Source: an uncultured Chloroflexia bacterium | Lineage (GTDB): Bacteria; Chloroflexota; Limnocylindria; Limnocylindrales; CSP1-4 | Direction: 5' to 3' | Assembly: GCA_963819655.1 (NCBI GenBank) | Contig: CAWFXA010000002.1 | Span: 320,001-384,000 of the forward strand | DNA: 64,000 nt | The notes under the pieces: model-generated | Told to the model about the DNA's origin: nothing | Databases searched by the model: none | What the model saw: only the letters and a program-made list of their open reading frames with translations | Shown here: one piece after another, positions 1 through 64,000 of the stretch | Numbering within the stretch: the first letter of the stretch is position 1 | Layout: every line of letters begins with the position of its first letter | Position numbers and translations under genes: made by a program

Positions 1-615
1 TCCGCACGCAGGCTCCAGTCGTCGGCCTTGGTCACCCGGCCGATGCCGAACAGAGCGCGGTCGCCCCAGGCCAGCGCGCGGACGGCGGTGGTGACGTCGT
101 CGGCGCGCAGGAACGCCAGGCGCTTGCGGTTCCTGGCGAGGTCGCGTGTCAGCGTCGCTGCGTCCTTGGCCAGGACGAGCCTGTCCCGATCGGACGGGCG
201 GTCGACGCCCGAGTGCGGCCAGGATCGCGTCCGCCTCGTCGCCGACGAGGGTAAGCGCGTCGTACCTGCTGCTGGAGCCGGCGAGGACGTCGGCGAGCTC
301 CTTGCGGTTGGTCGCCGTGGCTGTGCTCCGGAACTGGGTGACCGGCACGATGGCGGCCTGGACGATGCCCGGCGTCGGAGGCGGTGCGACGGTCGGCGAA
401 GCGGTGACCTCGGGAGTCGGCGCGGCGGTCGGACTGCCGGTCGCGGTGGCGACCGCGCCCCCGACGGGCGTGGCCGATGCGCGAGGAGGGACCGATGCGC
501 TGCCACCGAACCCGAGCTCGCCACCACTCATCGGCACTGCGATCCCGACCAGCAGGAGGCCGGCGATGACCAGCACGGGCAGCCGATTCAGCGAGGACCG
601 CTGCATGGCGGGCAT
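1..615 (-). CDS. Secreted/membrane-anchored protein, 3'-truncated by the window edge (possibly N-terminal part of a CapA-family protein); probable frameshift near 209
   Basis: Manual translation from ATG 615/606: MPAMQRSSLNRLPVLVIAGLLLVGIAVP (hydrophobic signal), Pro/Thr/Ala linker, then a protein-like frame LARNRKRLAFLRADDVTTAVRALAWGDRALFG after a 1-nt shift. Family guess is weak. Confidence 0.5.
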   Translation of the reverse strand, partial: MPAMQRSSLNRLPVLVIAGLLLVGIAVPMSGGELGFGGSASVPPRASATPVGGAVATATGSPTAAPTPEVTASPTVAPPPTPGIVQAAIVPVTQFRSTATATNRKELADVLAGSSSRYDALTLVGDEADAILAALGRRPPVRSGQARPGQGRSDADTRPRQEPQAPGVPARRRRHHRRPRAGLGRPRSVRHRPGDQGRRLEPACG

Positions 616-682
616 TCTGCCAGAGGCACAAGGAACGCCCCGTCCGGGCGGGCGGACGGGGCGTAGGGAGATTCGAGAGTGA

Positions 683-759
683 TGGCGGACCCGACCGGAT
701 TCGAACCGGCGATCTCCAGCGTGACAGGCTGGCATGTTGGGCCGCTACACCACGGGTCC
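683..759 (-). tRNA. tRNA-Asp (GTC)
   Basis: Reverse complement GGACCCGTGGTGTAGCGGCCCAACATGCCAGCCTGTCACGCTGGAGATCGCCGGTTCGAATCCGGTCGGGTCCGCCA: cloverleaf, CT-GTC-AC loop, TTCGAAT T-loop, encoded CCA. Confidence 0.97.
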
Positions 760-830
760 TGTTGCGGCGAGGCCGGACTATAGCAGAGGGACCATGCCTT
801 GTCAGACGTCCCGCCTATACTTCGCGGCCC

Positions 831-1979
831 ATGCCACACCGCGTGATCGACCTCCGGAGTGACACCGTTTCGCGACCCACCGACGCCATGCGGCGGGCGA
901 TGGCGACGGCCGAGGTCGGCGACGATGTCTTCGGCGACGACCCCACCGTCATCGCCCTCGAGGAGCGGGCCGCCGACCTGCTCGGCAAGGACGCGGGCCT
1001 GTTCGTGGCGACCGGCACGATGGGCAACCTCGTGTCGATGATGGCCCACCTGGCGCGCGGCCAGGAGGTCATCGCGGGTGGCGAGCACCACCTCGTGATC
1101 GACGAGGCCGCCGGCCATGCGGTCATCGTCGGCGCGAGCGCGCGATCGCTCCACGACCGCCCGGACGGGACGCTCGATCCGGCGGAGATCGACGCCGCCT
1201 TCCGCGATCCGAACGATGTCCACGAGCCGCTATCCGGTCTCGTCGCGCTGGAGAACACCCACGCCCACTCGATGGCGCGCCCGCTGACCCCCGCGTACCA
1301 GCGCGAGGTCGCAGCGATCGCTCAGCGTCATGGCGTGCCGCTCCATATCGACGGAGCCAGGTTCTGGAACTCCGTCGTCGCGCAGCGCGAGGAGGGTGTC
1401 TCGGCGCGGGAGCTCGCCGATCCGGCGGACTCGGTCACGTTCTGCCTTTCGAAGGGGCTCGGCTGTCCCGTCGGCTCGCTCGTCGTCGGGTCGCACGAGT
1501 TCATCGGTCGCGCGCGACGCGCACGCAAGATGGTCGGCGGCGGGATGCGCCAGGCCGGGGTCCTGGCCGCGCCCGGGCTGGTGGCTCTGGCGGACGGGCC
1601 GGCCGGCATGATCGACCGCCTCGCCGACGATCACGCGAACGCGCGCCGCCTGGCCGAGGCGCTCGCCGACATGGACGGCGTGTCGAGTCCGGGTCGCATC
1701 GCCCAGCCGGCACCCGGCCGCCTCGACCCCGGACGCGTGCTGACGAACTTCGTGCTGTTCAAGGTGGATCGCGATCGGCGCGGCTTCCTCGACCGCCTCG
1801 CAGCGCGGAACGTGCTGATGGTGGAATATGCACACGGTCAGGTGCGGGCCGTCACCCACCATGACATCTCGGCGGCGGATATCGACTCGGTCATCAGGGC
1901 TGCGCGCGAGGCCCTGGCAGACACGCGGCCGGTGACGCCCGTGGATGATTCCGCCGAGCGGATCCCGACAACGGCCTGA
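831..1979 (+). CDS. ltaE: Low-specificity L-threonine aldolase (PLP)
   Basis: IDLRSDT, VGDDVFGDDPT, TGTMGN, LENTH, HIDGAR and CLSKGLGCPVGS motifs. Confidence 0.92.
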   Translation: MPHRVIDLRSDTVSRPTDAMRRAMATAEVGDDVFGDDPTVIALEERAADLLGKDAGLFVATGTMGNLVSMMAHLARGQEVIAGGEHHLVIDEAAGHAVIVGASARSLHDRPDGTLDPAEIDAAFRDPNDVHEPLSGLVALENTHAHSMARPLTPAYQREVAAIAQRHGVPLHIDGARFWNSVVAQREEGVSARELADPADSVTFCLSKGLGCPVGSLVVGSHEFIGRARRARKMVGGGMRQAGVLAAPGLVALADGPAGMIDRLADDHANARRLAEALADMDGVSSPGRIAQPAPGRLDPGRVLTNFVLFKVDRDRRGFLDRLAARNVLMVEYAHGQVRAVTHHDISAADIDSVIRAAREALADTRPVTPVDDSAERIPTTA

Positions 1980-2045
1980 CCCAGCGAGCCTCATCGCGGA
2001 CCGGTCCACACCGCCGGCCGTGCAGCATCACCAGGAGCCTCCCGC

Positions 2046-3734
2046 TTGACCCTCTCGACCGACATGACCGGACCGGCGTTGCCCCGCCCGGCGCCTGCCG
2101 CGGATCGCGGCGCGCTCGACGACCGCTTCTACGACCTCGTCGAGGAACGCTTCCGCCGACTCATGCGCGACAACCCCGTCGCCGCGACGTACTTCGGGGT
2201 CCACGCCTACGACGACGAGCTCGGTGACGGGGGCCGCGAGACGCTCCTGGGCGAGATCGCCGCCGACCGGGAGCACCTGTCGACGATCGAGGGCCTGGAC
2301 CCGACCGGGCTGTCGGAGAGCGTCCGCTTCGAGCGCGACCTCGAGATCCACAACCTCCGGCGCTCGCTGTTCGAGGCGGACGAGCTGCGCGTCTGGGAGC
2401 GGCGCGCGCTGGCACTCGATACGATCGGCGACGGCCTCTTCCTGCTGTTCGTGCGTGACCACGCCCCCCTCGACGAGCGCCTCGACGCGATCGCCGGCCG
2501 TCTGGAAGCGATCCCGCGCTATCTCGAGGAGGCGCGTACGCGTTCGTCCGAGCCGCAGGTCCGGCTCTGGCAGCGGATCGAGATCGAGTCCGCCGGTCAG
2601 CTCCCGGCATTGTTCGACGAGCTCGTGGCGGCCGGCCGGGGCGTCGTCGGTGGTACCGAGTTTCGACGGCTGGAGCGAGCCGCCCAGGCCGGAACGGTCG
2701 CAGTCGACCTGTTCACGACCTGGCTCGAAGGCACGCTTGCCTCCGGCACGGACGACTGGGCGATCGGTCGCGAGCGGCACGACCGGATGGTCGCGCTCCG
2801 CGCGTTCGACGGCCTCGACGGCGACGAGATCCTCGAGCTCGGTCATCAGCGTCTCGCGGAGGAGCGCGCCGCGCGGAAAGCGGTCGCGCGCGAGATCGAC
2901 CCGGGAGCCGACGAAGCCGATGTCATCGAGCGCGTCAAGGCCGATCACGCGGCGACGTTCGCCGAGGCGCTCGAGGAGTACCAGGTCGCGATGCGTCGAG
3001 CCCGCGCCCACCTGATCGAGCGCTCGCTCGTCACAGTGCCCGACGACGAGCGGATCGATGTCCTCGAGACGCCCGAGTACCTGCGCAACGTCATCCCGTT
3101 CGCGGCGTACTTCTCGCCCGCCGCGTTCGACAAGGAGTCGAAAGGCATCTACGTCGTCACGCCGGCGGTCCACGGCAATGTGAACGCGCTGCGCGAGCAC
3201 AACCGCGCCGGCATCAGCAACACGAGCATCCACGAGGCGTACCCGGGTCATCACCTGCAGCTCGACGTCGGGCGCCGCCATCCGTCGCTGACGCGCCTCC
3301 TCGCCGACGCGCCGGAATTCGTCGAGGGCTGGGGGATGTACTCGGAGCTGATGATGCGCGAGCACGGCTTCGACGACGCGCCGCAATACCGACTCATCCT
3401 CCACACCGACGCGATCTGGCGGGCGTGCCGGATCATCCTCGACGTGCGCCTGCACCGCGGCGAGCTGTCGGTCGACGAAGGCGTCGACTTCCTCGTGGAG
3501 CAGACCCGCTTCGAGCGCGACAACGCCCGCTCCGAGGTCGAGTGGTACACGTACCGGCCGACCTATCCCCTGTCGTACCTCCTCGGCCGGACACTGCTCC
3601 TCGAGCTCCGCGCCGGCGAGCAGCGACGGCTCGGCGACGCCTTTTCGCTGCGGGCCTTCCACGACACCCTGCTCCGCAACGGGTCGCTGCCGATCAGCTT
3701 CCATCGCCGCCTGCTGGCAGGCGGGGGCGCCTGA
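2046..3734 (+). CDS. DUF885 family protein (metallopeptidase-like)
   Basis: HEAYPGHHLQ, EGWGMYSE, WRACRIILDVRLH and YPLSYLLG motifs. Confidence 0.88.
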   Translation: MTLSTDMTGPALPRPAPAADRGALDDRFYDLVEERFRRLMRDNPVAATYFGVHAYDDELGDGGRETLLGEIAADREHLSTIEGLDPTGLSESVRFERDLEIHNLRRSLFEADELRVWERRALALDTIGDGLFLLFVRDHAPLDERLDAIAGRLEAIPRYLEEARTRSSEPQVRLWQRIEIESAGQLPALFDELVAAGRGVVGGTEFRRLERAAQAGTVAVDLFTTWLEGTLASGTDDWAIGRERHDRMVALRAFDGLDGDEILELGHQRLAEERAARKAVAREIDPGADEADVIERVKADHAATFAEALEEYQVAMRRARAHLIERSLVTVPDDERIDVLETPEYLRNVIPFAAYFSPAAFDKESKGIYVVTPAVHGNVNALREHNRAGISNTSIHEAYPGHHLQLDVGRRHPSLTRLLADAPEFVEGWGMYSELMMREHGFDDAPQYRLILHTDAIWRACRIILDVRLHRGELSVDEGVDFLVEQTRFERDNARSEVEWYTYRPTYPLSYLLGRTLLLELRAGEQRRLGDAFSLRAFHDTLLRNGSLPISFHRRLLAGGGA

Positions 3735-3738
3735 GCGG

Positions 3739-4440
3739 GTGCTAGTCATCCCGTCGCTCGACCTCGAGGGAGGCCGGTCGCGAGTCGTGTACTGGCCGGG
3801 TGCGTCGGCCGGGATCGGGGCCCCGACGGATCGGCCCGATCGCATCGTCGAGCGCCTCGTGGCCGAAGGCGCGACCCTGGTCCAGCTGATCGATTTCGAC
3901 GGCGCGCGCACCGGCTCGCCAGCCAATCTCGACGCCGTCGGCGCCGTCGCGTCCCGTTCGGCCGTGCCGTTGCAGCTCGCCGGTGGCCTCGACTCGGCCG
4001 AGGCGATCCAGCTCGCGTTCGCGGCTGGTGCGACGCGGGTCGTGCTGACGACGGCGATCTCCGATCGGCCCGACGACCTGCGGGCCTGCCTCGCGGTCGC
4101 CGGCGACTGGCTGGCGGTCGGGCTGGACCCACGACCGGAGCGGTTGGCCGCGTTTCCCTGGCGACGGCCGGCCCCGCCGACGGTCGAGACGCTGGTCGGT
4201 GAGCTCATCGGCGCCGGTGTGTCCCGGTTCGTCCTCGCGCACGGCGGGACGCAGCCGGACCTCGAGCGGGTGCGATCGGTCGTTCGGTCGTACGATGCCG
4301 AGGTCCTCGTCGCCGGCGGGGTGCGCGACCTGGACAGCCTCCTTCGTTTGCGCGACACCGGCGTCGCCGGCGTCATCCTCGGGGAGGCGCTCCTCTCCGG
4401 TGCCATTGATCTTCCCGCCGCCCTGGAGGCAGCCGCATGA
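3739..4440 (+). CDS. HisA/HisF-family TIM-barrel protein (divergent HisA-like)
   Basis: VIPSLDL, LIDFDGA, LQLAGGL, VGLD, VAGGVRD and GVILGEAL match the HisA fold. Confidence 0.75.
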   Translation: MLVIPSLDLEGGRSRVVYWPGASAGIGAPTDRPDRIVERLVAEGATLVQLIDFDGARTGSPANLDAVGAVASRSAVPLQLAGGLDSAEAIQLAFAAGATRVVLTTAISDRPDDLRACLAVAGDWLAVGLDPRPERLAAFPWRRPAPPTVETLVGELIGAGVSRFVLAHGGTQPDLERVRSVVRSYDAEVLVAGGVRDLDSLLRLRDTGVAGVILGEALLSGAIDLPAALEAAA

Positions 4441-5054
4441 CCCACCGCTGGTCGACCACAGCCCGGCTCATTGCCGCCGTCGCGCTCCTCGTGCTCGGCT
4501 GCACCGCGACTCCCGGTGCCGGCGGCCCCGCAGCGTCGCCCGGGGCAGCCTGCCCGACGGCGCAGCCTGCGGCGCTGCCGGCTGGCGAGACGCGGACCGT
4601 TACGGTCGATACGTCGCTCGGGTCGATGACCCTCAAGATCGAGGCCGACCTCTCGCCGATCGCGGCCGGCAACTTCGTCGCGCTCGCCAGTTGCGGCTAT
4701 TACGACGGCGCCGTGTTCCACCGCGTCGTGGACGGCTTCGTGATCCAAGGTGGAGACCATGTCGACGGCGACGGCCCCGGCTACACGATCAAGGACGAGC
4801 CGGTCACAGCCCAGTACGGGCGCGGTGTGATGGCGATGGCCCGCACGAGCCAGCCCGACTCGGTCGGTGCCCAGTTCTTCATCGTCACCGACGACGCCGC
4901 TCGCGAGGCGCTCGCCTTCTACAACACCTACCAGATCGTCGGCCACGTCACGGTCGGCATGGAGACCGCCGACGCGATCACGGCTGCCGCAGCCGGGGTC
5001 GAGCTGCCCGCCGACCCAGTCGAGATGACCAGGGTCACGGTCGCCAACCCCTGA
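4437..5054 (+). CDS. Cyclophilin-type peptidyl-prolyl isomerase, lipoprotein
   Basis: Lipobox VLGC; FHRVVDGFVIQGGD, GPGYTIKDE, AMAR and QFFI motifs. Confidence 0.88.
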   Translation: MTHRWSTTARLIAAVALLVLGCTATPGAGGPAASPGAACPTAQPAALPAGETRTVTVDTSLGSMTLKIEADLSPIAAGNFVALASCGYYDGAVFHRVVDGFVIQGGDHVDGDGPGYTIKDEPVTAQYGRGVMAMARTSQPDSVGAQFFIVTDDAAREALAFYNTYQIVGHVTVGMETADAITAAAAGVELPADPVEMTRVTVANP

Positions 5055-5079
5055 CCCAGCACAAGGAAGGAGCTTGCCC

Positions 5080-5577
5080 ATGACCCGCGCCACGATCGCG
5101 ACCGACATCGGCGACATCGATATCGAGCTATACGACGAGTCCGCCCCGAAGGCTGCCAAGAATTTCATCGAGCTCGCCAACAAGGGCTTCTACGACGACG
5201 TGATCTTCCATCGCGTCATCCCGGGCTTCGTCATCCAGGGCGGCGACGGTCAGTACGGCAAGAAGTCGTCGCTCGAGCGCGGCCGCGTCGGGACCGGCGG
5301 GCCTGGCTACAAGTTCGAGGATGAGCCGGTCAAGGGCGACTACCAGCGCGGCTCGCTGGCCATGGCTAACTCAGGCCCCAACACCAACGGCAGCCAGTTC
5401 TTCATCTGCACCGACGACCTGAGCGGGCGCCTGCCGAAGAACTACACCCTGTTCGGCGTCGTGACGAAGGGCCTCGACGTAGTCGACAAGATCGTGTCCG
5501 CCCCGCGGGACGCGCGCGACCTCCCGAACGAGCCGGTCGCGATGACCTCGGTGACGATCCACCCCGATCAGGGCTGA
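5080..5577 (+). CDS. Cyclophilin-type peptidyl-prolyl isomerase, cytoplasmic
   Basis: FHRVIPGFVIQGGD, GTGGPGYKFEDE, LAMANSGPNTNGSQFFI; RBS AAGGAG upstream. Confidence 0.93.
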   Translation: MTRATIATDIGDIDIELYDESAPKAAKNFIELANKGFYDDVIFHRVIPGFVIQGGDGQYGKKSSLERGRVGTGGPGYKFEDEPVKGDYQRGSLAMANSGPNTNGSQFFICTDDLSGRLPKNYTLFGVVTKGLDVVDKIVSAPRDARDLPNEPVAMTSVTIHPDQG

Positions 5578-7028
5578 CCCCGGCGCGTCGCGCGCGCTTC
5601 GTCGACGGCCGCAAGGATCGCGTCGGCCGATCGGTCGATATCTGATTCGCGCGTGTTCCAACCCGACACCGAGATCCGGATCGTCGGGGTGCCGTGGAAC
5701 GTCGATCCGCCCAGCCACAGCGTGCCGTCGGCCTGGACGCGGGCGACGACGTCGGACGTCAGCGCCGCATCGCCGACGCCGACGAGGACCTGATTGAGCA
5801 CGACCTCATTCAGGATCCGGACGTCGGGGTGGTCGGCCAGTCGCCTGGCCATCCGCGACGCCAGGTCGCAGCAGCGCTCCACCATAGCGGCGATCCCGCT
5901 CGCGCCGAGCGATCGGATCGCGGCGTACATCGGGAATGCCCGGGCGCGCTTGGACATCTCCGGGACGTAATCGAACGGATCGCGCTCGCTGCCGGGCGCC
6001 GGGGGCAGGTAGGCGGCGGCGACACCCATCGCGGCCCGGTGCGCGGCAGCGTCGCGCACGAAGACGACGCCCGAGTCGTACGGCACGTTCAGCCACTTGT
6101 GGGCATCGGTCGCCCACGAATCGGCCCCGTCGTGGCCGCTCGCGAGGTGACTCAGCCGTGGGCTGGCGGCTGCCCACAGCCCGAACGCCCCATCGACGTG
6201 AAGCCAGACGTTGGGGTGCTGGCGGACCACCGCGACGATGCGCTCGATCGGGTCGAACGCGCCCGTGTTCACCTCGCCGAGCTGGGCACAGACGATGGTC
6301 GGGTCGGATCTCCCCTGCAGGGCATCAGCCAGGGCGTCCGGATCCATGCGGCCCTCGTCGTCGCTCGGGATCCGCTCGGCGCGGCCTCGCCCGAGTCCCA
6401 CGTAGCGGAGGCCGTTCGTGATTGCGACATGGACGTCGGCCCCGACGATGACGCGGATGGGCGGCGCGTCGATGAGCCCCGACTCCTCGACGTCCCAACC
6501 CGCATTCCGCAGGACCGCATGGCGGGCGGCGGCAAGGGCGGTGAAGTTGGCCATCGTGGCACCGCTCACGAAGCCGACCGTGGTCCCGTTCGGGAGTCCG
6601 AGCAGCTCGACGAGCCAGTCGGCGACGATCTCCTCGACCACGGCCGCGCTCGGCGTCGCGAGATACAGGCCGACGTTCTGGTCCCAGGCGGACGTCAGCC
6701 AATCGGCCGCGAGGGCCGCCGGCACGGAGCCGCCGATCACGAGGCCGAAATAACGAGGTCCGCTCATCGCGATGAGCCCTGGTTCCACCCCCGCCGCCAG
6801 GTCATCGATGACGTCGCGGGCAGCGGTGCCCCCCTGCGGCAGCGCGCCACCGAGGCGCGAGCGCAGATCGTCGGCCGTCAGCTCGGGCGGAACGCCGACG
6901 CGGCGATCGGGCAGCGACGAGCGGTAATCGATCGCCAGCTCGGCCGCGTGCCGGAGAAGGTCCGATGTCCCGGCGTCGGGGTCGGCCTCGATCATGGTCG
7001 CAGTCGGCTCGTCTGCGTTCGTGGTCAT
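5568..7028 (-). CDS. PLP-dependent group II (aromatic amino acid/glutamate-type) decarboxylase
   Basis: GPRYFGLVIGG, WLHVDGAFGLW, DAHKWLNVPYDSG. Confidence 0.88.
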   Translation of the reverse strand: MTTNADEPTATMIEADPDAGTSDLLRHAAELAIDYRSSLPDRRVGVPPELTADDLRSRLGGALPQGGTAARDVIDDLAAGVEPGLIAMSGPRYFGLVIGGSVPAALAADWLTSAWDQNVGLYLATPSAAVVEEIVADWLVELLGLPNGTTVGFVSGATMANFTALAAARHAVLRNAGWDVEESGLIDAPPIRVIVGADVHVAITNGLRYVGLGRGRAERIPSDDEGRMDPDALADALQGRSDPTIVCAQLGEVNTGAFDPIERIVAVVRQHPNVWLHVDGAFGLWAAASPRLSHLASGHDGADSWATDAHKWLNVPYDSGVVFVRDAAAHRAAMGVAAAYLPPAPGSERDPFDYVPEMSKRARAFPMYAAIRSLGASGIAAMVERCCDLASRMARRLADHPDVRILNEVVLNQVLVGVGDAALTSDVVARVQADGTLWLGGSTFHGTPTIRISVSGWNTRESDIDRSADAILAAVDEARATRRGQP

Positions 7029-7115
7029 GCCCCTGAAACCTCCCGAAACCGCACCTGGGACCCCTCCGCCCGCACGAAGGTTAAGGAATTTACACAGTTC
7101 CGTATGCCAAAAAGG

Positions 7116-7144
7116 TTGGAAAACGGCCCCTTGAGAGGTAGGAT
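7116..7144 (+). promoter_or_regulatory. Sigma70-type promoter TTGGAA-17 bp-TAGGAT with AT-rich upstream tract
   Basis: TTGGAA 7116-7121, 17-bp spacer, TAGGAT 7139-7144; 7080-7115 is markedly AT-rich for this genome. Confidence 0.6.
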
Positions 7145-7150
7145 ATAGAA

Positions 7151-7324
7151 GCTGCTAAGTCAGCCAAGCTGCCCCAGCGCCAAGGTCATGGGTAGGTAGG
7201 GTCAGGGTAGTCGGTACAGCCGACGTGATAGATGCTCTTGGCGCGTGGCAGAAGTGTCCGCTTCGGCGGACTCTTTCACCGGGACAGCATCGAGGCGGCT
7301 CCTTCGGGAGCCGCCTCGTGTTTT
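7151..7324 (+). ncRNA. Candidate structured small RNA (~175 nt; 6S-like size, unassigned)
   Basis: Lies between a promoter and an intrinsic terminator with no credible ORF; long stem CTGCC/GCGCCAAG (7169-7184) pairs with CTTGGCGC/GGCAG (7237-7251); cUUCGg hairpin 7256-7271. Confidence 0.55.
7291..7324 (+). terminator. Intrinsic terminator
   Basis: 12-bp stem CGAGGCGGCTCC-TTCG-GGAGCCGCCTCG followed by TGTTTT. Confidence 0.85.
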
Positions 7325-7397
7325 AGCGCGGGCGCTGTCGATCCGCCGATGACCGCGTTGCCACTTGCCTGGTTCTCCGGCGAAGGATCTGCCATCT

Positions 7398-7460
7398 ACA
7401 TGCTACTTGACAGTAGCGTGTTTCTCCCGCAAGATACGTGCTACCGGTAGATAGCACGTA
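7398..7460. promoter_or_regulatory. Two related palindromic operators overlapping a TTGACA -35 box
   Basis: ACATGCTACT-TGAC-AGTAGCGTGT (7398-7421) and TACGTGCTA-N8-TAGCACGTA (7435-7460). Confidence 0.55.
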
Positions 7461-7486
7461 CCGGTCTTGCGACAGGGAGACATCCG

Positions 7487-7894
7487 ATGGCCGTCTTCAC
7501 CACTCACCGACACCGCGGAACCCAGCCCTTCACGGTCGTCCTGCGGGCCGCGATCGTCGGCCTGACGCTTGCCACCGCTGCGATCCATGCAACGCTCGGC
7601 GGCACGCTGTTCCTCATGAACGCCGTGGGCTACACGGCGCTCGCGATCGCACTGATGGTGCCGGGGCCGCTGGCGCGGATCCGCTGGCTGACCCGCTGGG
7701 CGCTCGTCGGCTTCACCGCCGTGACAGTCGGCGGCTGGCTGATGTTCGGGGCTCGTTTCGACCTCGCGTATCTCGACAAAGGCATCGAACTGGCGCTCAT
7801 CGGCCTGCTCCTCCTCGAGTCGTGGATCGTCGATGGCGGTCCTCTCGGCGCAGTCCGCCGGGCGCGCCGGATCGCGGACTCGATCCTCGGCTGA
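7487..7894 (+). CDS. Hypothetical small integral membrane protein (about 4 TM)
   Basis: RBS GGGAGA; hydrophobic segments; codon style consistent with neighbours. Confidence 0.75.
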   Translation: MAVFTTHRHRGTQPFTVVLRAAIVGLTLATAAIHATLGGTLFLMNAVGYTALAIALMVPGPLARIRWLTRWALVGFTAVTVGGWLMFGARFDLAYLDKGIELALIGLLLLESWIVDGGPLGAVRRARRIADSILG

Positions 7895-7955
7895 AACAGA
7901 GGCAAGCAAAGCGAACGGCCGGTGAGCCTGAGGCTCGGCGGCCGTTCAACACTGC

Positions 7956-8456
7956 CTAGAGAGCGGCCTGTAGCTCCTCGGCCAGGCGCTCCGCCGCGAC
8001 GTCGATCGCGGCACGGAGGTCGGACGTGGTCGATGGGCTCGCCCACCCGATGGCGATGCGGACCAGCTCGGACGCGCCGAGCTGGTATTCACACGCCGCT
8101 CGGACGCGCTCGACGATGTTGATGGCCGCGATCTCGTCGGTCTCGGTCAGCAGGATCGCGAACCGGGTGCGACCGATCCTCGCGATGTGATCGCTCGACC
8201 GAAGCTCGACGGCGAGGGTCCTGGCGAGCTGCGTGAAGAGACGCTCGGAGACGTCGACGCCCCATCGCCGTGCATGGACGTCCAGGCCGGCGAACTCGAT
8301 CAGGACGACGGTCGCGGGCCGCGCATAGCGGTTGACGCGGGCGACCTCGCTCGAGATGACCCGGTCCCACAGGCGCGGCCCGTCGGTCCCGGTGAGCGCG
8401 TCGTTCCAGCCGGACGGGACCGAGGGCAGCAATCTGCCATCGGTCCCGCCGTCCAT
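7956..8456 (-). CDS. Stand-alone degenerate GGDEF-domain protein
   Basis: DALTG start motif; LRSSDHIARIGRTRFAILL replaces RxxDxxxRxGGDEF. Confidence 0.8.
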   Translation of the reverse strand: MDGGTDGRLLPSVPSGWNDALTGTDGPRLWDRVISSEVARVNRYARPATVVLIEFAGLDVHARRWGVDVSERLFTQLARTLAVELRSSDHIARIGRTRFAILLTETDEIAAINIVERVRAACEYQLGASELVRIAIGWASPSTTSDLRAAIDVAAERLAEELQAAL

Positions 8457-8747
8457 GATCTCGACCTCGTTCTGACGCGGGTCGTTGTGCACGCGGTCTC
8501 CAGTCGCCGCCGCGGGGCGCGTCGGACGTATGGATGGTCGCTCCGCGAGCCAGCCGCTGACTCGTCCCGATTGGTACCGCCCGCGACGGCGAAGGTCCGG
8601 GGCCGAGAGAGGGGGTTGGTGCGGAACTTGTTCCTCGCTCTCCACCGAGGCTCTTTGGCATGGTTGCGCTCGCGGCCACGCCGCGAACTCTCACGGTTGT
8701 CCCGGAGGCGGTCGAGCCCAAGGCCTGACGCGCCGGGTCGACGGCCC

Positions 8748-9774
8748 CTATGTCCGGACCGCCTCGGTGAGGGGGTGCAGCGGGCCGGTCCCGGCGCCCG
8801 TGATCTCGATCGCGCTGGCGATCTCGACGAGGTTCGTCCGGCGTGAGCTCGATCCGACCGGCATCGATCCAGCCGTCGATCTGCTCGGGGCTTCGGGCGC
8901 CGACGATGGCGCCGGTCACGCCGGGCCAGGCGAGCGTCCAGGCGATGGCGACGGCGGACACCGTCGTGCCATGCCGCACCGCGACGGGGCGAAGAGCGTC
9001 CCGGAGCGCGAGGTTCCGGCTGAGGCCCGGGTCCTGGAAATAGGGCGAGCGGCGTCGCCAGTCCTCGGCGGCCATGGCCGCCACGCGGTCGGTGGAGAAG
9101 GCGTCCGTCAGGATCCCCGACTGCATCGGGCTGTAGACGATGACCCCCGTGTCGTGGGCGCCCGCCCATGGGATCACGTCCGCGGCACTGTCGCGGCGGA
9201 CGAGCGAGAAGGGCGGCTGGAGGGAGTCGACGTGCTCGATCACCTCGGCCCGGTCGAGAAGCGTGACGTCGAAGTTGGCGACGCCGATCGCACGGACCTT
9301 GCCCTCGTCGCGGAGGCTGACCATCTCGGCCCACGAATCTTCGACGGCGGTGCCGGTCTCATCGGGCCAATGGAACTGATACAGGTCGATGCGGTCGACT
9401 GCGAGCCGCCGCAGGGATGCCTCGAGTTCCCGGCGGATCGACGCCGGCTGGAGGTTGCGGACGGGCTCCTCGTACGGCCGGGAGGTGTCGGGAACCATGC
9501 CGCCCTTGGTGAACACGTAGGGACGGTCGTCCATCGGGATCTGGCGCAGCGCCTTGCCGACGACCTCCTCTGAGTGCCCCAATCCGTAGATCGCCGCCGT
9601 GTCGACCCAGTTGATGCCCTGGTCGACGGCGTGCCGGATGGCGGCGATCGAGGCGGAGTCGTCCTGGGGACCCCAGCCGTACGCCCAGCCACCGCCCCCG
9701 ATCGCCCATGCGCCGAAACCGACGGTCGTGATGTCCATGCCGCTCGTCCCGAGCGGTCGCGTCGTCAAGTTCAT
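8748..9774 (-). CDS. Aldo/keto reductase (frameshift near 8835, probably sequencing error)
   Basis: GFGAWAIGG, WVDTAAIYGLGHSE, DLYQFHWPD, YSPMQSGIL; shifted frame ends GAGTGPLHPLTEAVRT*. Confidence 0.88.
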
Positions 9775-9807
9775 CTCATCTGATCCTTTCGAGGTGGTTC
9801 GCACGCG

Positions 9808-10317
9808 CTACGTCTGACTCGGGCTGAACGCGGCGGCGCTCGAGGCCTGGGCCCGCGCTCGAACGGCCGCCCGAAGTCGTGTGCCTTCCTCCATGAGTGG
9901 AGTGAGGCGTGATCGATCGATCTGGATCGCGGGTGAGCCGGCGCGGCGCAGGGCGGTGACATTGGCGTCGACCGCGAGCTGCCCGACCGAATGAGCCAGG
10001 GCGATCCGGTTGTGCCCGTCGACGACCCAGTAGCCATCCGCGACCTGCAACAGGTCGACGGGCGGGAGGATCGCGAGAGCCCGAGCCGCCTCTTGGAGGC
10101 GTTCCCAGCGGCCCTTCCAATCGCCGCTGCGGGCGGCGGGGAGCGGCATGAACGCGAGATCGCGCTGGGTCTGGCCCGCGCTGACGGTGCCGCGGATCGC
10201 CGTGACCGGGATGGTCTGGAGGCCCACTGCCACGCCGCTTCCGTTGGCTGCGTCGGGGTGAACCTCCGCGAGGAGCGGGAGTCGCTGGGTGTTCTGGCGG
10301 ATGATCGGGAAACGCAT
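9808..10317 (-). CDS. ParB/Srx N-terminal-like domain protein
   Basis: GLQTIPVTAIRGTV...LPPVDLLQVADGYWVVDGHNR. Confidence 0.65.
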   Translation of the reverse strand: MRFPIIRQNTQRLPLLAEVHPDAANGSGVAVGLQTIPVTAIRGTVSAGQTQRDLAFMPLPAARSGDWKGRWERLQEAARALAILPPVDLLQVADGYWVVDGHNRIALAHSVGQLAVDANVTALRRAGSPAIQIDRSRLTPLMEEGTRLRAAVRARAQASSAAAFSPSQT

Positions 10318-10344
10318 CTTGGTAGGCTCCGTTATCTCGCCAGC

Positions 10345-10396
10345 AAGATACTTCCTAGAATGCCTTTCTGTCAAGTATCTTTCTGGTGTGATACTT
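10345..10396. promoter_or_regulatory. Probable MarR operator (AAGATACTT/AAGTATCTT inverted repeats)
   Basis: AAGATACTT 10345-10353, AAGTATCTT 10373-10381 and GATACTT ending 10396, between divergent genes. Confidence 0.5.
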
Positions 10397-10418
10397 TGAG
10401 CCCGGAGGAGCCTACCGA

Positions 10419-10958
10419 ATGCCAGAGGATGAGATCGACCGGATCGTCACGCAGTGGAATCGGACGCGCCCGGATCTCGACGTATCGCCGACGCACGTGC
10501 TGCAGCGGATCACCCGACTGGGAATGCTCCAGGGCGCGAGCTTCGCCCGGGTCTTCGCCCGGCACGGACTGTCGTGGGGCGAGTACGTCGTGCTGGCGGC
10601 CCTCCGCCGCGCCGGGCCGCCGTACCAGATGAGCCCGACCGCGCTCTACGGCGCGATCATCCTGTCGTCCGGTGGCATGACCAAGCGCCTCGACCGCCTC
10701 GAGCAGGCTGGGCTCGTCGAGCGCATCCCGGACCCAGCGGATCGGCGCGGTCGACTCGTGGCGCTGACCGACAAGGGCCGCGAGCTCGTCGACCGCGCGG
10801 TCATCGAGCACCTCGACAACGAGCAGCGGCTGCTGAGCGCGTTGTCCGCGGACGAACGCGAGGAGCTGAGCGATCTCTTGAGGAAGCTCCTCGTCTCGGA
10901 GCCGTTCAAGGCGCTCGATCCGGCCACCCTTCCGGACGACTTGGCTGAGGGCGGCTGA
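10419..10958 (+). CDS. MarR family transcriptional regulator
   Basis: QWNRTRPDLD, LSSGGMTKRLDRLE, DPADRRGRLVALT. Confidence 0.92.
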   Translation: MPEDEIDRIVTQWNRTRPDLDVSPTHVLQRITRLGMLQGASFARVFARHGLSWGEYVVLAALRRAGPPYQMSPTALYGAIILSSGGMTKRLDRLEQAGLVERIPDPADRRGRLVALTDKGRELVDRAVIEHLDNEQRLLSALSADEREELSDLLRKLLVSEPFKALDPATLPDDLAEGG

Positions 10959-10988
10959 GAACGAAATGGGCTGGTGGTTGGCCGGTGA

Positions 10989-12203
10989 TCAGTCGCTCGC
11001 CGGCGCCTCTCCCCACGCGTTGGCGCCGATGAATCGAAAGACCACGAAGAACCACAGGATCGACAGGATCGCGACGAGTAGGAGCGCGAGGAGCCATGGG
11101 GCAGGCCGCAGCCAGCCGACGCCGATCGCCGCCACCGCTCCGGCTGCGAAGGCCAGGGGCAGAGGTCGGTAGACCTCTGCGAGTCGATCAGCATCGGCGA
11201 GCGAGCGCTCGATGACGATCAGGGAGACCAGTCCCAGGGCGACTGCGCCGGCCAGCAACCATCCGGTGCCCTCGCTCGTACTCGCGTCATGGGCGTTGGC
11301 GATGAGGCTCGTCATACCGGCCCCGGCGGCGGCGATGGACAGCGTGATCGGCAGATGGCTCAACAACCAGTTCGCGACGGAGCGACCATCGGTCCGTGGG
11401 GCACGCCGCCCGACGACGTCGAAATAGATCCACCAGAAGCCGAAACCCAGGATGAGGGCGATCACACCGGTCGCGATCGTCGTCACGTCGTGGTCCGCCG
11501 CTGTCAAGCCATCCACGACCCCGAAGATGACCTCGCCGAGCACGATGATCGTGAACAGCCCGAGGCGCTCGACCAGGGACTCCGTCGGCATCACGGCCGG
11601 GCTGAGGCCGACGGTGGACCTCCCGGCCAGCACGATCGCCCCGACCCACGCGACGGAATTCGCAGCCCACACGAAGAGTCGCGCATCGGGCGGGAGAAAG
11701 GCGCTGACCAGGAACACGACGACCGACACCGCCGTGCCCGCGTTGTACCGGGCGGTCACCACCATGTACTCGGGGCTGTCCTGCCGCCGCACGTTGTTCC
11801 ACTGCCAGGTCATGAACGCGAGGAAGACCGCGTAGACCACCGCGAAGGCTGGACCGGTGTCTCCAGCCGCGTCGGCTGTGAACACGGCGAGCACAACAAG
11901 GATGCCCATCTGGACGAAGACGAGAGTGCGGGTCCGCCCGTCGTCCCGCCCATGCAACTCGACGTACAGCGAGCCGTTGACCCATGCGATCCAGATGACC
12001 GAGAAGATGACCGCGAACTCCGCGAACCCGCGGACCGTCACGTGCTCGGCGAGATGGTGGGCTGCCTGGCCGATCACCGCGACGTAGACGAGGTCGTAGA
12101 AGAGCTCGAGGAAGCTGACGTTGCGGTGGGCGATGACGTCGCCATGCGGGCGTGGCGGACGCCACAACCACTCCTTGAAGCGTCGCTTCGTCTCGACCGT
12201 CAT
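10989..12203 (-). CDS. ltrA: Low temperature requirement protein A family
   Basis: FLELFYDLVYV, LVERLGLFTIIVLGE, WWIYFD. Confidence 0.88.
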   Translation of the reverse strand: MTVETKRRFKEWLWRPPRPHGDVIAHRNVSFLELFYDLVYVAVIGQAAHHLAEHVTVRGFAEFAVIFSVIWIAWVNGSLYVELHGRDDGRTRTLVFVQMGILVVLAVFTADAAGDTGPAFAVVYAVFLAFMTWQWNNVRRQDSPEYMVVTARYNAGTAVSVVVFLVSAFLPPDARLFVWAANSVAWVGAIVLAGRSTVGLSPAVMPTESLVERLGLFTIIVLGEVIFGVVDGLTAADHDVTTIATGVIALILGFGFWWIYFDVVGRRAPRTDGRSVANWLLSHLPITLSIAAAGAGMTSLIANAHDASTSEGTGWLLAGAVALGLVSLIVIERSLADADRLAEVYRPLPLAFAAGAVAAIGVGWLRPAPWLLALLLVAILSILWFFVVFRFIGANAWGEAPASD

Positions 12204-12370
12204 GCGCGTCAGCGTAGCCGCCGCGGGTACGGCCGCGACGTCTACCGAGCGAGCGGGCTACCGCCTGCCGGAGCCGACCTCCAACTGATCGGGGCGGAGC
12301 AACTTCAATCCGACGCGGCCGACGCGTGTGAGCGTCCCTTCGCGCTCCAGCTGGCGCAGGACCCGCCCGG

Positions 12371-13195
12371 TCATCCGGTGATCTCGGCTCGATCGGTCAC
12401 CAGCGCGGCGACGAGCAGCGCACCGACCAGCCAGACGACGACGAGCAGGAATGCCGTCTCCTGCGACAGAGCCACGGTCGTCGGCGCGCCGCCCCCGCCA
12501 CCGAAGCCTGGGGCCGCGCCGAGCGAGGCGTCAGCGACGCTGAACGGCCCGTACTTGACGATGTCAGGCAGGAAGACGCCCGCGAACGCCTCGCCGAAAT
12601 AGAACGCGATCCCCGCGCCGATGCCTGCGAGCTGACTGCGCGCGAGCGTCGCGATCGCGAAACCGAGCGCACATTCCTCGACGATGGCGACCCAGCCGCG
12701 GAGCATCTGCTCGGGTAACCGACCGATGGTCACGGCGTCGGTGATGCCGTCGAGCGGCACGCCGGCGATCGTGGCGCCTAGCGCTGCCGCACCGACCGCC
12801 ACGGCAAAGGCGAACAGCAGCCCGCCGGCCAGGACGATCGCGATCGCGGCGAATGCCGTCAGCACGTACCACACGCGACTCTCGCCACGAGCGACCGCAG
12901 CCTTCAGTGTCCCCCAGTTCCATTCCGAGCCGGCGATCGCGGCCCCGTAGAGCACCGCGAACAGGCCGCCCAGGCCAAGGAGGAACCTCAGGATCTGATC
13001 GTAGGCCCCTGGGAAAGTGACCAGCAGGAGCGGATCGGCGCCGCCCTGCTCTCCATCCGGAGGCAGGTTGCCACTGGCCGCCGTCGTCGCGACGGCCACC
13101 ATGATCAACGCCAACAGGCCGGCCAGGAGGCCGAAGGTCAGCCACGTCGCGGGGCGTCGAATGAGCTTGCGCAGGTTCGCGGTGAACAGTCTCAT
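12371..13195 (-). CDS. ABC-2 type transporter permease
   Basis: AGSEWNWGTLK motif, multiple TM, coupled to ATPase. Confidence 0.85.
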   Translation of the reverse strand: MRLFTANLRKLIRRPATWLTFGLLAGLLALIMVAVATTAASGNLPPDGEQGGADPLLLVTFPGAYDQILRFLLGLGGLFAVLYGAAIAGSEWNWGTLKAAVARGESRVWYVLTAFAAIAIVLAGGLLFAFAVAVGAAALGATIAGVPLDGITDAVTIGRLPEQMLRGWVAIVEECALGFAIATLARSQLAGIGAGIAFYFGEAFAGVFLPDIVKYGPFSVADASLGAAPGFGGGGGAPTTVALSQETAFLLVVVWLVGALLVAALVTDRAEITG

Positions 13196-14184
13196 CGTGT
13201 TGTGTCCGTGGGCTCCGGAGCGGCACCGGCTTGGCCCATGAACGTCCCATCCGGGTCGGAGGCGCTCTTCGTCAGTTCGAGGAACAGATCTTCGAGGTCA
13301 CTGCCGGCCTCCAGCCGCGTCGCGTAGATGTCGCGGGCGACGAGCGCTCGGTTGACCTCGCCGGCTCGTTCAGGCGAGACATGCACCGTCAACCAACCCG
13401 GCTCGTTGGCCGATGGCTGGACCTCCTCGGACGGGAACGCGACGGCGATCGACTGGACGGCGACGGGCACGGCTTCCGTCGGGACGCGGACGCGAACCAC
13501 GCCCGAGGTGTCGAGGAGATCGGACACCCGGCCCTCGCGGACGAGCCGCCCGGCGGCGATGATCCCGACGATGTCCGCCATCTGCTGGACCTCGGCAAGC
13601 AGGTGGCTCGACACGAACACCGTCGTCCCGTTGCGCGCGAGTTGGGTCAGGAGCTCGCGCATCGCGACGATGCCTGCCGGGTCGAGCCCGTTCGCCGGCT
13701 CATCGAGCAACAGGAGGCGCGGCTCACTCAGCAGGGCGCCGGCGATACCGAGGCGCTGCTTCATCCCGAGCGAGTAGCCCGACACCTTGTCGCGGGCTCG
13801 TTCTCGCAAGCCGACGAGCTCGAGCAGCTCCTCGATCCGGCCGGGACGCGTTCGCGGACCGGTTGCCGCGAGGGCGCGCAAATTCTCGCGGCCCGACAGG
13901 TACGGGTAGAAGGACGGCAATTCGACCAGCGAACCGACATCGAACAGCCGGCGGCGATCACCCCGTTTGAACGGCCGGCCGAGCATGTCCACGCTGCCCC
14001 CGTCAGCGTGGATGAGGCCGGTCAGGATGCGCATGGTGGTCGTCTTGCCGGCCCCGTTCGGGCCGAGGAAGCCATAGACGACCCCGTCGGGGACGCTGAG
14101 ATCGAGACCGGCCAGCGCCACGCGCGAGCCATAGCTCTTCCGGAGGTCGTGGGTGGCGAGCGCCACGCCGCTCGAGGCTGTCAT
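13192..14184 (-). CDS. ABC transporter ATP-binding protein (BcrA-like)
   Basis: GPNGAGKTT, YSLGMKQRL, LDEPANGLDP. Confidence 0.93.
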   Translation of the reverse strand: MTASSGVALATHDLRKSYGSRVALAGLDLSVPDGVVYGFLGPNGAGKTTTMRILTGLIHADGGSVDMLGRPFKRGDRRRLFDVGSLVELPSFYPYLSGRENLRALAATGPRTRPGRIEELLELVGLRERARDKVSGYSLGMKQRLGIAGALLSEPRLLLLDEPANGLDPAGIVAMRELLTQLARNGTTVFVSSHLLAEVQQMADIVGIIAAGRLVREGRVSDLLDTSGVVRVRVPTEAVPVAVQSIAVAFPSEEVQPSANEPGWLTVHVSPERAGEVNRALVARDIYATRLEAGSDLEDLFLELTKSASDPDGTFMGQAGAAPEPTDTTR

Positions 14185-14366
14185 GAGGTCGGTCCTTCGT
14201 CCTTGGGCTGCGAGGGGTACCGCCTCAGGGGACGGCGGCGCTGATCACCGTCGGCTCCAATGATGGGCCACCGAGGCGAAGCCGGCCGCCGACCCGCATC
14301 CGGGCGCCGCGCCCGACCTCTTTCGACCCGCCGACGTTCTTCGCCCTCCGCAGGCGCCGACCGCGA

Positions 14367-14750
14367 TCACTCGTCGGGCATGACCCGCCGGTCGCCGACC
14401 GGAACCCCCGCGGCGGGGAATGCCAGTGTCCCCGCAGCGACCCACCACTCCATGAGGTCGTAGCTCAACCGTCCGGCCTGGATCGATGGATCGGCGTCGC
14501 TAAGCCGCGCGGCCTCGTCCAGGCTACAGGCGAAGATCGAGAGCCCACGCATGGTGGAGTCGGACTGCTCCCCGAGCGGTCCGTTGGCGACCACCAGGCC
14601 ATCCCGGCGCAGCTTGGCGCGGTACGCGAGATGCCGGGCCTGGAGGGCATCGAGCTCGTGATCGGGCATGTCCGGCGCGTCGGCTGGGCGGCGCAGCAGG
14701 ACGAGCGTATAGACATCGAACGCGTCGGGGATGTTCGGGTCGCGCGGCAT
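14367..14750 (-). CDS. YciI family protein
   Basis: HLAY...ANGPL...RGLSIF...DPSIQAGRL. Confidence 0.75.
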   Translation of the reverse strand: MPRDPNIPDAFDVYTLVLLRRPADAPDMPDHELDALQARHLAYRAKLRRDGLVVANGPLGEQSDSTMRGLSIFACSLDEAARLSDADPSIQAGRLSYDLMEWWVAAGTLAFPAAGVPVGDRRVMPDE

Positions 14751-14847
14751 GGGAGACACGATATCGCGCGATCATGAACGCCCGGGTGGCGATCCTCGAC
14801 GCGATCGACGCCCGCGTCTACGTCGACGAGAAGGCGGCAGCGGTCGT

Positions 14848-16985
14848 CTAGCCAGCCGCCTCGGGACCTGGCTCCCCTGCTGGTCCCGTCCCCGGGATCG
14901 AACAGGTTGGCGATGGATCGCCAGGTCGCCCCGAAGATCGCGATCGACGGGACGATCAGGAACATCCCGACGAGCCCGCCGATCGCCGCGCCGACCGGGG
15001 CCGCGAGCAACACGACGGCCGGGTGGACGTGGACGGTCCGGCCGAGGACGAGCGGCGCGACGAAGTTCCCGATCAGGATGTTGTTGACGACGGTGAGGAC
15101 CGCCATCAGCGCGACTGTGGTCGGGCCACCCACGGCGACCGCGACGAGGAACGCGACCCCGCTCGCGATGAACCCACCGATGTACGGGATGAAGCCCCCG
15201 AAGAACGTCAGGACGCCGATCGGGAATGCGAGCGGGAGCCCGAGCACGGTCATCATCACGAATTGCAGCGCACCGGCGATGACAGAGACGATACCCGTGC
15301 CGAACGTGGAGCCGTTGAGGATCCTGGCAGCGCTGGCGCCGGACTCCCCCAGCTCGCGGCGGTGGGCGGCGGGCACGTGGTCGAGGAGGGCGGTCCACCA
15401 CCCTGGACCGTCGCGCACGAAGAAGAACGTCAGCAGCGCGGCCGAGACGAGCGCGAGGCTGATCGAGGCGAGATTCTCGAGCACGGCCCGCGACGCGTCG
15501 AGCAGCGTTCCCTGGACCGTTTCGAGGACCTCGGTGAGGCTCGCCCCTCCGACGATGTGCCCGGCCCCGGCGATCGCCTCGTCGAGGATCGCGGGCAGCT
15601 GCTGCGCGAGCGAGGCGACCGTCACGACCAGGATCGTGACGACGATCAGGGCGCTCGCCAGCGTGACCGTGAGCGCGGCCGCGGTCGGGCCGAGCCCGCG
15701 GGTGCGCACGGCGTCAAAGGCGGGCTTCGAGGCGCACGCGACGACGAGCGCGACGACCACCGGCGCCGTCAGGATGGGCGCGACGAGCGTCTGGGCGGCC
15801 ACGGCGAGCACAGCGACGATGACGAGTGCCCGCCAGCCCCATTGGGCGACCCGGTCGAGCCACGCCGGGACGAACGCATGCTGCGGTGGCGTTCCCGGCG
15901 GGTCCCCGAGGACCGTGACGATGGCGGGAGCAAACGCGATCACGGCCGCGGCGACCGGGACCGCGAGGAGGAGGCCGGCCAGCCCGAAAAGCGCGGCGCC
16001 GGCCGGCGCGACGACGAGCACGAGCGCGGGATGCACCCGAGTCGCGCCCGCATAGACCCGGCGCGCGAGGAGCCGCCGCCTCGCTATGGCGGTAGCCGCG
16101 ATGAGCGCGAGCAGCGCGAGGGCCGCTCCTCCGCCGGCGGTCACAAGGGTGATCAGCAGCAGCACCACCGTGGTCGCGATCGCGCCGAGGTATGGGACGA
16201 ACGCGCCGACGAAGACGAGGACGGCCAGCGGGCCGGCGAACGGGACGCCAAGCACAGCGAGGTAGATCGCCTGGGTGATGCCGTTGATAGTGGCGGTGAG
16301 TGCCATGCCGCGGAGGTATGCACCGATCTGGGCGGTGGCGGCGACCGCCCTGGCGTCGAGCGTGTCCGTCTGCCAGGGGTCCAGCTTCGCGGTCAGATTC
16401 GCCCAAGCGCGGTCGGCGTCCTCGAGGAGATAGAACGTCAGGAACCCACCGAGGATCAGGACGGTGACGAGGGTTCCAACGGGACCCACGAGCGACCTGG
16501 CGGCGTCCGGGGCCGCCGCCTCGAGCTGGGCCGTGGCGCGTCCGAGCGCCTCGACGACCGACGGCGGGATCCCGAGATTCCTCAGCTCGGCTTCGATCCT
16601 GGCCGTGCCTTCACCGGCAAGAGCTGCGACGTCACCGAGGTAGGGGACGAACGCGAGCACGATCAGCAGGGCGGCGACGAGCACCGAGACCAGTGACATC
16701 ACGCTGGCGATGGCCGCCGCCCTGGCCCGCGTCCAGCCTCGCGCTCGCAGGGCCCGAACGAGAGGGCTGAACGTCGCGGCGATGACCACACCGACGACGA
16801 CGGCAAGGACCGCCGTCGAGAGCGCGATCGCTAGCCTGTGCGAGGACCGCCCCGAGCGCGACCGCGACGAGGACCCGCCAGCCGATGGCGGCCCCGCCGC
16901 GGAGCCACGCGGGCACGAGCCTCGTGCGGGCCTGATCGACGCCTGCCGGGAGCGGGCCCGCGACAGACCGCGTGGGCAGGGCCAT
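14848..16985 (-). CDS. AI-2E family transporter with two tandem AI-2E domains (frameshifts near 16830 and 14885)
   Basis: Two repeats of LTF(Y/F)..D, F(V/I)PY(L/I)G and VHPA motifs; N-terminus VPAWLRGGAAIGWR lies in another frame. Confidence 0.8.
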
Positions 16986-17131
16986 CGCTCACCTCCCTCG
17001 CCGGGCTGTCCGTGCGCCGGCGTCTCCGTCGCGGGACCAGATCGCGGACCCGTTTCGCGGCCGTGAACTTCCGGGCGCCAGCCGACCGTCAGGTGCGGTC
17101 GTCGCCACCCATCGCGGCGAGGCCGTCGCCA

Positions 17132-17240
17132 GAGTGTGACGCTCTAACGAGCGTTCTGACCACCGAATCCGCGCTCGGCGCGGCGCATGATAGACCTTCA
17201 CACCAGACGCCGAAGCTCCGGCCGAGTGTGAGCCGGTACG
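17132..17240 (+). repeat. Decayed copy of the module right end (palindromic site plus tRNA-upstream spacer), without tRNA fragment
   Basis: GAGTGTGACGCTCTAACGAGCGTTCTGACC...GAATCCGCGCTCG...TAGACCTTCACACCAGACGCCGAAGCTCC aligns over ~105 bp with 31291-31399. Confidence 0.8.
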
Positions 17241-17251
17241 TCCTGAGCGGG

Positions 17252-17908
17252 CTACGCTCCCGATTCCGGCGGCAGGAGCGCTGCGATCATCTGCTCGGCC
17301 GCCAGCTCTCCGAATCGCTCCGCTGACCACCCTCGGCGAATCACGAGCAGCTCGTACAACTCGGGCGCTGTGTAGGTCCACAAGATGTCGCGGGCATCGT
17401 TGAGGGTCAGTTCAGTGCGGATGTCGCCACGCTCGAAGAGCGTGCGCGCGTTTATCTCCATCCGTCGCAGCCGGAGTTCATCCACCTCTGCGACCAGCTC
17501 GGCCATCCGCACATCCGACGCGGCTGCGGCGCGGATCAGCAGCACGACCGGCGTGACACGCGATGCCACTTCCGTGATGAACCCGCCCCAACCTCGGATG
17601 AGACTTCGTGGGTCGCCCTCGGTGGTGCGGATCGCATCCGAACGTTCCTCCGCGGGAACCGGGCCTGCGCCCTCGAGACTCTCCAGCCAGATCGCACGAA
17701 CGAGTCCAGGCTTCCCGCCGAAGGATTTGTAGATCGTTTCAGGGGAGACGCCCGCTGCAGCTGCGATCGCGCCGATCGTCGTCCCGGCATAACCGTGGTC
17801 GAGAAGGAGGCGACGAGCCGCCTCGAGAATGTCTTGGCGGGTCCTGTCCGCCTGCTGACGGCGTCGCCGAGAGTCGTACCGACGACGGTCCTTGACTGGC
17901 TCTGACAT
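17252..17908 (-). CDS. TetR/AcrR family regulator
   Basis: RRYDSRRRR...GYAGTTIGAIAAAAGVSPETIYKSFGGK; palindrome GTTCCA-N6-TGGAAC at 17911-17928. Confidence 0.92.
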   Translation of the reverse strand: MSEPVKDRRRYDSRRRRQQADRTRQDILEAARRLLLDHGYAGTTIGAIAAAAGVSPETIYKSFGGKPGLVRAIWLESLEGAGPVPAEERSDAIRTTEGDPRSLIRGWGGFITEVASRVTPVVLLIRAAAASDVRMAELVAEVDELRLRRMEINARTLFERGDIRTELTLNDARDILWTYTAPELYELLVIRRGWSAERFGELAAEQMIAALLPPESGA

Positions 17909-18250
17909 TAGTTCCAGTATAGTGGAACGATTACACCACGCTGTACGCGTCCGTGGCCCGGCCCGAGAGTCACCCGCACCTGTGGCCGCGACGTGTCGAT
18001 CACCGCGCTCCAGCCGGTCGACATCACTGAATGCGAGCTCGGCGCCCTACCCGGCGAGGATCTGCTCGCCCTCATCCGCAGCTGGGTCCCCGCGAGCACC
18101 CACGATCTGATCGCGACGAGCGTGCTCCTCCGAGCGCACAAGGCGGCCCAGGCAAGGCTCCCCGGCCACAGCCAGGCATGAGCGGCGAGCTCGTCGCTCG
18201 ACGTCGATGTCGGGCCGGGCACATGCTCGGAGTCCTGCTCCCAGCGCCGC

Positions 18251-21200
18251 TCACCCAGCTGTTCGAGCCACCCGATTGAGGGCAGCGAGCGCCCGTTCGT
18301 CGTCGGCGACCACGGCGACGCTGCCCTTGCGGGTGTCGAGCTCGATGGCCTTGCGGACCGCGGCGATAGCCTCGTCGTGGCGACCTGCGGCCTCCTTGAC
18401 GTCGGCGGCCGCCCGCAGCGTCCAGGCATGGAACGTCAGGAAGTCGGTCGTCTCGAAGTACGCAAGCGCCTCGCTGATGGCTGCGTCGGCCTCTGCGTGC
18501 CGCCCCTCCGCCGCCCTGACTCGGGCGACGGACCCGAGGGCCACCGCCCGGAGCCAGCCGCCGCCCTCAAGACCGCGTGCCGCGGCCGACGCCGCGAGGT
18601 CGCGATCCCCGGCAAGCCAGGCATTGCGGGCCAGGAAACCGGCGAGCATCGCGCTCGGCGCGCCCATCTGGTCCGTCTGCTCGAGGCCGTCCTTCAGTAC
18701 CTCCATCGCGGCGCGCGCATCGCCGGCCACCTGCTCGACGTCGGCCGCCAGCTCGGAGAGGAGCGCACGTGATGCCGCCTGGCCAAGCTCGTCGAGGATC
18801 GCGAGGCACTTGGCCGCTAACTCGCGCGCCTCGTCGAAGCGGCCCAGCCGGGCGACGAGGTGGGCCATCGCGTGCCACATCCAGCTCGCGACGGTCGCGC
18901 TGTCAGGCTCGGCCCGGAGGACCTCCTCGCACCGCCGGATGCCGTCCTCGACGGGCGTCGGGCCGGTGTTGAGGACGGCCGACAACTGAAGGTAGCCCAG
19001 CGCAAGCTCGCGCCGCCGGCCGCCGCGACGCGCGTGTTCGATGGCCCGCATCGCGGCCGCCTCCGCTTCGGCCCCGCGGCCAGCCTCCCAGTGACACGCG
19101 GACAGCAGGTCCCACGCGCGGGCCAGACCGACCTCGTCAGCCGCGTTCTCGAACAGCGCGACCGCCTCGTGGGCATCGGCCTCGGCTCGCTCACGGAGCG
19201 GACCGAGCTCGCTGGCTACCCCCCAGTGCTCGACTTTGGCGTGTGCTTCGAGGCGCCTGTCGCCCGAAGCCCGGGCGCCTTCGACGACATCCTCGAGGAT
19301 GGCGTAGGCGCGCGCCAGCTCACCGGTCTCGCCGAGAGCATCGGCGAGCTCGATGGATAACCACGGACGCTCCGGGTCAAGGAGCGGGAGGAGGGCGACG
19401 GTCCGCTCCAGGAGGTTGACGGCGGCCCGCATGTCGCCTCGCGCGACCGCGCGGTGGGCCGCCGAGCCGAGCCGACTCGCGGCGCGCCCTGCGAGGACGG
19501 CCGAGCGGCCGTCGTCCAGACCGAGCTCGACCCGGTTGCGATGGGCCTGCTCGAAGTGATAGCCGACGATCTCCTCGACCTCCCCCAGCCGATCGCCGGT
19601 GGTCTCCGCCAGCCATTCGGCGAAGCGTTCGTGGAGGGCCGCCCGCTCGGTCTTCGCTACCGAATCGTAGGCGGCGTCACGGATGAGGATGTGGCGGAAG
19701 CGGTACACGCCCTCATCGGCGAGGCGTGGCGACTCCGGCCGGATGAGATCCTTGCGCACCAGCGATGTCAGGCAGCCGGCCACCCGGGGACGCTCGGGCT
19801 CGGGCGAGAGGTGGCTCACCGCTCGGTCCTCGAATACCCGGCCGACGATCGAGGCCCGTTCGGCGACCCCTCGTTCCGTCGGATCGAGCCGGTCGAGGCG
19901 TGCGGCCAGAAGCGCCTGGATGTTCGGCGGGATCGGGATGCGGTCGAGTCCGTCGGCGACCCCCCAGCGCTCCCCGTCCGCCGGCCGGATGAAGCCGCCG
20001 TCGACGAGCATCGCGATGAGCTCCTCGAGGTACAGCGGGTTCCCCTCGGCCGCGTCGCTGATCCGGTTGCGCAAGGAGGCAGGCAGCGCGGCTCCCGGGA
20101 CCAGCTGATCGATCAGGACGGTTGCCGCGGACTCGCCCAGTGGCTCGAGCAGGATGGCCGTGGCGTTCAAGCGGCCGCCGCCCCACATGGGACGATCCTC
20201 GAGCAGTTCCGGACGCGCCGAGGCGATGATCAGGACTGCCGATCCGCGGATGAGATCGGCCAGGTGCTCGATGAGGTCGAGCAGGGTCGGCTCGGCCCAA
20301 TGGATGTCGTCGACGATAAGGACGACCGGTCGATCGATCGCGACCCATTCGACCAGCCGGCGGAGCGCCCAGAAGAGCTCCTCCTGGCGAGCCCGACCGG
20401 GCTCGAGCCCGAGGACCTCGGCCAGCCGGCCAGCGATCAGCCGGTCCTCGGGCGCCTCAGGGAGCAGGGCATCGAGCCGGCCGCGCGCGGCGGCCGCGTC
20501 GTCGGTCTCCTTGATCCCCGCCACGGCCCGGACGATCTCGATGACCGGCCAATAGGTGATGCCCTCGCCGTACGGCAGGCAACGGCCGCGCAGGACCGTG
20601 ACCCCGTCCGGCAGGGCGGCGACGAATTCGCGCACGAGCCGGCTCTTGCCGACCCCGGCGGTGCCGAAGATCGTCAGTAGCTGGGCCGTCCGGACGCCAA
20701 CCGCCCGATCGAACACGCCGCGCAGGACGCCGAGCTCAGCATCGCGGGCGACCATCGGCCCGTCGGGTCGACGCGGCTGGTCATCCGCGCCAGGGCGGAT
20801 CGCGATGAGGCGTGCGACGGGGACCGGCTCGATCCGGCCACGGACGGCGAGTGGATCGAGGACCTCGAGCTCGGCGACCTCGCGGACCAGTCGGGTCGTC
20901 TCCGGCCCGAGCAGGATCTCGTCCGGGGCCGCCGCCTGCTCGAGTCGCGCGGCGACGTTTACGGTGTCGCCGGTGACGAGCGTCGGCAGGTCCGGTCCGA
21001 CACCGGCGACCACCGGACCCGTGCAGATGCCGGTCCGAACCCGTAACTCGCTCCCGCGCTCGGCGTTCAAGGTGACAAGCGCCTCACGCATCGCGACCGC
21101 GGCGCGCGCCGCCCGGATGGCGTCGTCCTCGTGGACGGATGGCACGCCGAAGACGGCCATGATGGCATCGCCGATGAACTTCTCGACGGTCCCGCCATAG

Positions 21201-21433
21201 CGCTCGATGACATCGCGCATCGCGGCGAAGTAGTCGGTCATGACGTGGCGGACGGCCTCGGGATCGAGCCGCTCGCCCATCGCCGTCGATCCGACGACGT
21301 CGGCGAACAGCACCGTGACCGTCTTGCGGACCTCACGCGGACGGGGCTCGTCGACCACCAGGCGGGCGCCGCATTCGAGACAGAACTTCGCCTGCTCCGG
21401 GTTGTGCGCCTCGCAGTTCGGGCATGCCCTCAC
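18251..21433 (-). CDS. Zn-ribbon + class III adenylate/guanylate cyclase + AAA (STAND) + TPR protein
   Basis: CPNC...CLECG, VTVLFADVVGST, KFIGDA, GDTVNVAARL, GTAGVGKSRL, DDIHWA, GNPLY. Confidence 0.9.
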   Translation of the reverse strand: MRACPNCEAHNPEQAKFCLECGARLVVDEPRPREVRKTVTVLFADVVGSTAMGERLDPEAVRHVMTDYFAAMRDVIERYGGTVEKFIGDAIMAVFGVPSVHEDDAIRAARAAVAMREALVTLNAERGSELRVRTGICTGPVVAGVGPDLPTLVTGDTVNVAARLEQAAAPDEILLGPETTRLVREVAELEVLDPLAVRGRIEPVPVARLIAIRPGADDQPRRPDGPMVARDAELGVLRGVFDRAVGVRTAQLLTIFGTAGVGKSRLVREFVAALPDGVTVLRGRCLPYGEGITYWPVIEIVRAVAGIKETDDAAAARGRLDALLPEAPEDRLIAGRLAEVLGLEPGRARQEELFWALRRLVEWVAIDRPVVLIVDDIHWAEPTLLDLIEHLADLIRGSAVLIIASARPELLEDRPMWGGGRLNATAILLEPLGESAATVLIDQLVPGAALPASLRNRISDAAEGNPLYLEELIAMLVDGGFIRPADGERWGVADGLDRIPIPPNIQALLAARLDRLDPTERGVAERASIVGRVFEDRAVSHLSPEPERPRVAGCLTSLVRKDLIRPESPRLADEGVYRFRHILIRDAAYDSVAKTERAALHERFAEWLAETTGDRLGEVEEIVGYHFEQAHRNRVELGLDDGRSAVLAGRAASRLGSAAHRAVARGDMRAAVNLLERTVALLPLLDPERPWLSIELADALGETGELARAYAILEDVVEGARASGDRRLEAHAKVEHWGVASELGPLRERAEADAHEAVALFENAADEVGLARAWDLLSACHWEAGRGAEAEAAAMRAIEHARRGGRRRELALGYLQLSAVLNTGPTPVEDGIRRCEEVLRAEPDSATVASWMWHAMAHLVARLGRFDEARELAAKCLAILDELGQAASRALLSELAADVEQVAGDARAAMEVLKDGLEQTDQMGAPSAMLAGFLARNAWLAGDRDLAASAAARGLEGGGWLRAVALGSVARVRAAEGRHAEADAAISEALAYFETTDFLTFHAWTLRAAADVKEAAGRHDEAIAAVRKAIELDTRKGSVAVVADDERALAALNRVARTAG

Positions 21434-21823
21434 GGGCCGAGTCTAGGCGCGCTGACCGGGCACCGCGCTAGAGGCTTTCATCCCGAGATGTTCGCGTCAG
21501 GGCCTGACGGCCATTGATCTGTCAAAGGAGCTCCCGGCGCAACGTCCCCACCGAGTTGCGAGGAAGCGCGATATGCGCCCGGTAGATCGCCTTATGGCAG
21601 CAGTCAACGACGGTGATCGCGCCGCCTGGGGAGCCTCCTCCGGGTGGTTGTCACGATGAAGAACGGGATCTGCCACGGATTGCTGCCGCCCCACGCATCG
21701 GCCACCCTCGTAGGTGTTCTGGCCGCCGGCGACCGCTCCGAGTCGGCCAATGCCTCGTCGATGTGGACCTCTTCTTCGACCGTGCCGCCCGCGTCCTCGT
21801 CGAGTTCGAACGGATCGTCGCCA

Positions 21824-21888
21824 GACCGCCTGAGCGTTGTGGCCACCCGAGTGGGACCCCGAGCGAAACGGGTGGAGTTTTACGCTCT
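21824..21888 (+). repeat. Module left-end repeat, copy 1
   Basis: GACCGCCTGAGCGTTGTGGCCACCCGAGTGGGACCCCGAGCGAAACGGG (49 bp, identical to 27222-27270) then TG-GAGTTTTACGCTCT. Confidence 0.95.
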
Positions 21889-22462
21889 AGGATTCCTGCT
21901 CGGCCGTGCGCAGTAGGGCCAGGGCGTTCTGGATGCCCTGCTCCAGGACCTCGTCGGCAAGCTTCTGATCGGACAGGGCGCGGGAGACCTGGAGCGTCCC
22001 GACCATCAGGGCGAAGACGCTGAGGGTCCTGACGCGCGCTGATTGGGGATCTTCCGCTGCCAATCGGGCGGCAGCGTCATCGATGATCGCCAGCTGCCCA
22101 TCGGTGTAGGCGCGCTTCACGGCGTCGGACGAGCGGGCGATCTCGTCGAGGAGCGCGGCCGATGGACAGCCGCCCTCGGTGTCGTCGCGGTGCTGAGGCG
22201 ACAGATAGCCGCTAACGATTTCCTCGAGCGACTGCGTGCTGTATCGCTCGCGCTGCTCGCGGAGCTGGTCCGCGACCGTGCTCGCGACGAGATCCTCCTT
22301 CGAGTCGAAGTGGGCGTAGAAGGCGCCGTTGGTCAGCCCGGCGTCGGCCATGAGCGTCGCCACCCCGGAGCCATCGATGCCGTCGCGCTTGAGCCGACGG
22401 CCTGCCGCCTCGATGATCCGCCCCCGCGTCGCCTGCTTGTGCTCTTTCCCGTACCGCGCCAT
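21887..22462 (-). CDS. TetR/AcrR family regulator
   Basis: GIDGSGVATLMADAGLTNGAFYAHFDSKE, HRD..EGGCP. Confidence 0.92.
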   Translation of the reverse strand: MARYGKEHKQATRGRIIEAAGRRLKRDGIDGSGVATLMADAGLTNGAFYAHFDSKEDLVASTVADQLREQRERYSTQSLEEIVSGYLSPQHRDDTEGGCPSAALLDEIARSSDAVKRAYTDGQLAIIDDAAARLAAEDPQSARVRTLSVFALMVGTLQVSRALSDQKLADEVLEQGIQNALALLRTAEQES

Positions 22463-22564
22463 CTGCGACTCCCTCATTGGGAAGGGTTCGTCCTTCCTCT
22501 TGACATCCATTATATGTCATGCGTAATATTACGACCATCAGCCAATTAGCGCAAGGAGTCCACG

Positions 22565-23380
22565 ATGACATCAGCCAAGCCAGTCGCGCTCGTGACGGGC
22601 GCCTCCTCCGGCATCGGGAATGCAGCCGCCCTCGCCCTCGTCACGGCCGGTTTCGAGGTGGTCGGCACGAGCCGGAAGACGTCCGGCGTCGCTCCAGTCG
22701 ACGGCGTCACGTTCCTCGACCTCGACGTGACCAGTGACGAGTCGGTTAGCTCGGCGGTCGGGCGCGTGATCGAGCGGTTCGGGCGGCTCGACGTGCTGGT
22801 CAACAACGCGGGCATCGGGGCAGCCGGGGCCGCCGAAGAAAGCTCCGTCGCCCAGGACCAGCGCGTCTTCGATATCAACTTCTTCGGGCTCGTCCGAATG
22901 ACGAAAGCGGTCCTCCCGCACATGCGCGCGGCCGGAAGGGGTCGGATTATCAGCATCTCCTCGGTGCTCGGGCTCGTCCCCGCTCCGTACATGGCCAGTT
23001 ACGCCGCCACCAAGCACGCGATCGAGGGCTACTCCGAGTCGGTCGACCACGAGGTTCGGGAGCACGGCATCCGCGTGCTTCTCGTCGAGCCCGGCTACAC
23101 GCGGACCGGCTTCGACGCCAACGCCATCCAGCCCGACGCACCGTTGCCGATCTACGCGCTGCAGCGGCACGTCTTCGACGGGGTGTTGGCGCGAGGCATG
23201 GCAGACGGCGATGACCCGGCCATCGTCGCCAAGGCGATCGTCGCGGCGGCGACGGACCCGAAGCCGAAGCTGCGCTACACCGCCGGCCCGGCGGCCGGAC
23301 GCGTCAGCGTCCTGCGCCGCTTCGTTCCCACGCGGGTCTTCGACCGGCAGATCCGGAAGCTCAACCGCCTGCCCGCCTGA
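22565..23380 (+). CDS. Short-chain dehydrogenase/reductase
   Basis: TGASSGIG, NNAG, YAATK. Confidence 0.93.
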   Translation: MTSAKPVALVTGASSGIGNAAALALVTAGFEVVGTSRKTSGVAPVDGVTFLDLDVTSDESVSSAVGRVIERFGRLDVLVNNAGIGAAGAAEESSVAQDQRVFDINFFGLVRMTKAVLPHMRAAGRGRIISISSVLGLVPAPYMASYAATKHAIEGYSESVDHEVREHGIRVLLVEPGYTRTGFDANAIQPDAPLPIYALQRHVFDGVLARGMADGDDPAIVAKAIVAAATDPKPKLRYTAGPAAGRVSVLRRFVPTRVFDRQIRKLNRLPA

Positions 23381-23417
23381 AGCCAATCCTCAATCAGCCA
23401 TACCAAGGAGACCCGTC

Positions 23418-24278
23418 ATGAGCACCATGAGCATCGACCCCGTCATCACGTCCTACGCGATGGCGCCGGCCCTCACCATCACCGCAGGCGACGCGACCTA
23501 CGCCTATCGCGAGCTCGGACCGAAGGGCGGGATCCCCGTGATCCTCTTTGTCCACCTTGCTGCGACCCTCGACAACTGGGACCCGCGCATCGTCGACCCC
23601 ATCGCCAGAGAGCACCATGTCATCGCATTCGACAACCGCGGCGTCGGCGCCTCCACCGGCCAGGTTCCCGACAGCGTCGAAGCGATGGCCGACGACGCCT
23701 ACGCCTTCATCCGCGCGCTCGGCTTCGACGAGGTCGACATCTTCGCCTTCTCCCTCGGCGGCTTCGTCGCCCAGGCTCTCGTGATCAAGCACCCGGATCT
23801 GGTCCGCAAGTTGGTCCTCACCGGGACCGGCCCTGCCGGAGGGAAGGACATCGACAAGGTCGCCGGCATCACCTACTGGGACATGTTGCGCGCGGCCCTG
23901 ACCCGGTCGGACCCGAAGGAGTTCCTGTTCTTCAACCGCAACGCCACCGGCAAGCCCGCCGCCCGCGCCTTCGTCAACCGACTCACGGAGCGCACCGTCG
24001 ACCGGGACGCCGCGATCTCGGTGAAGGCTTTCCAGACCCAGCTCAAGGCGATCAAGAAGTGGGGTCGCTCGGCCCCTGCCGACCTGTCGAAGGTCACCCA
24101 GCCCACCTTGATCGCCAACGGCGACAACGACCGGATGGTGCCCTCCGTGCTATCCGAGGACCTGCACCGCCGCATCCGCGGCTCCGAGCTCGTGATCTAC
24201 CCCGACTCCGGCCACGGCGGCATCTTCCAGTTCCACGACACCTTCGTCCCGGTCGCCGTCGAGTTCCTCGACCGCTGA
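23418..24278 (+). CDS. Alpha/beta hydrolase
   Basis: RBS AAGGAG; FDNRGVGAS, AFSLGG, GDND, DSGHGGIFQ. Confidence 0.88.
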   Translation: MSTMSIDPVITSYAMAPALTITAGDATYAYRELGPKGGIPVILFVHLAATLDNWDPRIVDPIAREHHVIAFDNRGVGASTGQVPDSVEAMADDAYAFIRALGFDEVDIFAFSLGGFVAQALVIKHPDLVRKLVLTGTGPAGGKDIDKVAGITYWDMLRAALTRSDPKEFLFFNRNATGKPAARAFVNRLTERTVDRDAAISVKAFQTQLKAIKKWGRSAPADLSKVTQPTLIANGDNDRMVPSVLSEDLHRRIRGSELVIYPDSGHGGIFQFHDTFVPVAVEFLDR

Positions 24279-24305
24279 CCGCACCCTACGAAGGAAGGCA
24301 AGAAG

Positions 24306-25100
24306 GTGGCTACGACACGTCAAGCGGCGAAGAAGCCCCTCGTCTCATCGATCCTGCTGTGGATGCGGACCGATCAGCCCCGTCAGCAAGGCATGGACTA
24401 CTGGAAGGGCCCGCACTCGAAGATCATCTCCGCGACGCCGGGGATGGAGGAGTACCGCCAGATCCATCTGGCGGAGAACAATCCCGGGCTGTGGCCCGCC
24501 ATCCGCGGCGTCGAAACGGTCATCCCCGCCAACCGCCGGATCGACGGGGTCGCCGAGGTCACGTTCACGTCCGTTCTCTCCCCGCTGCGGGGCCGCAAGC
24601 AGACCGGGCTCGCGTACAAGGATGAGGTGAACGTGTTCCGGCGCACCCTGCTCTACGCGGGGCTACCGAACTCGGCCCGCTGGTACAACGTGGCCGGTCC
24701 CGGTGAGAAGGCGGGAGCGCGAAGCCTGATCTACCTCCGCAGGCGGGAAGGCGTCAAGACCGGTGCGTTCCGGAGGTTTCTCACGGACGAGCTTGTTCCC
24801 GCTCTCGTCAAGACAGGAGCCCTGCGGGAACTCCGAACCCAGGTCTTCATGCCCTGGATCAAGAGACTCTGGGACACCCCGAACGTCGCGCACGACAACC
24901 CCGCTGACCAGCGGTTCCAGGCCTCACTGGTCCTCGGCTTCACCGATACCAACGCCCTGTGGACGTTCTTCCGTGGCGGAGAGGTCGCCTCGCTTTCAAG
25001 CAAGTTGCCCGAGTTCGTTTCCGCCGTCCACGCCTACGAGGTCACCGAAGCGCTGACCTACGTGAAGGACGGCAAGATCCTCCCGCACAATCAGACGTAA
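24306..25100 (+). CDS. EthD-like (dimeric alpha/beta barrel) protein
   Basis: YWKGPHS...PGMEEYRQIH...IDGVAEVTF...DE; co-transcribed with SDR and hydrolase. Confidence 0.6.
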   Translation: MATTRQAAKKPLVSSILLWMRTDQPRQQGMDYWKGPHSKIISATPGMEEYRQIHLAENNPGLWPAIRGVETVIPANRRIDGVAEVTFTSVLSPLRGRKQTGLAYKDEVNVFRRTLLYAGLPNSARWYNVAGPGEKAGARSLIYLRRREGVKTGAFRRFLTDELVPALVKTGALRELRTQVFMPWIKRLWDTPNVAHDNPADQRFQASLVLGFTDTNALWTFFRGGEVASLSSKLPEFVSAVHAYEVTEALTYVKDGKILPHNQT

Positions 25101-25167
25101 CGGCGCGCCCCGGTCCCGAGCTCCGGGCCACGACGCACGGTGCGATCAGGTGGAGTGCCGGTCATCG

Positions 25168-26011
25168 TCAGGCCTCCGCCACGTCGAGCGAGACGAAGCG
25201 CTCGCGGTTGAAGTCGATGTCGGCCTGCAGGTCGGCGACCTTCTGCTCGGTGGAAGCGATCGAGTCGGCGCCGGCGATGAACCGGCGTCGCGGCGGCTCC
25301 TCGCTGGCGATCGTCACGAGCGCCTGGGCGAGCTTGGCCGGGTCGCCTGACTGGCGGCCATTCTGGGAGGTCCACCAGTCGATCTGGGCAGCGCGTCGCT
25401 CGGCGTAGTCGTCGATCGACAGTTGGGCGAAGTTCGTCGACTCAGGCGTCAGCAGCTCGGTCCGGAAGAAGCCGGGATTGACGATCGTGGTGTGGATGCC
25501 GAACGGCTGCGACCTCCGGCCGCAACGACTCCATCCAGCCCTCGATCCCGAACTTGGACGCCGCGTAGGCCGTCCCGAACTCGAAGCCGGAAAGCCCCGC
25601 GCTCGAGGAGATCGTGATGACGTGACCGGATCGCTGCCGGCGCATCACGGGCAGGACGGCGCGGGTGACGTTCATCGGGCCGATGAGCGTCGTCGCGAGC
25701 TGGCGCTCCATCTGCTCCGGCGTCAGCTCCTCGAAGAAGCCGGCGTTGAAGTTGCCGGCGTTGTTGACGAGGACATCGATCCGCCCGAATCGCTCGACCG
25801 CGGCCTGGACCGCGGCCAAGGCGTCGGCGGGGCTGGTCACGTCGAGCCTCACGGCGAGCAGGTCGGCAGGGTCGCCGACCGCCTTCGTCACCGCCTCAGG
25901 GTTGCGGCCCGTCGCGACCACGGAATTGCTGGCGGCCAGCGCGGCCTTGGCGATGTCGACGCCCATGCCGCGCCCGGCACCCGTGATGAACCAGACCTTC
26001 CTTTCGGTCAT
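25168..26011 (-). CDS. Short-chain dehydrogenase/reductase (frameshift near 25505)
   Basis: WFITGAGRGMG, NNAG, YAASKF; C-terminal GDPAKLAQAL...RRFIAGAD lies in a shifted frame. Confidence 0.85.
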
Positions 26012-26149
26012 CGGAAATCTCCTTTACGTGGTGGTTTGACCTTCTGCGGGCCATCCAACCACCCGCCATCCCGGTCGGAAAGGCACGCGTTATCGGGGTA
26101 TTGCTGATGCCTGCCTACCAGCGCACGAGGGGCGTAGGGTGGGCGTGAC

Positions 26150-27032
26150 GTGAGCAGCGCCGACGAGATCCGCGAGTTCCTGACGACGCGCCGGGCGAAG
26201 CTGTCCCCCGAGCGCGCCAGCGTGCCGAGGTATGGCCGCAAGCGGCGAGTGCCCGGCCTGCGGCGCGAAGAGGTCGCCCTCCGCGCCGGGATCAGCGTCG
26301 AGTGGTACACGCGCCTGGAGCGCGGCGTCGCGCGGGGCGTCTCCGATGAAGTCCTCGACGCCATCGGCAGCGCGCTCCAGCTCGACGAGGCCGAGCGCGC
26401 CCACCTCGCGGATCTCGTGCGCACCGCGAACGCGGAGCGGCCGCCACGACGAACCTCGACCCCGCAGGGCGTGCGTCCGAGCCTCGCCCGGCATCGTCGA
26501 TGTGATGGGCCCGATCCCGTCCTGCGTGACGAACGGTCGGCTCGACGTCCTCTACGCGAACGATCTCGCGGAGGCGCTCTTCTCGGATGTCTTCCGTGAC
26601 CCCGTCCGCCCGCCCAACTTCGCCCGCTTCGTGTTCCTCGATCCACGAGCGAGGACGTTCTACCGCGACTGGGAGAAAGCTGCCAATGACACCGTCGCAG
26701 TGCTGCGCGCGGCGGCCGGCCGGGACCCGTACGACCGCAGCCTGTCCGACCTGGTCGGGCAGCTCTCGACGCGGAGCGACGAGTTCCGGGTCCGCTGGGC
26801 GGCGCACGATGTCGCGTTCCATCGCACGGCCACCAAGCACATGCACCATCCGCTCGTGGGCGACCTGACCCTCGCCTTCGAGATGCTCGAGCTCCCAGCC
26901 GATCCGGGGCTGTCGGTGCTCATCTACTCCGCCGAGCCCGGCTCACCGTCTGAAGAGGCCATGCGCGAGCTGGCGCGCTGGAGCGAGACGCGGACCAAGC
27001 TCTCGGCAGCTCGGGCCGGATCCGAGACCTGA
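26150..27032 (+). CDS. XRE-family HTH regulator with MmyB-like ligand domain (frameshift near 26490)
   Basis: RRVPGLRREEVA...WYTRLERG, then PNFARFVFLDP...FRVRWAAHDV...HPLVGDLTL. Confidence 0.88.
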
Positions 27033-27063
27033 CCCAGCACGCCGGGCCATCTCGATGCCCGCA

Positions 27064-27180
27064 GAGTTTTACGCTCTAGGAGCGATGTGGCGGCCAAGGC
27101 GTGTGGGCAATGCCTCGGAATAGACCTACAAACCAAAGCCGACGGTCGAGCCGCGCTCAGCAGGTATCATCGCGGTCCGC
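27064..27180 (+). repeat. Module right end: palindromic site plus spacer plus -10 box (TATCAT 27165-27170)
   Basis: GAGTTTTACGCTCTAGGAGCGATGTGGC...TAGACCTACAAACCAAAGCCGACGGTC...GGTATCAT, homologous to 31291-31409. Confidence 0.85.
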
Positions 27181-27220
27181 GCGCCTGTAGCTCAGGGGAT
27201 AGAGCGTCGCCTCCGGAGCC
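27181..27220 (+). pseudogene. 5' half of tRNA-Arg(CCG) (displaced fragment, att-like)
   Basis: GCGCCTGTAGCTCAGGGGATAGAGCGTCG-CCTCCGGAGCC versus tRNA 31410-31450 (1 substitution, 1 deletion); stops 3 nt after the anticodon loop. Confidence 0.9.
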
Positions 27221-27221
27221 T

Positions 27222-27286
27222 GACCGCCTGAGCGTTGTGGCCACCCGAGTGGGACCCCGAGCGAAACGGGCTGAGTCTTACGCTCT
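27222..27286 (+). repeat. Module left-end repeat, copy 2
   Basis: 49 bp identical to 21824-21872, then CT-GAGTCTTACGCTCT. Confidence 0.95.
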
Positions 27287-27328
27287 GTGCGGAAGACCAC
27301 GGTGCAAGGAGTGGGCTCGCGCTCGGCT

Positions 27329-29614
27329 TCAAGGCGCTCGTCCTCGGTCTGCGAGCGAGTAGAGCCGGATGACTCCATCGCGTCCGGTCGTGTATGCGTC
27401 GCCATTGGGCCCGATCACAGCCAGCTCGAGGCCGCGTCCTGACCACGATGAGATGAGGTCACCAGTGGGGGCGAACAGGTGCAGCCGATCGGGCCCGTCC
27501 GTCGCGTACAGTTCGCCATTCGGCCCGGAAGCAAGCAGCACCGGCTCGCGCAGAAGACCCTCTCCGATCTGTCGGACGATCGTGCCGTCCGGGGCGATCA
27601 CCGTGATCCTCCAGGGTGCCCCGCGACCGCCACTGGCGAAATAGACCGTTCCGTCGGGACCCACGACCACGTTGTTCGTGCACCGATCCCTGACGTCCGC
27701 GCCTCCCGCCAATGTCCGAACGTAGTTGCCTGATTGTTCGAAAACCTGGATCCGGCACGTGGGGTCGTCAACCACATAGACGAGCCCGTCCGGGCCAACA
27801 CTGATGCCGAAGGGACTGACGAACTGGCCGGGCCCTGACCCGAAGGTTCCCCATGACCCGATCATCTCTCGGTCGGCATCGAAGTGCACGACCCGCTGGT
27901 GCTCCGAATCGGCAATGAAGAAGCCGCCATCCGGGAGGAAGGCAACTGCACCCCAGCCATCCCGGTCGGGCTGGACGAGGGCGAGGGCGGCATCACCGGT
28001 CGGCTGCCATGTTTCGACGACTCCTCCGTCACGACCGACGATCACGAACCGGGCACGTGTGGGGTCGGCGATCCACAGCCGCCCGTCTGGTGCGCCGTTC
28101 AGGAAGAACGGCCCCTCGATCCCAAGATCTCGGGCCGTGCGGGCCCACACCTCAACGAGTGCAACGGTCGAGGTGATGATGTGCGCCGACGACGATGGGC
28201 GCTCGGCCGTCGCACTGGAAGCGACCCCTGCGGTGGGCGACGGACTGCTGGCACGAGCTTCGGCGGCGGTCAGCGCGTACACACTCCCATCCTGTGTTCC
28301 AACGATCAGGTGCGCGCCGGCGACTGCGGGCGAGAAGGGGATGCCGTCGAGTAGGAAGGTCCCGAGGACGTCGCCGGTGGCCGCCTCGAGGGCCTCGATC
28401 CCCCCGTGCGAGGCGAGGTACAGCACTCCACCAGCCTTGGTCGGCGATGAGCCGACCTGAACGCCGAGGCTTCGTGTCCATATCTCGGCACCGTCGTCGG
28501 CCCGGAGCGCGACCACGTCGCCGTCGACCGCGGCTGCGTAGACGGTCCCCGTCTCGGGGTCGACGACCGGAGCGACGACTGTCTGTCCGTTTGGCCGCCG
28601 GTGACGCCATATCCCACGGCCGGATTCGAGATCGACCGCGTAGAGAACGCCGCGATTCCCTTCGAGATCAAGGCCTGCGAGCAGGACCTTCTCGCCAGCG
28701 ATGACGGGTGTATCGGTGAAGACCGGCGTCGCAAAGCGCCACAACTCGCGTGCGGTTGGGGAGTCGAAGGCCACGGCGATCCCGACATCGGTCGGGACGA
28801 CGAGGATCGAACCCTGGACCGCGATCGACCGCGTCGAGGGCCCCGGCAGGTCTTCCTGCCAGACGACCTCGTGCGTTTCGAGATCGATGGCCAGAACCTT
28901 GCCGGTCGCGCCCGGGACGGGTCGTCCACGGGACTGTGCCGAAGAGGTCGAGACGTACAGCCGGTCGCCGACGATCGCCGGACTACCGGCAGCGTAGCCA
29001 TCGAGCGGTATTTGCCAGGCGACATGGCCAGTCCGTCGATCCACGGCGACGAGATCCCGATCCTCCGTCCCGACGATCACCAACTCACCGGCCACAGAAG
29101 GCGACGACCAGGCAACGTTCAGATCGGACGACCACAGCTGGACGTGGCGTCGGAGGTCGAACGCTCGGAACTGGCCATCGATCGCTCCCACGTAGGCGAC
29201 GCCGTCCACGATCGCCGCCGACGATACGATCGGACCGGAGAGCGTCGTCTGGAAGTCGATGGTCATGGCCCCACCGGGTCCGGGCCCCGTTACCACGCCG
29301 GTCCTTGCCGCGTCACCGCGGAACGTCGAGCTGTCCGACAGGGGCTCCGATCTCCGGAGGAGCTGGGCGCCCACCGCGGCGATGCCGGCCAAGAGCGACA
29401 TCAGGAGGAGGGCGGTCATCGCCAGCCGGACGGGTCGCGGCAATGCGACGACCTTCGCCATGATCCGGCTTTCGAGCGGGGCGGGCTGCTGCGGGGTGAG
29501 GCGGACCGCGGCCGCGATGGAGTCGCGCAGATCTGCAGGTGCCAGCGTCGCCTGGGGCAGTGCCAGAGATCGGTTCAGCAGCTCCCGTGTCAACGGCGGA
29601 AGGTTCCGGCTCAT
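27329..29614 (-). CDS. Single-TM protein with PQQ-like and NHL beta-propellers (putative anti-sigma factor)
   Basis: Start overlaps the ECF stop; TM segment; FRGDAARTG, repeated SSP/W motifs; WGTFGSGPGQFVSPFGISVGPDG. Confidence 0.8.
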   Translation of the reverse strand: MSRNLPPLTRELLNRSLALPQATLAPADLRDSIAAAVRLTPQQPAPLESRIMAKVVALPRPVRLAMTALLLMSLLAGIAAVGAQLLRRSEPLSDSSTFRGDAARTGVVTGPGPGGAMTIDFQTTLSGPIVSSAAIVDGVAYVGAIDGQFRAFDLRRHVQLWSSDLNVAWSSPSVAGELVIVGTEDRDLVAVDRRTGHVAWQIPLDGYAAGSPAIVGDRLYVSTSSAQSRGRPVPGATGKVLAIDLETHEVVWQEDLPGPSTRSIAVQGSILVVPTDVGIAVAFDSPTARELWRFATPVFTDTPVIAGEKVLLAGLDLEGNRGVLYAVDLESGRGIWRHRRPNGQTVVAPVVDPETGTVYAAAVDGDVVALRADDGAEIWTRSLGVQVGSSPTKAGGVLYLASHGGIEALEAATGDVLGTFLLDGIPFSPAVAGAHLIVGTQDGSVYALTAAEARASSPSPTAGVASSATAERPSSSAHIITSTVALVEVWARTARDLGIEGPFFLNGAPDGRLWIADPTRARFVIVGRDGGVVETWQPTGDAALALVQPDRDGWGAVAFLPDGGFFIADSEHQRVVHFDADREMIGSWGTFGSGPGQFVSPFGISVGPDGLVYVVDDPTCRIQVFEQSGNYVRTLAGGADVRDRCTNNVVVGPDGTVYFASGGRGAPWRITVIAPDGTIVRQIGEGLLREPVLLASGPNGELYATDGPDRLHLFAPTGDLISSWSGRGLELAVIGPNGDAYTTGRDGVIRLYSLADRGRAP

Positions 29615-30183
29615 TCCGACACCTCCCGGAGCGCCTTCGCGAGGGCTCGGCGCGCACTGAAGAGACGCCACATGACCGTCCCCGAAGGGACGCGAAGGAG
29701 ATTCGCGATCTCGGCGACCGGTCGGCCTTCGCCGTGATGCAAGGCGAGCACGGTTCGCTGGTCGCCGGACAACCGGCCGAATGCCTGGCGGACGATGTCC
29801 TCGTCGGCCAGCGCTTCGAGAGGCGACTGGCTTGTCGGATGGTCGGCCGGAAGCGAGAGCTCCTCGATCGGGATCTCCCGGACCCGGGCCTTTCGGCGCC
29901 GGAGCAGCATCCGGCACTCGTTCACGACGATCCGATCGAGCCACGCATCGAAGCGCGCGACATCACGGAGTCGAGGGAGTTCTCGCCAGGCTGCCAAGAA
30001 CGCCTCCTGGCATGCGTCGCGGGCGTCCCATTCAGTTCGCAGGATGGCCAGAGCCGTGCGATAGGCTCGGTCGAGCCGAGCGTCGATCAACCGTTCGAAT
30101 GCCTGCACATCGCCGGCGCGGGCCAACTCGACGAGCGAGGCGTCGCTCGTCGAGCCGACCGAGGTGCTCGCGTGTGCCGTCAT
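29611..30183 (-). CDS. ECF RNA polymerase sigma factor
   Basis: DASLVELARAGDVQAF, DACQEAFLAAW, WLDRIVVN, EIANLLRVPSGTVMWRL. Confidence 0.92.
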   Translation of the reverse strand: MTAHASTSVGSTSDASLVELARAGDVQAFERLIDARLDRAYRTALAILRTEWDARDACQEAFLAAWRELPRLRDVARFDAWLDRIVVNECRMLLRRRKARVREIPIEELSLPADHPTSQSPLEALADEDIVRQAFGRLSGDQRTVLALHHGEGRPVAEIANLLRVPSGTVMWRLFSARRALAKALREVSE

Positions 30184-30244
30184 CGGGTTGCAGTGTGCCC
30201 TCGACGGACGGGTCAGCCGGCGAACAATGGGCAGAGAGCGGAGG

Positions 30245-31105
30245 TCATGGCAACTCCAACAGTCCGGCGACGGCAGGCCATGTGATCTCTGCGACCTCCG
30301 CCTGTCCGCGCACGTTCAGGTGGTTCCGATCGCTGGAGAAATCCTCGGGGCGTTCAATGTACGCGGCGCGAGCTCCGTCGTCCGTCCGGCAATTGGGCAC
30401 CGTGGCGCACACCCGGGCCTGCTCCGTCTCATATTTCTCGATGATGGATGTCAGGGTGTCGGAAGGGTCAGGGTCGCACAGCATCCACGAAGGGGGTCGT
30501 CCGAGCTGTCCGACCACCAGGATCCGTGAGTCGGGTGAGGCCGTGGTTACGACCTGCAAGGCGTCTGCGAGGGCGACACCGAACTCGGGTACGTGCGTGC
30601 GATCGGTCCCGTCGCAGCGGATGTCGCTGTCGATCGTTTGGACTACGACGAGTGCCGGGGTGGGAACAGTTTCGAGAGCGGATCGCGCCTGCCCCGCCAG
30701 CGAAGACGCGGGCGCACCACCTTGCGCAGTGTTGGCAACATGGCCCTCGGTCTCCGGACGGACCGCGACGAGCCGCCGGTAGATGCTGTTGACCTCAGGC
30801 GATGTGCCAGTCGCCCACGAGTTTTCGAGCGCAACCCGACCAGGACGGCTCGGATCGGAGTTCTCACCAGTCAAGCCGGAGTGCCCGATCGCTATGACAC
30901 CGACCGGCTTGCCGGGGTTGGCCGCGGTCGCGGTCGATGTGGCGGCCGGGCCGGCCGCGGCCGATGTGGTAGCCGGGCCGGTCGCGGCCGATGTGGTGGC
31001 CGGGCCGGTCGCGGCCTGGTCTCCGATGTCTGCACTGCGGCAGCCACTGACCGCCAACGCCAAGGCGATGATGGCGGCCACGGTGCCAGCTGATCTTGTG
31101 TTCAT
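30245..31105 (-). CDS. SGNH/GDSL-like hydrolase lipoprotein
   Basis: Lipobox VSGC; AIGHSGLTG, NSWATG, DRNHLNVRGQ. Confidence 0.7.
   Translation of the reverse strand: MNTRSAGTVAAIIALALAVSGCRSADIGDQAATGPATTSAATGPATTSAAAGPAATSTATAANPGKPVGVIAIGHSGLTGENSDPSRPGRVALENSWATGTSPEVNSIYRRLVAVRPETEGHVANTAQGGAPASSLAGQARSALETVPTPALVVVQTIDSDIRCDGTDRTHVPEFGVALADALQVVTTASPDSRILVVGQLGRPPSWMLCDPDPSDTLTSIIEKYETEQARVCATVPNCRTDDGARAAYIERPEDFSSDRNHLNVRGQAEVAEITWPAVAGLLELP
30926..31016. repeat. 27-bp tandem repeat (about 3.3 copies) encoding an AATGPATTS linker
   Basis: GGTCGCGGYCGATGTGGYRGCCGGGCC repeated in frame within the lipoprotein gene. Confidence 0.85.
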
Positions 31106-31290
31106 GATGTGCTCCGGGGTAGTCCGGATGTGCATCCTTTGCCTCCTGATCGGGTCTCTGCATTCGCAGAGTTCCTTCAGAAGTCCAGATGCGAGGGAGC
31201 ACCGATCCATTTGGCGCTCCTCTGTAAGAAACACGTGCGCCGAGTTGTCGCCGTACGTGCTCCCTCCGCTCGGACCGTTCGGCCGCCGGC

Positions 31291-31409
31291 GAGTTTTACG
31301 CTCTACGAGCGTTGTGGCCGCGGAATCCGTGCTCGCCGCAGCGGCAAGGTAGACCTTCGAACCACAGGCCGAAGGTCCATCCAAGCTCGGCGGGTATGAT
31401 CAGCGCCTC
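31291..31409 (+). repeat. Module right end: 29-bp palindromic site plus spacer plus tRNA promoter (-10 TATGAT 31395-31400)
   Basis: GAGTTTTACGCTC-TAC-GAGCGTTGTGGCC (31291-31319); GACCTTCG/CGAAGGTC inverted repeat 31352-31377. Confidence 0.85.
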
Positions 31410-31485
31410 GCGCCTGTAGCTCAGTGGATAGAGCGTCGGCCTCCGGAGCCGAAGGTCGCAGGTTCGAATCCTGTCGGGCGCGCCA
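31410..31485 (+). tRNA. tRNA-Arg (CCG)
   Basis: GCGCCTGTAGCTCAGTGGATAGAGCGTCGGCCTCCGGAGCCGAAGGTCGCAGGTTCGAATCCTGTCGGGCGCGCCA: 76 nt, CT-CCG-GA loop, CCA end. Confidence 0.97.
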
Positions 31486-31576
31486 GTTCAACCTTTTCGG
31501 GCAGAGCCAGCGCCAATCCGTGCGCGTAGGCCGCCTGAGTCAGCCGGACACCCACGATCTCGGGTGCCAGCGACCG

Positions 31577-32239
31577 TCAGTGGTTCGTCGGCTGCGTGCC
31601 GGAGAGGATGTCTTTGGGTGGCGTGGCCAGACCGAATACCTGATCCAGGAGCGTGGTGACGCACCAATCCACCCAGTCGTCGTGCGGCCAGCCGTACGTC
31701 CCGACGAGGAAGTGGTAGGCGTCCTCGCCAACGTAGAAGAGCAGCAGGTGCGCTGCTCTCTCCGGGTCGAGCCCATCGCGCAGCGGTGCCTTCTTCCGAA
31801 GGATCTCGAGGATGACCCGGTAGCCATCGGCCCGCCAGGCCTCGGATTCCGCCATGACCCTGGCCAGATCGGGATCGTCACTCGCCCGCGCCGCGAGATT
31901 GAGCGGGATCACCCTTGGCATGATCGAGCCGACACCGGTCACCAGGTGGCGAACCGCCTCGGCGATCCCCGAGGCATCGGTCATCGCCAGGTACCACGGC
32001 TGCTCCTCAGGAGGACGCGGGTCATCCCGGCCCATCACGGCGAAGTCGATGGCCCGCGCGAGCAGGGCGGGCTTCGTGTGGAACACGAAGTAGACCGTCT
32101 GGACGGCGACGCCGGCAGCCTCGGCGACCTGCGCCATCGTCGTGGCGGCATAGCCCTGGGTCGAGAACAGGCGGTGCGATGCCTCGACGATCTTCCAGTG
32201 GGTGGCGCGGGACCGCTCCCGTCGGGTCAGGCTGGCCAT
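31577..32239 (-). CDS. TetR/AcrR family regulator
   Basis: GYAATTMAQVAEAAGVAVQTVYFVFHTK. Confidence 0.92.
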   Translation of the reverse strand: MASLTRRERSRATHWKIVEASHRLFSTQGYAATTMAQVAEAAGVAVQTVYFVFHTKPALLARAIDFAVMGRDDPRPPEEQPWYLAMTDASGIAEAVRHLVTGVGSIMPRVIPLNLAARASDDPDLARVMAESEAWRADGYRVILEILRKKAPLRDGLDPERAAHLLLFYVGEDAYHFLVGTYGWPHDDWVDWCVTTLLDQVFGLATPPKDILSGTQPTNH

Positions 32240-32249
32240 GCGGAACCTC

Positions 32250-32307
32250 TTGACATCCGTCGCGAAGGCGATACTATCCGACCTCTCACTAGAGTGCACA
32301 CTAGTGA
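32250..32307 (+). promoter_or_regulatory. Promoter TTGACA-16-TACTAT plus near-palindromic TetR operator
   Basis: TTGACA 32250-32255, TACTAT 32272-32277, TCACTAGAGTGCACACTAGTGA 32286-32307. Confidence 0.7.
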
Positions 32308-32338
32308 TACCGCCAGTTCACTGGGGAAGGACCTACGG

Positions 32339-32782
32339 ATGATCAGCGTGGAGACACGGATCGAGATCGCGCGGCCGGCCGCCGACGTGTTCGCGTTCGT
32401 CAGCGACCAGACGAACGCGCCGCGCTGGCAGTCCGGGCTCGACGAGGTCCATCGCCTTACACCGGGTCCTATCCGGGTAGGGTCAGAGCACAGCTTCATT
32501 CGCCGGTTCGCCGGTCGGCGGATCGAGTCGAGGAACAAGTTCGTCGCGTTCGAGCCCGGTCGCTTCGTCGCCTTCGACATCCCGCCCGGGGGCGGAGTGA
32601 CCGGAGAGGCGTCCTACCTCGTCGAGCCGACCAGCGCCTCCAGCAGCGCGTTGACCAGTCGCGTCCAACTCCGCTTCTCCGGACTGGGTCGGCTCATCGA
32701 GCCGTTCATGGGACGTGTGCTGCGCCGCGACGTCCAACGGGATGATCAGGTGCTAAGGGCCCTGCTGGAAGCGGAGGCGTAG
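32339..32782 (+). CDS. SRPBCC (polyketide cyclase/dehydrase) family protein
   Basis: IEIARPAADVFAFVSDQTNAPRWQ. Confidence 0.85.
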   Translation: MISVETRIEIARPAADVFAFVSDQTNAPRWQSGLDEVHRLTPGPIRVGSEHSFIRRFAGRRIESRNKFVAFEPGRFVAFDIPPGGGVTGEASYLVEPTSASSSALTSRVQLRFSGLGRLIEPFMGRVLRRDVQRDDQVLRALLEAEA

Positions 32783-32790
32783 GCCAGGAC

Positions 32791-33249
32791 ATGACCGGAG
32801 TTCGTGTGGATCGGGATCGCCCTGGGGCCGCGGACCCCGTGACCGCGACGGCGGCGGTCCCCGGTGTCGCGCGTGGTGCAGCGGTGGTGTGCTGGGTGTA
32901 CGCGGCCGGATACGGGCTGGCCGCGTTGCCGATCGCGGCCTATGCACTCCGGGAACGGGAGCTGCCGTGGCTCGGCGACCTGTTCCCGATGTATGGCGGC
33001 CCGTGGTGGGGCCCGTTGAGTCCCGAGGCGTTCGCCGCGACACTCGTCGGATACGCGGGTGTCACCGCAGCGGTCGCGTGGGGCGGGTGGTTGATGTGGC
33101 GGGGACGCCGCTCTGGAGCCGTGCTTGCCGTCGCCATGATCCCGATCGAGGCAGTCTTCTGGTACGGCTACGCCCTGCCGATCCCGCCCGCCCTGGCGCT
33201 CCTGCGGGTCGGCCTGATCGCCGCAGCCTGGCCCCGCCTCCGCCGTTGA
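32791..33249 (+). CDS. Hypothetical membrane protein
   Basis: About four hydrophobic segments, operonic with the SRPBCC gene. Confidence 0.65.
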   Translation: MTGVRVDRDRPGAADPVTATAAVPGVARGAAVVCWVYAAGYGLAALPIAAYALRERELPWLGDLFPMYGGPWWGPLSPEAFAATLVGYAGVTAAVAWGGWLMWRGRRSGAVLAVAMIPIEAVFWYGYALPIPPALALLRVGLIAAAWPRLRR

Positions 33250-33465
33250 TCGACCCGGACGCGAAGCAGGTGCGTGCTGTCCACGACCGTCACGCCTGCC
33301 GCCTCGACGCAGCGAGCCACTCATCCCGCCCCTCGATCGGGATCGTGTAGGTTGCAGCCAAGCGCCCCACACCTGTCGGGCGCGCCAGTACGAATGTTCT
33401 CGACCATCGAGCGATCGGTCGGCCTGACTCGGCCCAGAGAGTGAGAGAGAAGCGACTTCCGGCGC

Positions 33466-34140
33466 TCACGCGCCGGCTAGCCTCTGCTCGCTCGCCTCGA
33501 GTCGCCGCGCCAACCCGTCGAGCAGCAGGTCGAGCCCGAACGTGAACTCGAGCGGGACGCCACCCTCCTGCCCGACCATCGTCGCCATGGCGATCAGGTT
33601 CGGATAGCGCTCCGGGTCGAGGCCTGCGGCGAGCTCGGTCGCGACCTCGGCGTACTCGTCGACGCCGAACGGCCAACTCGCGACCTGCATGGTGAAGCCG
33701 TACAGGTGGCTATCCAGCGCGCCGAAGGCGTGCCCGACATCCTGGAGCGAGAAGCCCGCCTCGTGCAGCACGCCGACGACGGCATCGAGAAAGGCGAGGC
33801 GTGCCGGGCCCGGATCGAAGTCGGACTCCAGCAGCGGCCCGGCCCAAGGGTGGCGGGACAGGACGGCGTACGCGGCGATCGAGCTCGCGCGGATCGCCAT
33901 GCGCCAGTCGACGTCGCGAGACGGGAGCTCGAACTCGGACGCGACCCGGTCGGCGATTCCCGCCAGGACATCGTTCTTGTCGGCGACGTGCTTGTACAGC
34001 GACATCGCTTCCACACCGAGCTGCTGCCCGAGGCGCCGCATCGTGACCGCCCCGAGCCCCTCGCGGTCTGCCACCTCGACCGCGGCATCGATGATCCGCT
34101 CGCGGCTCAACGGGACCCGAGAGGGCTTCGCCTTGGCCAT
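33466..34140 (-). CDS. TetR family regulator (TetR_C domain)
   Basis: LSRERII...TMRRLGQQLGVEAMSLYKHV...FTFGLDLLLDGL. Confidence 0.92.
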   Translation of the reverse strand: MAKAKPSRVPLSRERIIDAAVEVADREGLGAVTMRRLGQQLGVEAMSLYKHVADKNDVLAGIADRVASEFELPSRDVDWRMAIRASSIAAYAVLSRHPWAGPLLESDFDPGPARLAFLDAVVGVLHEAGFSLQDVGHAFGALDSHLYGFTMQVASWPFGVDEYAEVATELAAGLDPERYPNLIAMATMVGQEGGVPLEFTFGLDLLLDGLARRLEASEQRLAGA

Positions 34141-34155
34141 CGTCCTCCTTCGGGG

Positions 34156-34213
34156 TTGACAGGCTTACAACGTAATCCTACGATGCCCTGCATTCAAGCT
34201 TACGTTGTAAGCC
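34156..34213 (+). promoter_or_regulatory. Promoter TTGACA-17-TACGAT with two TTAC-N3-GTAA operators
   Basis: TTGACA 34156-34161, TACGAT 34179-34184; GGCTTACAACGTAA (34162-34175) inverted to TTACGTTGTAAGCC (34200-34213). Confidence 0.75.
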
Positions 34214-34227
34214 GCAAGGAGCGCCAG

Positions 34228-34794
34228 ATGAACCCGATCCTCGCCTTTGTCCTCGCCGCCGCCGGCGTCCTCGTCACGGGTGCCGTGCTGTTCGTCTTTG
34301 GGATGCGCACGAAAGCGCCCATCGTGCAGGGCGCCATCATCGCCGTCAGCAAGTGGGTGATGAACCCGCGCCAGATGCGGACCGCGGGACGCCCCGGCGC
34401 GTACGCCGGCATCGTCCGCCAACGCGGGCGCGTGACGGGGCGCGCCTACGAGACGCCGGTCGGCATCGTCGCCGTGCCTGACGGCTGGCTGATCGCCCTG
34501 CCGTACGGGACGAGGACCCAATGGCTGCGCAACGTCCTGGCGGCGGGTCGCGCGGAGATCGTCGTCGAGGGCGAGACGCACCAGGTCGACCGACCCGAGC
34601 TCGTGCCGACGGCCAGCTACGCGACGGCGTTCTCTTCCACCGACCAGCGGCTGTTCCGCTGGCTCGCGGTGAACGAGTGCCTGCGCTTGCGGGTCGCCGC
34701 GGGCGAGGATCAGCCCGCGGGGGCCTCGAGCTCCCCGGGATCGGCGAACGCACGCTCGCCGCGCGAGGCCCCCGCGGCCATCGCCTCGCGGTAG
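34228..34794 (+). CDS. Deazaflavin-dependent nitroreductase/PNPOx-like protein with N-terminal TM
   Basis: RGRVTGRAYETPV, ALPYG...WLRNVLAAG. Confidence 0.8.
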   Translation: MNPILAFVLAAAGVLVTGAVLFVFGMRTKAPIVQGAIIAVSKWVMNPRQMRTAGRPGAYAGIVRQRGRVTGRAYETPVGIVAVPDGWLIALPYGTRTQWLRNVLAAGRAEIVVEGETHQVDRPELVPTASYATAFSSTDQRLFRWLAVNECLRLRVAAGEDQPAGASSSPGSANARSPREAPAAIASR

Positions 34795-34814
34795 GCGCCG
34801 ACCGCGGCGTCGAC

Positions 34815-35023
34815 GTGGCCGCGGGGTCGGACTCGTACGTCGGCCAGTGGGCGTTCATCACCTCGAACAGCCGGCGGCCGTAGACGCTGGCCTCAGTCGC
34901 GCGAAGTCGTTCGTTGAACCAGGTGTGCAGCTCGTCGTCGGTGATCGCCCAGTCGAGCGAGTGATCCGGCGTCTCGATGTAGCCGTCGAGCGAGACGTTC
35001 ATCAAGAAGATGACTTTGCCCAT
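34815..35023 (-). pseudogene. Truncated dihydrofolate reductase/RibD-C family gene
   Basis: MGKVIFLMNVSLDGYI...GRRLFEVMNAHWPT, similarity lost after ~68 aa. Confidence 0.7.
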
Positions 35024-35170
35024 GGCGGCATCGTCCTCGACGGGACGTCCCTGGATCAGGCACCTTCGGCGTCGAAATTGCTCAATCGCCGCGATCCGAT
35101 CGGGCGCGGCTCCTACTCCCGCGGATGTATGCGCTCTCTTGACACCGTCATGTATCGTGCGACGGTGAGC

Positions 35171-35186
35171 GTGAATGCGCATTCAC
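35171..35186. promoter_or_regulatory. LacI-family operator
   Basis: Perfect 16-bp palindrome GTGAATGCGCATTCAC downstream of TTGACA (35139-35144). Confidence 0.75.
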
Positions 35187-35226
35187 AGTCTGCCATTGGT
35201 GGACGATGAGGAGCTTCCCCCAGGCG

Positions 35227-36304
35227 ATGCCCCCACGGAGAGACGACGGACGGCACCCGGCGACTACCGGGGCGGACCGGGGCGTGACGATGGACGAGGT
35301 CGCCCGCGTTGCGGGTGTCTCGCAGGCGACCGTGTCGCGGGTCGTGAACGGCAATCCACGGGTGAGCCCGGAAACCAAGGTCCTCGTCGAGCGGACGATC
35401 GAACGACTGAAGTTCGTCCCGAACATCGCGGCCCGGACGCTGGTCACCCGCCGCAGCGACTCGATCGGCGTCCTGATCCCGGAGCCGACCTCGCGGGTCT
35501 TCGGCGATCCATTCTTCGCCCAGGTCCTGCGCGGCGTCAGCTCGGCACTCACGGCCCGGCGCCTCAAGCTGGTCCTATTCCTCCCCCAGAGCCAGGGGGA
35601 GGAGGGCGAGCTGCAGGGTTATCTCATCGCCGGCCACGTCGACGGCGTGATCATGTATTCGCTGCACGGCAACGATCCGCTGCCGGAACGGCTCCGTCGG
35701 CGGGGCGTCCCGGTCGTCGTCGGAGGCCGGCCGCCGTCGGGTGCCCGGGTGAGCTACGTCGACTACGACAACCGCGGGGGCGCCCAGTCGGCCACCGCGC
35801 ACCTGATTGCCACCGGCCGGCAAGTCATCGCCACGATCACCGGTCCGCCCGATATGTCCGCCGCGATCGACCGCCTCGACGGCCATCACGACGCGCTGAC
35901 TGCGGCAGGTCACGGGATTGATGCGGGCTTGGAGGCTGCCGGCGACTTCACCCAGGAGAGCGGCGCGCGCGCCATGGAGCAGCTGCTGATCCGGCGGCCC
36001 GATCTGGATGCCGTCTTCGCCGCCAACGACGTGATGGCGACAGGTGCCCTGCCAGGTCCTGGAGCGTGCCGGCCGACGGGTTCCCGATGACGTCGCCGTC
36101 GTCGGCTTCGATGACCTGCCGCTCGCCCTGGCCAGCCACCCGCCGCTGTCGAGCGTCCGCCAGTCGCTCGACGTGATGGGACAGGAGCTCGTCCACGTGC
36201 TGCTCCAGAGCATCGAGAACCGCGACTCGGTCGCCCGAAAGGTGGTGCTCGAGACGCAATTGATCGTCCGCCAGTCGAGTGGAGGGCCGCGTTCGACAAG
36301 ATGA
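35227..36304 (+). CDS. LacI family regulator (frameshift near 36050)
   Basis: TMDEVARVAGVSQATVSRVVN; DAVFAANDVMA; VPDDVAVVGFDD in shifted frame. Confidence 0.9.
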
Positions 36305-36413
36305 GAGTCCCACGGCAAACGGGTCATGGGCCGGCCTGCGCGCCGGCTGCATTCGCGCCGAAGGCCGGGGCAACGGCTCCGGTCCCAACGGCGTCTCAGG
36401 AGGAGGACAACGC

Positions 36414-37781
36414 ATGCCAAGGCTGATCTCCCTGGTGGCCACCCTGGCCATCGTCGCCGCCGGTTGCGGCGGAACCCCGGCCAGCCCCACGGGGGCGGCG
36501 ACCAATCCACCGTCGGCGCCGGCGAGCCCCGGTGCGTCGGGTCAAGGGCTGGCGTCGCTCGCCCCGACGACCCTGCGCGTCCTGGTCCACCAGAACCCGC
36601 CCTTCACCGAGTTCATGAACACATTCAACGCGGACTTCCAGGCCAACCACCCGGGCGTCACCGTCGACATGTCGGTCGTCGCCCCGGCCGATCTCGCAAC
36701 GACGACCCAGACCCGCCTCGACGGCCAACGACGTCGACGTCGTCGACATGTTCGCCTTCGACACCGCGGTCCAGCCGTTCATGAAGGAGGCCACACCGCC
36801 GATCTGGCAGACCCTCGCAGACGCCGGCAGCCTGCTGGACCTGACCGACCAGCCGTTCGTCCAGAACTACGACCCCAGCGCGATCACCGACGCCGGCACG
36901 TACAACGGCAAGGTCTACGAGATCAACCTCGCCCGGGTCGGTTTCAGTGGCCTCTACATCAACAAGGACCTCTTCGCCGCCAACAACGTGGCGGTGCCCA
37001 CGACGTGGAGCGAGCTCGTCGCTGCCTGCCAGACGTTCAAGACCGCCAACGTGCCGTGCATGACCGCGGGCGGCCAGGACTGCTGGCCGATCTTCGTCAC
37101 TGGCTACGGCATCCTCGGCTCGTCGTTCCCCGATCAGGCAGCGTACGTCGAGGGCCTGTGGACCGGCACGATCAAGTACAACGACGCGGCCAACCTCGAG
37201 ATGTGGGAGAAGCTCCAGGTCCTGGCCCAGGACATGATCGAGCCGGGTGCGAGCGGCATCGCCGCGGACGGCGCTCCGGGACGGTTCGCCACCGGCGAGG
37301 TCGCTACGCTGTCGGGCTTCACCTGGCTCGCACCGGCGATCGAGGCTGCCCAGCCGTCGTTCGACTGGGACTTCATCACCTTCCCCGGCAGTGACAACGC
37401 CGACGACAACAAGTACGTCTTCGGCAAGTACGACCAGGGCTGGACGATCAACGCCAACACTCCGAACAAGGACGCCGCCCTCGCGTACCTCAGCCGAGTT
37501 CTCGGATCCGGCCAACTACCAGGAGTTCGTGACGGCCGTCGGGGCCATCCCGACCCAGCCGACTGCGACGCTCGACACCAAGCTCGGCCAGGCGATCGCG
37601 CCGAGCCTCGAGAACTTCCGGATCGGCTGGGAGCGATACTGGATCGCACCCAAGGGCGCCGGCGAGTTCGCGTTCCCGTATGCCACGTTCTTCACAGCCG
37701 TTCGGCACGTTCGCGACCGCCGAGGAGGCAGCGAACGCCGCCCAGACCGACCTCCAGGCCGGTCTCGACTCGCTCAAGTAA
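36414..37781 (+). CDS. Carbohydrate ABC transporter substrate-binding lipoprotein (frameshifts near 36720, 37495, 37695)
   Basis: RBS AGGAGG; lipobox AAGC; YINKDLF...VPTTWSEL. Confidence 0.85.
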
Positions 37782-37794
37782 CACTTAGGCGCGA

Positions 37795-37830
37795 AACGGG
37801 CTCCGGGGCCGCAGCGCTTCGGAGCCCGTT
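37795..37830 (+). other. Intergenic stem-loop after the binding-protein gene (mRNA stabiliser or attenuator)
   Basis: AACGGGCTCCG...CGGAGCCCGTT 11-bp stem. Confidence 0.6.
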
Positions 37831-37846
37831 CAACGAGCGAGGAGAC

Positions 37847-38770
37847 ATGACGTACCTGTTCGGGCGGGGCGCGTCGCGGGCCCTGCCCTACGGCCTGCTC
37901 CTGCCGGGGCTCGGTCTGTACGTGCTGCTGGCCCTGGGCCCGTCGCTGGCGACGGTCGTCTACTCACTGACCGACACCAACGGGCTGACGCCGGCGCCGC
38001 TCAACTTCATCGGCCTCGACAACTACCACGAGTTCCTGTTCCAGGGTGCCGCGGCCGGGCAGAACATCGAGGCCCTGATCCGGACGCTGATCTTCTGCGT
38101 GGCGGTGACCGTCGTCCAGTTCGGTCTCGGGCTGCTGGCCGCAGTCCTGCTGAACCAGGGCCTCGCCGGAACGCGCTGGTTCCGGGCCCTGTTCTTTCTG
38201 CCGGTCATCCTCGGGGTCACGATCCAGGGCCTGATCTGGCGGCTGTTCCTCTATCCGCTCGGCGGCCCGGTCGACTCGCTGCTGGGCGTGTTCGGTGCCC
38301 AGTCGGAGCTGCTCGGCGGCCGGGATGCCTTCATGTGGGTCATCGTCGTTCAGATCTGGGCAAACATGGGTATCACGATGGTCATCTTCCTGGCCGGGCT
38401 CCAGACGATCCCCGACGAGCTTCACGAGGCGGCCAGGATCGACGGGGCAAGCCGCCGGCAGGGCTTCTGGCACGTCACGTGGCCGCTGCTCACGCCGAGC
38501 GTCAGCACGAACCTGCTGCTCAGCGTCATCGGCTCGCTGCAGGCCTGGCAGCTGTTCCTCGTCCTCACGGGCTACCGGCCGGGGACCCAGGTCCTCGGGT
38601 ACGTGGTCTATGCGCAGGCCTTCGGCCAGACATCCGGCAGCACGACGTCGAACAGCTTCCGCCAGGGCTACGGCGCGGCCGCGTCGGTCGTGCTGTTCGT
38701 GCTCGTCTTGGTCGTCGGCCTGTCCGTGCAGTGGTACCTGCGGCGGCGGGAGGAGCGGCTCCTGGGATGA
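37847..38770 (+). CDS. Carbohydrate ABC transporter permease (MalF-like)
   Basis: FIGLDNY, EAARIDGA (EAA loop). Confidence 0.92.
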   Translation: MTYLFGRGASRALPYGLLLPGLGLYVLLALGPSLATVVYSLTDTNGLTPAPLNFIGLDNYHEFLFQGAAAGQNIEALIRTLIFCVAVTVVQFGLGLLAAVLLNQGLAGTRWFRALFFLPVILGVTIQGLIWRLFLYPLGGPVDSLLGVFGAQSELLGGRDAFMWVIVVQIWANMGITMVIFLAGLQTIPDELHEAARIDGASRRQGFWHVTWPLLTPSVSTNLLLSVIGSLQAWQLFLVLTGYRPGTQVLGYVVYAQAFGQTSGSTTSNSFRQGYGAAASVVLFVLVLVVGLSVQWYLRRREERLLG

Positions 38771-39645
38771 ATGCACTGACGGCTGCTCGCGTCCTCCTCG
38801 ACGAGCGGACGCGCGCCCGCCGCGTCGGGTGGCGGCGCCCCGCGACCGGGCGGCTGCTGGCCTACGGCGTGCTGATCCTGCTGGCGATCGTCTACATCGG
38901 ACCGCTGCTGATGCTCGTCAACACGGCGCTCAAGACGCAGCCGGAGTTCGCCAAGAACCCGGTCGGGCTGACGACGAGCTTCACCTTCGGCAACTTCGGC
39001 GAGGCATGGCAGAAGGCGAGCATCGCCCAGTACCTCGCCAACTCGGTCTTCTACACGACGGTGGCGACGGTCCTGTACGTGATTTCCGTCCTGCCGCTGT
39101 CGGTCGCGATCGCCCGTCGCCACGTCCGCGGCTGGAACGTCCTGTACATCCTGTTCGTGCTGGCGCTGTTCCTGCCGATCGCCCTGATCCCCCAGTTCCA
39201 GCTGATCCTGCACCTCCATCTCTACAACACCCAGGTCGGCTACATCCTGCTGTTCCTGGCGAACCCGATCGGGGTGCTGATCCTCGTCGCCTATATCCGC
39301 TCGATCCCCCGTGATCTCGACGAGGCGGCCGCCATCGATGGCGCCGGCTACATCCGCTACGTCTTCCGGATCGTGCTGCCGCTCACCAAGCCTGCCATCG
39401 CCACCGTCGCGATCCTCCACGCGATCGGGATCTGGAACGACCTGATCGTGGCGACGATCTATCTCACGAACAAGGCGTCCTACCCGGTGACGCGCGGCCT
39501 GATCGTCTTCACCGGCATCTACGGGAACAACTGGCCGCTCCTCGCGGCCGCCGTGCTGATGCTCGCGGTGCCGATGGTCGTGCTCTTCCTGTTCCTCCAG
39601 CGCTACATCATCAGTGGCTTCACCGCGGGCTCGCTGCGTGGCTGA
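38767..39645 (+). CDS. Carbohydrate ABC transporter permease (MalG-like)
   Basis: IPRDLDEAAAIDGA, LQRYIISGFTAGS. Confidence 0.92.
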   Translation: MNALTAARVLLDERTRARRVGWRRPATGRLLAYGVLILLAIVYIGPLLMLVNTALKTQPEFAKNPVGLTTSFTFGNFGEAWQKASIAQYLANSVFYTTVATVLYVISVLPLSVAIARRHVRGWNVLYILFVLALFLPIALIPQFQLILHLHLYNTQVGYILLFLANPIGVLILVAYIRSIPRDLDEAAAIDGAGYIRYVFRIVLPLTKPAIATVAILHAIGIWNDLIVATIYLTNKASYPVTRGLIVFTGIYGNNWPLLAAAVLMLAVPMVVLFLFLQRYIISGFTAGSLRG

Positions 39646-41020
39646 CTTTCCGCCGGACTTTGTCTGGGGGGTGACGACGTCGGCCTACCAGATCGAGGGA
39701 GCCGAACGAGCCGGCGGACGGGGCCCGTCGATCTGGGACACCTTCACCCGGCGCCCGGGCGCCGTCCGCAACGGCGACACCGGCGCCGTGGCGACCGGCC
39801 ACTACGATCGCTACCGTCAGGACATCGCGCTGATGCGCGATCTAGGTATCCGGGCCTACCGCTTCTCGATCGCCTGGCCCCGGATCCAGCCGACCGGCTC
39901 CGGTGCACCGCTGCCGGCCGGCCTCGACTTCTACCGACGCGTCCTCGAGGCCCTCCACGACGCGGGCATCGAGCCCATCCCAGTGCTCTACCACTGGGAC
40001 CTACCACAGGCATTGGAGGACGCGGGCGGCTGGCCGGTCCGCGAGACGGCCCTCCGGTTCGCCGACTACACCGCCGTCGTGGCCCGGGCACTAGGACCGC
40101 TCGCGGTTCGGTGGGGAACGCTGAACGAGCCCTGGTGCAGCAGCTTTTTGGGGTACTCCTCCGGGGTCCACGCTCCCGGCCGGCGCGAGCCGGCGGCGGC
40201 TATCGCAGCAGTCCATCACCTCCTGCTGGGCCACGGCCTCGGAGCCCAAGCGATCCGCGCGGAAACCCCGACTGCGCGCGTCGGCGTCGCCGTCAACCTG
40301 ACCAATGCGCGGGCGGTGCCGGGGGCGGAGGGCGCCCAACTCGACGACGGGTTGCGCCGGATCGACGGCCTCCACAACCGGCTGTTCCTCGAGCCGCTCG
40401 TGCGCGGCGCCTACCCGGCGGATGTCGTCGAGGACGTCGAGGGGATCGGCCGCCTACCGGTCCGGCCGGGCGACCTCGAGACCATAGCAGTGCCGCTCGA
40501 CTGGCTCGGAGTGAACTACTACTCGGACCGCGAGTTCACCCTCGCCGACGCATCGCCGTCGACGATCGCCGAGGTCTTCCCGGGTGTCACGACGCTGCGC
40601 GACGCACCGGTCACGAACCCTACCGACAGCGGCTGGCCGGTGACCCCGCAGGGCCTGCGCGACCTCCTCATCCGGCTAGGCGCGGACTACCCGGACCTGC
40701 CGCCGATACTGATCACCGAGAACGGTGCCGCTTACGACGATCCGCCGGCCCCGGACGGGTCGATCGACGACAGGCGCCGAATCGGCTATCTCGAGGCCCA
40801 CGTCCGGGCGGTCGGGGAGGCGATCGCGGCCGGCGTCGACATCGACGGCTACTTCGTGTGGTCGCTGCTCGATAACTTCGAGTGGGCCGAGGGATATGCC
40901 AAGCGGTTCGGCCTTGTCCATGTCGACTTCGCGTCGTTGGTCCGCACGCCGCGGGCCAGCGCGAGCTGGTATCGATCCGTGATCGCGCGGAACGGGGTGC
41001 CGGTGCCACTCACCGGATGA
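39638..41020 (+). CDS. GH1 beta-glucosidase
   Basis: TSAYQIEG, YHWDLP, TLNEP, ITENG, WSLLDNFEWAEGY. Confidence 0.95.
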   Translation: MADFPPDFVWGVTTSAYQIEGAERAGGRGPSIWDTFTRRPGAVRNGDTGAVATGHYDRYRQDIALMRDLGIRAYRFSIAWPRIQPTGSGAPLPAGLDFYRRVLEALHDAGIEPIPVLYHWDLPQALEDAGGWPVRETALRFADYTAVVARALGPLAVRWGTLNEPWCSSFLGYSSGVHAPGRREPAAAIAAVHHLLLGHGLGAQAIRAETPTARVGVAVNLTNARAVPGAEGAQLDDGLRRIDGLHNRLFLEPLVRGAYPADVVEDVEGIGRLPVRPGDLETIAVPLDWLGVNYYSDREFTLADASPSTIAEVFPGVTTLRDAPVTNPTDSGWPVTPQGLRDLLIRLGADYPDLPPILITENGAAYDDPPAPDGSIDDRRRIGYLEAHVRAVGEAIAAGVDIDGYFVWSLLDNFEWAEGYAKRFGLVHVDFASLVRTPRASASWYRSVIARNGVPVPLTG

Positions 41021-41940
41021 GATGTCTTGCTGCGATCGCGCTGTCGCTCAACCTGACTTCGTGCGGAGGTTCCTCGATGGCCACGGACCCACCCGGTAGC
41101 CAGCCCGGGCCGTCGGTGGAGGCGGGCCTCCCGGGTGGGTCGGTGAACTCGTCGGCCGGCGAACCCTCGCCGGCCCAGGACCTGCAGCTGGCGTGGAGTG
41201 ACGAGTTCGACGAGCCCGAGGGCTCCCCGCCGAACCCAGCCCACTGGGACTACGCGCTCGGCGACGGCACGGCGGAGGGCATCCCCGGCTGGGGCAACAA
41301 CGAGCTCGAGACGTACACGGACCGGCCGGAGAATGCGTCCACGGACGGGGACGGTAACCTGGTGATCCGGGCGCTCGCCGCGGACGGGACGGAGGACTGC
41401 TGGAACGGTCCGTGCCAGTACACCTCGGCCAGACTGCTGACGGCCGGCAAGATCAGCGTCGGATTCGGCAGGATCGAGGCCCGCATCCAGGTCCCGGAGG
41501 GGGCGGGCCTGTGGCCCGCCTTCTGGATGCTGGGCACGAACATCGACCGGGTCGGCTGGCCGGACTCTGGCGAGATCGACATCATGGAGAACATCGGTCG
41601 CCAGCCGAACCGGCTGTACGGCACTATCCACGGCCCCGGCTACTCCGGCTCGGCCAATTTCGGCCAGACGATCGACCTCGACGAGCCGGTGGCCGCCGCG
41701 TTCCACGTCTTCGCGATCGACTGGGCGCCCGGCCTCATCGTCTGGAGCCTCGACGGTCGCGAGTACCACCGCGCGACGCCGGCCGATGTCGCGCCCAACG
41801 ACTGGCCGTTCGACCAGGAGTTCTTCCTCCTGCTCAATCTCGCGGTCGGGGGCAACCTCGGCGGTCCTGTCGCCCGCACGACGACCTTCCCGGCAGAGCT
41901 TCGGATCGACTATGTCCGGGTGTATGCCGCCAACCCATGA
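41017..41940 (+). CDS. GH16 beta-glucanase (laminarinase-like) lipoprotein
   Basis: LTSC lipobox; WSDEFD, GWGNNELE, YTSARL, WPAFWML, GEIDIME. Confidence 0.93.
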   Translation: MRCLAAIALSLNLTSCGGSSMATDPPGSQPGPSVEAGLPGGSVNSSAGEPSPAQDLQLAWSDEFDEPEGSPPNPAHWDYALGDGTAEGIPGWGNNELETYTDRPENASTDGDGNLVIRALAADGTEDCWNGPCQYTSARLLTAGKISVGFGRIEARIQVPEGAGLWPAFWMLGTNIDRVGWPDSGEIDIMENIGRQPNRLYGTIHGPGYSGSANFGQTIDLDEPVAAAFHVFAIDWAPGLIVWSLDGREYHRATPADVAPNDWPFDQEFFLLLNLAVGGNLGGPVARTTTFPAELRIDYVRVYAANP

Positions 41941-41987
41941 CCGGGGAAGCGGGCCCACCCAGTGGATCCGTGGCGGCTCCCGGGACC

Positions 41988-42818
41988 CTATCCGGGCGTC
42001 CCGTCGAGCACTCCTCGTCCTGCTAGCTGCTGTCGTTGCCATTCATACACGCCGGGCAGCCAATCCTTGCCGAACGTGGCCGATGGGCCGATGCGCGGGT
42101 CATCTGGAGCATGGCCGTCCCGCAAGGCATGCACGTACGCGCGATCCTGTTCGATCCGAGCGCGTACCTGATCAGCTCCGCCGACGGACCCGTGACCGGG
42201 GATGAGGACGTCCACGTCGTCCGCCACGCCCTCGAGCAACCGCAGCCCGGTGAGGTAGTCCTCGATCGGATTTGCGGCGTCCAGGTCGGGGAACGGAATC
42301 AGGATGTCAGACAGCATGTCGCCGGCGACGAGAACGCCGCGGTCCTCGATCAACAGCGCCGCGTGGCCCTGGGCGTGCGCCGGGTGCTCGATGATCCCGA
42401 CTTCAGGGCCCTCCCAGGGGATCCGCGCAGTTTCGGCAGGCAGACCGGTGATGAGGCCGAACAGGTCCAGCGGGATCTCCTCGGCGATCTCGGGCGGTAA
42501 CCCCTCGGCGACGCGGGCCTTCCAGTCCGCGTTCGACAGCAGCTCTCGCATGAACGCCGCGCAGCGGGCTGTGCCGTAGCGGGGCGCTTCGCCGAGCTTG
42601 GGGTGCCAGAGCACGTGATCCCAATCAGGATGCGTCGAGAAGCCTGCCACAACGGGCTGGCCCAACTCGCGAAGGTCGTTCGCGAGGCAGGCCATTTCGT
42701 CGCCTGTTATCCCGGGATCGATGAGCAACACGCCGGCCCGACCTTGCACGACAACGGCGTTGTTCTCGAGTAGCTCGCTCTGGTGGACCAGCACACCGTC
42801 CGCGACCCGTCTCAGCAT
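41988..42818 (-). CDS. MBL-fold metallo-hydrolase
   Basis: THPDWDH, AGDMLSD, IPGHG. Confidence 0.88.
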   Translation of the reverse strand: MLRRVADGVLVHQSELLENNAVVVQGRAGVLLIDPGITGDEMACLANDLRELGQPVVAGFSTHPDWDHVLWHPKLGEAPRYGTARCAAFMRELLSNADWKARVAEGLPPEIAEEIPLDLFGLITGLPAETARIPWEGPEVGIIEHPAHAQGHAALLIEDRGVLVAGDMLSDILIPFPDLDAANPIEDYLTGLRLLEGVADDVDVLIPGHGSVGGADQVRARIEQDRAYVHALRDGHAPDDPRIGPSATFGKDWLPGVYEWQRQQLAGRGVLDGTPG

Positions 42819-43476
42819 GGCGCTCCTTTCCGCTTGTGGTTTGCAACCGCTTGTCGAGACGGTACTGCCGGGCCCGTCACGACGCGGCTATGCCGGACGG
42901 AGGCGCTGTCTGAGACCGTCGCGAGAAGGGCGTCGGCAACGTCGGCCCGACTGATCGTGCCGACATCCGTCAGCGTTCCGCTCAACGGTGCGGTAGGCAC
43001 CGGCACGAGGGCCATCGGTGAGGCGGGTCGCATAGACGATCGTCCAGTCGATGTCGGAGCCCTCGAGGAGCTTCTCACCGGCGGTCTTGTCTTCGACGAC
43101 GCCCTTCATGGCCAAGCCCGCGAGCTTCATGACGCCCGTGGCCTTGTAGGACGGGCTCGCGGCGAAGGTCGAGAGCATCACCAACCGGCTGACGCCTGCA
43201 CTCGGCATGGCTTCGAGCAACGCGGTGGTCGCGCTCCAGATCAGCTTCTGTTGAGCCTTCATGCCGCTGCCGAGCGTGCTGATCACGGCGTCCTGGCCTT
43301 TGAGGGCCCGGCGCAGGTCATCAGCATTGCGCGCGTCCCCGACCACGATCGTGACATCACTGCGTTCGAGCTTCTGCGGGTCGCGAACGAAGGCGGTAAC
43401 GGTGTGTCCGGCTCGTCGCGCCTGTGCAACGACCCTCGGCCCGTCTTGCCGGACGCCCCCAGGATAGGATGTTCAT
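42812..43476 (-). CDS. NAD(P)H-binding (flavin/biliverdin reductase-like) protein, several frameshifts
   Basis: LGASGKTG...GHTVTAFVR...GQDAVISTLG...DWTIV...ISRADVA spread over several frames. Confidence 0.75.
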
Positions 43477-43679
43477 GGCGGTCTCCATGGCTCTGGTGAT
43501 GTGTTAGTCAGTCGGGGATCGAAGGTCACGAGCTTCTCGAGGCTGCGCCCGTCGGCAATATCCAGACTCGATCGAATCGTCGGGTCCAGTTGTTTCTGTC
43601 ACGGCCAGCGGCGCGGGCGGTTGTGGTCAATCGAGCCCAGGGCCTCGGCGGTCTCGGATCCCCACTAAGGCGGAAGCGG

Positions 43680-43949
43680 CTAACGTCGACGCGGGATCCG
43701 AAGGGTCGCCATGAGCCGGTCGCGGATCAACGGGTCGATGCTCGCGACGTCGGCCGGGGAGATGCGGCCGGCCATCCGCTTGATCGTCTGGAACTGGTCG
43801 ACAGCCGCCCGGCAGCCGGGGCAGCCCTCGAGGTGGCGTTCGATCCGAGTGCGCTCGACGTCGGCCACATCACCGTCGATGTACGCGCTGATCTCGTCGA
43901 CGAACTCGATGCAGCGGAGCTCGTCGTCGGTCCTCGCCTGATCGTTCAC
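43680..43949 (-). CDS. zf-HC2 zinc-finger anti-sigma factor
   Basis: C..F.D.ISAYIDG...ERHLEGCPGC; GTG start overlaps the upstream stop. Confidence 0.85.
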   Translation of the reverse strand: MNDQARTDDELRCIEFVDEISAYIDGDVADVERTRIERHLEGCPGCRAAVDQFQTIKRMAGRISPADVASIDPLIRDRLMATLRIPRRR

Positions 43950-45537
43950 GACGTCGCTCCTGTTTCGTCGAGATGCCGCTCGAGGCGCGCCCGAACGAAG
44001 CTGCGCGCCTGTTGGAGCAATGCTCGCTCTTGTTCCTGGCTGATCGCCAGGGCCGTCCTCGCCTCCTCCGACGTCCTTCCTTCGAGGTCGCGGAGGACCA
44101 TGACCCGGCGCAGGGCCGGTGGCATGTCGGCGATCGCCGCCCGCGCCTGGCCCAGCACCTCGGGGTCGTCGATCGCGACGCGGTCGCTCCAGGCGGTGGG
44201 CAGCTTGGCCCAGTGGCCCGGCCAGACGGGGTCGTCGGGCGGTAGGAAGCGGTCCGCCGGGAAAGCCTCGGTTCGATCGCCAGCGCAGGCTGCTCGACGT
44301 CGGCGGCTTGCTCTGGTGCGGGTCTCGCGCGCGGCAGCACCAGGAGCATGAGCACGGCGGCCGCGATGCCGACAGCCACGAAGAGCCAGCCCGCACGGCC
44401 GATCCCCGCCTGCTGGCTCACCCCGCCGATGACGAGGGCGAACGGCACGAACGCGAGCCAGGTCAGCATGCCGACGCCCGACGCAACGCCCGCTCGGATC
44501 GCCGACGGCACCGCGTCGTGCAAGCTCCGAGTCACCGGGATGCTGATCGCGACCACGATCAGCGTCAGCAGGACCTGGACGCCGACCACGATCAGGGGCT
44601 GCTCGCTGATGACCAGGACCACGCCGCAGGCCGCCAACGCCGCGCCAAGCAGCGGCACCGCCCAGGCCCGTGTGATCCAGGCCCGAGCGCCGAGCAGGCC
44701 GCCCACCCCGAGCGCCCCGGTGAGCCCGGCCCAATGCGGGCCGAAGAGGAAGGGCGGCACCGCCAAGGCGACCAACCAGAGCGGACCGAACTCGAGCATG
44801 CCCTGCATGAGCAGCGACCCGGCGATCGTCAACAGGACGACGAGACGGAGTTGGCCGCCGGACAGGATCGTCCGGTAGGTAGCTGCGATCTGGCCGCGGA
44901 GCGTCTCCTGATCCTCGGACTTGTGCAGCCGCGGCTCTCGGAACCTGAGCAACAGCAGGAAGCCGATCACCAGCGGTGGCACGGTGAGGAAGTACGTCGA
45001 CTGGAGCGGGGCGACCTGGGCGATGAGGCCACCGGCAAGGGCGCTCGCCACGAGCGCCACGCTCTCGATCACGCGGACCCGACCGATCGTCGCCTCGAAC
45101 GCCTCGCTGTCGCCGGTCTCCTCGAGGACCGTGTCGTAGACGATCGACTCGAAGGTGCCGGACTGCAGGGCGAAGAACACGCCGAGGAACGCCGCCGAGA
45201 CCATGTAGACGGGAACGCTCTGGCTGAGGCCGCCGATCACGACGGCGACGATCGCTGCGAGAGATCCGAGCAGGAGGACGCCCCTCCGGCTCCAGCGGTC
45301 GGCCAGGATCCCCGACGGTACCTCCAACACGGGAACGACGACCGCGTACACAGCGGCCATGATCCCGACCGTCGCCGAGGTGAAGCCGATGCTCGTCATG
45401 AACAGCTTCTCGATCGCAACCCAGAAGGCGAGTGCACCGAAGAAGGATGCGGCGTAGAGCGGGAAGAGGCGTCGGCTGAGGGCTTTCCGCCCGGACCCGT
45501 CGAGACCGTTCTGTTCCGATGCCTGCGTCGCGGTCAC
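43946..45537 (-). CDS. MFS transporter apparently fused to an ECF sigma region 4 domain (1-nt shift near 44270)
   Basis: LEVPSGILADRWSRR MFS motif, about 12 TM; then FPADRFLPPDDPVWPGHW...RRVMVLRDLEGRTSEE...RALLQQARSFVRARLE. Confidence 0.7.
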
Positions 45538-45652
45538 GTCGAGTCTCCAGGTCCTAGTCGCCGTCGGTAAGCCATGCCACTACGACTCTATGACCCGCGC
45601 GAACTCATGCCGGCTCCCGTCAGTGCGGACTCGCGCCGGGACAACCTGGCTA

Positions 45653-46366
45653 CTAGGGTGAACCTGCGCGTTGGGTGCGCGCCTCGAGGCGATATGTCTC
45701 CAGCCGGTCGGCCAGCTCGACCGGATTGCTCATCGCGACCATGTGACCGCCATCGATCTCGTCGACGTCGAGGCCCAGCCGTTCTCGGGCGATCCGGCGC
45801 TGGAACTCGAGCGGGAACATTCGATCGTGGCGGCCGGCCAGCACCCGAGTCGGAACATCGGGCCAAGCCGGCAGCGGCCATGGTTCATCCAGCGGCGTCA
45901 TCGACTGGTCCTGCCACGTCCGCGCCTGCGCCTCCGCCCTGAGCTCGGCCGGCAGGTCGTGGTAGTAGATGACGGCGTCGTCATCTGCCTCGGTGGGCTC
46001 CAGCCCGATGCTGGCGTGGTACTCGCGCCGGGCGCTCCCGGAGTCGGTGTTCGACCACCAGGCGTTGAAGGTCTCCCCGTGGGCCGGGATCATCGCGTTC
46101 AGGAGGACGAGCAACTCTACGGGTCGCCGCGCACACACGATCGGGGCGGTGAAGCCGCCCATCGATTCGGCGACGACGACGATGTCGCGGCGGTCGCCCA
46201 GGGCGTCTACGACCGCATCGGCATACTCGGTCCAGCCGGCGCTGTCGTCCTCGGACGGCAGCCGGATGGCGAGAGCCTCGTGACCCTGAGCCTCAAGCTC
46301 GGGTGCGAGCCGGTGCCACTCCCAGGGATCGCCGCCGCCGCCCGGGATCAGCGCGTAGGTCGAGAT
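45653..46366 (-). CDS. Alpha/beta hydrolase (apparent ATC start)
   Basis: TYALIPGGGGDPWEWHRL, VAESMGG, GRHDRMFP, DGGH; RBS GAGGAG upstream of ATC. Confidence 0.8.
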   Translation of the reverse strand: MSTYALIPGGGGDPWEWHRLAPELEAQGHEALAIRLPSEDDSAGWTEYADAVVDALGDRRDIVVVAESMGGFTAPIVCARRPVELLVLLNAMIPAHGETFNAWWSNTDSGSARREYHASIGLEPTEADDDAVIYYHDLPAELRAEAQARTWQDQSMTPLDEPWPLPAWPDVPTRVLAGRHDRMFPLEFQRRIARERLGLDVDEIDGGHMVAMSNPVELADRLETYRLEARTQRAGSP

Positions 46367-46404
46367 GCCTGCTCCTCTCCGGGATGACCGGAACGATCGT
46401 GCGC

Positions 46405-47055
46405 CTACGACACCGCGTTCGGGTCCGGTGTGTAGAAGGAGATCGTATTCGCGACGTTGCGTGCGACCGTCTCCGGGTCCGCGCCTGCGGCGCGGTTCGC
46501 CTCGCCCCAGGCCTCGCTGCTACGCGTGGAGAACTCCCGTCCTTCGGGTGACAGCTGCCACGCCTCCGGATCGCCGACGGACCCGCCACGAAGATGAAGA
46601 CCCAGCCCGTGCAGCCCCTGGTCCCAGCCCACGCCGACGGCGCCCGGCCCGTACTGACTCCACATCTCGCCCGGCACGACCGCCGTGTGCACGAAATCGA
46701 ACCGGGTCGATCCACCGTCGACCGTCATCAGCCGTACCTCGACTTCCGACGCGACGTCGTCGGTCGTCGGCTCGCCGTACGACCACGTCACCTTCAGCCG
46801 ATTCGGTCGCTCGCAGGCGAGGATCTCGCCCCCGGCGTTGCCCTCGAACTGGTAGCGACCGCCGAGGCGGTAGTCGCCGCTGATCGGCAGGAACCAGCGG
46901 CCGATCCGCTCGGGGTTCGTCAGCGCGTCCCAGACATCCTCGATGGGCGCGTCATAGTCACGCTGGAGGCGGATCGTCCGAGCTTCGCCGGCCGCGATCC
47001 GGCCCTCGCCGACCTCGCGCTTGACGGCCTCGATCTCACGGGCGATGTCGATCAT
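46405..47055 (-). CDS. SRPBCC/AHSA1 family protein
   Basis: YDAPIEDVWDALTNPERIGRW, GPGAVGVGWD. Confidence 0.88.
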   Translation of the reverse strand: MIDIAREIEAVKREVGEGRIAAGEARTIRLQRDYDAPIEDVWDALTNPERIGRWFLPISGDYRLGGRYQFEGNAGGEILACERPNRLKVTWSYGEPTTDDVASEVEVRLMTVDGGSTRFDFVHTAVVPGEMWSQYGPGAVGVGWDQGLHGLGLHLRGGSVGDPEAWQLSPEGREFSTRSSEAWGEANRAAGADPETVARNVANTISFYTPDPNAVS

Positions 47056-47423
47056 CACGTCTGCACTCCTTTCGAGCTGTCGGGCTCGGTCGCCCGAAGG
47101 CGGCGCTCGCGCCTGCCGCGAGCGAGCTCCGTCTCGAGCGAGTCGAGTCGCTGGACCAAGAACTGGCGGAAGTGGTCGAGCCAGTCGTCGACCTCGCGGA
47201 ACGACGCGGCGTCGACCGCGTACAGCCGGCGGGTGCCCTCGGGTCGGACGCTCGCGAACCCACTGTCGCGAAGGACCTTCAGGTGTTGCGACACGGCCGG
47301 TTGGGTGATCCCGAACTCTGCCTGAACGACCGCCGTGATCGCCCCTGAGGTCAGCTCGCCGTCCGCGAGCAGCTCGAGGATCCGGCGGCGGACGGGGTCT
47401 CCGAGAACATCGAATGCGTGCAC
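47055..47423 (-). CDS. ArsR/SmtB family regulator
   Basis: LGDPVRRRILELL, QPAVSQHLKVLRDSG; palindrome GACTTATATAAGTC at 47444-47457. Confidence 0.9.
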   Translation of the reverse strand: MHAFDVLGDPVRRRILELLADGELTSGAITAVVQAEFGITQPAVSQHLKVLRDSGFASVRPEGTRRLYAVDAASFREVDDWLDHFRQFLVQRLDSLETELARGRRERRLRATEPDSSKGVQT

Positions 47424-47510
47424 CGCGCGATATTACAAGGCAGGACTTATATAAGTCAACCATGAAACTCGGCCGGTGCCAACCCTGGCGCTGACGCGAC
47501 CGACCTCGCC

Positions 47511-49287
47511 GTGGGCCTGACGCTGAGCATCGTCGGATTCGTGACCTGGCAGCGACGCCCTCGTAGCGGGATCGGGTCGATGGTCGCGGTGACCGGTCTC
47601 CTCTGGCTGCTCGGCAGCGTCTTCCCCGCCGCGCTCTACCTCCATCGTGTCGGTCTGACGGTCTTGTTCCTGACGTACCCGAGCGGCAAGCTGGCCCGCC
47701 GCAGCGATCGGATCCTTGTCGTCGCGTCCATCGTCCTGGCCGCAGCGCTGCCATTCGTCGGGCCGTCGGACATCGCGACGCTCGGGCTCGCGACACTCGT
47801 GGCGGCGATCGTCGTTCGGCGAACGCTGCCAGCCACGGGGCCGGCCAGACGGGCCTCGACCAGTGCCGCCGCGGCGGCGGTCGCCTTCGCTTCGCTGCTT
47901 CTGGCCGGCAGCCTGGCTCGGGTGTTCGGTTGGCCCGTCGACGGGCTCATGCTGCTCGCGTACGAGGTCGCGGTCACCGTGATCGTGCCGTCTACGACCC
48001 GGCCGGCGAGCTGTGCGCGTTCTGCCCGACCAACCTCCTGTCGATCGGTGTCGATCCGACCATCCACGACCTGGTCACGCGGATCGGCCTCGTTCTGGCC
48101 GTCGCATGGACGTCGGCCGTGATCGCCCTGGCCGGGCGCCGAGTCATCACGGCGACCCGGATCCGGCGCCGGCTCATCGGGCCCGTCCTCTCGCCCGCGG
48201 CGGCCTTCCTCGGGCTCGTCGCCCTCGGCGCAGGGGGAGACCTGCTCGGCAACCCGCTCAGCGCGGAGGCCAGGAGCTGGCTTCGCGGCCTCGAGGCCGT
48301 CGCGCTCGGGTCGATGGCCGCCGGGGTCGCCTGGCCGTGGCTCCGGGCGAGGCGGACTCGAACGGCGGTGACCAAGCTCGTGGTGGAGCTCGACACGTCG
48401 CAGGCGAGTGGTGACCTGCGCGACGTGCTCGCGCACGAGTTGTCCGACCCCGACCTCGAGGTCGCCTATCTGCTGGCGGACGGCCGCTTCGTCGCTCGCG
48501 ACGGTCGCGAGGTCGATGTCGGACCGGAACCGGGGCGCGCCGTGACGCCGCTTGTCCGGGGACAGGAAGTCGTCGGTCTCCTCCGCCATCGTCGCGATCT
48601 GCTGGACGATCCCGAGCGGATCGATGACGTCGTCGCAGCCCTCCGGCTGACGCTCGAGGGCGAGCGGCTGCGCGCCGAACTCCACGCACAGCTCGAGGAC
48701 CTTCGCGCATCGCGCATTCGCATCGTCGAGGCGTCCGACGCCGAACGGAGGCGACTTGAACGGGACCTGCACGATGGAGCGCAACAGCGGCTCGTCGGGC
48801 TCGCGATGGCCCTGCGACTGCTCGATCGGGAGCTGGAGACGCACGGGATGGAGTCGTCACGGTGGCTGGTGGCGGAGGCCAGCGACGAGCTCCGGGCGGG
48901 GATCGCGGAGCTCCGAGATCTCGCTCACGGCATCTACCCAGCCGAACTGGGCGGCGAGGGCCTGGCCGCCGCCTCGAAGCGCTCAGGGAAGCATCGAAAG
49001 TGGCCATCGAGTTGGGATCGCTGCCGACGGAGCGCCTCGATCCTCGGGTCGAGGCGACGGCCTATTTCGTCGTTGCCGAGGCGCTGCGACGAACCGCGGC
49101 CGACAAGCTCCGCGTGACAGCCGGGCACGACGGCGATCGACTTGTCGTCGAGATCGAGCAGGATGCGATCGCGCACGACGACGTCGTGGCGCTCCACGAC
49201 CGGGTCGGCGCACTCGACGGGACGATCGTCGTCCACACCACGGAGACGTCGCTCTCCATCAGGGCGGAGATTCCATGCGCATCGTGA
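47511..49287 (+). CDS. Membrane-bound HisKA_3 sensor histidine kinase (frameshifts near 47990 and 48975; start uncertain)
   Basis: ERRRLERDLHDGAQQRL, ELRDLAHGIYP, EATAYFVVAEAL. Confidence 0.8.
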
Positions 49288-49919
49288 TCGCCGACGACGA
49301 AGTCCTCTTGCGCCAGGGCGTCGCTCGGCTGCTGACGGACGCGGGATTCGAGGTCGTGGCGACGGCGGGGACGAGGGACGAGCTCATCCGGGCCGTCGAA
49401 CGCCATCGACCCGACCTCGCGATCGTCGACATCCGCATGCCACCGACGCACACCGACGAGGGCCTGACGGCCAGCCAGGAGCTACGCCGCAGTCAGCCCG
49501 AGCTGGGCATCCTCATCCTGTCTCACTACCTTGAGTCGCGATACGCGATGCGGCTGCTGCAGGACCAGCCGGAGCGCGCTGGCTACCTCCTCAAGGAGCG
49601 TGTCTCCGACATAGCCGTACTCACTGACGCCCTGCGCCGCATCGACGACGGTGAGTGCGTCCTCGACCCGACCATCGTGGCCAGGCTCATCGGCCGCCGG
49701 CGAAGCCCGAATCCGCTCGTCGACCTATCGGAGCGCGAGGTGGAGGTTCTCGGCCTGATGGCCGAGGGCCGCTCGAACCATGCCATCGGTGAGCTGCTTT
49801 TCGTCAGCCACAAGACGGTCGAATCGCACGTCCGGCAGATCTTCATGAAGCTCGGCCTGGAGGAAACGCCCGACGACCACCGGCGCGTGCTGGCTGTCCT
49901 GGCCTATCTCAGGGCGTGA
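49275..49919 (+). CDS. NarL/LuxR family response regulator
   Basis: MRIVIADD, DIRMPP, GYLLK, LSEREVEVLGLMAEGRSN. Confidence 0.95.
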   Translation: MRIVIADDEVLLRQGVARLLTDAGFEVVATAGTRDELIRAVERHRPDLAIVDIRMPPTHTDEGLTASQELRRSQPELGILILSHYLESRYAMRLLQDQPERAGYLLKERVSDIAVLTDALRRIDDGECVLDPTIVARLIGRRRSPNPLVDLSEREVEVLGLMAEGRSNHAIGELLFVSHKTVESHVRQIFMKLGLEETPDDHRRVLAVLAYLRA

Positions 49920-50014
49920 TGGATGCTGGCACCGGCCCACGATGAGGGCGGACCCTGATGGCGACCGGCGAGGGTCTGCCTAGCCTCGGACGATCGGATC
50001 AACCGAGGAGGTGG

Positions 50015-51488
50015 ATGATGAAGACGAGGCTCGGGAGCCGGAGTGGGCTCCGAACGTTGATCATGACCATCGGCCTGGCGAGCGCGTTGCTCGGCTGCCA
50101 AGCGCCGACGGCCGCGCCGGCTGCCGATCGGGCGGGAGGCGCGCCGACGCCGACGACGCTGACCCTCATCACGGGTGAAACCGATCCGTCGGAGGTCCAG
50201 CCGTTCGTGAACGCCGTCCAGCGACTGACCGACGGCTCCCTGACCATCGAGGTCAAGACCGACTGGCGGCCGGGCGAGGCGACCTATGAGAGCGGCATCA
50301 TCGGGGACGTCATTGACGGCAAGGCGGATCTCGGCGTGACCGGGGTCCGGGCGTTCGATGCCGACCCCATCGGGGTGACCGCCTTCCAGGGCTTCCTGGC
50401 GCCCTTCCTGATCACGACCTACGACCTCCAGGAGCGCGTCCTTGCCGGAGCGGCCGCCGAGGCGACCCTGGGTGCGCTGGAGCCGCTCGGCCTGGCCGGC
50501 ATCGGCTTCGATCCCGGTCCGCTCCGACGCCCGCTCGGCACCAGCCGGCGACTGGCCAGCCCGGCAGACTTCGAGGGCGCGGCGTTCGGGGCGCGCGAGG
50601 GCGCCGTCGCGGTGGCCACGCTCGAGGCCCTCGGCGGGACGGCCACGACCTTCGTGCCCGGCCAAGCGGCTGGGCTCGACGGCATGGAGGCGCACGTGTC
50701 CATGATCGCAGGCAACGGCTACGACAAGGGCGCTGACTCGCTGGCCAGCGACATCGTCCTCTGGCCGCGCGTCAGCGTGCTCTTCGCCAACGCGGCTGCA
50801 TTCGACCGCCTCAGCCCCGAGCAGCAGGCTGCCCTGCGCCAGGCCTCCGTCGACGTCAGGGCCGATCGGCTGACAGAGATCGGCTGGGAGGAGGACGAAG
50901 GCCTCACGAACCTCTGCCGGCGAGGCATCCAGCTGACCGCCGCGGGCGCGTCGGCGCTCGAGGAGCTCGAGGAGGCGGTCGCGCCGGTCTACGACGCGAT
51001 CGCCAAGGACCCGCTCGCCGCGGCCGTCATGGAGGACGCGAGGCGACTCGGCGCGGGTACGTCCGCGCCAACGCCCGTCGAGTGTGCTCGAGTCGCCGGC
51101 AAGCCCGACGCCATCCAATGCACCCTCACCTTCTGCGCTGGAGGGTGCCTGGGAGACGTGCGTGACCTGGGAGGAGCTGCTGGCGGCCGGCGCCGACGCA
51201 GGCGAGAACAACGCCGAGCAACATCGGCTGCCACGTCCTGCGCTTCGAAGGCGACCGCTTCTGGGTCTACCGACCGGGATCCGAGCCGGGATCCCACGAC
51301 GCCAGGGTTCGATACTGACGGGACCTTCGAGATCGACGAGGCCGATCAGTCCATTACGTTCAACCTCGAGGACGGCTATCGGTTTGTCTACACCTGGAGC
51401 CTATTCGAGGACACGCTCAGCTTCAGGAAGGTCTCCTTCGGCCCAACGCTCGCTTGTGGTCAAGCCGTTCACTCGCTCCGACGACTGA
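50015..51488 (+). CDS. TRAP-type DctP-like solute-binding lipoprotein with C-terminal extension (frameshifted)
   Basis: RBS GAGGAGG; LLGC lipobox; APFLI, PLRRP, FDRLSPEQQAALRQA. Confidence 0.72.
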
Positions 51489-51660
51489 CGTCGTGGGCTA
51501 AGGGCCTTCCCTGAGGGCAGTGCGCCATAGCCTGTGGCAGCCCTGACCCGGAAGCCGGGCTGGCTCGGTCCCAACGAGCCGACCCGGCTCGTAGCGTCCA
51601 CGGAAGCGGATCGAGCGACTCGAACTGGCGGGTCCGATCCGCGCCAGGGAGGGCAGCGCG

Positions 51661-52164
51661 ATGCGCAACATGCGAACGATATCCGGCACTCTGGCGACGG
51701 TCCTGTTGCTCGGGATCCCGGCGAGCGTCGCCGCCGGCGGTCCCATCGAGCGGATCGTGGACCGCCACCACAAGACGGAGATCGTCGAGGTCGTCACTGA
51801 CGACGTCTGCGGCGACGTCGGCGGCGGCCTCGGCCTCCGGTCGGGCGTCTTCCGGATGGTGGAGACGGGTCATACCCAGATCACCGACTTCGGAGACCGG
51901 TTCCAGGTCATCGACGTCGAGAATGGGACGTTCTCGTATGACTTTGACGACCCATCCATCCCCGACGTCTCCGGCTATCGCTACACGAGCCCGCTCAATT
52001 TCGTGGCCAACAAGAACGAAGACTCGCACTTCATGCAGAACCTCCACGAGCACCTGCCCGGCCACCCCGACGGGATCACCGTCTCGGAGCGCTGGCACTT
52101 CGCGTGGAAGGATGGCGCGCCGTTCATCGAGCGCTATTTCTTCAACGTCACCGGGTGCCCGTGA
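51661..52164 (+). CDS. Hypothetical secreted protein
   Basis: RBS GGAGG, signal peptide, strong GC3 bias. Confidence 0.75.
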   Translation: MRNMRTISGTLATVLLLGIPASVAAGGPIERIVDRHHKTEIVEVVTDDVCGDVGGGLGLRSGVFRMVETGHTQITDFGDRFQVIDVENGTFSYDFDDPSIPDVSGYRYTSPLNFVANKNEDSHFMQNLHEHLPGHPDGITVSERWHFAWKDGAPFIERYFFNVTGCP

Positions 52165-52266
52165 CGGCGGCAGACCCGTTGGTCGACGTACCAGGGTGGG
52201 CGGGCTCGACCCGCCCACTCGTCCTCGACGTCGGTAACAGGCGCTCGCGGTGCGCGTCTCACCAGC

Positions 52267-52929
52267 ATGACCGTTATGTCTGAGACGACGACCACGGAGG
52301 ACATCCCGGCCGCCCTTGAGCGTCCACGGATCGGTGGCCGCGCGGACGGACGCCGCAACAGTGACCTGCGCAGACATTGGTCGCGGATGGTGTTCGTCGC
52401 GCTCTTCGCGGTCGGTGTGGCGGCCTGCGGTGGGGGTGCGCCAAGCCCCGACTCGGGCGCCACGCCACGGCCCGCGTTCTCCTATGACGAGTACGCCACG
52501 GCATTCTGCGCGGCCTGGGCGGCCCTGTTCACCGCGGTCGGCAATCCGGATACGGCCGAAGGGTCCCTGCTCAGCAAGGCGCTTGATGAAGCGGTCGCCA
52601 CCGAGAACGGCCCAGAGGCCGAGCGGTTGGCTGCCGAGATCACCGCTGGACTCGAGTCAGGCCGGCGGCATGCCAGGGTCGCCGCCGCGTGGCCTCCGGC
52701 GGCGCCGGCGATGGCCGAGTTCGACCGCGTGTTCGTGGCGTTCGAGGCGATGGTCGCCGCGAAGGCGGCGTCGGCCACGGTCACGGCGAACCCGGTCGAT
52801 CCGCAGGCGGCCTTCGAGGGGGCTGGTGGAGTCGAGGCGTACTTCGCCATGATCGACGCCATGCGCGCGATGCCGTCCGCTGGCCAGGCAGGGTCGCAGC
52901 AATGCCCTGACCTGCCAGTCGGGCCTTGA
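52267..52929 (+). CDS. Hypothetical lipoprotein (start uncertain)
   Basis: VAAC lipobox followed by a helical domain. Confidence 0.65.
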   Translation: MTVMSETTTTEDIPAALERPRIGGRADGRRNSDLRRHWSRMVFVALFAVGVAACGGGAPSPDSGATPRPAFSYDEYATAFCAAWAALFTAVGNPDTAEGSLLSKALDEAVATENGPEAERLAAEITAGLESGRRHARVAAAWPPAAPAMAEFDRVFVAFEAMVAAKAASATVTANPVDPQAAFEGAGGVEAYFAMIDAMRAMPSAGQAGSQQCPDLPVGP

Positions 52930-53030
52930 CTCCGAGCGCGGGTGGAATTGAGCAGTTTTCGAGAAGCGGCCGCCAGGTTCGGTTCCTACCATCGGACTCG
53001 TCGATCAGCTTCACGAGAAGGAGAAACCAC

Positions 53031-53444
53031 ATGAACTCGCACGTCAGCGCGATCCTGCTTGGCGTCAACGACATGGAGCGATCCAAGCGCTTCTACGTGG
53101 ACGGGCTGGGCTGGAAGGTCCAGGACGACTACAAGATCTCGGTGTTCTTCGTGCCCCACGGCGGCTCGCTCGTCGGCTTCTACGGCCGCGAGGGCCTGGC
53201 CGACATGGTCGGGGCCAGCCGCGAGGGGAGCGGTTTCAGTGGCGTCGTCCTGAATTACGTCGTGCGCAGCGAGGCACGTGTCGACGCGGTCATGGAGGAG
53301 GCCGAGAAGGCCGGCGCACAGATCCTCAAGCCCGCGGCAACGCTGCAGTGGGGTGGCTACGGCGGAACCTTCGCGGACCCGGACGGCTACGTCTGGAGCA
53401 TCGGCTACAGCGCGCAGGGAAAGGATCAGGCCTACGCCGAGTAG
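53031..53444 (+). CDS. VOC/glyoxalase family protein
   Basis: LGVNDMERSKRFY..GLGW, WGGYGGTFADPDG; RBS AAGGAG. Confidence 0.9.
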   Translation: MNSHVSAILLGVNDMERSKRFYVDGLGWKVQDDYKISVFFVPHGGSLVGFYGREGLADMVGASREGSGFSGVVLNYVVRSEARVDAVMEEAEKAGAQILKPAATLQWGGYGGTFADPDGYVWSIGYSAQGKDQAYAE

Positions 53445-53653
53445 CGAGCAATGGGGGTCGTGACGCGGTCGGCTCGAGCGTTGTCACTCGACCGCGTGCG
53501 CCACGGTGGCGATCACGTCGGGCCCGAGCGCGGCCAGGCCGATCAGTCGACGATCACCACGACCCCGAACGCCACTGCTGCCGTGGGATGGCCGTCCCCG
53601 GCGAGCGCCTGCGGACGCCGCGCTAACGAGCGCGGACCGCACGACCGGGTCGC

Positions 53654-54820
53654 TTAGTCAGCCGGTCGGGACGGTGCCCAGGCGTAGATGTCATATGCCG
53701 CCGGCTTGTGGGTGACCTGCCAGACGAACGTGCCCTCGAGGTCGATGATCCAGAGGTCGTTCGAGTGGCGCTCGCCGCGTCGGACGAGCAGATGCGAGCC
53801 GTCGGGCGACCAGGCTGGCATCGTGATGTCTTCTGACAGATCCTTCGGCGTGACCGATGTTGCGCCTGTTCCGTCCGGCTTGATCAGCGAGATGAGCGCA
53901 GCGTCGTCGCCCGAGGTCGAGTAACCGATCCACTCCCCGTTCGGCGACCAGGAGGCACCCCACCTGTCACCGAAATCGGTGACTTGAACAGGCTCGCCAT
54001 CGACGCCATCGACGATGAACAGCGCGTTGCCGTCCGCGCCGTGTCCGACGCGCCATGCGGTGAACGCGAACCGACGACCGTCGCCCGAGAGTCCGGTTCC
54101 GGTGATCTCCGTCTTCGTGCCTTCCGGGTTGAGCTGGCGCATGTCGGTCCCGTCGGCCGCTATCACGTAGACGTTGCCGGCGTGGCGAAAGTCGTTGTCC
54201 GTGTTCGCTCCGAGGTCACCGTGGAAGTAGATGTGCGACCCGTTCGCGGACATGCCGATCGGATCGATACCCAGCACGCCGTCGGGCACCGGCGTCACGT
54301 GGTGGAGGCCGGTCAGGTCCGTGTTCGCCGTCCAAACCCCCGCACGCGTCGCGTCTGTGTCGTCCCACCCGAAGAACGCCACGTGGCGGCCATCGGCGCT
54401 GCCGAAGCCGGGTGCAAGGCTGAGCGTCGGGATGTCCGGCACGTGGACGACGCGATTGCCGCCGTCCGGATCCTGCGTCGTGAACGCAAGGGCCGTGTCG
54501 GTCTCGGTGACCGTCCAGATCTGTGAGCCGTCGGTTGACCATCGGATGCACGCGCAGCCCTTGGTCTCGAAGAGCGCGTGCTCGTTCCGGCCATTCGAAT
54601 CGACGCTGAAATACCGCTCGACCTCGTCCGGGTCGACGCGCATGTAGGCGATCCGGCCGGGCGGGACCTTCGAGGCGTCGACCGATGGCGCGGCAGACGG
54701 CGAGCTCGCGGCGCTTGGCGAGCTCGCGGCGCTTGGCGAGGCGTTGCCGCTGGCTGGACTGCCGAGGCTGGCATTGCAACCAGCGAGGGCGAGCGCAAGG
54801 GCGACGATGACGGCTTTCAT
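53654..54820 (-). CDS. TolB/PD40-like beta-propeller lipoprotein
   Basis: LAGC lipobox; repeated WSPDG/WSPNG/WSTDG. Confidence 0.82.
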   Translation of the reverse strand: MKAVIVALALALAGCNASLGSPASGNASPSAASSPSAASSPSAAPSVDASKVPPGRIAYMRVDPDEVERYFSVDSNGRNEHALFETKGCACIRWSTDGSQIWTVTETDTALAFTTQDPDGGNRVVHVPDIPTLSLAPGFGSADGRHVAFFGWDDTDATRAGVWTANTDLTGLHHVTPVPDGVLGIDPIGMSANGSHIYFHGDLGANTDNDFRHAGNVYVIAADGTDMRQLNPEGTKTEITGTGLSGDGRRFAFTAWRVGHGADGNALFIVDGVDGEPVQVTDFGDRWGASWSPNGEWIGYSTSGDDAALISLIKPDGTGATSVTPKDLSEDITMPAWSPDGSHLLVRRGERHSNDLWIIDLEGTFVWQVTHKPAAYDIYAWAPSRPAD

Positions 54821-54949
54821 GGCGTGGTGCCTCCTGCTTTCGCACACCAAGGCGAGCGGCGGAGGGTGGTTCGTTCCATCTGCCTGGCCGGGGTTCGCGT
54901 CTGCGGCTAACGAGGCGTGCCGTGACGGTCGGGGCATAAGCTGTCGTCG

Positions 54950-55849
54950 ATGGCGTCACCTCAGACCGGCATCTTCGCGCTTGGGACCGCGTCGCACGCC
55001 TACCTCGAGTTCGACCTCATCGACCCAGCTTCGGCCCCGACGGCTTTCGCGCGTGTCGCCGCCCTGCGCGAACCGCGCACCACGATCGGTGGCGTGAACC
55101 TGGTCGCCGGATTTCGACCGGAGTCGTGGGCGTCGGTGGCGCCGGACGCTGCCCCGCCAGGCGTCACAGGTTTCAACACTCCGCTGATCGGTCCGAGCGG
55201 CTACGTGCTGCCAGCGACGCAGCATGACGTCGTGATCTGGCTGACCGGTGCCACCTACGACGTGGTGTTCGATCTGTCACACGGCATCGTCGCGGCCCTG
55301 GCGGAGCAGGCCAGACTCGTGCGGGAGATGGTGGGCTGGCCGTATCACCACGACCTCGACCTGACCGGGTTCATCGACGGCACCGAGAACCCCACGCTGG
55401 TCGAGGCGACGTCGGTGGCCCTCATCCCACGCGGTTCGCAGGGTGAGGACGGATCGATCCTGCTGCTCCAGCAGTGGGAGCACGACGCGACGATGTGGGA
55501 CAGCCTGCCTGTGCCCACGCAGGAGGCGATCATCGGCCGCCGGAAAGCCGATAGCGCCGAGTTCGACCCGCCGCCACCGACCTCGCACGTCGCACGCACG
55601 GACCAGGACGCGTTCGGGAAGATCTTCCGGCGAAACATCGCCTATGGGACTGTCGCCAGCCACGGCACGATCTTCGTCGGTTTCAGTGCCGAGCAGCGGA
55701 TCCTCAGCGCGATGCTCGATAGCATGATCGGTGCCGGAGACGGACCGGCGGATGCGCTCACGACGGTCACGCACGCCATCTCCGGTGCCTACTACGTCAT
55801 CCCGTCCGCCGATCGGCTGGCCGCGCTCGGCGCGGATGACCGGAGCTGA
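54950..55849 (+). CDS. Dyp-type peroxidase
   Basis: DLTGFIDGTENP, IIGRRK, SHVART, IFRRN. Confidence 0.92.
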   Translation: MASPQTGIFALGTASHAYLEFDLIDPASAPTAFARVAALREPRTTIGGVNLVAGFRPESWASVAPDAAPPGVTGFNTPLIGPSGYVLPATQHDVVIWLTGATYDVVFDLSHGIVAALAEQARLVREMVGWPYHHDLDLTGFIDGTENPTLVEATSVALIPRGSQGEDGSILLLQQWEHDATMWDSLPVPTQEAIIGRRKADSAEFDPPPPTSHVARTDQDAFGKIFRRNIAYGTVASHGTIFVGFSAEQRILSAMLDSMIGAGDGPADALTTVTHAISGAYYVIPSADRLAALGADDRS

Positions 55850-55967
55850 GGGCTGCGGCTAACCGGAGGCCGAGCACGCCGGGTGGCCGGCTGGGTTCGA
55901 CGGGGCGCGATCAGTAAGGTCGCAGACATCGACCACTGACGATCGTGGGCGGGCGAGGGAGGCGACG

Positions 55968-56681
55968 ATGACGACCGGGACGCTGAAGCCAGCCATCGTC
56001 GATGCAGATGGGACGTCGTTGTACCGAGTCGGGGGTCTCGCCGCGATCGCGTTCGGGATCGCGTACGTCGTCATCTTTCCGCTGTATGCGTCTGTCGGGG
56101 CTCCGCCGGATGGTGGTGAGGCGTGGCTGAGCTATGCCGATGGCAAGACCGCAGCGTGGTGGGCCATCGTCGGTCTGTCCGTCCTGACCGACTTCCTCCT
56201 CGTGCCGATCACGTTGGCGCTCTATCTCGCCCTGAAGGAGGTCGACAGGAACGGGGTCCTGCTCGCCATGGCCTTCGTGGCTGCGTTCGTCGTCCTGGAC
56301 CTGGCGGTCACCTGGCCGAATCTGGCGGTCCTCATCTCACTCACGGGCGACTTCGGCGCGGCAGCAAGTGACGCTCGACGTGCGGCGATCGTGGCGGCAG
56401 CCGAGTATCCCTCGGCGGTCCTGAGCTCCACGTTGGCGGGTGTCTATAGCATCGCTACGCTATCGGTGGGGATCCTGATGCTGAGCCACGTCATGCTCCG
56501 CAGCGCGTTCAGCAGGACGGCCGCCTTCGTGGGCGTGGCGACAGGCACGCTCGGGATCATCTCGGTGGCGGGGCCATTCGTTGTGAGTGCTCTGGGCTTG
56601 ATGGTCATCCTGGCCTCCGTTCTCACCACCGTGTGGGCATTCCTGGTCGGCCACCGGCTGTACCGGCTCGGAGCGCACTGA
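55968..56681 (+). CDS. DUF4386-like membrane protein
   Basis: Multi-TM; LALYLALK; RBS GGAGG. Confidence 0.65.
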   Translation: MTTGTLKPAIVDADGTSLYRVGGLAAIAFGIAYVVIFPLYASVGAPPDGGEAWLSYADGKTAAWWAIVGLSVLTDFLLVPITLALYLALKEVDRNGVLLAMAFVAAFVVLDLAVTWPNLAVLISLTGDFGAAASDARRAAIVAAAEYPSAVLSSTLAGVYSIATLSVGILMLSHVMLRSAFSRTAAFVGVATGTLGIISVAGPFVVSALGLMVILASVLTTVWAFLVGHRLYRLGAH

Positions 56682-56755
56682 CGTCGACGGTGGCAGGCTG
56701 AGGTGATGCGTCATCCCACGTCCGTCGCGGGGACCGGGACCTAGCCGCAGCCGGG

Positions 56756-57187
56756 CTACTGCTCGAGCAGCTTCTTCAGGCTCCCGAGTGCACCCTTCCA
56801 GGCCTGCTCCGACGTCGCGGCGGCATCCTCCGACGGCAGGTTCCGCTCCTTGATCGTCAGCTCGGTGCCGCCGCCGATCTCGACGAGCTGCCATGTGACG
56901 ACCTGGTAGTGCGCGGGATCGTCGGGCTTGCCGGACACGTCGCTCCAGTGCGTGTGCACGAGGCGCCGCGGCGGCTCGATCTCGAGGATCTCGCCCTTGT
57001 CGACGTAGGGCTTGCTCTGATACTCGCCAGAGTGGACGAGCTGGCTGCCCACCATCCAATCGGATTCGGTGTCCACGCCGAAGAACCATTTCTTGATCTG
57101 GGACGGGGTCGTGATCGCGCCCCACACGACATCGATCGGGGCGTCGATAACGGTCGAGCTCGTGATCTCCTTCACTGTCGTCTGCAT
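56756..57187 (-). CDS. SRPBCC/AHSA1 family protein
   Basis: IDAPIDVVWGAITTP...KGEILEIEPPRRL. Confidence 0.88.
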   Translation of the reverse strand: MQTTVKEITSSTVIDAPIDVVWGAITTPSQIKKWFFGVDTESDWMVGSQLVHSGEYQSKPYVDKGEILEIEPPRRLVHTHWSDVSGKPDDPAHYQVVTWQLVEIGGGTELTIKERNLPSEDAAATSEQAWKGALGSLKKLLEQ

Positions 57188-57312
57188 GATGTCCTCCTCG
57201 TGCGACGAAGACATCGACGTTCTCACGCAGCGGCTGACGCGCGGCTCATGACGGTCGCCTGACGCAGTTGCAGCTTGGTGGCATCCGAAGGCCGCCGCCA
57301 GGGGGTCACGCG

Positions 57313-58470
57313 TCAACCGATGACGTTGCGCTCGATCACCGGACGCCCGGCTGCGATGCGTTCGAAGCTGAAGATCGACAGGTCGAGCGTGATGTACCGG
57401 CCGTGGACGATCAGCTCGGCGAGTGCCCGGCCGACGGCCGGCGCCTGCTGGATGCCGTGCCCGCTGAAGCCGTTGGCGAAGAGCAGATTCTCGATCTCAG
57501 GGTGACGGCCGATGATCGCGTTATGGTCGAACGTGTTCACCTCGTAGTAGCCGGCCCACGCGTTCGTGAGCCGGATCGCATCGAACGCCGGGACGCGAGC
57601 CGCGAGTGCCGGCCACAACCGCGCCTCGAACTCAGCGCGGTCGACCTCGAGCGGCAGATCCGGCAGGTCCTCGTTCGGAGACGGGGCGATGCCCGCGATG
57701 AACGATCCGCCTTCGGGCCGAAACCAGGCGCCGCTGGTGTCGATGACCAGCGGGCTGGCGCCGGGCCGCGTCTCGGACCCGGCCTCGAACACGAACACCG
57801 AGCGCCGGCGGGCCTCGACCGGGAGAGCGACACCGGCCATGCCAGCCACCTCGCGCGCCCACGGCCCGGCCGCGTTCACCACGGTGCCGCAGGGGATCGT
57901 GGCGCCATCGGCGAGCGCGACCGACACGACCCTGCCGGCCGCCAGCTCCATGCCCACGACCTCCCCGGTCACGAGCTCGACGCCGAGGTCGCGAGCACGG
58001 GCCCGCAGCGCCTGGACGAGCGCGTAGCCATCGAACCAGCCTTCGCCCGAGAGACCGAGTGACGCCAGGGCGATGCCGCCGAGCGCCAGCCACGGGAAGC
58101 GTGCGTGGAGGTCCGTCGGGCTGAGGAGCACGATGTCCGCGCCCTCGCCGCGCTGGATGGCGACGTTCTCCTCGAGCGTGCGGGCTCCCGCCGCCGTGGC
58201 GAGATACAGGTACCCGGCCTCGTGCAGCGAAACGTCGACGTGGTCGCGCAGCCAGCCGAACGAGTACTGCGACATCCGGATGTTCTCGGGCGTCGAGAAC
58301 TGCTGGCGGATGGACGCGGCGGACAGGGCGGATGAGGCGCGGCGAAAGGTGGGATCGCGCTCGATCAGGGTCACCCGACCGTCGAAGGCCGGGTCCTCGA
58401 GGACCGCCGACGCGACCGCGCCCCCGATCGCGCCGCCCCCGATGACAACGAGATCGCCCGACGGCGTCAC
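57313..58470 (-). CDS. FAD-dependent oxidoreductase (DAO/FOXRED1-like)
   Basis: IGGGAIG, SAASIRQQFS, VNAAGPWA, ANGFSGHGIQQAP. Confidence 0.9.
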   Translation of the reverse strand: MTPSGDLVVIGGGAIGGAVASAVLEDPAFDGRVTLIERDPTFRRASSALSAASIRQQFSTPENIRMSQYSFGWLRDHVDVSLHEAGYLYLATAAGARTLEENVAIQRGEGADIVLLSPTDLHARFPWLALGGIALASLGLSGEGWFDGYALVQALRARARDLGVELVTGEVVGMELAAGRVVSVALADGATIPCGTVVNAAGPWAREVAGMAGVALPVEARRRSVFVFEAGSETRPGASPLVIDTSGAWFRPEGGSFIAGIAPSPNEDLPDLPLEVDRAEFEARLWPALAARVPAFDAIRLTNAWAGYYEVNTFDHNAIIGRHPEIENLLFANGFSGHGIQQAPAVGRALAELIVHGRYITLDLSIFSFERIAAGRPVIERNVIG

Positions 58471-59231
58471 CGTCGATCGGTGTCGGGCGCCTCCAGCCGG
58501 GCGCGCAGCAGGTCATTGCCGGCCGGATCGGCGAGACGGCACGACCAGATGGTCCCGTCGCGCCAGACATCGGCGACGACCGTGGCACCGCTGTCGACGG
58601 CGCGGGCGTACTCCAGCCGGATCGTCCGGGGGATCGCCCGGACGGCGTCCGTGCCACCACAGCGAATGACCTGCTCGTCGAGCCAGTCGGCGTAGACCGC
58701 GTTGTTGACATGGTCCATCGGGTCGAGCTCGTGGGGTCGGGCCTCGAAGCTGGCCCTATCTGCGGTCCGCGGCGGCTCGCCGAGGACGACGCGCCCGAGC
58801 TGGATGGTCGTCTCCGGTGCCCAGAAGATCCCGTCGAACTCCTTCGGCACGCGGGTCGGTGCTCCCCGGGCGTCGAGAAGGACCCAGTCGACGTGCAGCC
58901 ACGCGACGATGCCACCCGTACCGTCAACGATGTCGGTCCGGCGGCGTGCCCACACGCGCCGCCAGCCGACGACCTGGGTCGTGCCGACGAACTCGTCGCC
59001 GACGCGCATCGGGCCGAGCACCGTCACCTCGGCGGCCCGCGCCAGCCAGGTCAGGCCGCGCTGCGCGTACCAGGCGCGGGTGAAACCCCGCGCGGACGAG
59101 TGGTACCACGCGAGGTCCTGGGCATAGCGCAGCAGGACGGATGTCCGGACGAGCCCGTCCGGCGCGGCCTCGTCGAACCGGATTCGGTAGGGCGCCGAGC
59201 ACGTATCCGGGCGGCGCTCCGCGTCGATCAC
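58467..59231 (-). CDS. Acyl-ACP thioesterase family
   Basis: YRIRFDE, RPHELDPMDHVNNAVY. Confidence 0.85.
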   Translation of the reverse strand: MIDAERRPDTCSAPYRIRFDEAAPDGLVRTSVLLRYAQDLAWYHSSARGFTRAWYAQRGLTWLARAAEVTVLGPMRVGDEFVGTTQVVGWRRVWARRRTDIVDGTGGIVAWLHVDWVLLDARGAPTRVPKEFDGIFWAPETTIQLGRVVLGEPPRTADRASFEARPHELDPMDHVNNAVYADWLDEQVIRCGGTDAVRAIPRTIRLEYARAVDSGATVVADVWRDGTIWSCRLADPAGNDLLRARLEAPDTDRR

Positions 59232-59900
59232 AGGGCCGTCGCCAGCTCGTCGATCGTCTCGAGCGCGAGGATCGTCGTGCCGGCGCTCGGGGCGGTCGAG
59301 CGCGCGAGACGGACCGCACACGATCGCTCGGCATCGAACACGACGAGGGCGACACGGAGCGCGGTGTCCTCATCGAGGGCATGCGTCCGGGCGTCGTCGA
59401 GCTGGTGGAGGACATCCGCTCCGATGCCCCGGGCGCCCCACTTGCAGTCGTACGCCTCGGCGTCACCGTCGCGCTCGACCGTCACGTCGTACGGGTGGAT
59501 CTCCGCGCGGACCCCGTCGAACAGGATGCGCCGCTCGCGCCGGACCGCGGCCGGCCCGACCCGCCTGGCGAGGAGGCGCGCCGTCAGCTCCTCGACGATC
59601 GCGCCGCGGAACTGGCTTCGGGCGGCCTCGCCTCGGTCGGCGACCTCGAGGGACGACGGCGAGCACCGCCTCGGATCGGGCGCGCGCGGCCGCGTCGGTG
59701 GCAGGTCCGAACAGCGCGGGGAACATCGCCATCCAGTGGGTCGGATCGGTCGATCCGCCGTTCATCACGGCCCGGGCGAGGATGCGCTCGGCGTGACCGG
59801 CATCGGCGAGGGTGTCGGCGGCGCGCGCGACGAGTGGGTCGGCCTGGATGCCTGCGTACACCACCGCGCGTCCGTCGCGTGCCGCGTCCTGGAACCTCAC
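59228..59900 (-). CDS. Hypothetical protein with PD-(D/E)xK-like motif (frameshift near 59640)
   Basis: FRGAIVEEL...HPYDVTV...EAYDCKWG; coupled to both neighbours by overlapping stop/start. Confidence 0.55.
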
Positions 59901-60208
59901 GGTCGCTCGCCCAGTGCGAGCAGGGTCACCTGGGGGAACGTCGACAGCCAGTCGATCGCGCGGTGCGGATCGTCGATGCCGCCGATCTCGTCGATGGCGC
60001 GCTCGATGGCGTCGTCGATGGACGGGTCGACCGTCTCAGAGCCGCGCGCGGCGGCGACAGCATCGAGCCGTTCCCGCCACGCCTCGGACAGGTCCTGGAT
60101 GTAGGACCACTCGTCGTCGATCTCCTCGCCGAGCTCCGCCAGGGCTGCGTACGCAGCCAGTGCCCGCTCGATGACAGCCTCGACGGTGGTGTCGATCCGC
60201 TGGGTCAC
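59897..60208 (-). CDS. Hypothetical acidic protein
   Basis: GTG start; EEIDDEWSYIQDL...DPHRAIDWLSTFPQ; translationally coupled. Confidence 0.7.
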   Translation of the reverse strand: MTQRIDTTVEAVIERALAAYAALAELGEEIDDEWSYIQDLSEAWRERLDAVAAARGSETVDPSIDDAIERAIDEIGGIDDPHRAIDWLSTFPQVTLLALGERP

Positions 60209-60287
60209 GCCCGAAGCGTACGCCGCGACGGCGTCGCCGGTCAGGTTTGCCGCGGGGCAGGATGCCCGCGTTCGGCGAGAGCGGTGC

Positions 60288-60563
60288 TCAGCGCTCCGGC
60301 GCGGCGATCGCCGAGGCCGGCGCTCCGCGGCGCCCCGTCCGGGTGCGCTGCCGGTCGCCTGGAGTCTCGCGCTCAGAGCGCCGCAGCAGCGCCTCGAGCC
60401 GGCGTCGCGCCCGCTCGTCCCAGGCGCGTGAATACGCCTCGGTCGCATCGGCCCGTAGGCGGGCCGCCTGCGCTCGCTCGCCATCCGACTCCAGCGACGC
60501 GACCCGATCCAGGATCGCGCGGTACAGAGCGGGGAGATCCTCGGCGGGAGAGTTCGGCTCCAT
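60288..60563 (-). CDS. Hypothetical protein
   Basis: MEPNSPAEDLPALYRAILDRV... helical, same strand as the operon. Confidence 0.6.
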   Translation of the reverse strand: MEPNSPAEDLPALYRAILDRVASLESDGERAQAARLRADATEAYSRAWDERARRRLEALLRRSERETPGDRQRTRTGRRGAPASAIAAPER

Positions 60564-60643
60564 GGCGGATGACGATGGACTCCGATGGTCCCGGGCGGTA
60601 TAGCCCACCGGTCCCGCCCATCGCCCGCCGAACGGGTCAGCCC

Positions 60644-60940
60644 TCAGTCCCCGCGGTGACCACCACTGCGGACCTCGAAGCTCGTGAAGCTCCCGCTGGC
60701 CGGTCCCCATTGGGCGGCGACGCGGTCGACCAGCGCACCGGGCGGGCCGGTCTCGAGCGTGGCCAGCAGCGCCTCCAGCGCGGGGCGAGGCCCCTCCGCG
60801 ACACAGCGGACGGACCCGTCGGGGCCGTTGGCGACCCAGCCGGTCAGTTCAAGTCTCATGGCCCGCATCACGACGTCATAACGGAACCCGACGCCCTGCA
60901 CGCGGCCGTAGACCGTCGCGTCCAGGCGCTCCTGGTTCAT
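60644..60940 (-). CDS. acyP: Acylphosphatase
   Basis: GRVQGVGFR, GWVAN..DGSV..VAEG. Confidence 0.93.
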   Translation of the reverse strand: MNQERLDATVYGRVQGVGFRYDVVMRAMRLELTGWVANGPDGSVRCVAEGPRPALEALLATLETGPPGALVDRVAAQWGPASGSFTSFEVRSGGHRGD

Positions 60941-62160
60941 GCCGCGCGTCGAGGGCGCGGCCACGCCAGCGCGAGGTCATCGAGCACGAGCTCGGGGGAG
61001 ACGTTGCCGGCCACGAGGACCGACGCGTTCCCGAGTCGGTCGAGGAACGCGCCGAGATCGTCGGGCTGTAGCCGCGCGGCCAGGGCGCGCGTGTCGTCGA
61101 GCGCCGCCACGTCGCGGACGGACCGATCGAGGCCGCGCTGGCACAGCGCCAGATCGCGCCCGACGTCGGTCCACAGCCCGATGAGCGCCTCGGCCGCGCG
61201 GCGGCGCTCCGCCGCCGGTGTCCGGGCCGGCCCGACCTGCTCGAGTCCGTCATCACCGTCGTCCGCCGGGTCGGGTGCCGGCTCGGGCGCACGCCGACGG
61301 GGGCCACGGGTCGGCTTCGGGCCGTCGGCCGGACCGGCGACGGCGTCGCGGGTCTGCCCCGCGCCCGAACCGGTGACGGCCAGGCCGGTGACGGCGGCGA
61401 TCCCGGCCGCCTGCGCGACGAGCGCCCGGACCGTCGCGAGGCGGTCGCCCGGTCGTGCATCGGCGAGGTCCAGCAACGCTCGACCGATCGCGTCGCGGTC
61501 ACGCAATGCGTCGGGCGTGCGGACCCACGCCAGAGCGAGCCCAGGTCGACCGCCCGAGATGCGCGCCGCCCGGGCGGCGACTGGGGGCTCGGCGGCGCCC
61601 TGTCCCGCGAGGATCGCCTCGATGTCCCGGACCCCGACCGGCCCGAGCCGGATCCGGGCGCACCGTGACAGGATCGTCGGCAGCAGGGGCTCCTCGGCAT
61701 CGGCACACAGGACGATCGTCGTCGTCGCCGGCGGCTCCTCGAGCGTCTTGAGCAGCGCAGCCTGCGCGTCCTCGTTCATGCGATGTGCCGCGTCGATGAT
61801 CGCCACCCGCGCACCACCCTCGACGGGGAGCAAAGCCAGCTCCCCGATGAGGTCGCGGATGCCGCGTGCCTTGCCCGGCCCGCCGATGACGACCTGGCGG
61901 CCCGGGCCCTCGGGGCCGATGCGGTGGATATCCGGGTGATTCCCGCCGAATGCCAGCCGGCAGGCCCGGCATGCGCCGCACGGGCGGGTCGCCGGATCGG
62001 CTGCCGTGCACAGCAGGCCGGCCGCCAGGTCGAGGGCCAGCGTCGTCTTGCCGATCCCGGACGGCCCGACGAGCAGGACGGCACCCGGCGCCCCGACGCG
62101 GATCATCGCCCCGATGGCGGCGAGCGCGGCGGGATGGCCCCTGGTGCGTGCCCCGTCCAT
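60937..62160 (-). CDS. holB: DNA polymerase III subunit delta'
   Basis: GPSGIGKTT, CGACRAC, HPD, AHRMNEDAQAALLKTLEEP, PTILSRC. Confidence 0.92.
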   Translation of the reverse strand: MDGARTRGHPAALAAIGAMIRVGAPGAVLLVGPSGIGKTTLALDLAAGLLCTAADPATRPCGACRACRLAFGGNHPDIHRIGPEGPGRQVVIGGPGKARGIRDLIGELALLPVEGGARVAIIDAAHRMNEDAQAALLKTLEEPPATTTIVLCADAEEPLLPTILSRCARIRLGPVGVRDIEAILAGQGAAEPPVAARAARISGGRPGLALAWVRTPDALRDRDAIGRALLDLADARPGDRLATVRALVAQAAGIAAVTGLAVTGSGAGQTRDAVAGPADGPKPTRGPRRRAPEPAPDPADDGDDGLEQVGPARTPAAERRRAAEALIGLWTDVGRDLALCQRGLDRSVRDVAALDDTRALAARLQPDDLGAFLDRLGNASVLVAGNVSPELVLDDLALAWPRPRRAA

Positions 62161-62171
62161 CGGGGAGTGCG

Positions 62172-64000
62172 TCAGGACGCGGGCTTGGCCGTCGAGCGGC
62201 GGGTCGTTCGGCGCTTGGGCGCGCTGGCCTCCGCGGACTCCGAGCCCGCGGGAGCGTCCGCCGATGACGTGGCCGCGTCGTCGCCGGCCGCGGCGGTCTT
62301 CCGCGTCGTCCGGCGCTTGGGCGCCGCCGTCGCTCCGGTCTCGTCGGCCGTGGCCGCCGTCTTGCGGGTCGTTCGGCGCTTGGGCGCCGCATCCGCGTCC
62401 GCGTCACCGGCACTCGACGTCGCCGGCCCCGCCTTCGCAGTCGCCGTGCGCGTGGTCCGACGCTTCGGCGCCGGCTTCGCGGGCGCGTCGCCCGTCACAG
62501 CCACGTCGGCCTCGGCGATCGGGTTGACCTCTGGTGCCGGCCTGCCGGACGCCGTATCCGCCGGCGGAGCCGACGGTCGCTGACCGACCTGGGCCCGAAG
62601 CATCGCCTCGAGCTCGGGCGGGACCTCGCTCCACGGCTCGGCCGAGCCGGATGGTCGAGACGCGTCGCGCGGACGCTGATCCCGGTTGTCGAAGCCGCGA
62701 CCGCCGCGCTGACCTTGGCCGCTGCCGCGCCCGGTGTCGGTGCCTCGGCCGCTGACATCGGGATAGCGGTTGATGCCGCCGCTGCGACCCCCACCGTAGC
62801 GCTCCCGCTCGACCGCGGACTGGTAGGCGGCACGGCCGCCACGCGGACCGCCGCGCCCGCCACCCTGCCCACGGGCTGCACCGCCGCGCGCACCGCGACG
62901 CTGTTCCGCGATCAGGTACTCCGGGATCTCCGGCTCGTCGAAGTCCTCGTCATCGGCGATCGGGGACAGGTTCGCGGCCGGCGGTACCGACGTCCCGAGC
63001 TGCGAATCCCAGACCGACCCGAACGGGGTCGAACGTGGCCGCCGCGGAGCGTCGACCGGCTCGTCGTCCTCCTCGACGGGGGGTTCGAACCGGCTGGCAG
63101 CCGGCGCGGGCTCCGGCGCTGCCGGGGTCGCTGCACCGGCGTCGTCTCGTCCGCGACCACGGCCGCGTCCGCGACCGCCGCGGCGCCGACGGCGGCGCCC
63201 GCCATCGTCATACGTCTCGGCGTCGCTTTCGGGAGGCTCGCCACCTTCGGCGCCTGGGGAGCCCAGGTCGTCGAGCGTGAACACCTCGGCCGTCGCGAGC
63301 TCGGATTCGGACAGGCCGCCGGCCTTCGACAGGCGCTCACCAGGGAGTGCCGTGAGACCGTCGCCCCCGGAGCCGTTCGTCGATGCTGCGGCTGCCGGAC
63401 GCCGGCCGCGACCACGCCCGCCCGATGCGGAAACGGCCGTCTCGGCTTCGCCGGCCCGACCGCGACCCCGGCCGCGCGTCGTGCGGCCACCGCGGCCGAC
63501 GCCCGTCCCCTCGGTCTGCTTGTCGGGGACCTCGGTCATCGACAGGTCGGCGTCGTCGCCGGCCACGCGGCGGCCCGAGCGCGAGCCCTTCTCGACACGC
63601 GCGAGCTGGGTGATGTCGGTGAACTGGTCGGCGACCTCGATCAGGTCGGACGAGGTGTTGCCGCGGAAGCTGATGACCTCACAGCGGACGCCCATCTCCT
63701 GGACGGCCCGGATGGCGGGGGCGAAGTCACCGTCGCCCGACACGACGATGGCGATGTCCAGGTTCCGCGCAGTCTTCATCATGTCGACGACGAGCTCGAT
63801 GTCGAGGTTGGCCTTGACCTTGCCGTCGCCGTACTTGCGGATGTCCTTGCTGACGACCTTATAGCCGTGCCGGCGCAGGAAGTCATGGAAGTTCCGCTGG
63901 TTCTCGTTGTCCGGGTCGAGGCCCGTGTATGCATAGGCGCGCACGAGGTCGCGTCCGGCCGAGGCCGACTTGAGGAGCGTGACGTAATCGATGTCCACGC
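62172..64000 (-). CDS. NYN/LabA (PIN-like) domain protein with long disordered RG-rich and PKRRTTR-repeat tail; 5'-truncated by the window edge
   Basis: KANLDIELVVDM, VSGDGDFAP, SSDLIEVADQF, followed by a ~470-aa low-complexity tail. Confidence 0.88.
   Translation of the reverse strand, partial: VDIDYVTLLKSASAGRDLVRAYAYTGLDPDNENQRNFHDFLRRHGYKVVSKDIRKYGDGKVKANLDIELVVDMMKTARNLDIAIVVSGDGDFAPAIRAVQEMGVRCEVISFRGNTSSDLIEVADQFTDITQLARVEKGSRSGRRVAGDDADLSMTEVPDKQTEGTGVGRGGRTTRGRGRGRAGEAETAVSASGGRGRGRRPAAAASTNGSGGDGLTALPGERLSKAGGLSESELATAEVFTLDDLGSPGAEGGEPPESDAETYDDGGRRRRRRGGRGRGRGRGRDDAGAATPAAPEPAPAASRFEPPVEEDDEPVDAPRRPRSTPFGSVWDSQLGTSVPPAANLSPIADDEDFDEPEIPEYLIAEQRRGARGGAARGQGGGRGGPRGGRAAYQSAVERERYGGGRSGGINRYPDVSGRGTDTGRGSGQGQRGGRGFDNRDQRPRDASRPSGSAEPWSEVPPELEAMLRAQVGQRPSAPPADTASGRPAPEVNPIAEADVAVTGDAPAKPAPKRRTTRTATAKAGPATSSAGDADADAAPKRRTTRKTAATADETGATAAPKRRTTRKTAAAGDDAATSSADAPAGSESAEASAPKRRTTRRSTAKPAS

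Follow-up and report, generated by a model that had tools for sequence, protein, structure and literature searches.

Integrase-less modules with shared ends, stacked on the 5′ side of a tRNA-Arg(CCG) gene in a soil Candidatus Limnocylindrales genome

In integrons and CALINs, small units that vary in cargo and share their ends form arrays, and new units enter at one fixed end. Integron arrays can lack a genomic integrase, and the integron integrase forms a Xer-like branch. CIMEs and the tandem accretion of integrative elements have reportedly been discussed for streptococcal ICE and IME families. In Dehalococcoides, by the account in PMC3146451, 15 integrase-less islands lie in tandem at ssrA, and the gene of a serine integrase, DsiB, overlaps the 3′ end of the RNA gene. 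Recombination at the 5′ part of a tRNA gene is described as “considerably less frequent” in PMC6563490, where single cases are cited, including Zhao and Williams 2002 and others. For the tycheposons of Prochlorococcus, the preprint gives 937 elements that carry an integrase, 910 of them a tyrosine recombinase, the remaining ones a large serine recombinase (bioRxiv 10.1101/2020.12.28.424599).

The locus considered here lies in a stretch of 64,000 nucleotides from an uncultured soil Chloroflexota bacterium (GCA_963819655.1, contig CAWFXA010000002.1, positions 320,001 to 384,000), referred to as the window. Limnocylindria are an abundant, uncultured lineage of soil and freshwater. Almost nothing is known about gene movement in them, and a literature search on Limnocylindria integrases found nothing relevant; the locus shows a concrete route. 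Two modules, M2 and M3, and a decayed third, M1, are stacked 5′ of tRNA-Arg(CCG), the sole gene with that anticodon in the genome (Table 1).

Table 1. Positions of modules, ends and tRNA-associated features in the window.
Feature	Position	Strand	Remarks
RE0, decayed right end	17132..17250	+	14-mer with 2 mismatches, spacer box present; promoter, tRNA half and next left end all gone
M1 cargo	17252..21822	-	TetR 17252-17908 (Pfam); unassigned ORF 17908-18429
M1 adenylate cyclase-AAA-TPR protein	18251-21433	-	Pfam
M2 left end	21823..21888	+	66 nt; no tRNA half before it
M2 cargo	21887..27060	mixed	Pfam
M2 TetR	21887-22510	-	Pfam
M2 SDR	22565-23380	+	Pfam
M2 alpha/beta hydrolase ORF	23211-24278	+	Pfam
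M2 ORF without Pfam family	24306-25100	+	
M2 second SDR	25442-26011	-	Pfam
M2 MmyB-type regulator	26232-27032	+	Pfam
M2 right end	27061..27180	+	motif A 27064-27077; motif B-like 27079-27092; TATCAT 27165-27170
Partial tRNA-Arg(CCG) 5′ half	27181..27220	+	matches tRNA through anticodon loop, one G deleted
M3 left end	27221..27286	+	66 nt; cross-genus conservation ends directly after ...ACGCTCTA
M3 cargo	27329..31287	-	Pfam
M3 beta-propeller (PQQ/NHL) protein ORF	27329-29944	-	Pfam
M3 ECF sigma factor	29611-30183	-	Pfam
M3 ORF with weak GDSL match	30245-31384	-	Pfam
M3 right end	31288..31409	+	motif A 31291-31304; motif B 31307-31319; TATGAT 31395-31400
Intact tRNA-Arg(CCG)	31410..31485	+	5′ half apparently brought by M3
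Large serine recombinase remnant, 49 codons	31424..31570	-	88% identity to residues 451-499
3′-side island	31486-33371		1.9 kb
16-nt direct repeat of tRNA 3′ end, exact	33372..33387	+	far boundary of 3′ island

An initial annotation had claimed that M2 and M3 share both ends around unrelated cargo, which the end coordinates and the Pfam assignments bear out. The left ends, called identical over 49 bp, are shared but agree at 48 of 49 bases (the first base differs), and then continue as GAGT(T/C)TTACGCTCT. The reported right-end site, GAGTTTTACGCTCTA(C/G)GAGCG(T/A)TGTGGC, was found at 27064 and 31291, with its decayed copy at 17132. Right ends said to close on a tRNA 5′ half do so at the M2/M3 junction, but not at the M1/M2 junction, which has no tRNA half. 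When up to 9 mismatches are allowed, the 3.49-Mb genome has the 49-mer in just two places, the left ends of M2 and M3, and the 14-mer (up to 2 mismatches) occurs seven times, five of them in the tRNA-Arg(CCG) locus and all of those on the + strand; the ends are therefore beyond chance. A 16-mer scan of genome contigs returned at least 119 matches, mostly unrelated and at the level expected by chance.

In each module, some 230 bp are att DNA, with a putative promoter region and one half of a tRNA gene among them. The attP-type region joins two parts. One is the right end, with 14-mer A, motif B, a −10-like hexamer and the tRNA 5′ half; the other is the 66-nt left end, which runs from motif B to 14-mer A. 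The right end of M3 is the upstream region of the working tRNA-Arg(CCG) gene and may supply its promoter. The “−10 box” of the initial annotation is a conserved hexamer, TATGAT or TATCAT, which in almost every copy lies about 10-15 nt 5′ of the start of the tRNA, but a consensus sigma-70 promoter scan of the right ends called no site. Structured RNA or DNA at the ends was considered and rejected: folding gave z-scores of +0.37 for the tRNA half together with the left end as RNA and −1.5 for the right end as DNA, a candidate stem in the left end showed no compensatory changes by eye in 47 aligned junctions, and an Rfam search found the tRNA and no other structured RNA. The left-end core had 0 matches in viral contigs, the att region had none in phages, and among plasmids only its tRNA part matched, in 4 records.

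The cargo was largely as first described. In M2, Pfam recovered the TetR and the two SDR proteins, the alpha/beta hydrolase and a regulator of MmyB type, but the supposed EthD protein found no support, the ORFs at 24306-25100 and 25091-25375 matching no Pfam family at E ≤ 0.1. In M3, the ECF sigma factor stood, the SGNH lipoprotein corresponds to a weak GDSL match, and the putative anti-sigma factor is a beta-propeller protein by Pfam. M1 keeps only remnants, its own right end and tRNA half being absent. RE0 is also present in G446, the closest relative, at 82% identity.

In related Ca. Limnocylindrales genomes, at least 14 in number, and on 26 metagenome contigs, the same ends enclose unrelated cargo, as expected of the proposed family, whose members would share att-type ends and swap cargo. 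The arrays differ between relatives at tRNA-Arg(CCG) in module number, order and content, another point on which the initial annotation was right. For example, there is one module in G024, two in G004, four in G270 and at least four in G360, and a hand count found two or more copies of the 5′ half in 52 of 401 family genomes. G446 matches 17963-21624 of the window at 96.6%, and there a partial tRNA half and then a left end come next; the order is M1, a 4.4-kb module absent from the window, and a shorter M2 (common to both only across 21820-25105, at 94%), with no M3. Tallies of 308/401, 68/151, 15/151 and 93/251 take in the unpublished genomes G140, G250, G257 and G409; none of our conclusions depends on these four alone. 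Across modules, the cargo families include sigma factors, STAND/LuxR and TetR regulators, hydrolases, transporters and PIN toxins. The figures from this Pfam survey of module ORFs are for the 25 commonest of 91 families, so an odd single recombinase might hide among the ORFs.

The junctions have a regular anatomy. Of the 22 partial 5′ halves in the loci of the 14 related genomes, 21 run straight into the same 66-nt left end and one is degenerate, and conservation stops exactly at the cargo (47 distinct junction sequences). In these genomes, as in the window, the partial half and the intact tRNA gene stand at opposite ends of an element. The half between M2 and M3 would be the one displaced when M3 inserted. 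In 7 of 14 arrays, the most tRNA-distal half has no motif A within 160 nt upstream, as would be expected of the original chromosomal half.

The modules are devoid of recombinases as far as our searches reach. A tblastn search with 7 recombinases against 54 module sequences gave no true match, the Pfam integrase model, run on the genomes holding 10 arrays, found none inside an array, and the module ORFs of the window matched no Pfam recombinase. PF00589 had no match within the window and PF00239 none anywhere in its genome. The earlier statement that the window encodes no recombinase holds for intact genes, but not for the serine recombinase remnant discussed below.

The full-length, integrase-bearing element between the same ends that the initial annotation had envisaged exists in a genome of the same genus (G426, contig C81). 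There, a partial half and left end are followed by 27.7 kb, the integrase gene, two copies of motif A and motif B, and the intact tRNA. The integrase is a short, Xer-like tyrosine recombinase of 330 aa (PF00589 positions 2-171, E 4.8e-31) with a SAM-like N-terminal domain and no recognised arm-binding domain; its gene lies about 130 nt upstream of the tRNA, with transcription pointing away. It scores below the cut-offs of all NCBIfam XerC, XerD and XerA models. In two genomes of other genera (G084 and G066), an integrase with 90-92% amino acid identity and the same intergenic motifs adjoin the tRNA. Integrase-bearing members at tRNA-Arg(CCG) are rare (4 of 251 genomes, plus G426). Among the best 27 loci of the integrase family, in a survey covering loci other than L263 and L269 of the unpublished genomes, a tRNA is present in 24 and the integrase is divergent from the tRNA 5′ end in 23, at a spacing of 95-301 nt; the tRNAs are of six types and five identities (Gly, Met, Lys, Arg, His). 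In G367, a second tyrosine integrase is encoded a little way downstream of the tRNA; it was rejected as the module enzyme. Of 10 loci with its homologues, 7 are at tRNA-Gln(CTG), the C-terminal half of the protein seems scrambled, and no remnant of it was found in 24 other sequences.

We read the locus as an accretion array of non-autonomous, CIME-like modules derived from reverse-orientation integrative elements of Ca. Limnocylindrales, and we give this reading a probability of roughly 70%. Recombination between element and tRNA gene would take place in the anticodon-loop region of the latter and, in contrast to what most tRNA-targeting elements do, would exchange its 5′ half. Integration would strand the old 5′ half before the left end, and the tRNA would be rebuilt from the upstream region and 5′ half of the element itself. 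Because the site is regenerated, the next element could enter and push older ones away from the tRNA. In autonomous members, the gene of the Xer-like integrase adjoins the right end and points away from the tRNA, and catalysis would be the work of an enzyme of the G426 type. M2 and M3 possess the ends and lack an integrase, and M1 has only remnants left; such modules may have lost their integrase or, more likely for the small and widely shared ones, may be mobilised in trans by the integrase of some autonomous member. With the att-type ends of the G426 element and no recombinase of their own, the modules are CIME-like by sequence.

The main competitor is that each module arrived as an autonomous element and then lost its integrase by deletion, so that nothing moved in trans and the array is a graveyard. 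The distribution of modules speaks against this. Small modules, integrase-less and with intact ends, recur in several species-level genomes; versions of one of about 1.6 kb are present in G367, G381, G360, L038 and L055, with 800-1340 bp in common at 87-99%. Array order also conflicts, since module 1 of G270 resembles module 3 of G360 (95.9% over 2296 bp), yet module 3 of G270 resembles module 2 of G360. In addition, module 4 of G270 and module 1 of L041 are 99.4% identical over 2170 bp, the two genomes representing different species. The same modules in different genomes and in a different order are indirect signs of movement by a related integrase. Decay has nevertheless left its mark. The integrase-bearing unit is the tRNA-proximal one in five of five loci (G426, G084, G066, G236 and G172), which fits decay of the older elements, the ends of M1 and RE0 are decayed, and the genome of the window has no cognate integrase, its closest match being a Xer-like protein only 32% identical. 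Consequently, the array in this genome is probably frozen. On balance, we consider loss without movement in trans an unlikely account of the family.

The 3′ side of the tRNA has a separate island. The serine recombinase remnant, whose 3′ end runs antisense through tRNA-Arg(CCG), belongs to it and not to the modules. The 16-nt repeat bounds islands that start with a serine recombinase gene or remnant in the window, G446, G100 and L101, and a conserved near-palindromic GCGCGCCCAACA precedes it. Relatives hold intact genes and repeats. The full-length protein has about 500 aa (Pfam Resolvase, E 3e-10 to 8e-12), and its gene, preceded by a 62-aa ORF without a Pfam or NCBIfam family, overlaps the tRNA in many genomes. 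It matches the CcrB and XisF models weakly; an AlphaFold model had a mean pLDDT of 56, phmmer against the PDB found nothing, and a profile gave one weak match (3g13_A, E 9e-4). On its 3′ side only, the locus shares with the ssrA islands and with SCC elements and their CcrAB a serine recombinase over the 3′ end of an RNA gene, a far short repeat, a T-loop junction and tandem islands. By the account in PMC3146451, it differs in its target, a tRNA and not tmRNA or rlmH, and in the 62-aa ORF, which stands where a second serine recombinase would.

A resident large serine recombinase of this kind at the tRNA 3′ end could in principle insert the 5′ modules, as an integron-like serine system. The gene adjoins and overlaps the tRNA in many genomes, its C-terminal 161 residues are matched in 68 of 151 genomes, and by hand tally in 12 of 16 genomes with several 5′ halves against 56 of 135 others; on metagenome contig L101, an intact copy stands next to modules that are well formed. 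However, the 3′-side islands bounded by the 16-nt repeat explain the gene better, the layout is that given for DsiB at the Dehalococcoides ssrA islands in PMC3146451, a tyrosine integrase sits between module-type ends, and the module junction is at the anticodon stem-loop and not the T-loop. We therefore set this enzyme aside as the platform recombinase and regard such a role as very improbable. Equally hard to credit is a reshuffling of modules mainly by homologous recombination at the conserved junctions of ~230 bp, as might happen once foreign DNA has been taken up, with site-specific recombination only for founding events: each junction offers about 110 bp of near-identical sequence in direct orientation (tRNA half and left end), and the M1/M2 junction of the window is imprecise, but right-end spacers are only 59-82% identical between modules, junctions are base-precise in 21 of 22, and an integrase with the same ends exists.

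The preferred reading, an accretion array of CIME-like modules, places the locus among known systems. As in CIMEs and tandem accretion, integrase-less units bounded by the att sites of an integrase-bearing relative, and carrying accessory cargo, are stacked at one gene. As far as the published descriptions go, the units here differ in lying on the 5′ side of the target gene, with about 120 nt of upstream region and 40 nt of tRNA each, and in greatly outnumbering autonomous members in the genomes searched. Elements at the 5′ part of tRNA genes share the partial copy of the 5′ part and the intact gene at the other end, an arrangement in which the element must supply the upstream region of the gene. 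Here, beyond the cases those sources cite, a whole integrase family (23 of 24 tRNA loci) is involved, with arrays of integrase-less derivatives. The initial annotation had not recognised the arrangement as one already described, but both tandem integrase-less accretion and recombination at the tRNA 5′ part appear in the accounts already in print (PMC3146451, PMC6563490). Tycheposons likewise are cargo elements at few tRNA genes, sometimes in tandem with partial tRNAs between them, forming genomic islands and commonly leaving remnants; measured against the preprint's account, the modules here lack an integrase and have the reversed orientation to the tRNA (bioRxiv 10.1101/2020.12.28.424599).

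The comparison to integrons was also drawn at the outset, and in anatomy it does not hold. Arrays with shared ends, a fixed entry end, arrays without an integrase and a Xer-like integrase are common to both. However, no integrase is fixed beside the array as a platform enzyme, and in relatives it lies inside the mobile unit. There is no folded site of attC type with its hairpins, the units are multi-gene with their own regulators, and integron-integrase NCBIfam models stay far below their cut-offs (64.6 bits for a cut-off of 265, 35.2 bits for one of 435).

Gene acquisition targeted to a tRNA takes a rare, “reversed” form at this locus, and the integrase family is systematic in its use of the 5′ side of tRNA genes, a side rarely seen in this role. 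If mobilisation in trans holds, this would be a natural cassette system with a short, defined attachment region and a small integrase, and a test case for how an essential single-copy tRNA gene copes with having its promoter region and 5′ half replaced again and again. A bolder extension, which we hold only tentatively and at less than even odds, is that soil Ca. Limnocylindrales maintain a tRNA-gene cassette economy in which a Xer-like integrase family comes into tRNA genes from the 5′ side and integrase-less cassettes are inserted, excised and passed between genera by few autonomous members. Were that true, most circulating units would be minimal cassettes with some 230 bp of att DNA and one or several genes for regulators, enzymes or toxins, and the site would never wear out, since each cassette restores the tRNA gene together with its promoter region. 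It would be a functional parallel of the integron that arose along another path and works at several tRNAs (Arg, Val, Gly, Met, Lys, His). For annotators, half-tRNA fragments 5′ of tRNA genes can serve as marks of island boundaries.

Read data were uninformative about movement. Soil and rhizosphere runs contain 0.30-0.50 of the sampled words, and Logan contigs from 4 runs demonstrated no excision product, circle junction or empty site. Joints from 27205 to 31453-31457 had other letters in between and came from other tRNAs. A contig in X1 that joins 17234 to 31393 was unusable as an empty site: its shorter side has 33 letters and the joint falls between two homologous right ends.

The design recurs elsewhere in the genome of the window, where tRNA-Val(GAC) has a 5′-half repeat 4.2 kb upstream, with its own repeated 10-mer in both ends.

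The modules stacked on the 5' side of tRNA-Arg(CCG) agree in the features tested with non-autonomous elements of the CIME type in an accretion array. They failed on the tested features of integrons, and the anatomy does not support the integron-like platform proposed in the initial annotation. The window's genome (3.49 Mb, 69% G+C, three contigs) carries 50 tRNA genes, and the anticodon CCG is served by a single one. The right-end site is found ~120 nt upstream of both the partial tRNA copy and the intact gene, and the left end contains both right-end motifs in swapped order: GAGCGTTGTGGCC, 37 nt, GAGT(T/C)TTACGCTCT. A whole-genome search with the 49-mer of the left end returned two sites, both of them these left ends, while the 14-mer shared by the ends (motif A; its companion is motif B) occurred seven times with ≤2 mismatches, five of the seven in this locus, all on the plus strand.

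Features of the window and of contig C81 of the related genome G426
Sequence	Feature	Position	Strand	Remarks
Window	Right-end site, decayed copy (RE0)	17132		
Window	Second left-end copy	21823-21888		without tRNA half in front
Window	Right-end site GAGTTTTACGCTCTA-N-GAGCG(T/A)TGTGGC	27064 and 31291		
Window	Partial tRNA copy	27181-27220		first 40 nt, through anticodon loop, one G absent
Window	Left end, 66 nt	27221-27286		directly 3' of partial tRNA copy
Window	tRNA-Arg(CCG)	31410-31485		intact
Window	Large serine recombinase remnant	31424-31570	minus	49 codons; directly after tRNA, overlaps tRNA 3' end
Window	Exact 16-nt repeat of tRNA 3' end	33372-33387	plus	1.9 kb downstream
G426:C81	Half + left end	19		
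G426:C81	5.9-kb module			between the two half + left end copies
G426:C81	Half + left end	5871		
G426:C81	27.7-kb stretch			corrinoid-methyltransferase-type gene set and IS elements
G426:C81	Integrase gene	32534-33526	minus	330 aa

The ends belong to a family of modules that is spread across related Candidatus Limnocylindrales. Of the family's 401 genomes, 308 contained a 34-nt piece of the tRNA 5' half (≤2 mismatches), and ~52 had two or more copies by hand count, often on the same contig and strand and a few kb apart. At loci from 14 genomes, the left end directly followed the partial half in 21 of 22 cases, and the same junction pattern was seen in 26 metagenome contigs. The left end was present in 4 of 36 sampled genomes of the window's genus and in none of 24 from a neighbouring family. 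An exact scan for the junction in one genome per prokaryote species gave 29 stretches, every one in a record whose title names Chloroflexota, Chloroflexia or Candidatus Limnocylindrales MAGs. When 47 distinct junction sequences were aligned, the 66-nt left end proved nearly invariant across genera, with similarity stopping exactly at ...ACGCTCTA. Arrays held one module in G024, two in G004, four in G270 and at least four in G360; number and content vary among relatives. In 7 of 14 arrays motif A was absent upstream of the most distal copy, as expected of the original chromosomal half. An assembly artefact is ruled out, since such arrays were seen in many genomes assembled independently, one of them a chromosome in a single contig (G198).

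Turnover is evident between close relatives. The DNA flanking the array on either side is collinear between genome G446 and the window (80-92% identity upstream, 96.6% downstream). In G446 the array starts with the decayed right end RE0, the decayed module M1 (96.6%) and a partial half with left end, continues with a 4.4-kb module lacking in the window and another half with left end, and closes with the first 3.3 kb of M2 (94%), a different right end and the tRNA. Neither M3 nor the last 2 kb of M2 is present in this array. Modules also recur in conflicting order: the first module of G270 resembles the third of G360 (95.9% over 2296 bp), and the third of G270 resembles the second of G360. Between genomes representing two different species, one module reaches 99.4% identity over 2170 bp. 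Separately, the initial TetR gene of M1 (window 17237-17962) is missing from the otherwise 97% identical M1 of G446, a 726-bp insertion or deletion in an old module. Synteny with G024 ends at window position 8501, and window 10329-10925 matches G024 DNA 7.5 kb downstream of that genome's tRNA-Arg; the variable 5' zone may therefore be larger than the array, with older, fully decayed modules in 8501-17132.

The cargo first assigned to the modules held up apart from three points: 'EthD' and the anti-sigma function were unsupported, and the GDSL match was weak. Among 127 module ORFs, tallied for the commonest 25 of 91 Pfam families, the leading entries were ECF sigma regions (7), AAA_16 (6), LuxR-type GerE (6), PD40 (5), TetR (5) and PIN (4). 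Within the ORF that gave the weak GDSL match, a 27-nt unit occurs as three tandem copies, which are 87-92% alike (window 30925-31016).

That the modules encode no recombinase was borne out. Searching 54 module sequences (some represented twice) by tblastn with one serine and six tyrosine recombinases gave no true match, and the Pfam integrase model found nothing within any array of 10 array-bearing genomes; its match in G367 was one gene just downstream of the tRNA. In a second integrase search, covering five genomes rich in 5'-half copies, a tyrosine recombinase catalytic domain lay ~550 nt from a tRNA 5' half in G426, G084 and G172. G426 is of the same genus as the window's genome, and its contig C81 carries an integrase gene between the same ends. 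The encoded protein matches PF00589 (positions 2-171, E 4.8e-31) and has a SAM-like N-terminal domain. Some 30 nt beyond the gene come GAGTTTTACGCTCTAC, a B-like motif, a second GGGTTTTGCGCTCTA and then the intact tRNA. G084 and G066, of other genera, have the same integrase beside the tRNA (90-92% amino acid, ~85% nucleotide identity) with the same intergenic motifs. The full-length element predicted in the initial annotation therefore exists. Two more lineages of the integrase, with 60% and 57% identity, occupy this tRNA too, and their versions of the motifs have diverged. No cognate integrase is encoded in the window's genome, where the best match is a Xer-like protein with 32% identity.

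Stranded halves break off in the anticodon stem, within its 3' strand (...CTCCGGAGCC|TGACC), and the left end nearly rebuilds that stem, with GCCTGA in place of GCCGA. The two sides therefore share the anticodon stem-loop as their core, the classic site class of tyrosine integrases. The conserved DNA, ~230 bp long, is bounded by one motif A ~165 nt ahead of the junction and another 53-66 nt past it, and in size and layout it corresponds to an attP with distal accessory sites. Integration would place the element's upstream region and 5' half before the chromosomal 3' half, which would leave the tRNA whole and renew the insertion site. These steps follow from the anatomy; we infer catalysis by the integrase, a role for motifs A and B, and promoter supply. 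The candidate promoter part in the right end is a -10-like hexamer and nothing more, and a promoter scan of right ends was negative. Fold z-scores and the junction alignment gave no sign of ends acting as folded strands. Mobilisation of the modules in trans is plausible. In most copies, an inverted tRNA D-arm/anticodon-stem segment, GAAGCCGA(A/C)GCTCTATCCAC, precedes the hexamer (window ~31360-31385 and 27130-27155); it is also seen in some apparently native upstream regions. Inverted motif A (TAGAGCGTAAAAC) likewise lies upstream of the hexamer in many copies.

The modules show the reversed tRNA orientation (5' part), described as much less frequent in PMC6563490. Homologues of the integrase (E ≤ 1e-40) occurred in 93 of 251 family genomes. 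We scanned the 27 best loci, leaving out two from unpublished genomes; a tRNA gene was present in 24, and in 23 of these the integrase was divergent from the tRNA 5' end, 95-301 nt from the match edge. Targets were Gly(TCC), Met(CAT), Lys(TTT/CTT), Arg(CCG) and His(GTG). Among NCBIfam models, the integrase resembles XerC, XerD and XerA, far under every cut-off. What is new is the scale, with the reversed habit extending to a whole integrase family and several tRNAs of an uncultured soil lineage, and the dominance of integrase-less units at tRNA-Arg(CCG): against the ~52 of 401 genomes with several 5' halves, integrase at this tRNA was found in 4 of 251 plus G426. Among the open-access papers searched, we found no description of such a system in this lineage.

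Outside the window but in the same genome, the 5' half of tRNA-Val(GAC) (G000:C3:494406-498652) is repeated 4.2 kb upstream of the gene. Both ends share a 10-mer, GCCGTGCTAG, that differs from the motif at tRNA-Arg(CCG), and the unit is the genome's second integrase-less module with reversed orientation. Conventional 3'-half repeats occur there at tRNA-Gln(CTG) and tRNA-Thr(CGT). For tRNA-Gln(CTG) (G000:C3:3292-3366), three exact 35-nt repeats at C1:9063, 25331 and 31515 adjoin a frameshifted tyrosine integrase; for tRNA-Thr(CGT) (G000:C2:721870-738753), a single repeat is separated from the gene by 16.8 kb that include two integrase genes.

The recombinase remnant and the 16-nt repeat mark an additional island system, of the T-loop type, 3' of tRNA-Arg(CCG), and the use of one tRNA gene from its two sides by two recombinase classes is also new. 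In the window, the 1.9-kb island up to the repeat holds the remnant together with genes for a TetR regulator and an SRPBCC-type cyclase and an unassigned ORF. Islands in G446, G100, G367 and the metagenome contig L101 likewise end at this repeat, with GCGCGCCCAACA ahead of it. Full-length serine recombinase genes (~500 aa, Pfam Resolvase; XisF and CcrB matches weak) abut the tRNA in G093, G154, G144, G069, G112, G188, G207 and L101, running antisense through it and stopping in the D-loop. At all eight intact loci the stop of a conserved upstream ORF of ~62 aa overlaps the start codon of the recombinase gene (e.g., L080:8789-8974, plus strand). This ORF carries the motif RDPLVAALARYVEALHRRYPDGP, matched no Pfam or NCBIfam family and may be an accessory or directionality factor. 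The layout is that reported for Dehalococcoides ssrA islands in PMC3146451: the gene of their serine integrase, DsiB, overlaps attL in every case, the islands insert in the T-loop and carry a 20-bp repeat, and 15 of them lack an integration module. Given the islands bounded by the 16-nt repeat and this DsiB-like layout, we attribute the serine recombinase to the islands on the 3' side rather than to the 5' modules. In G367, the interval from tRNA-Arg(CCG) to the 16-nt repeat is a 3.75-kb island made up of a tyrosine integrase of the tRNA-Gln-type family (L024:8802-9878, C-terminal half garbled) and a gene for a HipA kinase. In G198 (locus L022), the 5' side has two extra copies of the 16-nt repeat, located 1333 and 11666 nt upstream when counted from the tRNA 3' end; one of them is inside the tRNA-adjacent module, and the same unrelated flank follows each.

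Follow-up and report, generated by a model that had tools for sequence, protein, structure and literature searches.

The cis-mobilizable elements (CIMEs) of streptococcal integrative elements are flanked by att sites, have no recombination genes and accrete in tandem with an autonomous element. For islands in tRNA genes, the figures given in the Islander survey are 159 of 3919 islands with a 5′ tDNA fragment, 125 tandems with at least two members and an attP length of about 250 bp (PMC4383910). Tycheposons of Prochlorococcus, as their description has it, are defined via integrases and replication genes (10.1101/2020.12.28.424599).

We analyzed a locus in a window of 64,000 nucleotides (the whole stretch of DNA) from an uncultured soil bacterium and found that integrase-less cassettes are lined up there in tandem, 5′ of a tRNA-Arg(CCG) gene. 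We consider it rather likely that these are small integrative cassettes in the tRNA gene and that two short motifs, L and R, are parts of their attP bound by an Xer-like integrase. Judged from sequence, L and R are most likely docking sites for such an integrase that is missing from this genome.

Cassettes beside tRNA-Arg(CCG)

The original prediction described L and R as abutting at right ends and as standing in the order R-30 bp-L at left ends, and we found that the coordinates bear out both the motifs and the arrangements. L (GAGTTTTACGCTCT) has exact copies at 21875, 27064 and 31291, a copy with one mismatch at 27273 and a copy with two mismatches at 17132; R (GAGCGTTGTGGCC) has exact copies at 21832, 27230 and 31307 and copies with two mismatches each at 27080 and 17149. 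At right ends, L is followed after 3 or 4 nt by R (17132-17161, 27064-27092 and 31291-31319), and at left ends R is followed after 30 nt by L (21832-21888 and 27230-27286). Across the 3.49-Mb genome, this locus is the sole home of the pair. With up to two mismatches, L has 5 matches in the window as compared to 0.03 expected (at least 5 in 0 of 100 shuffles), and a whole-genome scan finds just two poor matches outside the array, with two mismatches each. R by itself, at up to two mismatches in the window, stays within chance (7 matches as compared to 3.48 expected; at least 7 in 7 of 100 shuffles), and its exact sequence has no copies in the whole genome besides the three of the array. The same scan contradicts the possibility, raised with the original prediction, that the motifs occur genome-wide before ordinary genes. 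The pentamer GAGCG/CGCTC is present 7 times in the 230-bp junction as compared to a genome mean of 1.49, and 0.09% of scanning windows reach 7. All boxes have (TA)GAGCG(T) in common, which is also present in the tRNA's own ATAGAGCGTCGGCC beside the anticodon stem; this box within the tRNA is the one that R and the inverted L resemble.

The organizing feature of the locus, the tRNA-Arg(CCG) gene plus a displaced copy of its 5′ half, had been overlooked in the original prediction. The features of the array are:

17132-17250, plus strand: RE0, remnant of a third right end (L variant 17132-17145, R variant 17149-17161)
17252-21822, minus strand: segment between RE0 and left end 1 (Pfam)
17252-17908, minus strand: TetR regulator (Pfam)
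17908-18429, minus strand: 173-aa ORF in the segment between RE0 and left end 1
18251-21433, minus strand: adenylate cyclase/AAA/TPR protein (Pfam)
21823-21889, plus strand: left end 1, P′-arm-like (AGACCGCCT, R 21832-21844, internal GAGCGAAAC box, L 21875-21888)
21890-27063, mixed strands: cargo 1 (Pfam)
21887-22510, minus strand: TetR, cargo 1 (Pfam)
22565-23380, plus strand: short-chain dehydrogenase, cargo 1 (Pfam)
23211-24278, plus strand: ORF of an alpha/beta hydrolase, cargo 1 (Pfam)
24306-25100, plus strand: unknown 264-aa protein, cargo 1
25442-26011, minus strand: truncated short-chain dehydrogenase, cargo 1 (Pfam)
26232-27032, plus strand: MmyB-like regulator, cargo 1 (Pfam)
27064-27180, plus strand: right end 1, P-arm-like (L 27064-27077, R variant 27080-27092)
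27181-27220, plus strand: displaced 5′ half of tRNA-Arg(CCG), 40 nt (39 of 41 aligned positions as in the intact gene, blastn)
27221-27287, plus strand: left end 2 (TGACCGCCT, R 27230-27242, GAGCGAAAC box, L variant 27273-27286)
27288-31290, minus strand: cargo 2 (Pfam)
27329-29944, minus strand: ORF of a PQQ/NHL beta-propeller protein, cargo 2 (Pfam)
29611-30183, minus strand: ECF sigma factor, cargo 2 (Pfam)
30245-31384, minus strand: 379-aa ORF with a weak GDSL-like match, cargo 2 (Pfam)
31291-31409, plus strand: right end 2 (L 31291-31304, R 31307-31319)
31410-31485, plus strand: intact tRNA-Arg(CCG), putative integration target, attB side (ARAGORN; Rfam tRNA 72 bits)

The displaced half has the same orientation as the intact gene, carries one substitution and one deletion, ends 3 nt into the stem past the anticodon loop and is directly followed by the 66-nt left end. 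The two window copies of the left-end repeat are 94% identical over 69 nt, and left end 1 is 98.5% identical to the family consensus. Both right ends have a tRNA promoter-like region, with TATCAT at 27165-27170 in right end 1 (77% identical to 31291-31450) and TATGAT at 31395-31400 in right end 2. Each junction is an attP-like module of ~230 bp that runs L, R, tRNA promoter region, tRNA 5′ half, 9 nt, R, GAGCGAAAC box, L. As in tRNA islands, an intact tRNA and a same-orientation fragment (31410-31485 and 27181-27220) act as bounds. Such islands also restore the tRNA by means of an attP a few hundred bp long, to which the conserved ~230-bp module with its promoter region and 5′ half corresponds; the tRNA gene restored by the module would presumably be functional. 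Cassette 1 has no such fragment, the one expected upstream of left end 1 (21823) having been lost. RE0 continues after its R variant with tRNA-upstream-like sequence, shares 80% identity over 89 nt with the right end at 31291 and has no tRNA fragment after it. In the segment 17252-21822, blastn finds neither a tRNA nor a left-end remnant, and there is no tRNA 5′ half at the expected place; one metagenome contig links 17234 to 31393, which is weak evidence bearing on RE0.

Pfam scans found no recombinase in cargo 1, in the segment 17252-21822 or in cargo 2, and the portion of contig C2 covered by the window has no match to PF00589 or PF00239. The integrase gene that tRNA islands carry within them is absent from the window and present in 4 loci of related islands. 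A complete 2.4-kb cassette in a genome of the same genus (G315) is ~91% identical to window positions 21897-23404 plus 24233-25109, and by comparison the hydrolase segment of cargo 1 is an addition in the window. The ECF sigma factor plus beta-propeller of cargo 2 is the commonest cargo type among related arrays.

Recurrence of the ~230-bp module across genera

With the left end as marker, we found the same architecture in 48 of 401 genomes of the family, which represent 18 of its 49 genera, and related arrays have up to 4 tRNA 5′ halves. When displaced halves were found first, within the genus, a left end followed in 6 of 6. Mean column identity among 33 left ends is 86%, most columns reach at least 90%, and conservation falls off immediately past ...ACGCTCTAC. 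L is present in 22 of 29 right ends, mainly at –117 to –122, and R abuts L in just 9 of the 29, which suggests that R at right ends is dispensable. In one related contig (G012:C11), the right flank matches at 98% and the gap from the tRNA to the conserved left flank is less than 1 kb, as in an empty site, compared to ~23.5 kb in the window. Units range from 1 to 7.6 kb, their cargo is diverse, and PIN toxin-antitoxin cassettes are common in related arrays. Cargo segments are shared by different genera at 80-99% identity in differing array contexts, whereas syntenic flanks inside the genus are merely 71-79% identical. We found no recombinase in 111 loci around junctions and saw no circular or empty-site molecule in metagenome contigs, a contig-level comparison with no usable joint.

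These features are consistent with site-specific recombination in or beside the anticodon loop as the way in which the cassettes got into tRNA-Arg(CCG). Unlike most tRNA islands, they lie on the 5′ side of the tRNA, and each cassette therefore has a 5′ half and a tRNA promoter region of its own. L and R would be pieces of a ~230-bp attP-type sequence present on every cassette and split upon integration, where the P arm would become the right end (first L, followed by R or by an L in inverted orientation at about –61, and last the promoter) and the P′ arm the left end (9 nt, R, GAGCGAAAC box, L). The (TA)GAGCG(T) that they share suggests that the L/R boxes are additional recombinase binding sites.

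The position of L at the borders of cargo also bears on whether L is a second crossover site, so that cargo is swapped, captured or lost at L copies or at the L-R palindrome and the tRNA site is the anchor. Direct L repeats lie on either side of every cargo, in dozens of cassettes similarity ends no more than a few nucleotides from L on each side, near-identical arms surround unrelated cargos, and in the L-R palindrome the tRNA-like GAGCGT half-site is present twice, in opposite orientations. However, boundaries would be equally sharp if they marked the outermost sites at which proteins bind an attP, and all cargos are separated by the junction module with its tRNA half, which could not be created by recombination at L alone. 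In addition, 0 of 41 intervals from a left end to the next tRNA half is an empty unit (two 123-nt cases are right ends matched by pattern). We regard crossover at L as unlikely.

A candidate integrase and the role of L and R

If L and R are instead parts of an attP, the recombinase would be a 330-aa Xer-like tyrosine integrase, as in autonomous relatives. In one such integrase, ArgInt (330 aa; L208:12534-13526, minus strand), the catalytic domain is the sole match over threshold (PF00589, E 4.8e-31); there is a weak SAM-like N-terminal match and no match to an arm-binding domain. ArgInt and its orthologues (92%, 90% and 74%) lie divergently upstream of tRNA-Arg(CCG) in 4 of 4 loci, at a distance of 125-127 bp in the three loci measured, and two L motifs are present in the spacer, at –95 and –43, in all 4; just these 4 loci were found, in a scan limited by its pattern. 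In ArgInt's integrase family, 36 of 40 loci have a divergent tRNA whose 5′ end is 46-210 bp away from the integrase start, with 7 tRNA species represented. In one genome (G426), an ArgInt-bearing island lies beside the tRNA, behind an integrase-less cassette, and in two metagenome contigs a truncated tRNA half with a left end is fused to an N-terminal remnant of ArgInt. These arrangements point to an ArgInt-type Xer-like integrase as the probable recombinase of the cassettes. The original prediction had proposed, as the first of two alternatives, integrase sites flanking attP, in the order L R-att-R L in the circle, and this fits the anatomy: the att core is the tRNA-Arg(CCG) 5′ half, L and R are in both arms of the ~230-bp module at every cassette junction in many genomes, and two L motifs lie in the stretch from the tRNA to the start codon of the cognate integrase. 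We observed how the array is built, that it recurs and is conserved, that genera share cargo and that integrase, tRNA and L are linked; that the integrase binds L and R, where the crossover lies and that cassettes are mobilized in trans, we infer.

In the window's genome there is no ArgInt orthologue (tblastn gives just the Xer pair, at 28% and 26% identity), and 25 of the 48 left-end-bearing genomes (MAGs, 53-97% complete) have no member of ArgInt's family at E ≤ 1e-30; several left-end-bearing genomes have two PF00589 matches and no more. Because the integrase is absent from these genomes, many cassettes may be inert relics. The two or three cassettes of the window would be movable solely by an enzyme in trans.

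L and R could also be regulatory operators that are carried passively with the cassettes, for example in integrase autoregulation or tRNA promoter control, with no role in recombination. L is in the short integrase-tRNA spacer in all 4 integrase-bearing loci, the first L in G426 is ~30 nt from the integrase start codon, and L-R is a short palindrome of the type bound by dimeric regulators. However, L and R are over 90% identical at left ends, which are remote from integrase genes and in cassettes that have none, and in this genome the motifs are confined to the array. Regulatory and recombination roles are mutually compatible, and a purely regulatory role appears distinctly unlikely.

The original prediction also likened the left end, R-30 nt-L, to an attC hairpin. 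As an attC-type single-strand hairpin, it would be recombined in the fashion of integron cassettes. The 6-bp box, 5/6-nt internal loop and 7-bp box can form and are the minimum-energy fold of copy 1, 91% of cells are paired across 33 copies, and the cassettes are small and without recombinase. However, the fold is not clearly better than that of shuffled sequences (z-scores of –1.67 in copy 1 and –0.17 in copy 2), and in the 33 copies we found no excess of covariation over column shuffles, which equalled the covariation level in 198 of 500 and the pairing level in 163 of 500. The two variable pairs are unpaired in 11 of 33 and 8 of 33 copies and the 'loop' is at least 90% conserved in sequence, which does not fit an integron attC conserved in structure over sequence. 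There is no counterpart hairpin at right ends. We found no IntI-type integrase in the 111 junction loci, and ArgInt scores 64.6 bits, under the 265-bit cut-off of the integron-integrase model TIGR02249. Likeness to attC is not borne out, and we consider this role very improbable.

A comparison of the L-R palindrome with dif fares no better. As a dif-like Xer site, it would make the cassettes Xer-dependent modules of the IMEX or pdif type; its length is 28-29 bp, its inner part is an inverted repeat, and its outer arms are asymmetric. The integrase assigned to the cassettes is also Xer-like, and many cassette-bearing genomes have the XerC/XerD pair alone. However, the lineage has a dif-like site of its own, TTCCGATAA-N6-TTATGTC, which bears no relation to L-R; 35 of 41 genomes have it as a single copy, compared to 0 for the reversed control. 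In this genome it is TTCCGATAAGGTGAGTTATGTC at C3:558487, on another contig than the array. A site of the Xer type would be expected to resemble the host's dif, with XerC arm, 6-bp spacer and XerD arm, and L-R has no resemblance to it. Nor did we find the array at a replication terminus, the place of a chromosomal dif: it lies at C2:337-351 kb, ~120 kb from dnaA (C2:469295), and GC skew is too weak for placing the terminus. The abutting arrangement is confined to the 9 of 29 right ends noted above, and what is duplicated as the core is the tRNA half rather than L-R. We regard a dif-like role as extremely improbable.

Comparison with described systems

Beyond the reading of L and R as attP parts, we tentatively raise the possibility that soil Limnocylindrales have a tRNA-anchored, integron-like cassette system, in which an integrase-less pool with 230-bp attPs is shuffled between genera by a rare Xer-like integrase acting in trans. 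The pool would consist of ECF sigma/anti-sigma pairs, PIN toxin-antitoxin pairs and TetR-plus-enzyme sets, the integrase would bind repeats of its own core half-site (L and R) rather than use an arm-binding domain, and the L-R palindrome may double as a secondary crossover site for cargo exchange. If true, this would be a concrete, testable gene-exchange route in an abundant, uncultured soil lineage, and integron-style cassette build-up could be based on a minimal Xer-like enzyme and a tRNA attachment site of the ordinary kind. The repeated core-like boxes would provide a simple means of studying how directional, attP-type recombination is attained by a two-domain tyrosine recombinase.

Like the 5′-fragment subset of Islander-type tRNA islands, as the survey presents it, the locus has an intact tDNA and a same-orientation fragment, a fragment inside an attP of ~250 bp and tandem arrays; the identity block also stops just past the anticodon loop, which would fit an anticodon-centered crossover site. 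In contrast to these islands, units are 1-7.6 kb and without integrase, a single attP type of over 90% identity accompanies unrelated cargos in 18 genera, and the integrase is a 330-aa Xer-like protein, divergent from the tRNA and with no arm-binding domain match. Since the window's units carry no integrase, they would not pass the integrase filter of Islander, and integrase-less units may be widely overlooked since island finders that demand an integrase filter them out.

As in CIMEs, att-flanked units without recombination genes are in tandem with an autonomous element (G426), whose att sites they have, L-bearing arms being common to both unit types. In contrast to CIMEs, integrase-less units far outnumber autonomous ones, cargo is varied and exchanged, and no conjugation module was seen. 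The arrays resemble integrons in their small recombinase-less cassettes that each end in a conserved recombination sequence, their likely insertion beside one fixed site, their PIN toxin-antitoxin cassettes and their Xer-related recombinase, but they differ in a ~230-bp double-strand-type attP with a tRNA half, conserved in sequence and not in structure, in cassettes with their own regulators and in an integrase that is not IntI and is missing from most arrays. Like tycheposons as described, these are cargo elements at tRNA genes with partial tRNAs between successive integrations and degraded remnants in islands (10.1101/2020.12.28.424599); unlike them as so described, the units have no integrase or replication genes, and the host phylum and integrase family are different.

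L and R motifs at a tRNA-Arg(CCG) array

At up to two mismatches, we found five copies of L in the window where 0.03 would be expected by chance; R by itself at the same threshold is within chance expectation. When we scanned the whole assembly (3.49 Mb, with the window at C2:320001-384000), exact copies of R and every good copy of L were confined to this locus, and the octamer TAGAGCGT/ACGCTCTA formed no cluster elsewhere in the genome. A genome-wide spread of the motifs, which would have refuted the original prediction, is thus not seen, and the two arrangements described there hold, L-R at 17132, 27064 and 31291 and R-30 nt-L at 21832 and 27230. The sequence GAGCG/CGCTC is present seven times in the 230-bp junction as compared to a genome mean of 1.49. 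The L/R feature is real and non-random.

Two tRNA features of the locus had been missed in the original prediction, an intact tRNA-Arg(CCG) gene and a copy of its 5' half.

Features of the array in the window (L and R from the motif scan, the intact tRNA gene from ARAGORN)
17132, L, two mismatches
17149, R, two mismatches
21832, R, exact
21875, L, exact
27064, L, exact
27080, R, two mismatches
27181-27220, 40-nt copy of the tRNA-Arg(CCG) 5' half, between the second L-R and the second R-30 nt-L
27230, R, exact
27273, L, one mismatch
31291, L, exact
31307, R, exact
31410-31485, tRNA-Arg(CCG), starting 119 nt downstream of the last L-R start
Cargo 1: TetR, two short-chain dehydrogenases (one truncated), hydrolase, MmyB-like regulator, unknown protein
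Cargo 2: ECF sigma factor, beta-propeller protein, one further ORF

The 40-nt copy extends through the anticodon loop and three further bases of the stem and matches the intact gene at 39 of 41 aligned positions. With the arrangement of L and R, these two tRNA features lead us to read a junction as L-R, promoter, tRNA half, R-L. It opens with L and R, which are followed by a tRNA promoter-like region of about 90 nt that includes a TATCAT/TATGAT box. The 5' half of the tRNA comes next, then TGACCGCCT and R, and after these a GAGCGAAAC-containing stretch and a final L. We call the part before the tRNA half the right end of one cassette and the part behind it the left end of the next. The tRNA fragment is absent at the first left end (21823) and at RE0, the remnant of a third right end (17132-17250), which are 4.6 kb apart; the segment between them encodes a 1060-aa protein with a zinc ribbon, adenylate/guanylate cyclase, AAA ATPase and TPR repeats (18251-21433, minus strand). 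The intact tRNA-Arg(CCG) carries ATAGAGCGTCGGCC immediately 5' of the anticodon loop. Judged by sequence, this stretch has variants in both R (GAGCGTWGTGGCC) and inverted L (GTAGAGCGTAAAAC).

The cargos between the junctions contain no recombinase, the tyrosine recombinases of this genome are located outside the array, and a search of the genome for serine recombinases gave no match. An Rfam scan of 16500-32000 returned tRNA only.

Several smaller features were seen in and around the array. In cargo 1, the short-chain dehydrogenase genes, which point in opposite directions and of which the second is truncated, form a 61-nt inverted repeat (22754-22814/25753-25813, 80% complementary), and a 379-aa ORF of cargo 2 contains three tandem copies of a 27-nt unit (30925-31016, 87-92% identical). 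Relatives keep the 90 nt 3' of the tRNA (31486-31576), although this stretch is not part of the TetR ORF at 31577-32299. A frame ending at 31488 continues in relatives; the assembly may carry a frameshift or a wrongly placed stop here. The sequence TTTCTGTCAA(G/A)T has four genome copies (window 10366-10390, C2:1124326, C3:893689 and C3:893882); the window copy lies just 5' of a MarR gene and may be an operator.

Conservation of the ends and sharing of cargo

In a relative (G012, contig C11), the site is empty: less than 1 kb separates the tRNA from the conserved left flank as compared to about 23.5 kb in the window, and the right flank is 98% identical. The same 66-nt left end is found behind all six displaced 5' halves first found in the genus. 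Across the family, the left end is present in 48 of 401 genomes (18 of 49 genera), and arrays contain up to four tRNA halves. Between a left end and the tRNA half that follows it lie about 1 to 7.6 kb, the median being near 3 kb (39 intervals kept after removal of two false matches); none of these intervals is an empty, L-only unit. Exact junction matches in named collections comprise 22 stretches, all from Chloroflexota/Ca. Limnocylindrales MAGs, and 59 metagenome contigs. Phage and plasmid records searched with the junction gave tRNA-like matches only, and the junction pattern had no matches in viral contigs.

Alignment of 33 distinct left ends gave a mean column identity of 86%, with most columns at 90% or more, and similarity falls away immediately past ...ACGCTCTAC. 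For the right ends, we counted 29 junctions that each lie behind a cargo. L is present in 22 of these, mostly at -117 to -122 from the tRNA, and inverted L (TAGAGCGTAAAAC) is present at about -61 in 15. The 29-bp L-R palindrome described for right ends in the original prediction does occur, but as one of two variants; R abuts L in only 9 of 29. By our reading of the single junctions, right ends with abutting R mostly have no inverted L, so that each right end has L and one oppositely oriented GAGCGT box.

The left end had also been likened to an attC hairpin. The fold exists, but it is not better than shuffled sequence (z of -1.67 and -0.17 for copies 1 and 2). Over 33 copies, pairing is 91%, a level reached by 163 of 500 column shuffles, and covariation is matched by 198 of 500; the two variable pairs are unpaired in 11 and 8 of the copies. 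The supposed loop is conserved in sequence and pairing and covariation are no higher than in shuffles, which is the opposite of attC. An alternative two-hairpin model across the left ends was no better than the first fold. We also considered the hairpin as a terminator of read-through from the displaced promoter and dropped this idea because a simple terminator scan does not call it.

A dif-sized site, the other comparison drawn for these motifs, does not hold either, as the dif-like site of this lineage lies elsewhere. A canonical dif-like site, TTCCGATAA-N6-TTATGTC, is present once per genome in 35 of 41 genomes from two families of the order (reversed control, 0). In the window's genome, it is single-copy at C3:558487-558508 (TTCCGATAAGGTGAGTTATGTC), and the array lies about 120 kb from dnaA (C2:469295); GC skew is too weak in this genome to place the terminus.

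Cargo segments recur across genera at 80-99% identity, both in other genomes and at other positions in an array. Genera g25 and g8, for example, share 621 bp at 98.9%, and g8 and g36 share 2550 bp at 84%; syntenic flanks inside the window's genus are just 71-79% identical. The first 3.2 kb of window cargo 1 correspond to an entire cassette of another genome (G315) at 91%, and the hydrolase segment is additional in the window. Recurrent cargo includes ECF sigma factors (21 loci), PIN toxins (13 and 8 loci), beta-propeller proteins (9), TetR (7 loci) and ABC transporter parts (7 and 6 loci). Unrelated cargos share identical arms with boundaries exactly at L, and these boundaries keep alive a second proposal of the original prediction, that L serves as a recombination site for cargo exchange. 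Neither excision nor circles found support in contigs from four soil or rhizosphere runs: joints of 27211 to 31457 belong to other tRNA genes and were rejected as excision products, and a 17234-to-31393 joint is a single, weak instance.

Integrases on the 5' side of tRNA genes

To look for a recombinase, we located PF00589 matches in 15 array-bearing genomes; none adjoins an array save, in G367, a degraded fragment on the 3' side of the tRNA; we rejected this fragment as the array recombinase because it belongs with ordinary 3' islands like the tRNA-Gln one in the window's genome. Clustered ORFs from 111 junction loci (877 kb), with representatives compared to Pfam and PHROGs, gave no recombinase. 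One candidate large element (L072) proved to be a rearranged chromosome segment with IS. Several cassette-bearing genomes have only the conserved Xer pair, a tally that includes unpublished genomes (G257, G250, G196, G140 and G409).

When we scanned the window's genome for other displaced tRNA halves, we found a second 5'-side island, at tRNA-Val(GAC), that pointed to an integrase family.

Integrase-related features
C3:494406-498576 (= L161:2406-6577), integrase-less island on the 5' side of tRNA-Val(GAC)
L161:6061-6501 (-), last gene of that island, divergent from the tRNA, N-terminal remnant of a tyrosine recombinase
L208:12534-13526 (-), ArgInt, 330-aa tyrosine integrase of G426 adjoining tRNA-Arg(CCG)

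The Val island has a 40-nt 5' half (97.5% identical) 4.1 kb upstream of the intact gene and also carries CHRD and DUF4332/HHH proteins. Its left-end type is rare (4 of 401 genomes), and an arm motif noted there was dropped because it was not found in two related Val loci. Full-length relatives of the remnant are 315-332 aa, and 138 of the 401 genomes have a member of this integrase family (a tally including unpublished G140 and G250); none of the examples named here depends on the unpublished genomes. In 36 of 40 loci, the integrase start codon is 46-210 bp from the 5' end of a divergent tRNA; the other four, three of them short loci, have no tRNA gene in the sequence covered. Target tRNAs were Val-GAC (15), Arg-TCG (5), Ala-GGC (5), Met-CAT (4), Thr-CGT (3), Arg-CCG (3) and Lys-CTT (1), with Val over-represented because the 40 loci were picked by likeness to the Val type.

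The three members at tRNA-Arg(CCG), in G426, G084 and G066, are 90-92% identical to each other, and all three genomes have the left end. A fourth ArgInt-type member (L214) is 74% identical. In all four ArgInt loci, L is present at -95 and -43 in the spacer between integrase and tRNA. Along the G426 contig, a tRNA half with its left end is followed by an integrase-less cassette of 5.6 kb, then by a right end, a tRNA half and a left end. Next come a 27.7-kb island whose metabolic cargo includes P450, IS110, RACo and MTHFR, then the integrase, two copies of L and the tRNA. Just 3' of this tRNA, a 367-aa ORF (L208:13663-14766, minus strand) resembles by eye the C-terminal part of a large serine recombinase.

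ArgInt is Xer-like. An XerC-like protein, XerA and XerD are among its best solved relatives. It scores far below cut-off against XerC, XerD and XerA models, and domain searches gave no match suggesting a separate arm-binding domain. In two metagenome contigs, what remains of the N-terminal part of ArgInt is fused to a left end with a truncated tRNA half. A search of the window's assembly found no ArgInt, and 25 of the 48 left-end genomes have no integrase-family member at E <= 1e-30, a count affected by MAG incompleteness.

Proposed integration at the anticodon loop and known tRNA islands

We propose that ArgInt would recombine the attP of a cassette with tRNA-Arg(CCG). In the Arg array, identity extends three bases into the anticodon-stem 3' strand, and in the Val island one base; both end points fit a crossover across the anticodon loop. 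An element that integrates on the 5' side must bring a promoter region and a tRNA 5' half, as is the case for the right ends. If each new unit enters at the intact gene, the youngest would be the one adjoining the tRNA, as in G426. L and R, as copies of the tRNA half-site, may recruit additional integrase protomers to both arms. Units without an integrase would need the enzyme in trans, or may be relics.

The window's genome also has islands on the 3' side of tRNA genes. At tRNA-Gln(CTG) (C3:3292-3366), a frameshifted integrase lies beside the 3' end, and the tRNA 3' part has three exact 40-nt copies at C1:9058, 25326 and 31510. Together, C3:1-3400 and C1:9058-31549 look like a classical 3'-side tandem island array, and contigs C3 and C1 may therefore adjoin each other. 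The 3' end of tRNA-Thr(CGT) is occupied by a further classical island of about 17 kb (C2:721870-738753), which encodes tyrosine recombinases of 395 and 324 aa.

Crossover centred on the anticodon loop is an established mechanism, and CIME-like units are a known kind of element. Our literature search turned up no account of this system; cases on the 5' side or without an integrase may be listed in the supplements of the Islander and tycheposon papers. Tandem accretion with remnants is already known at tRNA islands (10.1101/2020.12.28.424599). In the Islander survey, which required an integrase, islands with a 5' tRNA fragment are known but rare (159 of 3919), and anticodon-centred attachment is a common class (PMC4383910).

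Follow-up and report, generated by a model that had tools for sequence, protein, structure and literature searches.

How did the front half of a tRNA-Arg(CCG) gene come to lie several kilobases upstream of the intact gene in the genome of an uncultured Chloroflexia bacterium? The window, i.e. the whole stretch of 64,000 nucleotides that was analyzed, was found by ARAGORN to contain a single intact tRNA-Arg(CCG), which scored 72 bits with Rfam and was the sole copy among the 50 tRNA genes of the genome. The fragment was not called by ARAGORN and was recognized by direct reading. It matched positions 1-41 of the gene at 95% on the same strand, 4229 nt upstream, differing by a T16 to G exchange and by the loss of 1 nt from the anticodon stem, and the match ended after ...CCTCCGGAGCC at tRNA position 41. 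Thus, the 5' tRNA-Arg fragment that the first-pass annotation had described as ending just past the anticodon loop was recovered. Rfam, run at E-values up to 1 on positions 16000-33000, returned nothing beyond tRNA.

The resemblance was not confined to the tRNA. About 115 nt of homologous sequence preceded both the fragment and the gene, and 27064-27220 matched 31291-31450 with 77% identity in a whole-genome search (E = 2.3e-24), in agreement with the earlier description of these regions as homologous but diverged. Both upstream regions open with a 14-nt motif, of which five copies with at most two mismatches were present in the window, as compared with 0.03 expected from shuffled sequences. 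The hexamers TATCAT and TATGAT were likewise found where they had been placed, ending 10 nt before the fragment and 9 nt before the gene, respectively. They are putative promoter elements. Scans for a sigma-70 consensus and for terminators detected no promoter or terminator in either arm (27.1 and 31.3 kb).

A 69-nt repeat, designated R (27218-27286), begins exactly at the end of the tRNA match and occurs again at 21820-21888 with 94% identity. As judged from a whole-genome search, the repeated unit is restricted to this locus within the genome. When the fragment and R were folded together as RNA, the z score relative to shuffles was 0.36, and RNAalifold found no supported structure for 17 copies of R (2/14 predicted pairs, covariation term +0.27). 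A series of putative protein-binding motifs is therefore a better description of R than an RNA structure. The possibility of a terminator at the end of R, serving the displaced putative promoter, was dropped, as the sigma-70 and terminator scans were blank at both arms. Taken together, P27, the fragment, and R would constitute an attP-like hybrid site (Table 1).

Table 1. Features of the tRNA-Arg(CCG) locus, in window coordinates
Feature	Position	Strand	Basis or content
J0, oldest junction, decayed	17132-17260	+	P arm with degenerate M1, M2, and hairpin region; short R remnant after it
Module 1 cargo	17261-21819		Pfam; 98% identical to matching part of G122 array
1060-aa adenylate-cyclase/AAA_16/TPR (STAND-type) gene, module 1	18251-21433	-	Pfam
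J1, R (P') arm only	21820-21888	+	Repeat match; comparison with G122
Module 2 cargo	21889-27063		Pfam; comparisons with G122 and G057
TetR, module 2	21887-22510	-	Pfam
SDR, module 2	22565-23380	+	Pfam
Alpha/beta hydrolase, module 2	within 23211-24278	+	Pfam
264-aa ORF, module 2	24306-25100	+	ORF
Truncated SDR, module 2	25442-26011	-	Pfam
MmyB-like regulator, module 2	26232-27032	+	Pfam
P27, displaced upstream arm	27064-27180	+	M1 27064-27077, degenerate M2 27080-27092, -10-like TATCAT 27165-27170
Displaced 5' half of tRNA-Arg(CCG), positions 1-41	27181-27220	+	Sequence match; 1 substitution, 1-nt deletion
R, conserved left (P') arm of incoming module, 66 nt	27221-27286	+	Motifs M2, M3, M1
Module 3 cargo, newest	27287-31290		Pfam; 96-97% identical in G057, same place
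871-aa PQQ/NHL beta-propeller protein, module 3	27329-29944	-	Pfam
379-aa ORF, weak GDSL-like match, 27-nt tandem repeat, module 3	30245-31384	-	Pfam
P31, upstream arm of intact gene	31291-31409	+	M1 31291-31304, M2 31307-31319, hairpin 31352-31377, -10-like TATGAT 31395-31400
Intact tRNA-Arg(CCG), sole copy in genome	31410-31485	+	ARAGORN, Rfam (72 bits), genome tRNA count

The same elements recur further to the left. A third copy of the upstream region was present at J0, matching the 31.3-kb region at 79% over 100 nt; here the -10 region and the tRNA fragment have been deleted. At J1, the P arm and tRNA fragment expected to the left of R were lacking, and both were present at the same place in the relative G122. 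Part of module 2 (25106-27063) was missing from G122 and from a second relative, G057. Module 1 also holds two smaller ORFs that lay outside the Pfam scan, and the real start of the 379-aa ORF in module 3 is probably further inside. Neither a recombinase (Pfam) nor an integrase remnant (tblastn) was found in module 3. The cargo of the window directly abuts the P-arm motif M1. The M1-M2 palindrome of the P arm was considered as a second crossover site and dropped, by reasoning, on the orientation of its half-sites.

Among 131 genomes of the genus, a group of soil and freshwater Chloroflexota, at least 19 had the junction, tRNA positions 1-41 followed by R, and the junctions were stacked in tandem, with up to four per array in one relative. 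All 16 fragments inspected in 10 genomes ended at ...GGAGCC(G), tRNA position 41-43, with R next. This constancy supports the earlier view of the fragment as a displaced 5' half rather than a decayed second gene. The 13 intact tRNA copies were identical in sequence and mutations were seen in three of the 16 fragments, as expected of dead copies.

Two relatives were informative about the newest module. G057 carries the same insert as the window, with the separate 2-kb indel (25106-27063) beside it. Module 3 and P31 occupied the same place at 96-97% identity, whereas the left side was 59-87% identical and the right side was unrelated. P31 itself shared 95.8% identity with the arm that precedes the intact gene in G057 and about 72% with the other arms, so that it appears to travel together with module 3. 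A recent transfer of module 3 is not claimed, because 96-97% is too near the core identity of 85-94% between the window genome (G000) and G057. R was only 87% identical between these two genomes, as against 96-97% for the cargo; this difference was counted against the explanation preferred below and is attributed to neutral drift.

In G122, the module neighboring the insert is joined via a P arm to the intact tRNA, without 27221-31450 (module 3), and the intact-gene arm is closer to the displaced arms than to P31. The arms compared are 45-120 nt long and only 74-83% alike, so the identity differences behind this reading are modest, and it requires the second indel (25106-27063) alongside. BLAST pairs the G122 arm with P31, which makes 25106-31287 appear absent. 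The reading that G122 lacks 25106-31287 and has its junction elsewhere was dropped on arm-by-arm identities and the comparison with G057. Alignment with a relative, as proposed in the first-pass annotation, leaned toward its proposal: a relative without the insert has an intact tRNA, but G122 is not a clean empty site. At a further locus (G012:C11), a csp gene and a promoter of native appearance lie directly upstream, in a context not common to the window. Metatranscriptome contigs from four runs of one study matched 26500-32000 at 95-99%, carrying no information on strand or ends, and gaps in this coverage are uninformative. One of them, from X1, spans the tRNA 5' half into R-like sequence, showing such a junction in an RNA library; it may stem from residual DNA or another strain.

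Which enzyme could make this junction? No PF00589 domain was found in the window, the nearest one in the genome being about 380 kb away. An integrase of the relevant clade was absent from the genome, in which the best tblastn match was 30% identical and XerC/D-like. Only one of the 10 arrays examined (G071) contains an integrase of the clade. These findings were counted against the preferred explanation. In G071, a 27.7-kb segment separates the fragment plus R from the intact gene, and a 330-aa integrase (PF00589, E = 4.8e-31; PF02899, E = 2.7e-4) is encoded about 125 nt upstream of the tRNA and divergently from it. In G147, an integrase 74% identical to that of G071 holds the same position, and a fragment with an R-like arm lies 9.9 kb away on the integrase side. 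At 20 further loci with homologues in the genus, a divergent tRNA was located just upstream in 16, a co-directional one in one, and none in three, one of which is at a contig end.

The association with an integrase was also observed at other tRNA genes. Each of the 10 loci tested had a 5' fragment of 39-51 nt, 2.2-35 kb away on the integrase side, which ended 0-5 nt past the anticodon loop at about positions 38-43. The order of arm motifs was constant for seven other tRNA specificities, being M1-M2 ... M1-M3-tRNA on one side and M2..M3..M1 on the other. The window arms are of type A, in which M1-M2 is accompanied by native-like upstream sequence of about 95 nt, unlike the type B arms beside integrases, and this difference was counted against the explanation preferred below.

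The catalytic R, H-x-x-R, and Y were invariant among 15 aligned integrases (R181, H272, R275, W298, and Y307). The best NCBIfam models were XerC and XerD, with 155 and 142 bits versus cut-offs of 335 and 330; the scores below the cut-offs imply that the integrase is not XerC/D itself. The proteins are predicted to be Xer-like simple-type tyrosine recombinases with a SAM-like core-binding domain (PF02899), their length suggesting that an arm-binding domain is lacking. The clade spans several phyla and adjoins tRNA genes in either orientation. The tRNA was co-directional with the integrase, which is the canonical layout, at 22 of 79 loci, and the orientation switched at least 4-5 times on a FastTree phylogeny of 70 integrases.

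For the locus as a whole, these results make it probable that the 5' half was displaced by a module inserted site-specifically within the anticodon arm. In this way, a mobile module would have shifted the old 5' half of tRNA-Arg(CCG) 4.2 kb upstream. Its att site would comprise, to one side of the crossover, an upstream region of about 120 nt (the P arm) together with tRNA positions 1-41 and, to the other, the R arm of roughly 66 nt. After insertion, the rebuilt gene would consist of an imported upstream region and 5' half fused to the 3' half of the resident gene, and the resident upstream region and 5' half would become joined to R. In the intact gene, positions 1 to about 38 would have been imported with module 3, the remainder being resident. 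At least three insertions would have taken place here, with junctions at 17.1, 21.8, and 27.1 kb and the newest module adjoining the gene. The anatomy of the locus, the constant junction, and the association with the integrase were observed; the order of events and a crossover inside the 7-nt loop are inferred.

The enzyme would be an Xer-like tyrosine integrase of roughly 310-340 aa, encoded in relatives about 100-250 nt upstream of the tRNA and divergently. As the genome is devoid of it, the modules would be immobile unless an integrase arrives in trans. The proposal that the element supplies both the 5' half and the upstream region gained support from relatives, in which integrase-bearing elements carry both next to the integrase gene. 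A crossover in or beside the anticodon arm, as originally suggested, agrees with a boundary at the 3' side of the arm here and at 10 of 10 other tRNAs. As the 5' halves do not differ from one another, the exact point is not placeable inside the identity block.

A variant of this explanation differs on the origin of the integrase-less modules. It holds that each module arrived with an integrase beside its P arm that was later deleted, leaving scars that were never cassettes mobilized in trans, and we give it slightly less than an even chance. Integrase-bearing elements are known at the same site in relatives, minimal elements of 2.2-2.4 kb hold little beyond an integrase (G065 and G128), and decay is apparent at both J0 and J1 of the window. 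Against such erosion stand the failure of tblastn to find an integrase remnant in the window and nine other integrase-less arrays (best E-value 0.94), the cargo that directly abuts M1, and arms 97-98% identical between species that adjoin unrelated cargo, a pattern more like exchange.

The converse idea, in which the blocks without an integrase still function as a cassette system instead of being dead scars, appears unlikely to us. A circularized module would then carry a complete att site (P arm, tRNA 5' half, and R), and Xer-like integrases of passing elements could capture or release modules in trans. The tRNA gene would act like the attI of an integron, with its upstream region renewed at every capture, and exchange of cassettes at a second level would account for the sharp cargo edges at the outer M1 motifs.

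It is highly improbable that site-specific recombination played no part and that a flexible island was exchanged by homologous recombination on the tRNA and its flanks, the repeats being segmental duplications or a repeat family. Close relatives do differ in module content through indels whose ends lie outside the tRNA (25106-27063), and the arrays of G000 and G122 are 94-98% identical with a left flank on the same contig at 81%, which suggests exchange of the whole stretch. Homologous recombination does not, however, fit with 16 of 16 fragments stopping at one anticodon-arm nucleotide, with ten other tRNAs behaving alike beside homologous integrases, with ordered arm motifs common to several tRNA specificities, or with a repeat restricted to this locus in the genome. 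Scarcely credible is a remnant of a tandem-duplicated second tRNA-Arg gene with a deleted 3' half, which would fit the upstream homology over about 115 nt but not the same break point in 10 genomes with R always next, the intervening sequence that varies from genome to genome, or the absence of a 3' remnant.

Insertion into the anticodon arm would have consequences for the host. The tRNA gene is present once and is hence essential, and its upstream region, presumably including the promoter, would be supplied by the newest mobile module, so that expression would depend on imported DNA. The displaced putative promoter may, as the first-pass annotation proposed, read into the next module and give a half-tRNA chimeric RNA. 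If this module were lost other than by precise excision, the cell would lose its tRNA-Arg(CCG) gene. The cargo of the arrays consists of regulators, STAND NTPases, beta-propeller proteins, and small metabolic sets. Such arrays are invisible to island finders that require an integrase per island, yet they occur in at least 19 of the 131 genomes. Because the integrase clade is present in several phyla with tRNA genes in either orientation, it is a natural choice for studying how an integrase changes over between supply of the 3' half and of the 5' half of its target.

Several known systems invite comparison. As in integron arrays, small gene blocks are lined up at a single fixed site, with a candidate recombination site bordering each block, and weak NCBIfam matches relate the integrase to the Xer/IntI branch; the integron integrase model gave 64.6 bits versus a cut-off of 265, and all NCBIfam scores were far below the cut-offs. 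Unlike in integrons, there is no resident integrase-attI platform, there are no attC hairpins, and the locus has no integrase; the modules are multigene, with genes in both orientations, and have their own regulators. CIMEs are cis-mobilizable elements that are flanked by att sites and lack recombination genes. The modules resemble them in being bounded by att-type sites without an integrase and in occurring where autonomous relatives insert, or alongside these in tandem. They differ in that the att site is in the 5' half of a tRNA, and mobilization of the window modules in trans is hypothetical.

In canonical integration at the anticodon loop, which Williams is said to have described in 2002, the element reportedly supplies the 3' half. 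A symmetric anticodon stem-loop as crossover region and an integrase gene beside the att site are common to both. The present case would be the mirror image, with an identity block reaching from upstream of the gene to position 41, and the imported part includes the putative transcription start region. Fragments of the canonical 3' kind are also present in this genome; they belong to the Thr(CGT) and Gln(CTG) tRNAs and begin at tRNA position 31.

In the tycheposons of Prochlorococcus, successive tRNA integrations push older elements away (Hackl et al., bioRxiv 10.1101/2020.12.28.424599). Common to both, as far as that account extends, are partial tRNAs between elements and degenerate integrase-less remnants, which accumulate into a lasting island of niche genes. 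The two systems differ in phylum and in their integrases, hallmark replication genes and an excisionase were not seen here, and the accessible part of the paper contains no statement that the 5' half is supplied.

The closest counterpart is found in the Islander catalogue, in which 159 of 3919 islands have a 5' fragment and 3760 a 3' fragment (Hudson, Lau & Williams 2015, PMC4383910). As in its 5' class, to the extent that the available text describes it, an intact tDNA and a same-orientation 5' fragment upstream enclose an island with a boundary in the anticodon arm, tandem arrays occur, and autonomous members (here the relatives G071 and G147) have a tyrosine integrase. Islander demands an integrase inside each island, so the window modules would be filtered out. 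Neither an integrase clade nor an arm architecture is given for the 5' class in the accessible part of that paper, and a literature search of main texts with phrases free of prime symbols returned no description of such a clade. Islands with a 5' tRNA fragment are thus already catalogued as a rare mirror image of the usual entry into tRNA genes. New here are the clade to which the cognate integrase belongs and the way in which the arms of the attachment site are laid out.

A single tRNA-Arg(CCG) gene was called by ARAGORN, and a count over the 3.49-Mb genome, which holds 50 tRNA genes, showed it to be single copy. The displaced 5' fragment of this gene claimed in the first-pass annotation was confirmed: it corresponds to nt 1-41 of the gene, from which it differs by one substitution and the deletion of 1 nt. 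The match ended after ...CCTCCGGAGCC, three bases inside the anticodon stem on its 3' strand. The regions upstream of the two copies, described there as homologous but diverged, shared homology for about 115 nt (77% over 157-160 nt, E 2.3e-24), and each carried the -10-like hexamer ascribed to it. We refer to these upstream regions as P arms, P27 being displaced and P31 now serving the intact gene, and to the conserved sequence following the fragment as R, the P' arm. The short motifs M1 (GAGTTTTACGCTCT) and M2 (GAGCGTTGTGGCC) were found in both arms; M1 occurred five times in the window at no more than two mismatches, versus 0.03 copies expected. The repeat family was found at no other place in the genome.

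Positions of the tRNA-Arg(CCG) junctions, modules and associated features (window coordinates unless a contig or locus is named)
Feature	Position	Strand	Description
Intact tRNA-Arg(CCG)	31410-31485	+	ARAGORN; Rfam 72 bits
Displaced 5' fragment	27181-27220
-10-like hexamer, displaced copy	27165-27170		TATCAT
-10-like hexamer, intact gene	31395-31400		TATGAT
R arm	27221-27286		66 nt, directly after fragment
R arm, second copy	21820-21888		94% identity
Third upstream-arm copy, decayed	17132-17260		-10 region and tRNA piece lost; R stub remains
Module 1	17.3-21.8 kb		1060-aa cyclase/AAA_16/TPR protein (Pfam)
Module 2	21.9-27.1 kb		TetR, two SDRs, hydrolase, MmyB-like regulator (Pfam)
Inverted repeat, 61 nt	22754-22814 / 25753-25813		80%; between the two short-chain dehydrogenase genes of module 2
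Second short-chain dehydrogenase gene, module 2	25442-26011		189 aa, apparently truncated
Module 3	27.3-31.3 kb		871-aa PQQ/NHL beta-propeller protein; 379-aa ORF, weak GDSL-like match (Pfam)
27-nt unit	30925-31016		three tandem copies (87-92%), within the 379-aa ORF (- strand) of module 3
STAND-type NTPase, G000 (window)	18251-21433
STAND-type NTPase, G024	L035:11799-14924
STAND-type NTPase, G016	L036:3895-6981
STAND-type NTPase, G013	L038:1525-4287
Second integrase-less module, G000	C3:494406-498652		same kind, outside window
Second tRNA-Arg(CCG) copy, G125	L046:8653-8904		with P arm; ~75 unrelated nt between anticodon loop and T arm
Canonical islands, G000	C2:721870-738753; C3:3292 with C1:9046-31549		outside window

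The same junction was present in relatives. With fragment plus R as the query, fragment matches running on into R were obtained in at least 19 of the 131 genomes of the genus, a lower bound because many of these genomes are fragmented, with a maximum of four per array (G095). Arrays of 10 genomes, holding 16 fragments and 13 intact genes, were read in detail. All 16 fragments kept the tRNA sequence to ...GGAGCC and then changed to an R arm, which was 80-98% similar to that of the window and ended sharply after M1. The 13 intact genes were mutually identical; mutations were seen in 3 of the 16 fragments. The cargo varied and included STAND NTPases carrying a LuxR or cyclase domain, an FG-GAP protein, and an ECF sigma factor paired with a WD40/PD40 protein; arms 97-98% identical across species preceded unrelated cargo. 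The alternative raised in the first-pass annotation, that the fragment is what decay has left of a second tRNA gene, was excluded by the end point common to all 16 fragments, the R arm following it, and the varying cargo. A chance match was ruled out by the same end point and the R arm after it. The best explanation is insertion of modules at the anticodon arm, the element bringing an upstream region and the 5' half of the tRNA. Besides the interrupted gene copy in G125 (table), a motif common to G125 and G075 (L046:2870, L043:8381), CTTGTTCTATT, lay after the intact tRNA-Arg(CCG) and may be the terminus of another element sited at the gene's 3' end.

No recombinase gene was detected by Pfam in modules 1-3, the cargo blocks between the junctions, and all six PF00589 matches in the genome lay away from them. 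In tblastn searches with the relevant integrase (see below), the window gave no match (best E 0.94) and the whole genome gave XerC/D-like genes only, at 30% identity or less. An integrase was present in just 1 of the 10 arrays examined, and tblastn found no remnants. P arms were of two kinds, type A as in the window (M1-M2 plus ~95 nt of native-like upstream sequence with a hairpin) versus type B beside integrases, and both were present in integrase-less modules. The integrases of these modules were either lost or never present. Large STAND-type NTPases were a repeated cargo at tRNA-Arg(CCG), found in different modules of four genomes; in them, AAA_16 or NB-ARC domains and TPR are joined to an adenylate cyclase or LuxR domain. 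The second integrase-less module of G000 adjoins tRNA-Val(GAC) at C3:498576, with a 40-nt 5' fragment (97.5%) 4.17 kb upstream that ends at the anticodon loop; its arms carry M2-, M1-, and M3-like motifs, and no integrase was found nearby.

Integrase-bearing elements were found at the same tRNA. In G071, 27.7 kb separates fragment plus R from the intact tRNA-Arg(CCG), and this segment terminates in the gene for a tyrosine integrase of 330 aa (L042:12534-13526, - strand; PF00589, E 4.8e-31), which is divergent from the tRNA and begins ~125 nt upstream of it. In G147, an integrase 74% identical to that of G071 occupies the same position, and the 5' fragment, 9.9 kb off on the integrase side, has its end point at GGAGCC(G) too, with M2-, M3-, and M1-like motifs coming next. 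Homologues with 36-64% identity were present in 41 of the 131 genomes, G000 not among them. At 20 further integrase loci, a divergent tRNA just upstream was seen 16 times (Gly, Lys, Met, Leu, Arg, Pro, Val), a co-directional one once, and none three times, once at a contig end. At 10 of the 20 loci, as much as 40 kb of sequence on the side of the integrase was searched for a far-end fragment. All 10 had a 5' fragment of the cognate tRNA, 39-51 nt in length and at a distance of 2.2-35 kb, whose end lay 0-5 nt beyond the anticodon loop; 3 of them had two such fragments. Two elements measured merely 2.2-2.4 kb, little beyond the integrase gene. The arm plan was constant across tRNA specificities: M1-M2 and then M1-M3 abutting the tRNA on the integrase side, and M2, M3, M1 on the far side. 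R, H-x-x-R, and Y were invariant in the clade integrases, whose top-scoring models were XerC/XerD, but far below cut-off. These elements and the 10 other loci thus support the earlier proposal that the element supplies the 5' half.

The crossover had been placed in or beside the anticodon arm, and the fragments agree with this. Their fixed 3' limit is the mirror image of canonical 3' fragments in G000, which start at tRNA position 31 (Thr(CGT), Gln(CTG)), suggesting that the exchange took place within the 7-nt loop or beside it; the exact point is inferred because the 5' halves are without polymorphism. The junction 27064-27286 is attP-like in composition (P arm of the older module, core, P' arm of the newer module), as tandem integration predicts. 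From its position and the single-copy state of the gene, the P arm is the putative supplier of the working promoter of tRNA-Arg(CCG); a consensus scan found no promoter in either arm. In one metatranscriptomic library, a contig spanned the tRNA 5' half into R-like sequence, which is compatible with the chimeric RNA suggested in the first-pass annotation and equally with DNA carry-over.

Two relatives bear on the order of events. G057 has the same fragment plus R, module 3, arm, and gene as the window (module 3 and P31, 96-97% identity; R, 87%; displaced arm, 59-80%), followed by sequence unrelated to that downstream of the window's gene. G122 is without module 3 and matches the window in module 1 (98%), in the portion of module 2 that it shares, module 2a (94%), and in the flank downstream (96.6%). 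At the point where R stands alone in the window, G122 carries an additional module of 4.2 kb, bounded by complete junctions. G122 may be read as having kept the uninterrupted site, so that module 3 would have inserted into the tRNA in the G000/G057 lineage and a separate 2-kb indel (25106-27063) would set G000 apart. The empty-locus alignment proposed in the first-pass annotation leaned towards this. Over its proximal 45 nt, the G122 arm was slightly nearer the displaced arms (82.6% to P27, 80.9% to the displaced arm of G057, 78.3% to P31), small differences between short arms, but BLAST aligned it with P31 and the second indel is needed. In the arm-by-arm identities, P31 matched solely the arm before the intact gene in G057 (95.8%).

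The variable region as a whole is bounded on the left by a conserved flank that stops near 7848, giving an island of ~23.5 kb upstream of the tRNA gene; junctions structure its part from 17.1 to 31.4 kb. Variability extends to the stretch downstream of the tRNA (31486-42000): what comes after the gene in G057 and G127 is homologous to window ~42.0-42.8 kb, not 31.5 kb, so ~10 kb present in the window, G122, G012, G020, and G019 is absent from those two genomes. The left flank occurs twice in G122 (contigs C10 and C19, 90% and 81% identity to the window), so two strains may be mixed in this genome; in G012, the tRNA locus is likewise present in two copies.

A wider scan with one genome per species returned 79 integrase loci, recorded under Chloroflexota (Candidatus Limnocylindrales, 'Chloroflexia'), Actinomycetota including Streptomyces and Amycolatopsis, Dormibacterota, and others. 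In the 600 nt preceding the integrase gene, a tRNA was divergent at 44 loci, co-directional at 22 (the canonical layout, with the 3' half supplied), and absent at 9; at 4, the upstream sequence was too short to judge. For a FastTree of 70 integrases, rows without a tRNA, matches below 250 aa, and rows with stops were dropped and 11 genus loci were added. Orientation requires five changes on this tree, at least four being forced by well-supported branches, versus 17.6 in shuffles; as the tree is a quick one without bootstraps and kin share labels, this shows clustering of orientation and several switches, nothing further. G000 itself holds canonical islands: at tRNA-Thr(CGT), a 3' fragment of 45 nt lies 16.8 kb off and two PF00589 genes are inside the island; at tRNA-Gln(CTG), the adjoining integrase is broken and three 3' fragments lie on a different contig.

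According to Islander (PMC4383910), 3' tDNA fragments mark 3760 and 5' fragments 159 of 3919 islands, anticodon-centred sites and tandem arrays are recognised, and an integrase is obligatory in each island, whereas the window modules are without one. Tycheposon islands are described as growing through one integration after another beside a tRNA, with partial tRNAs and degenerate elements left behind (bioRxiv 10.1101/2020.12.28.424599). A literature search, with phrases free of prime signs, found no published description of the integrase clade, its tRNA-side position, or the arm motif plan. The window array belongs to an already known, minority kind of tRNA island, to which the present analysis adds the cognate integrase clade, the constant place it holds at the tRNA whichever the orientation, and the arm motif plan.
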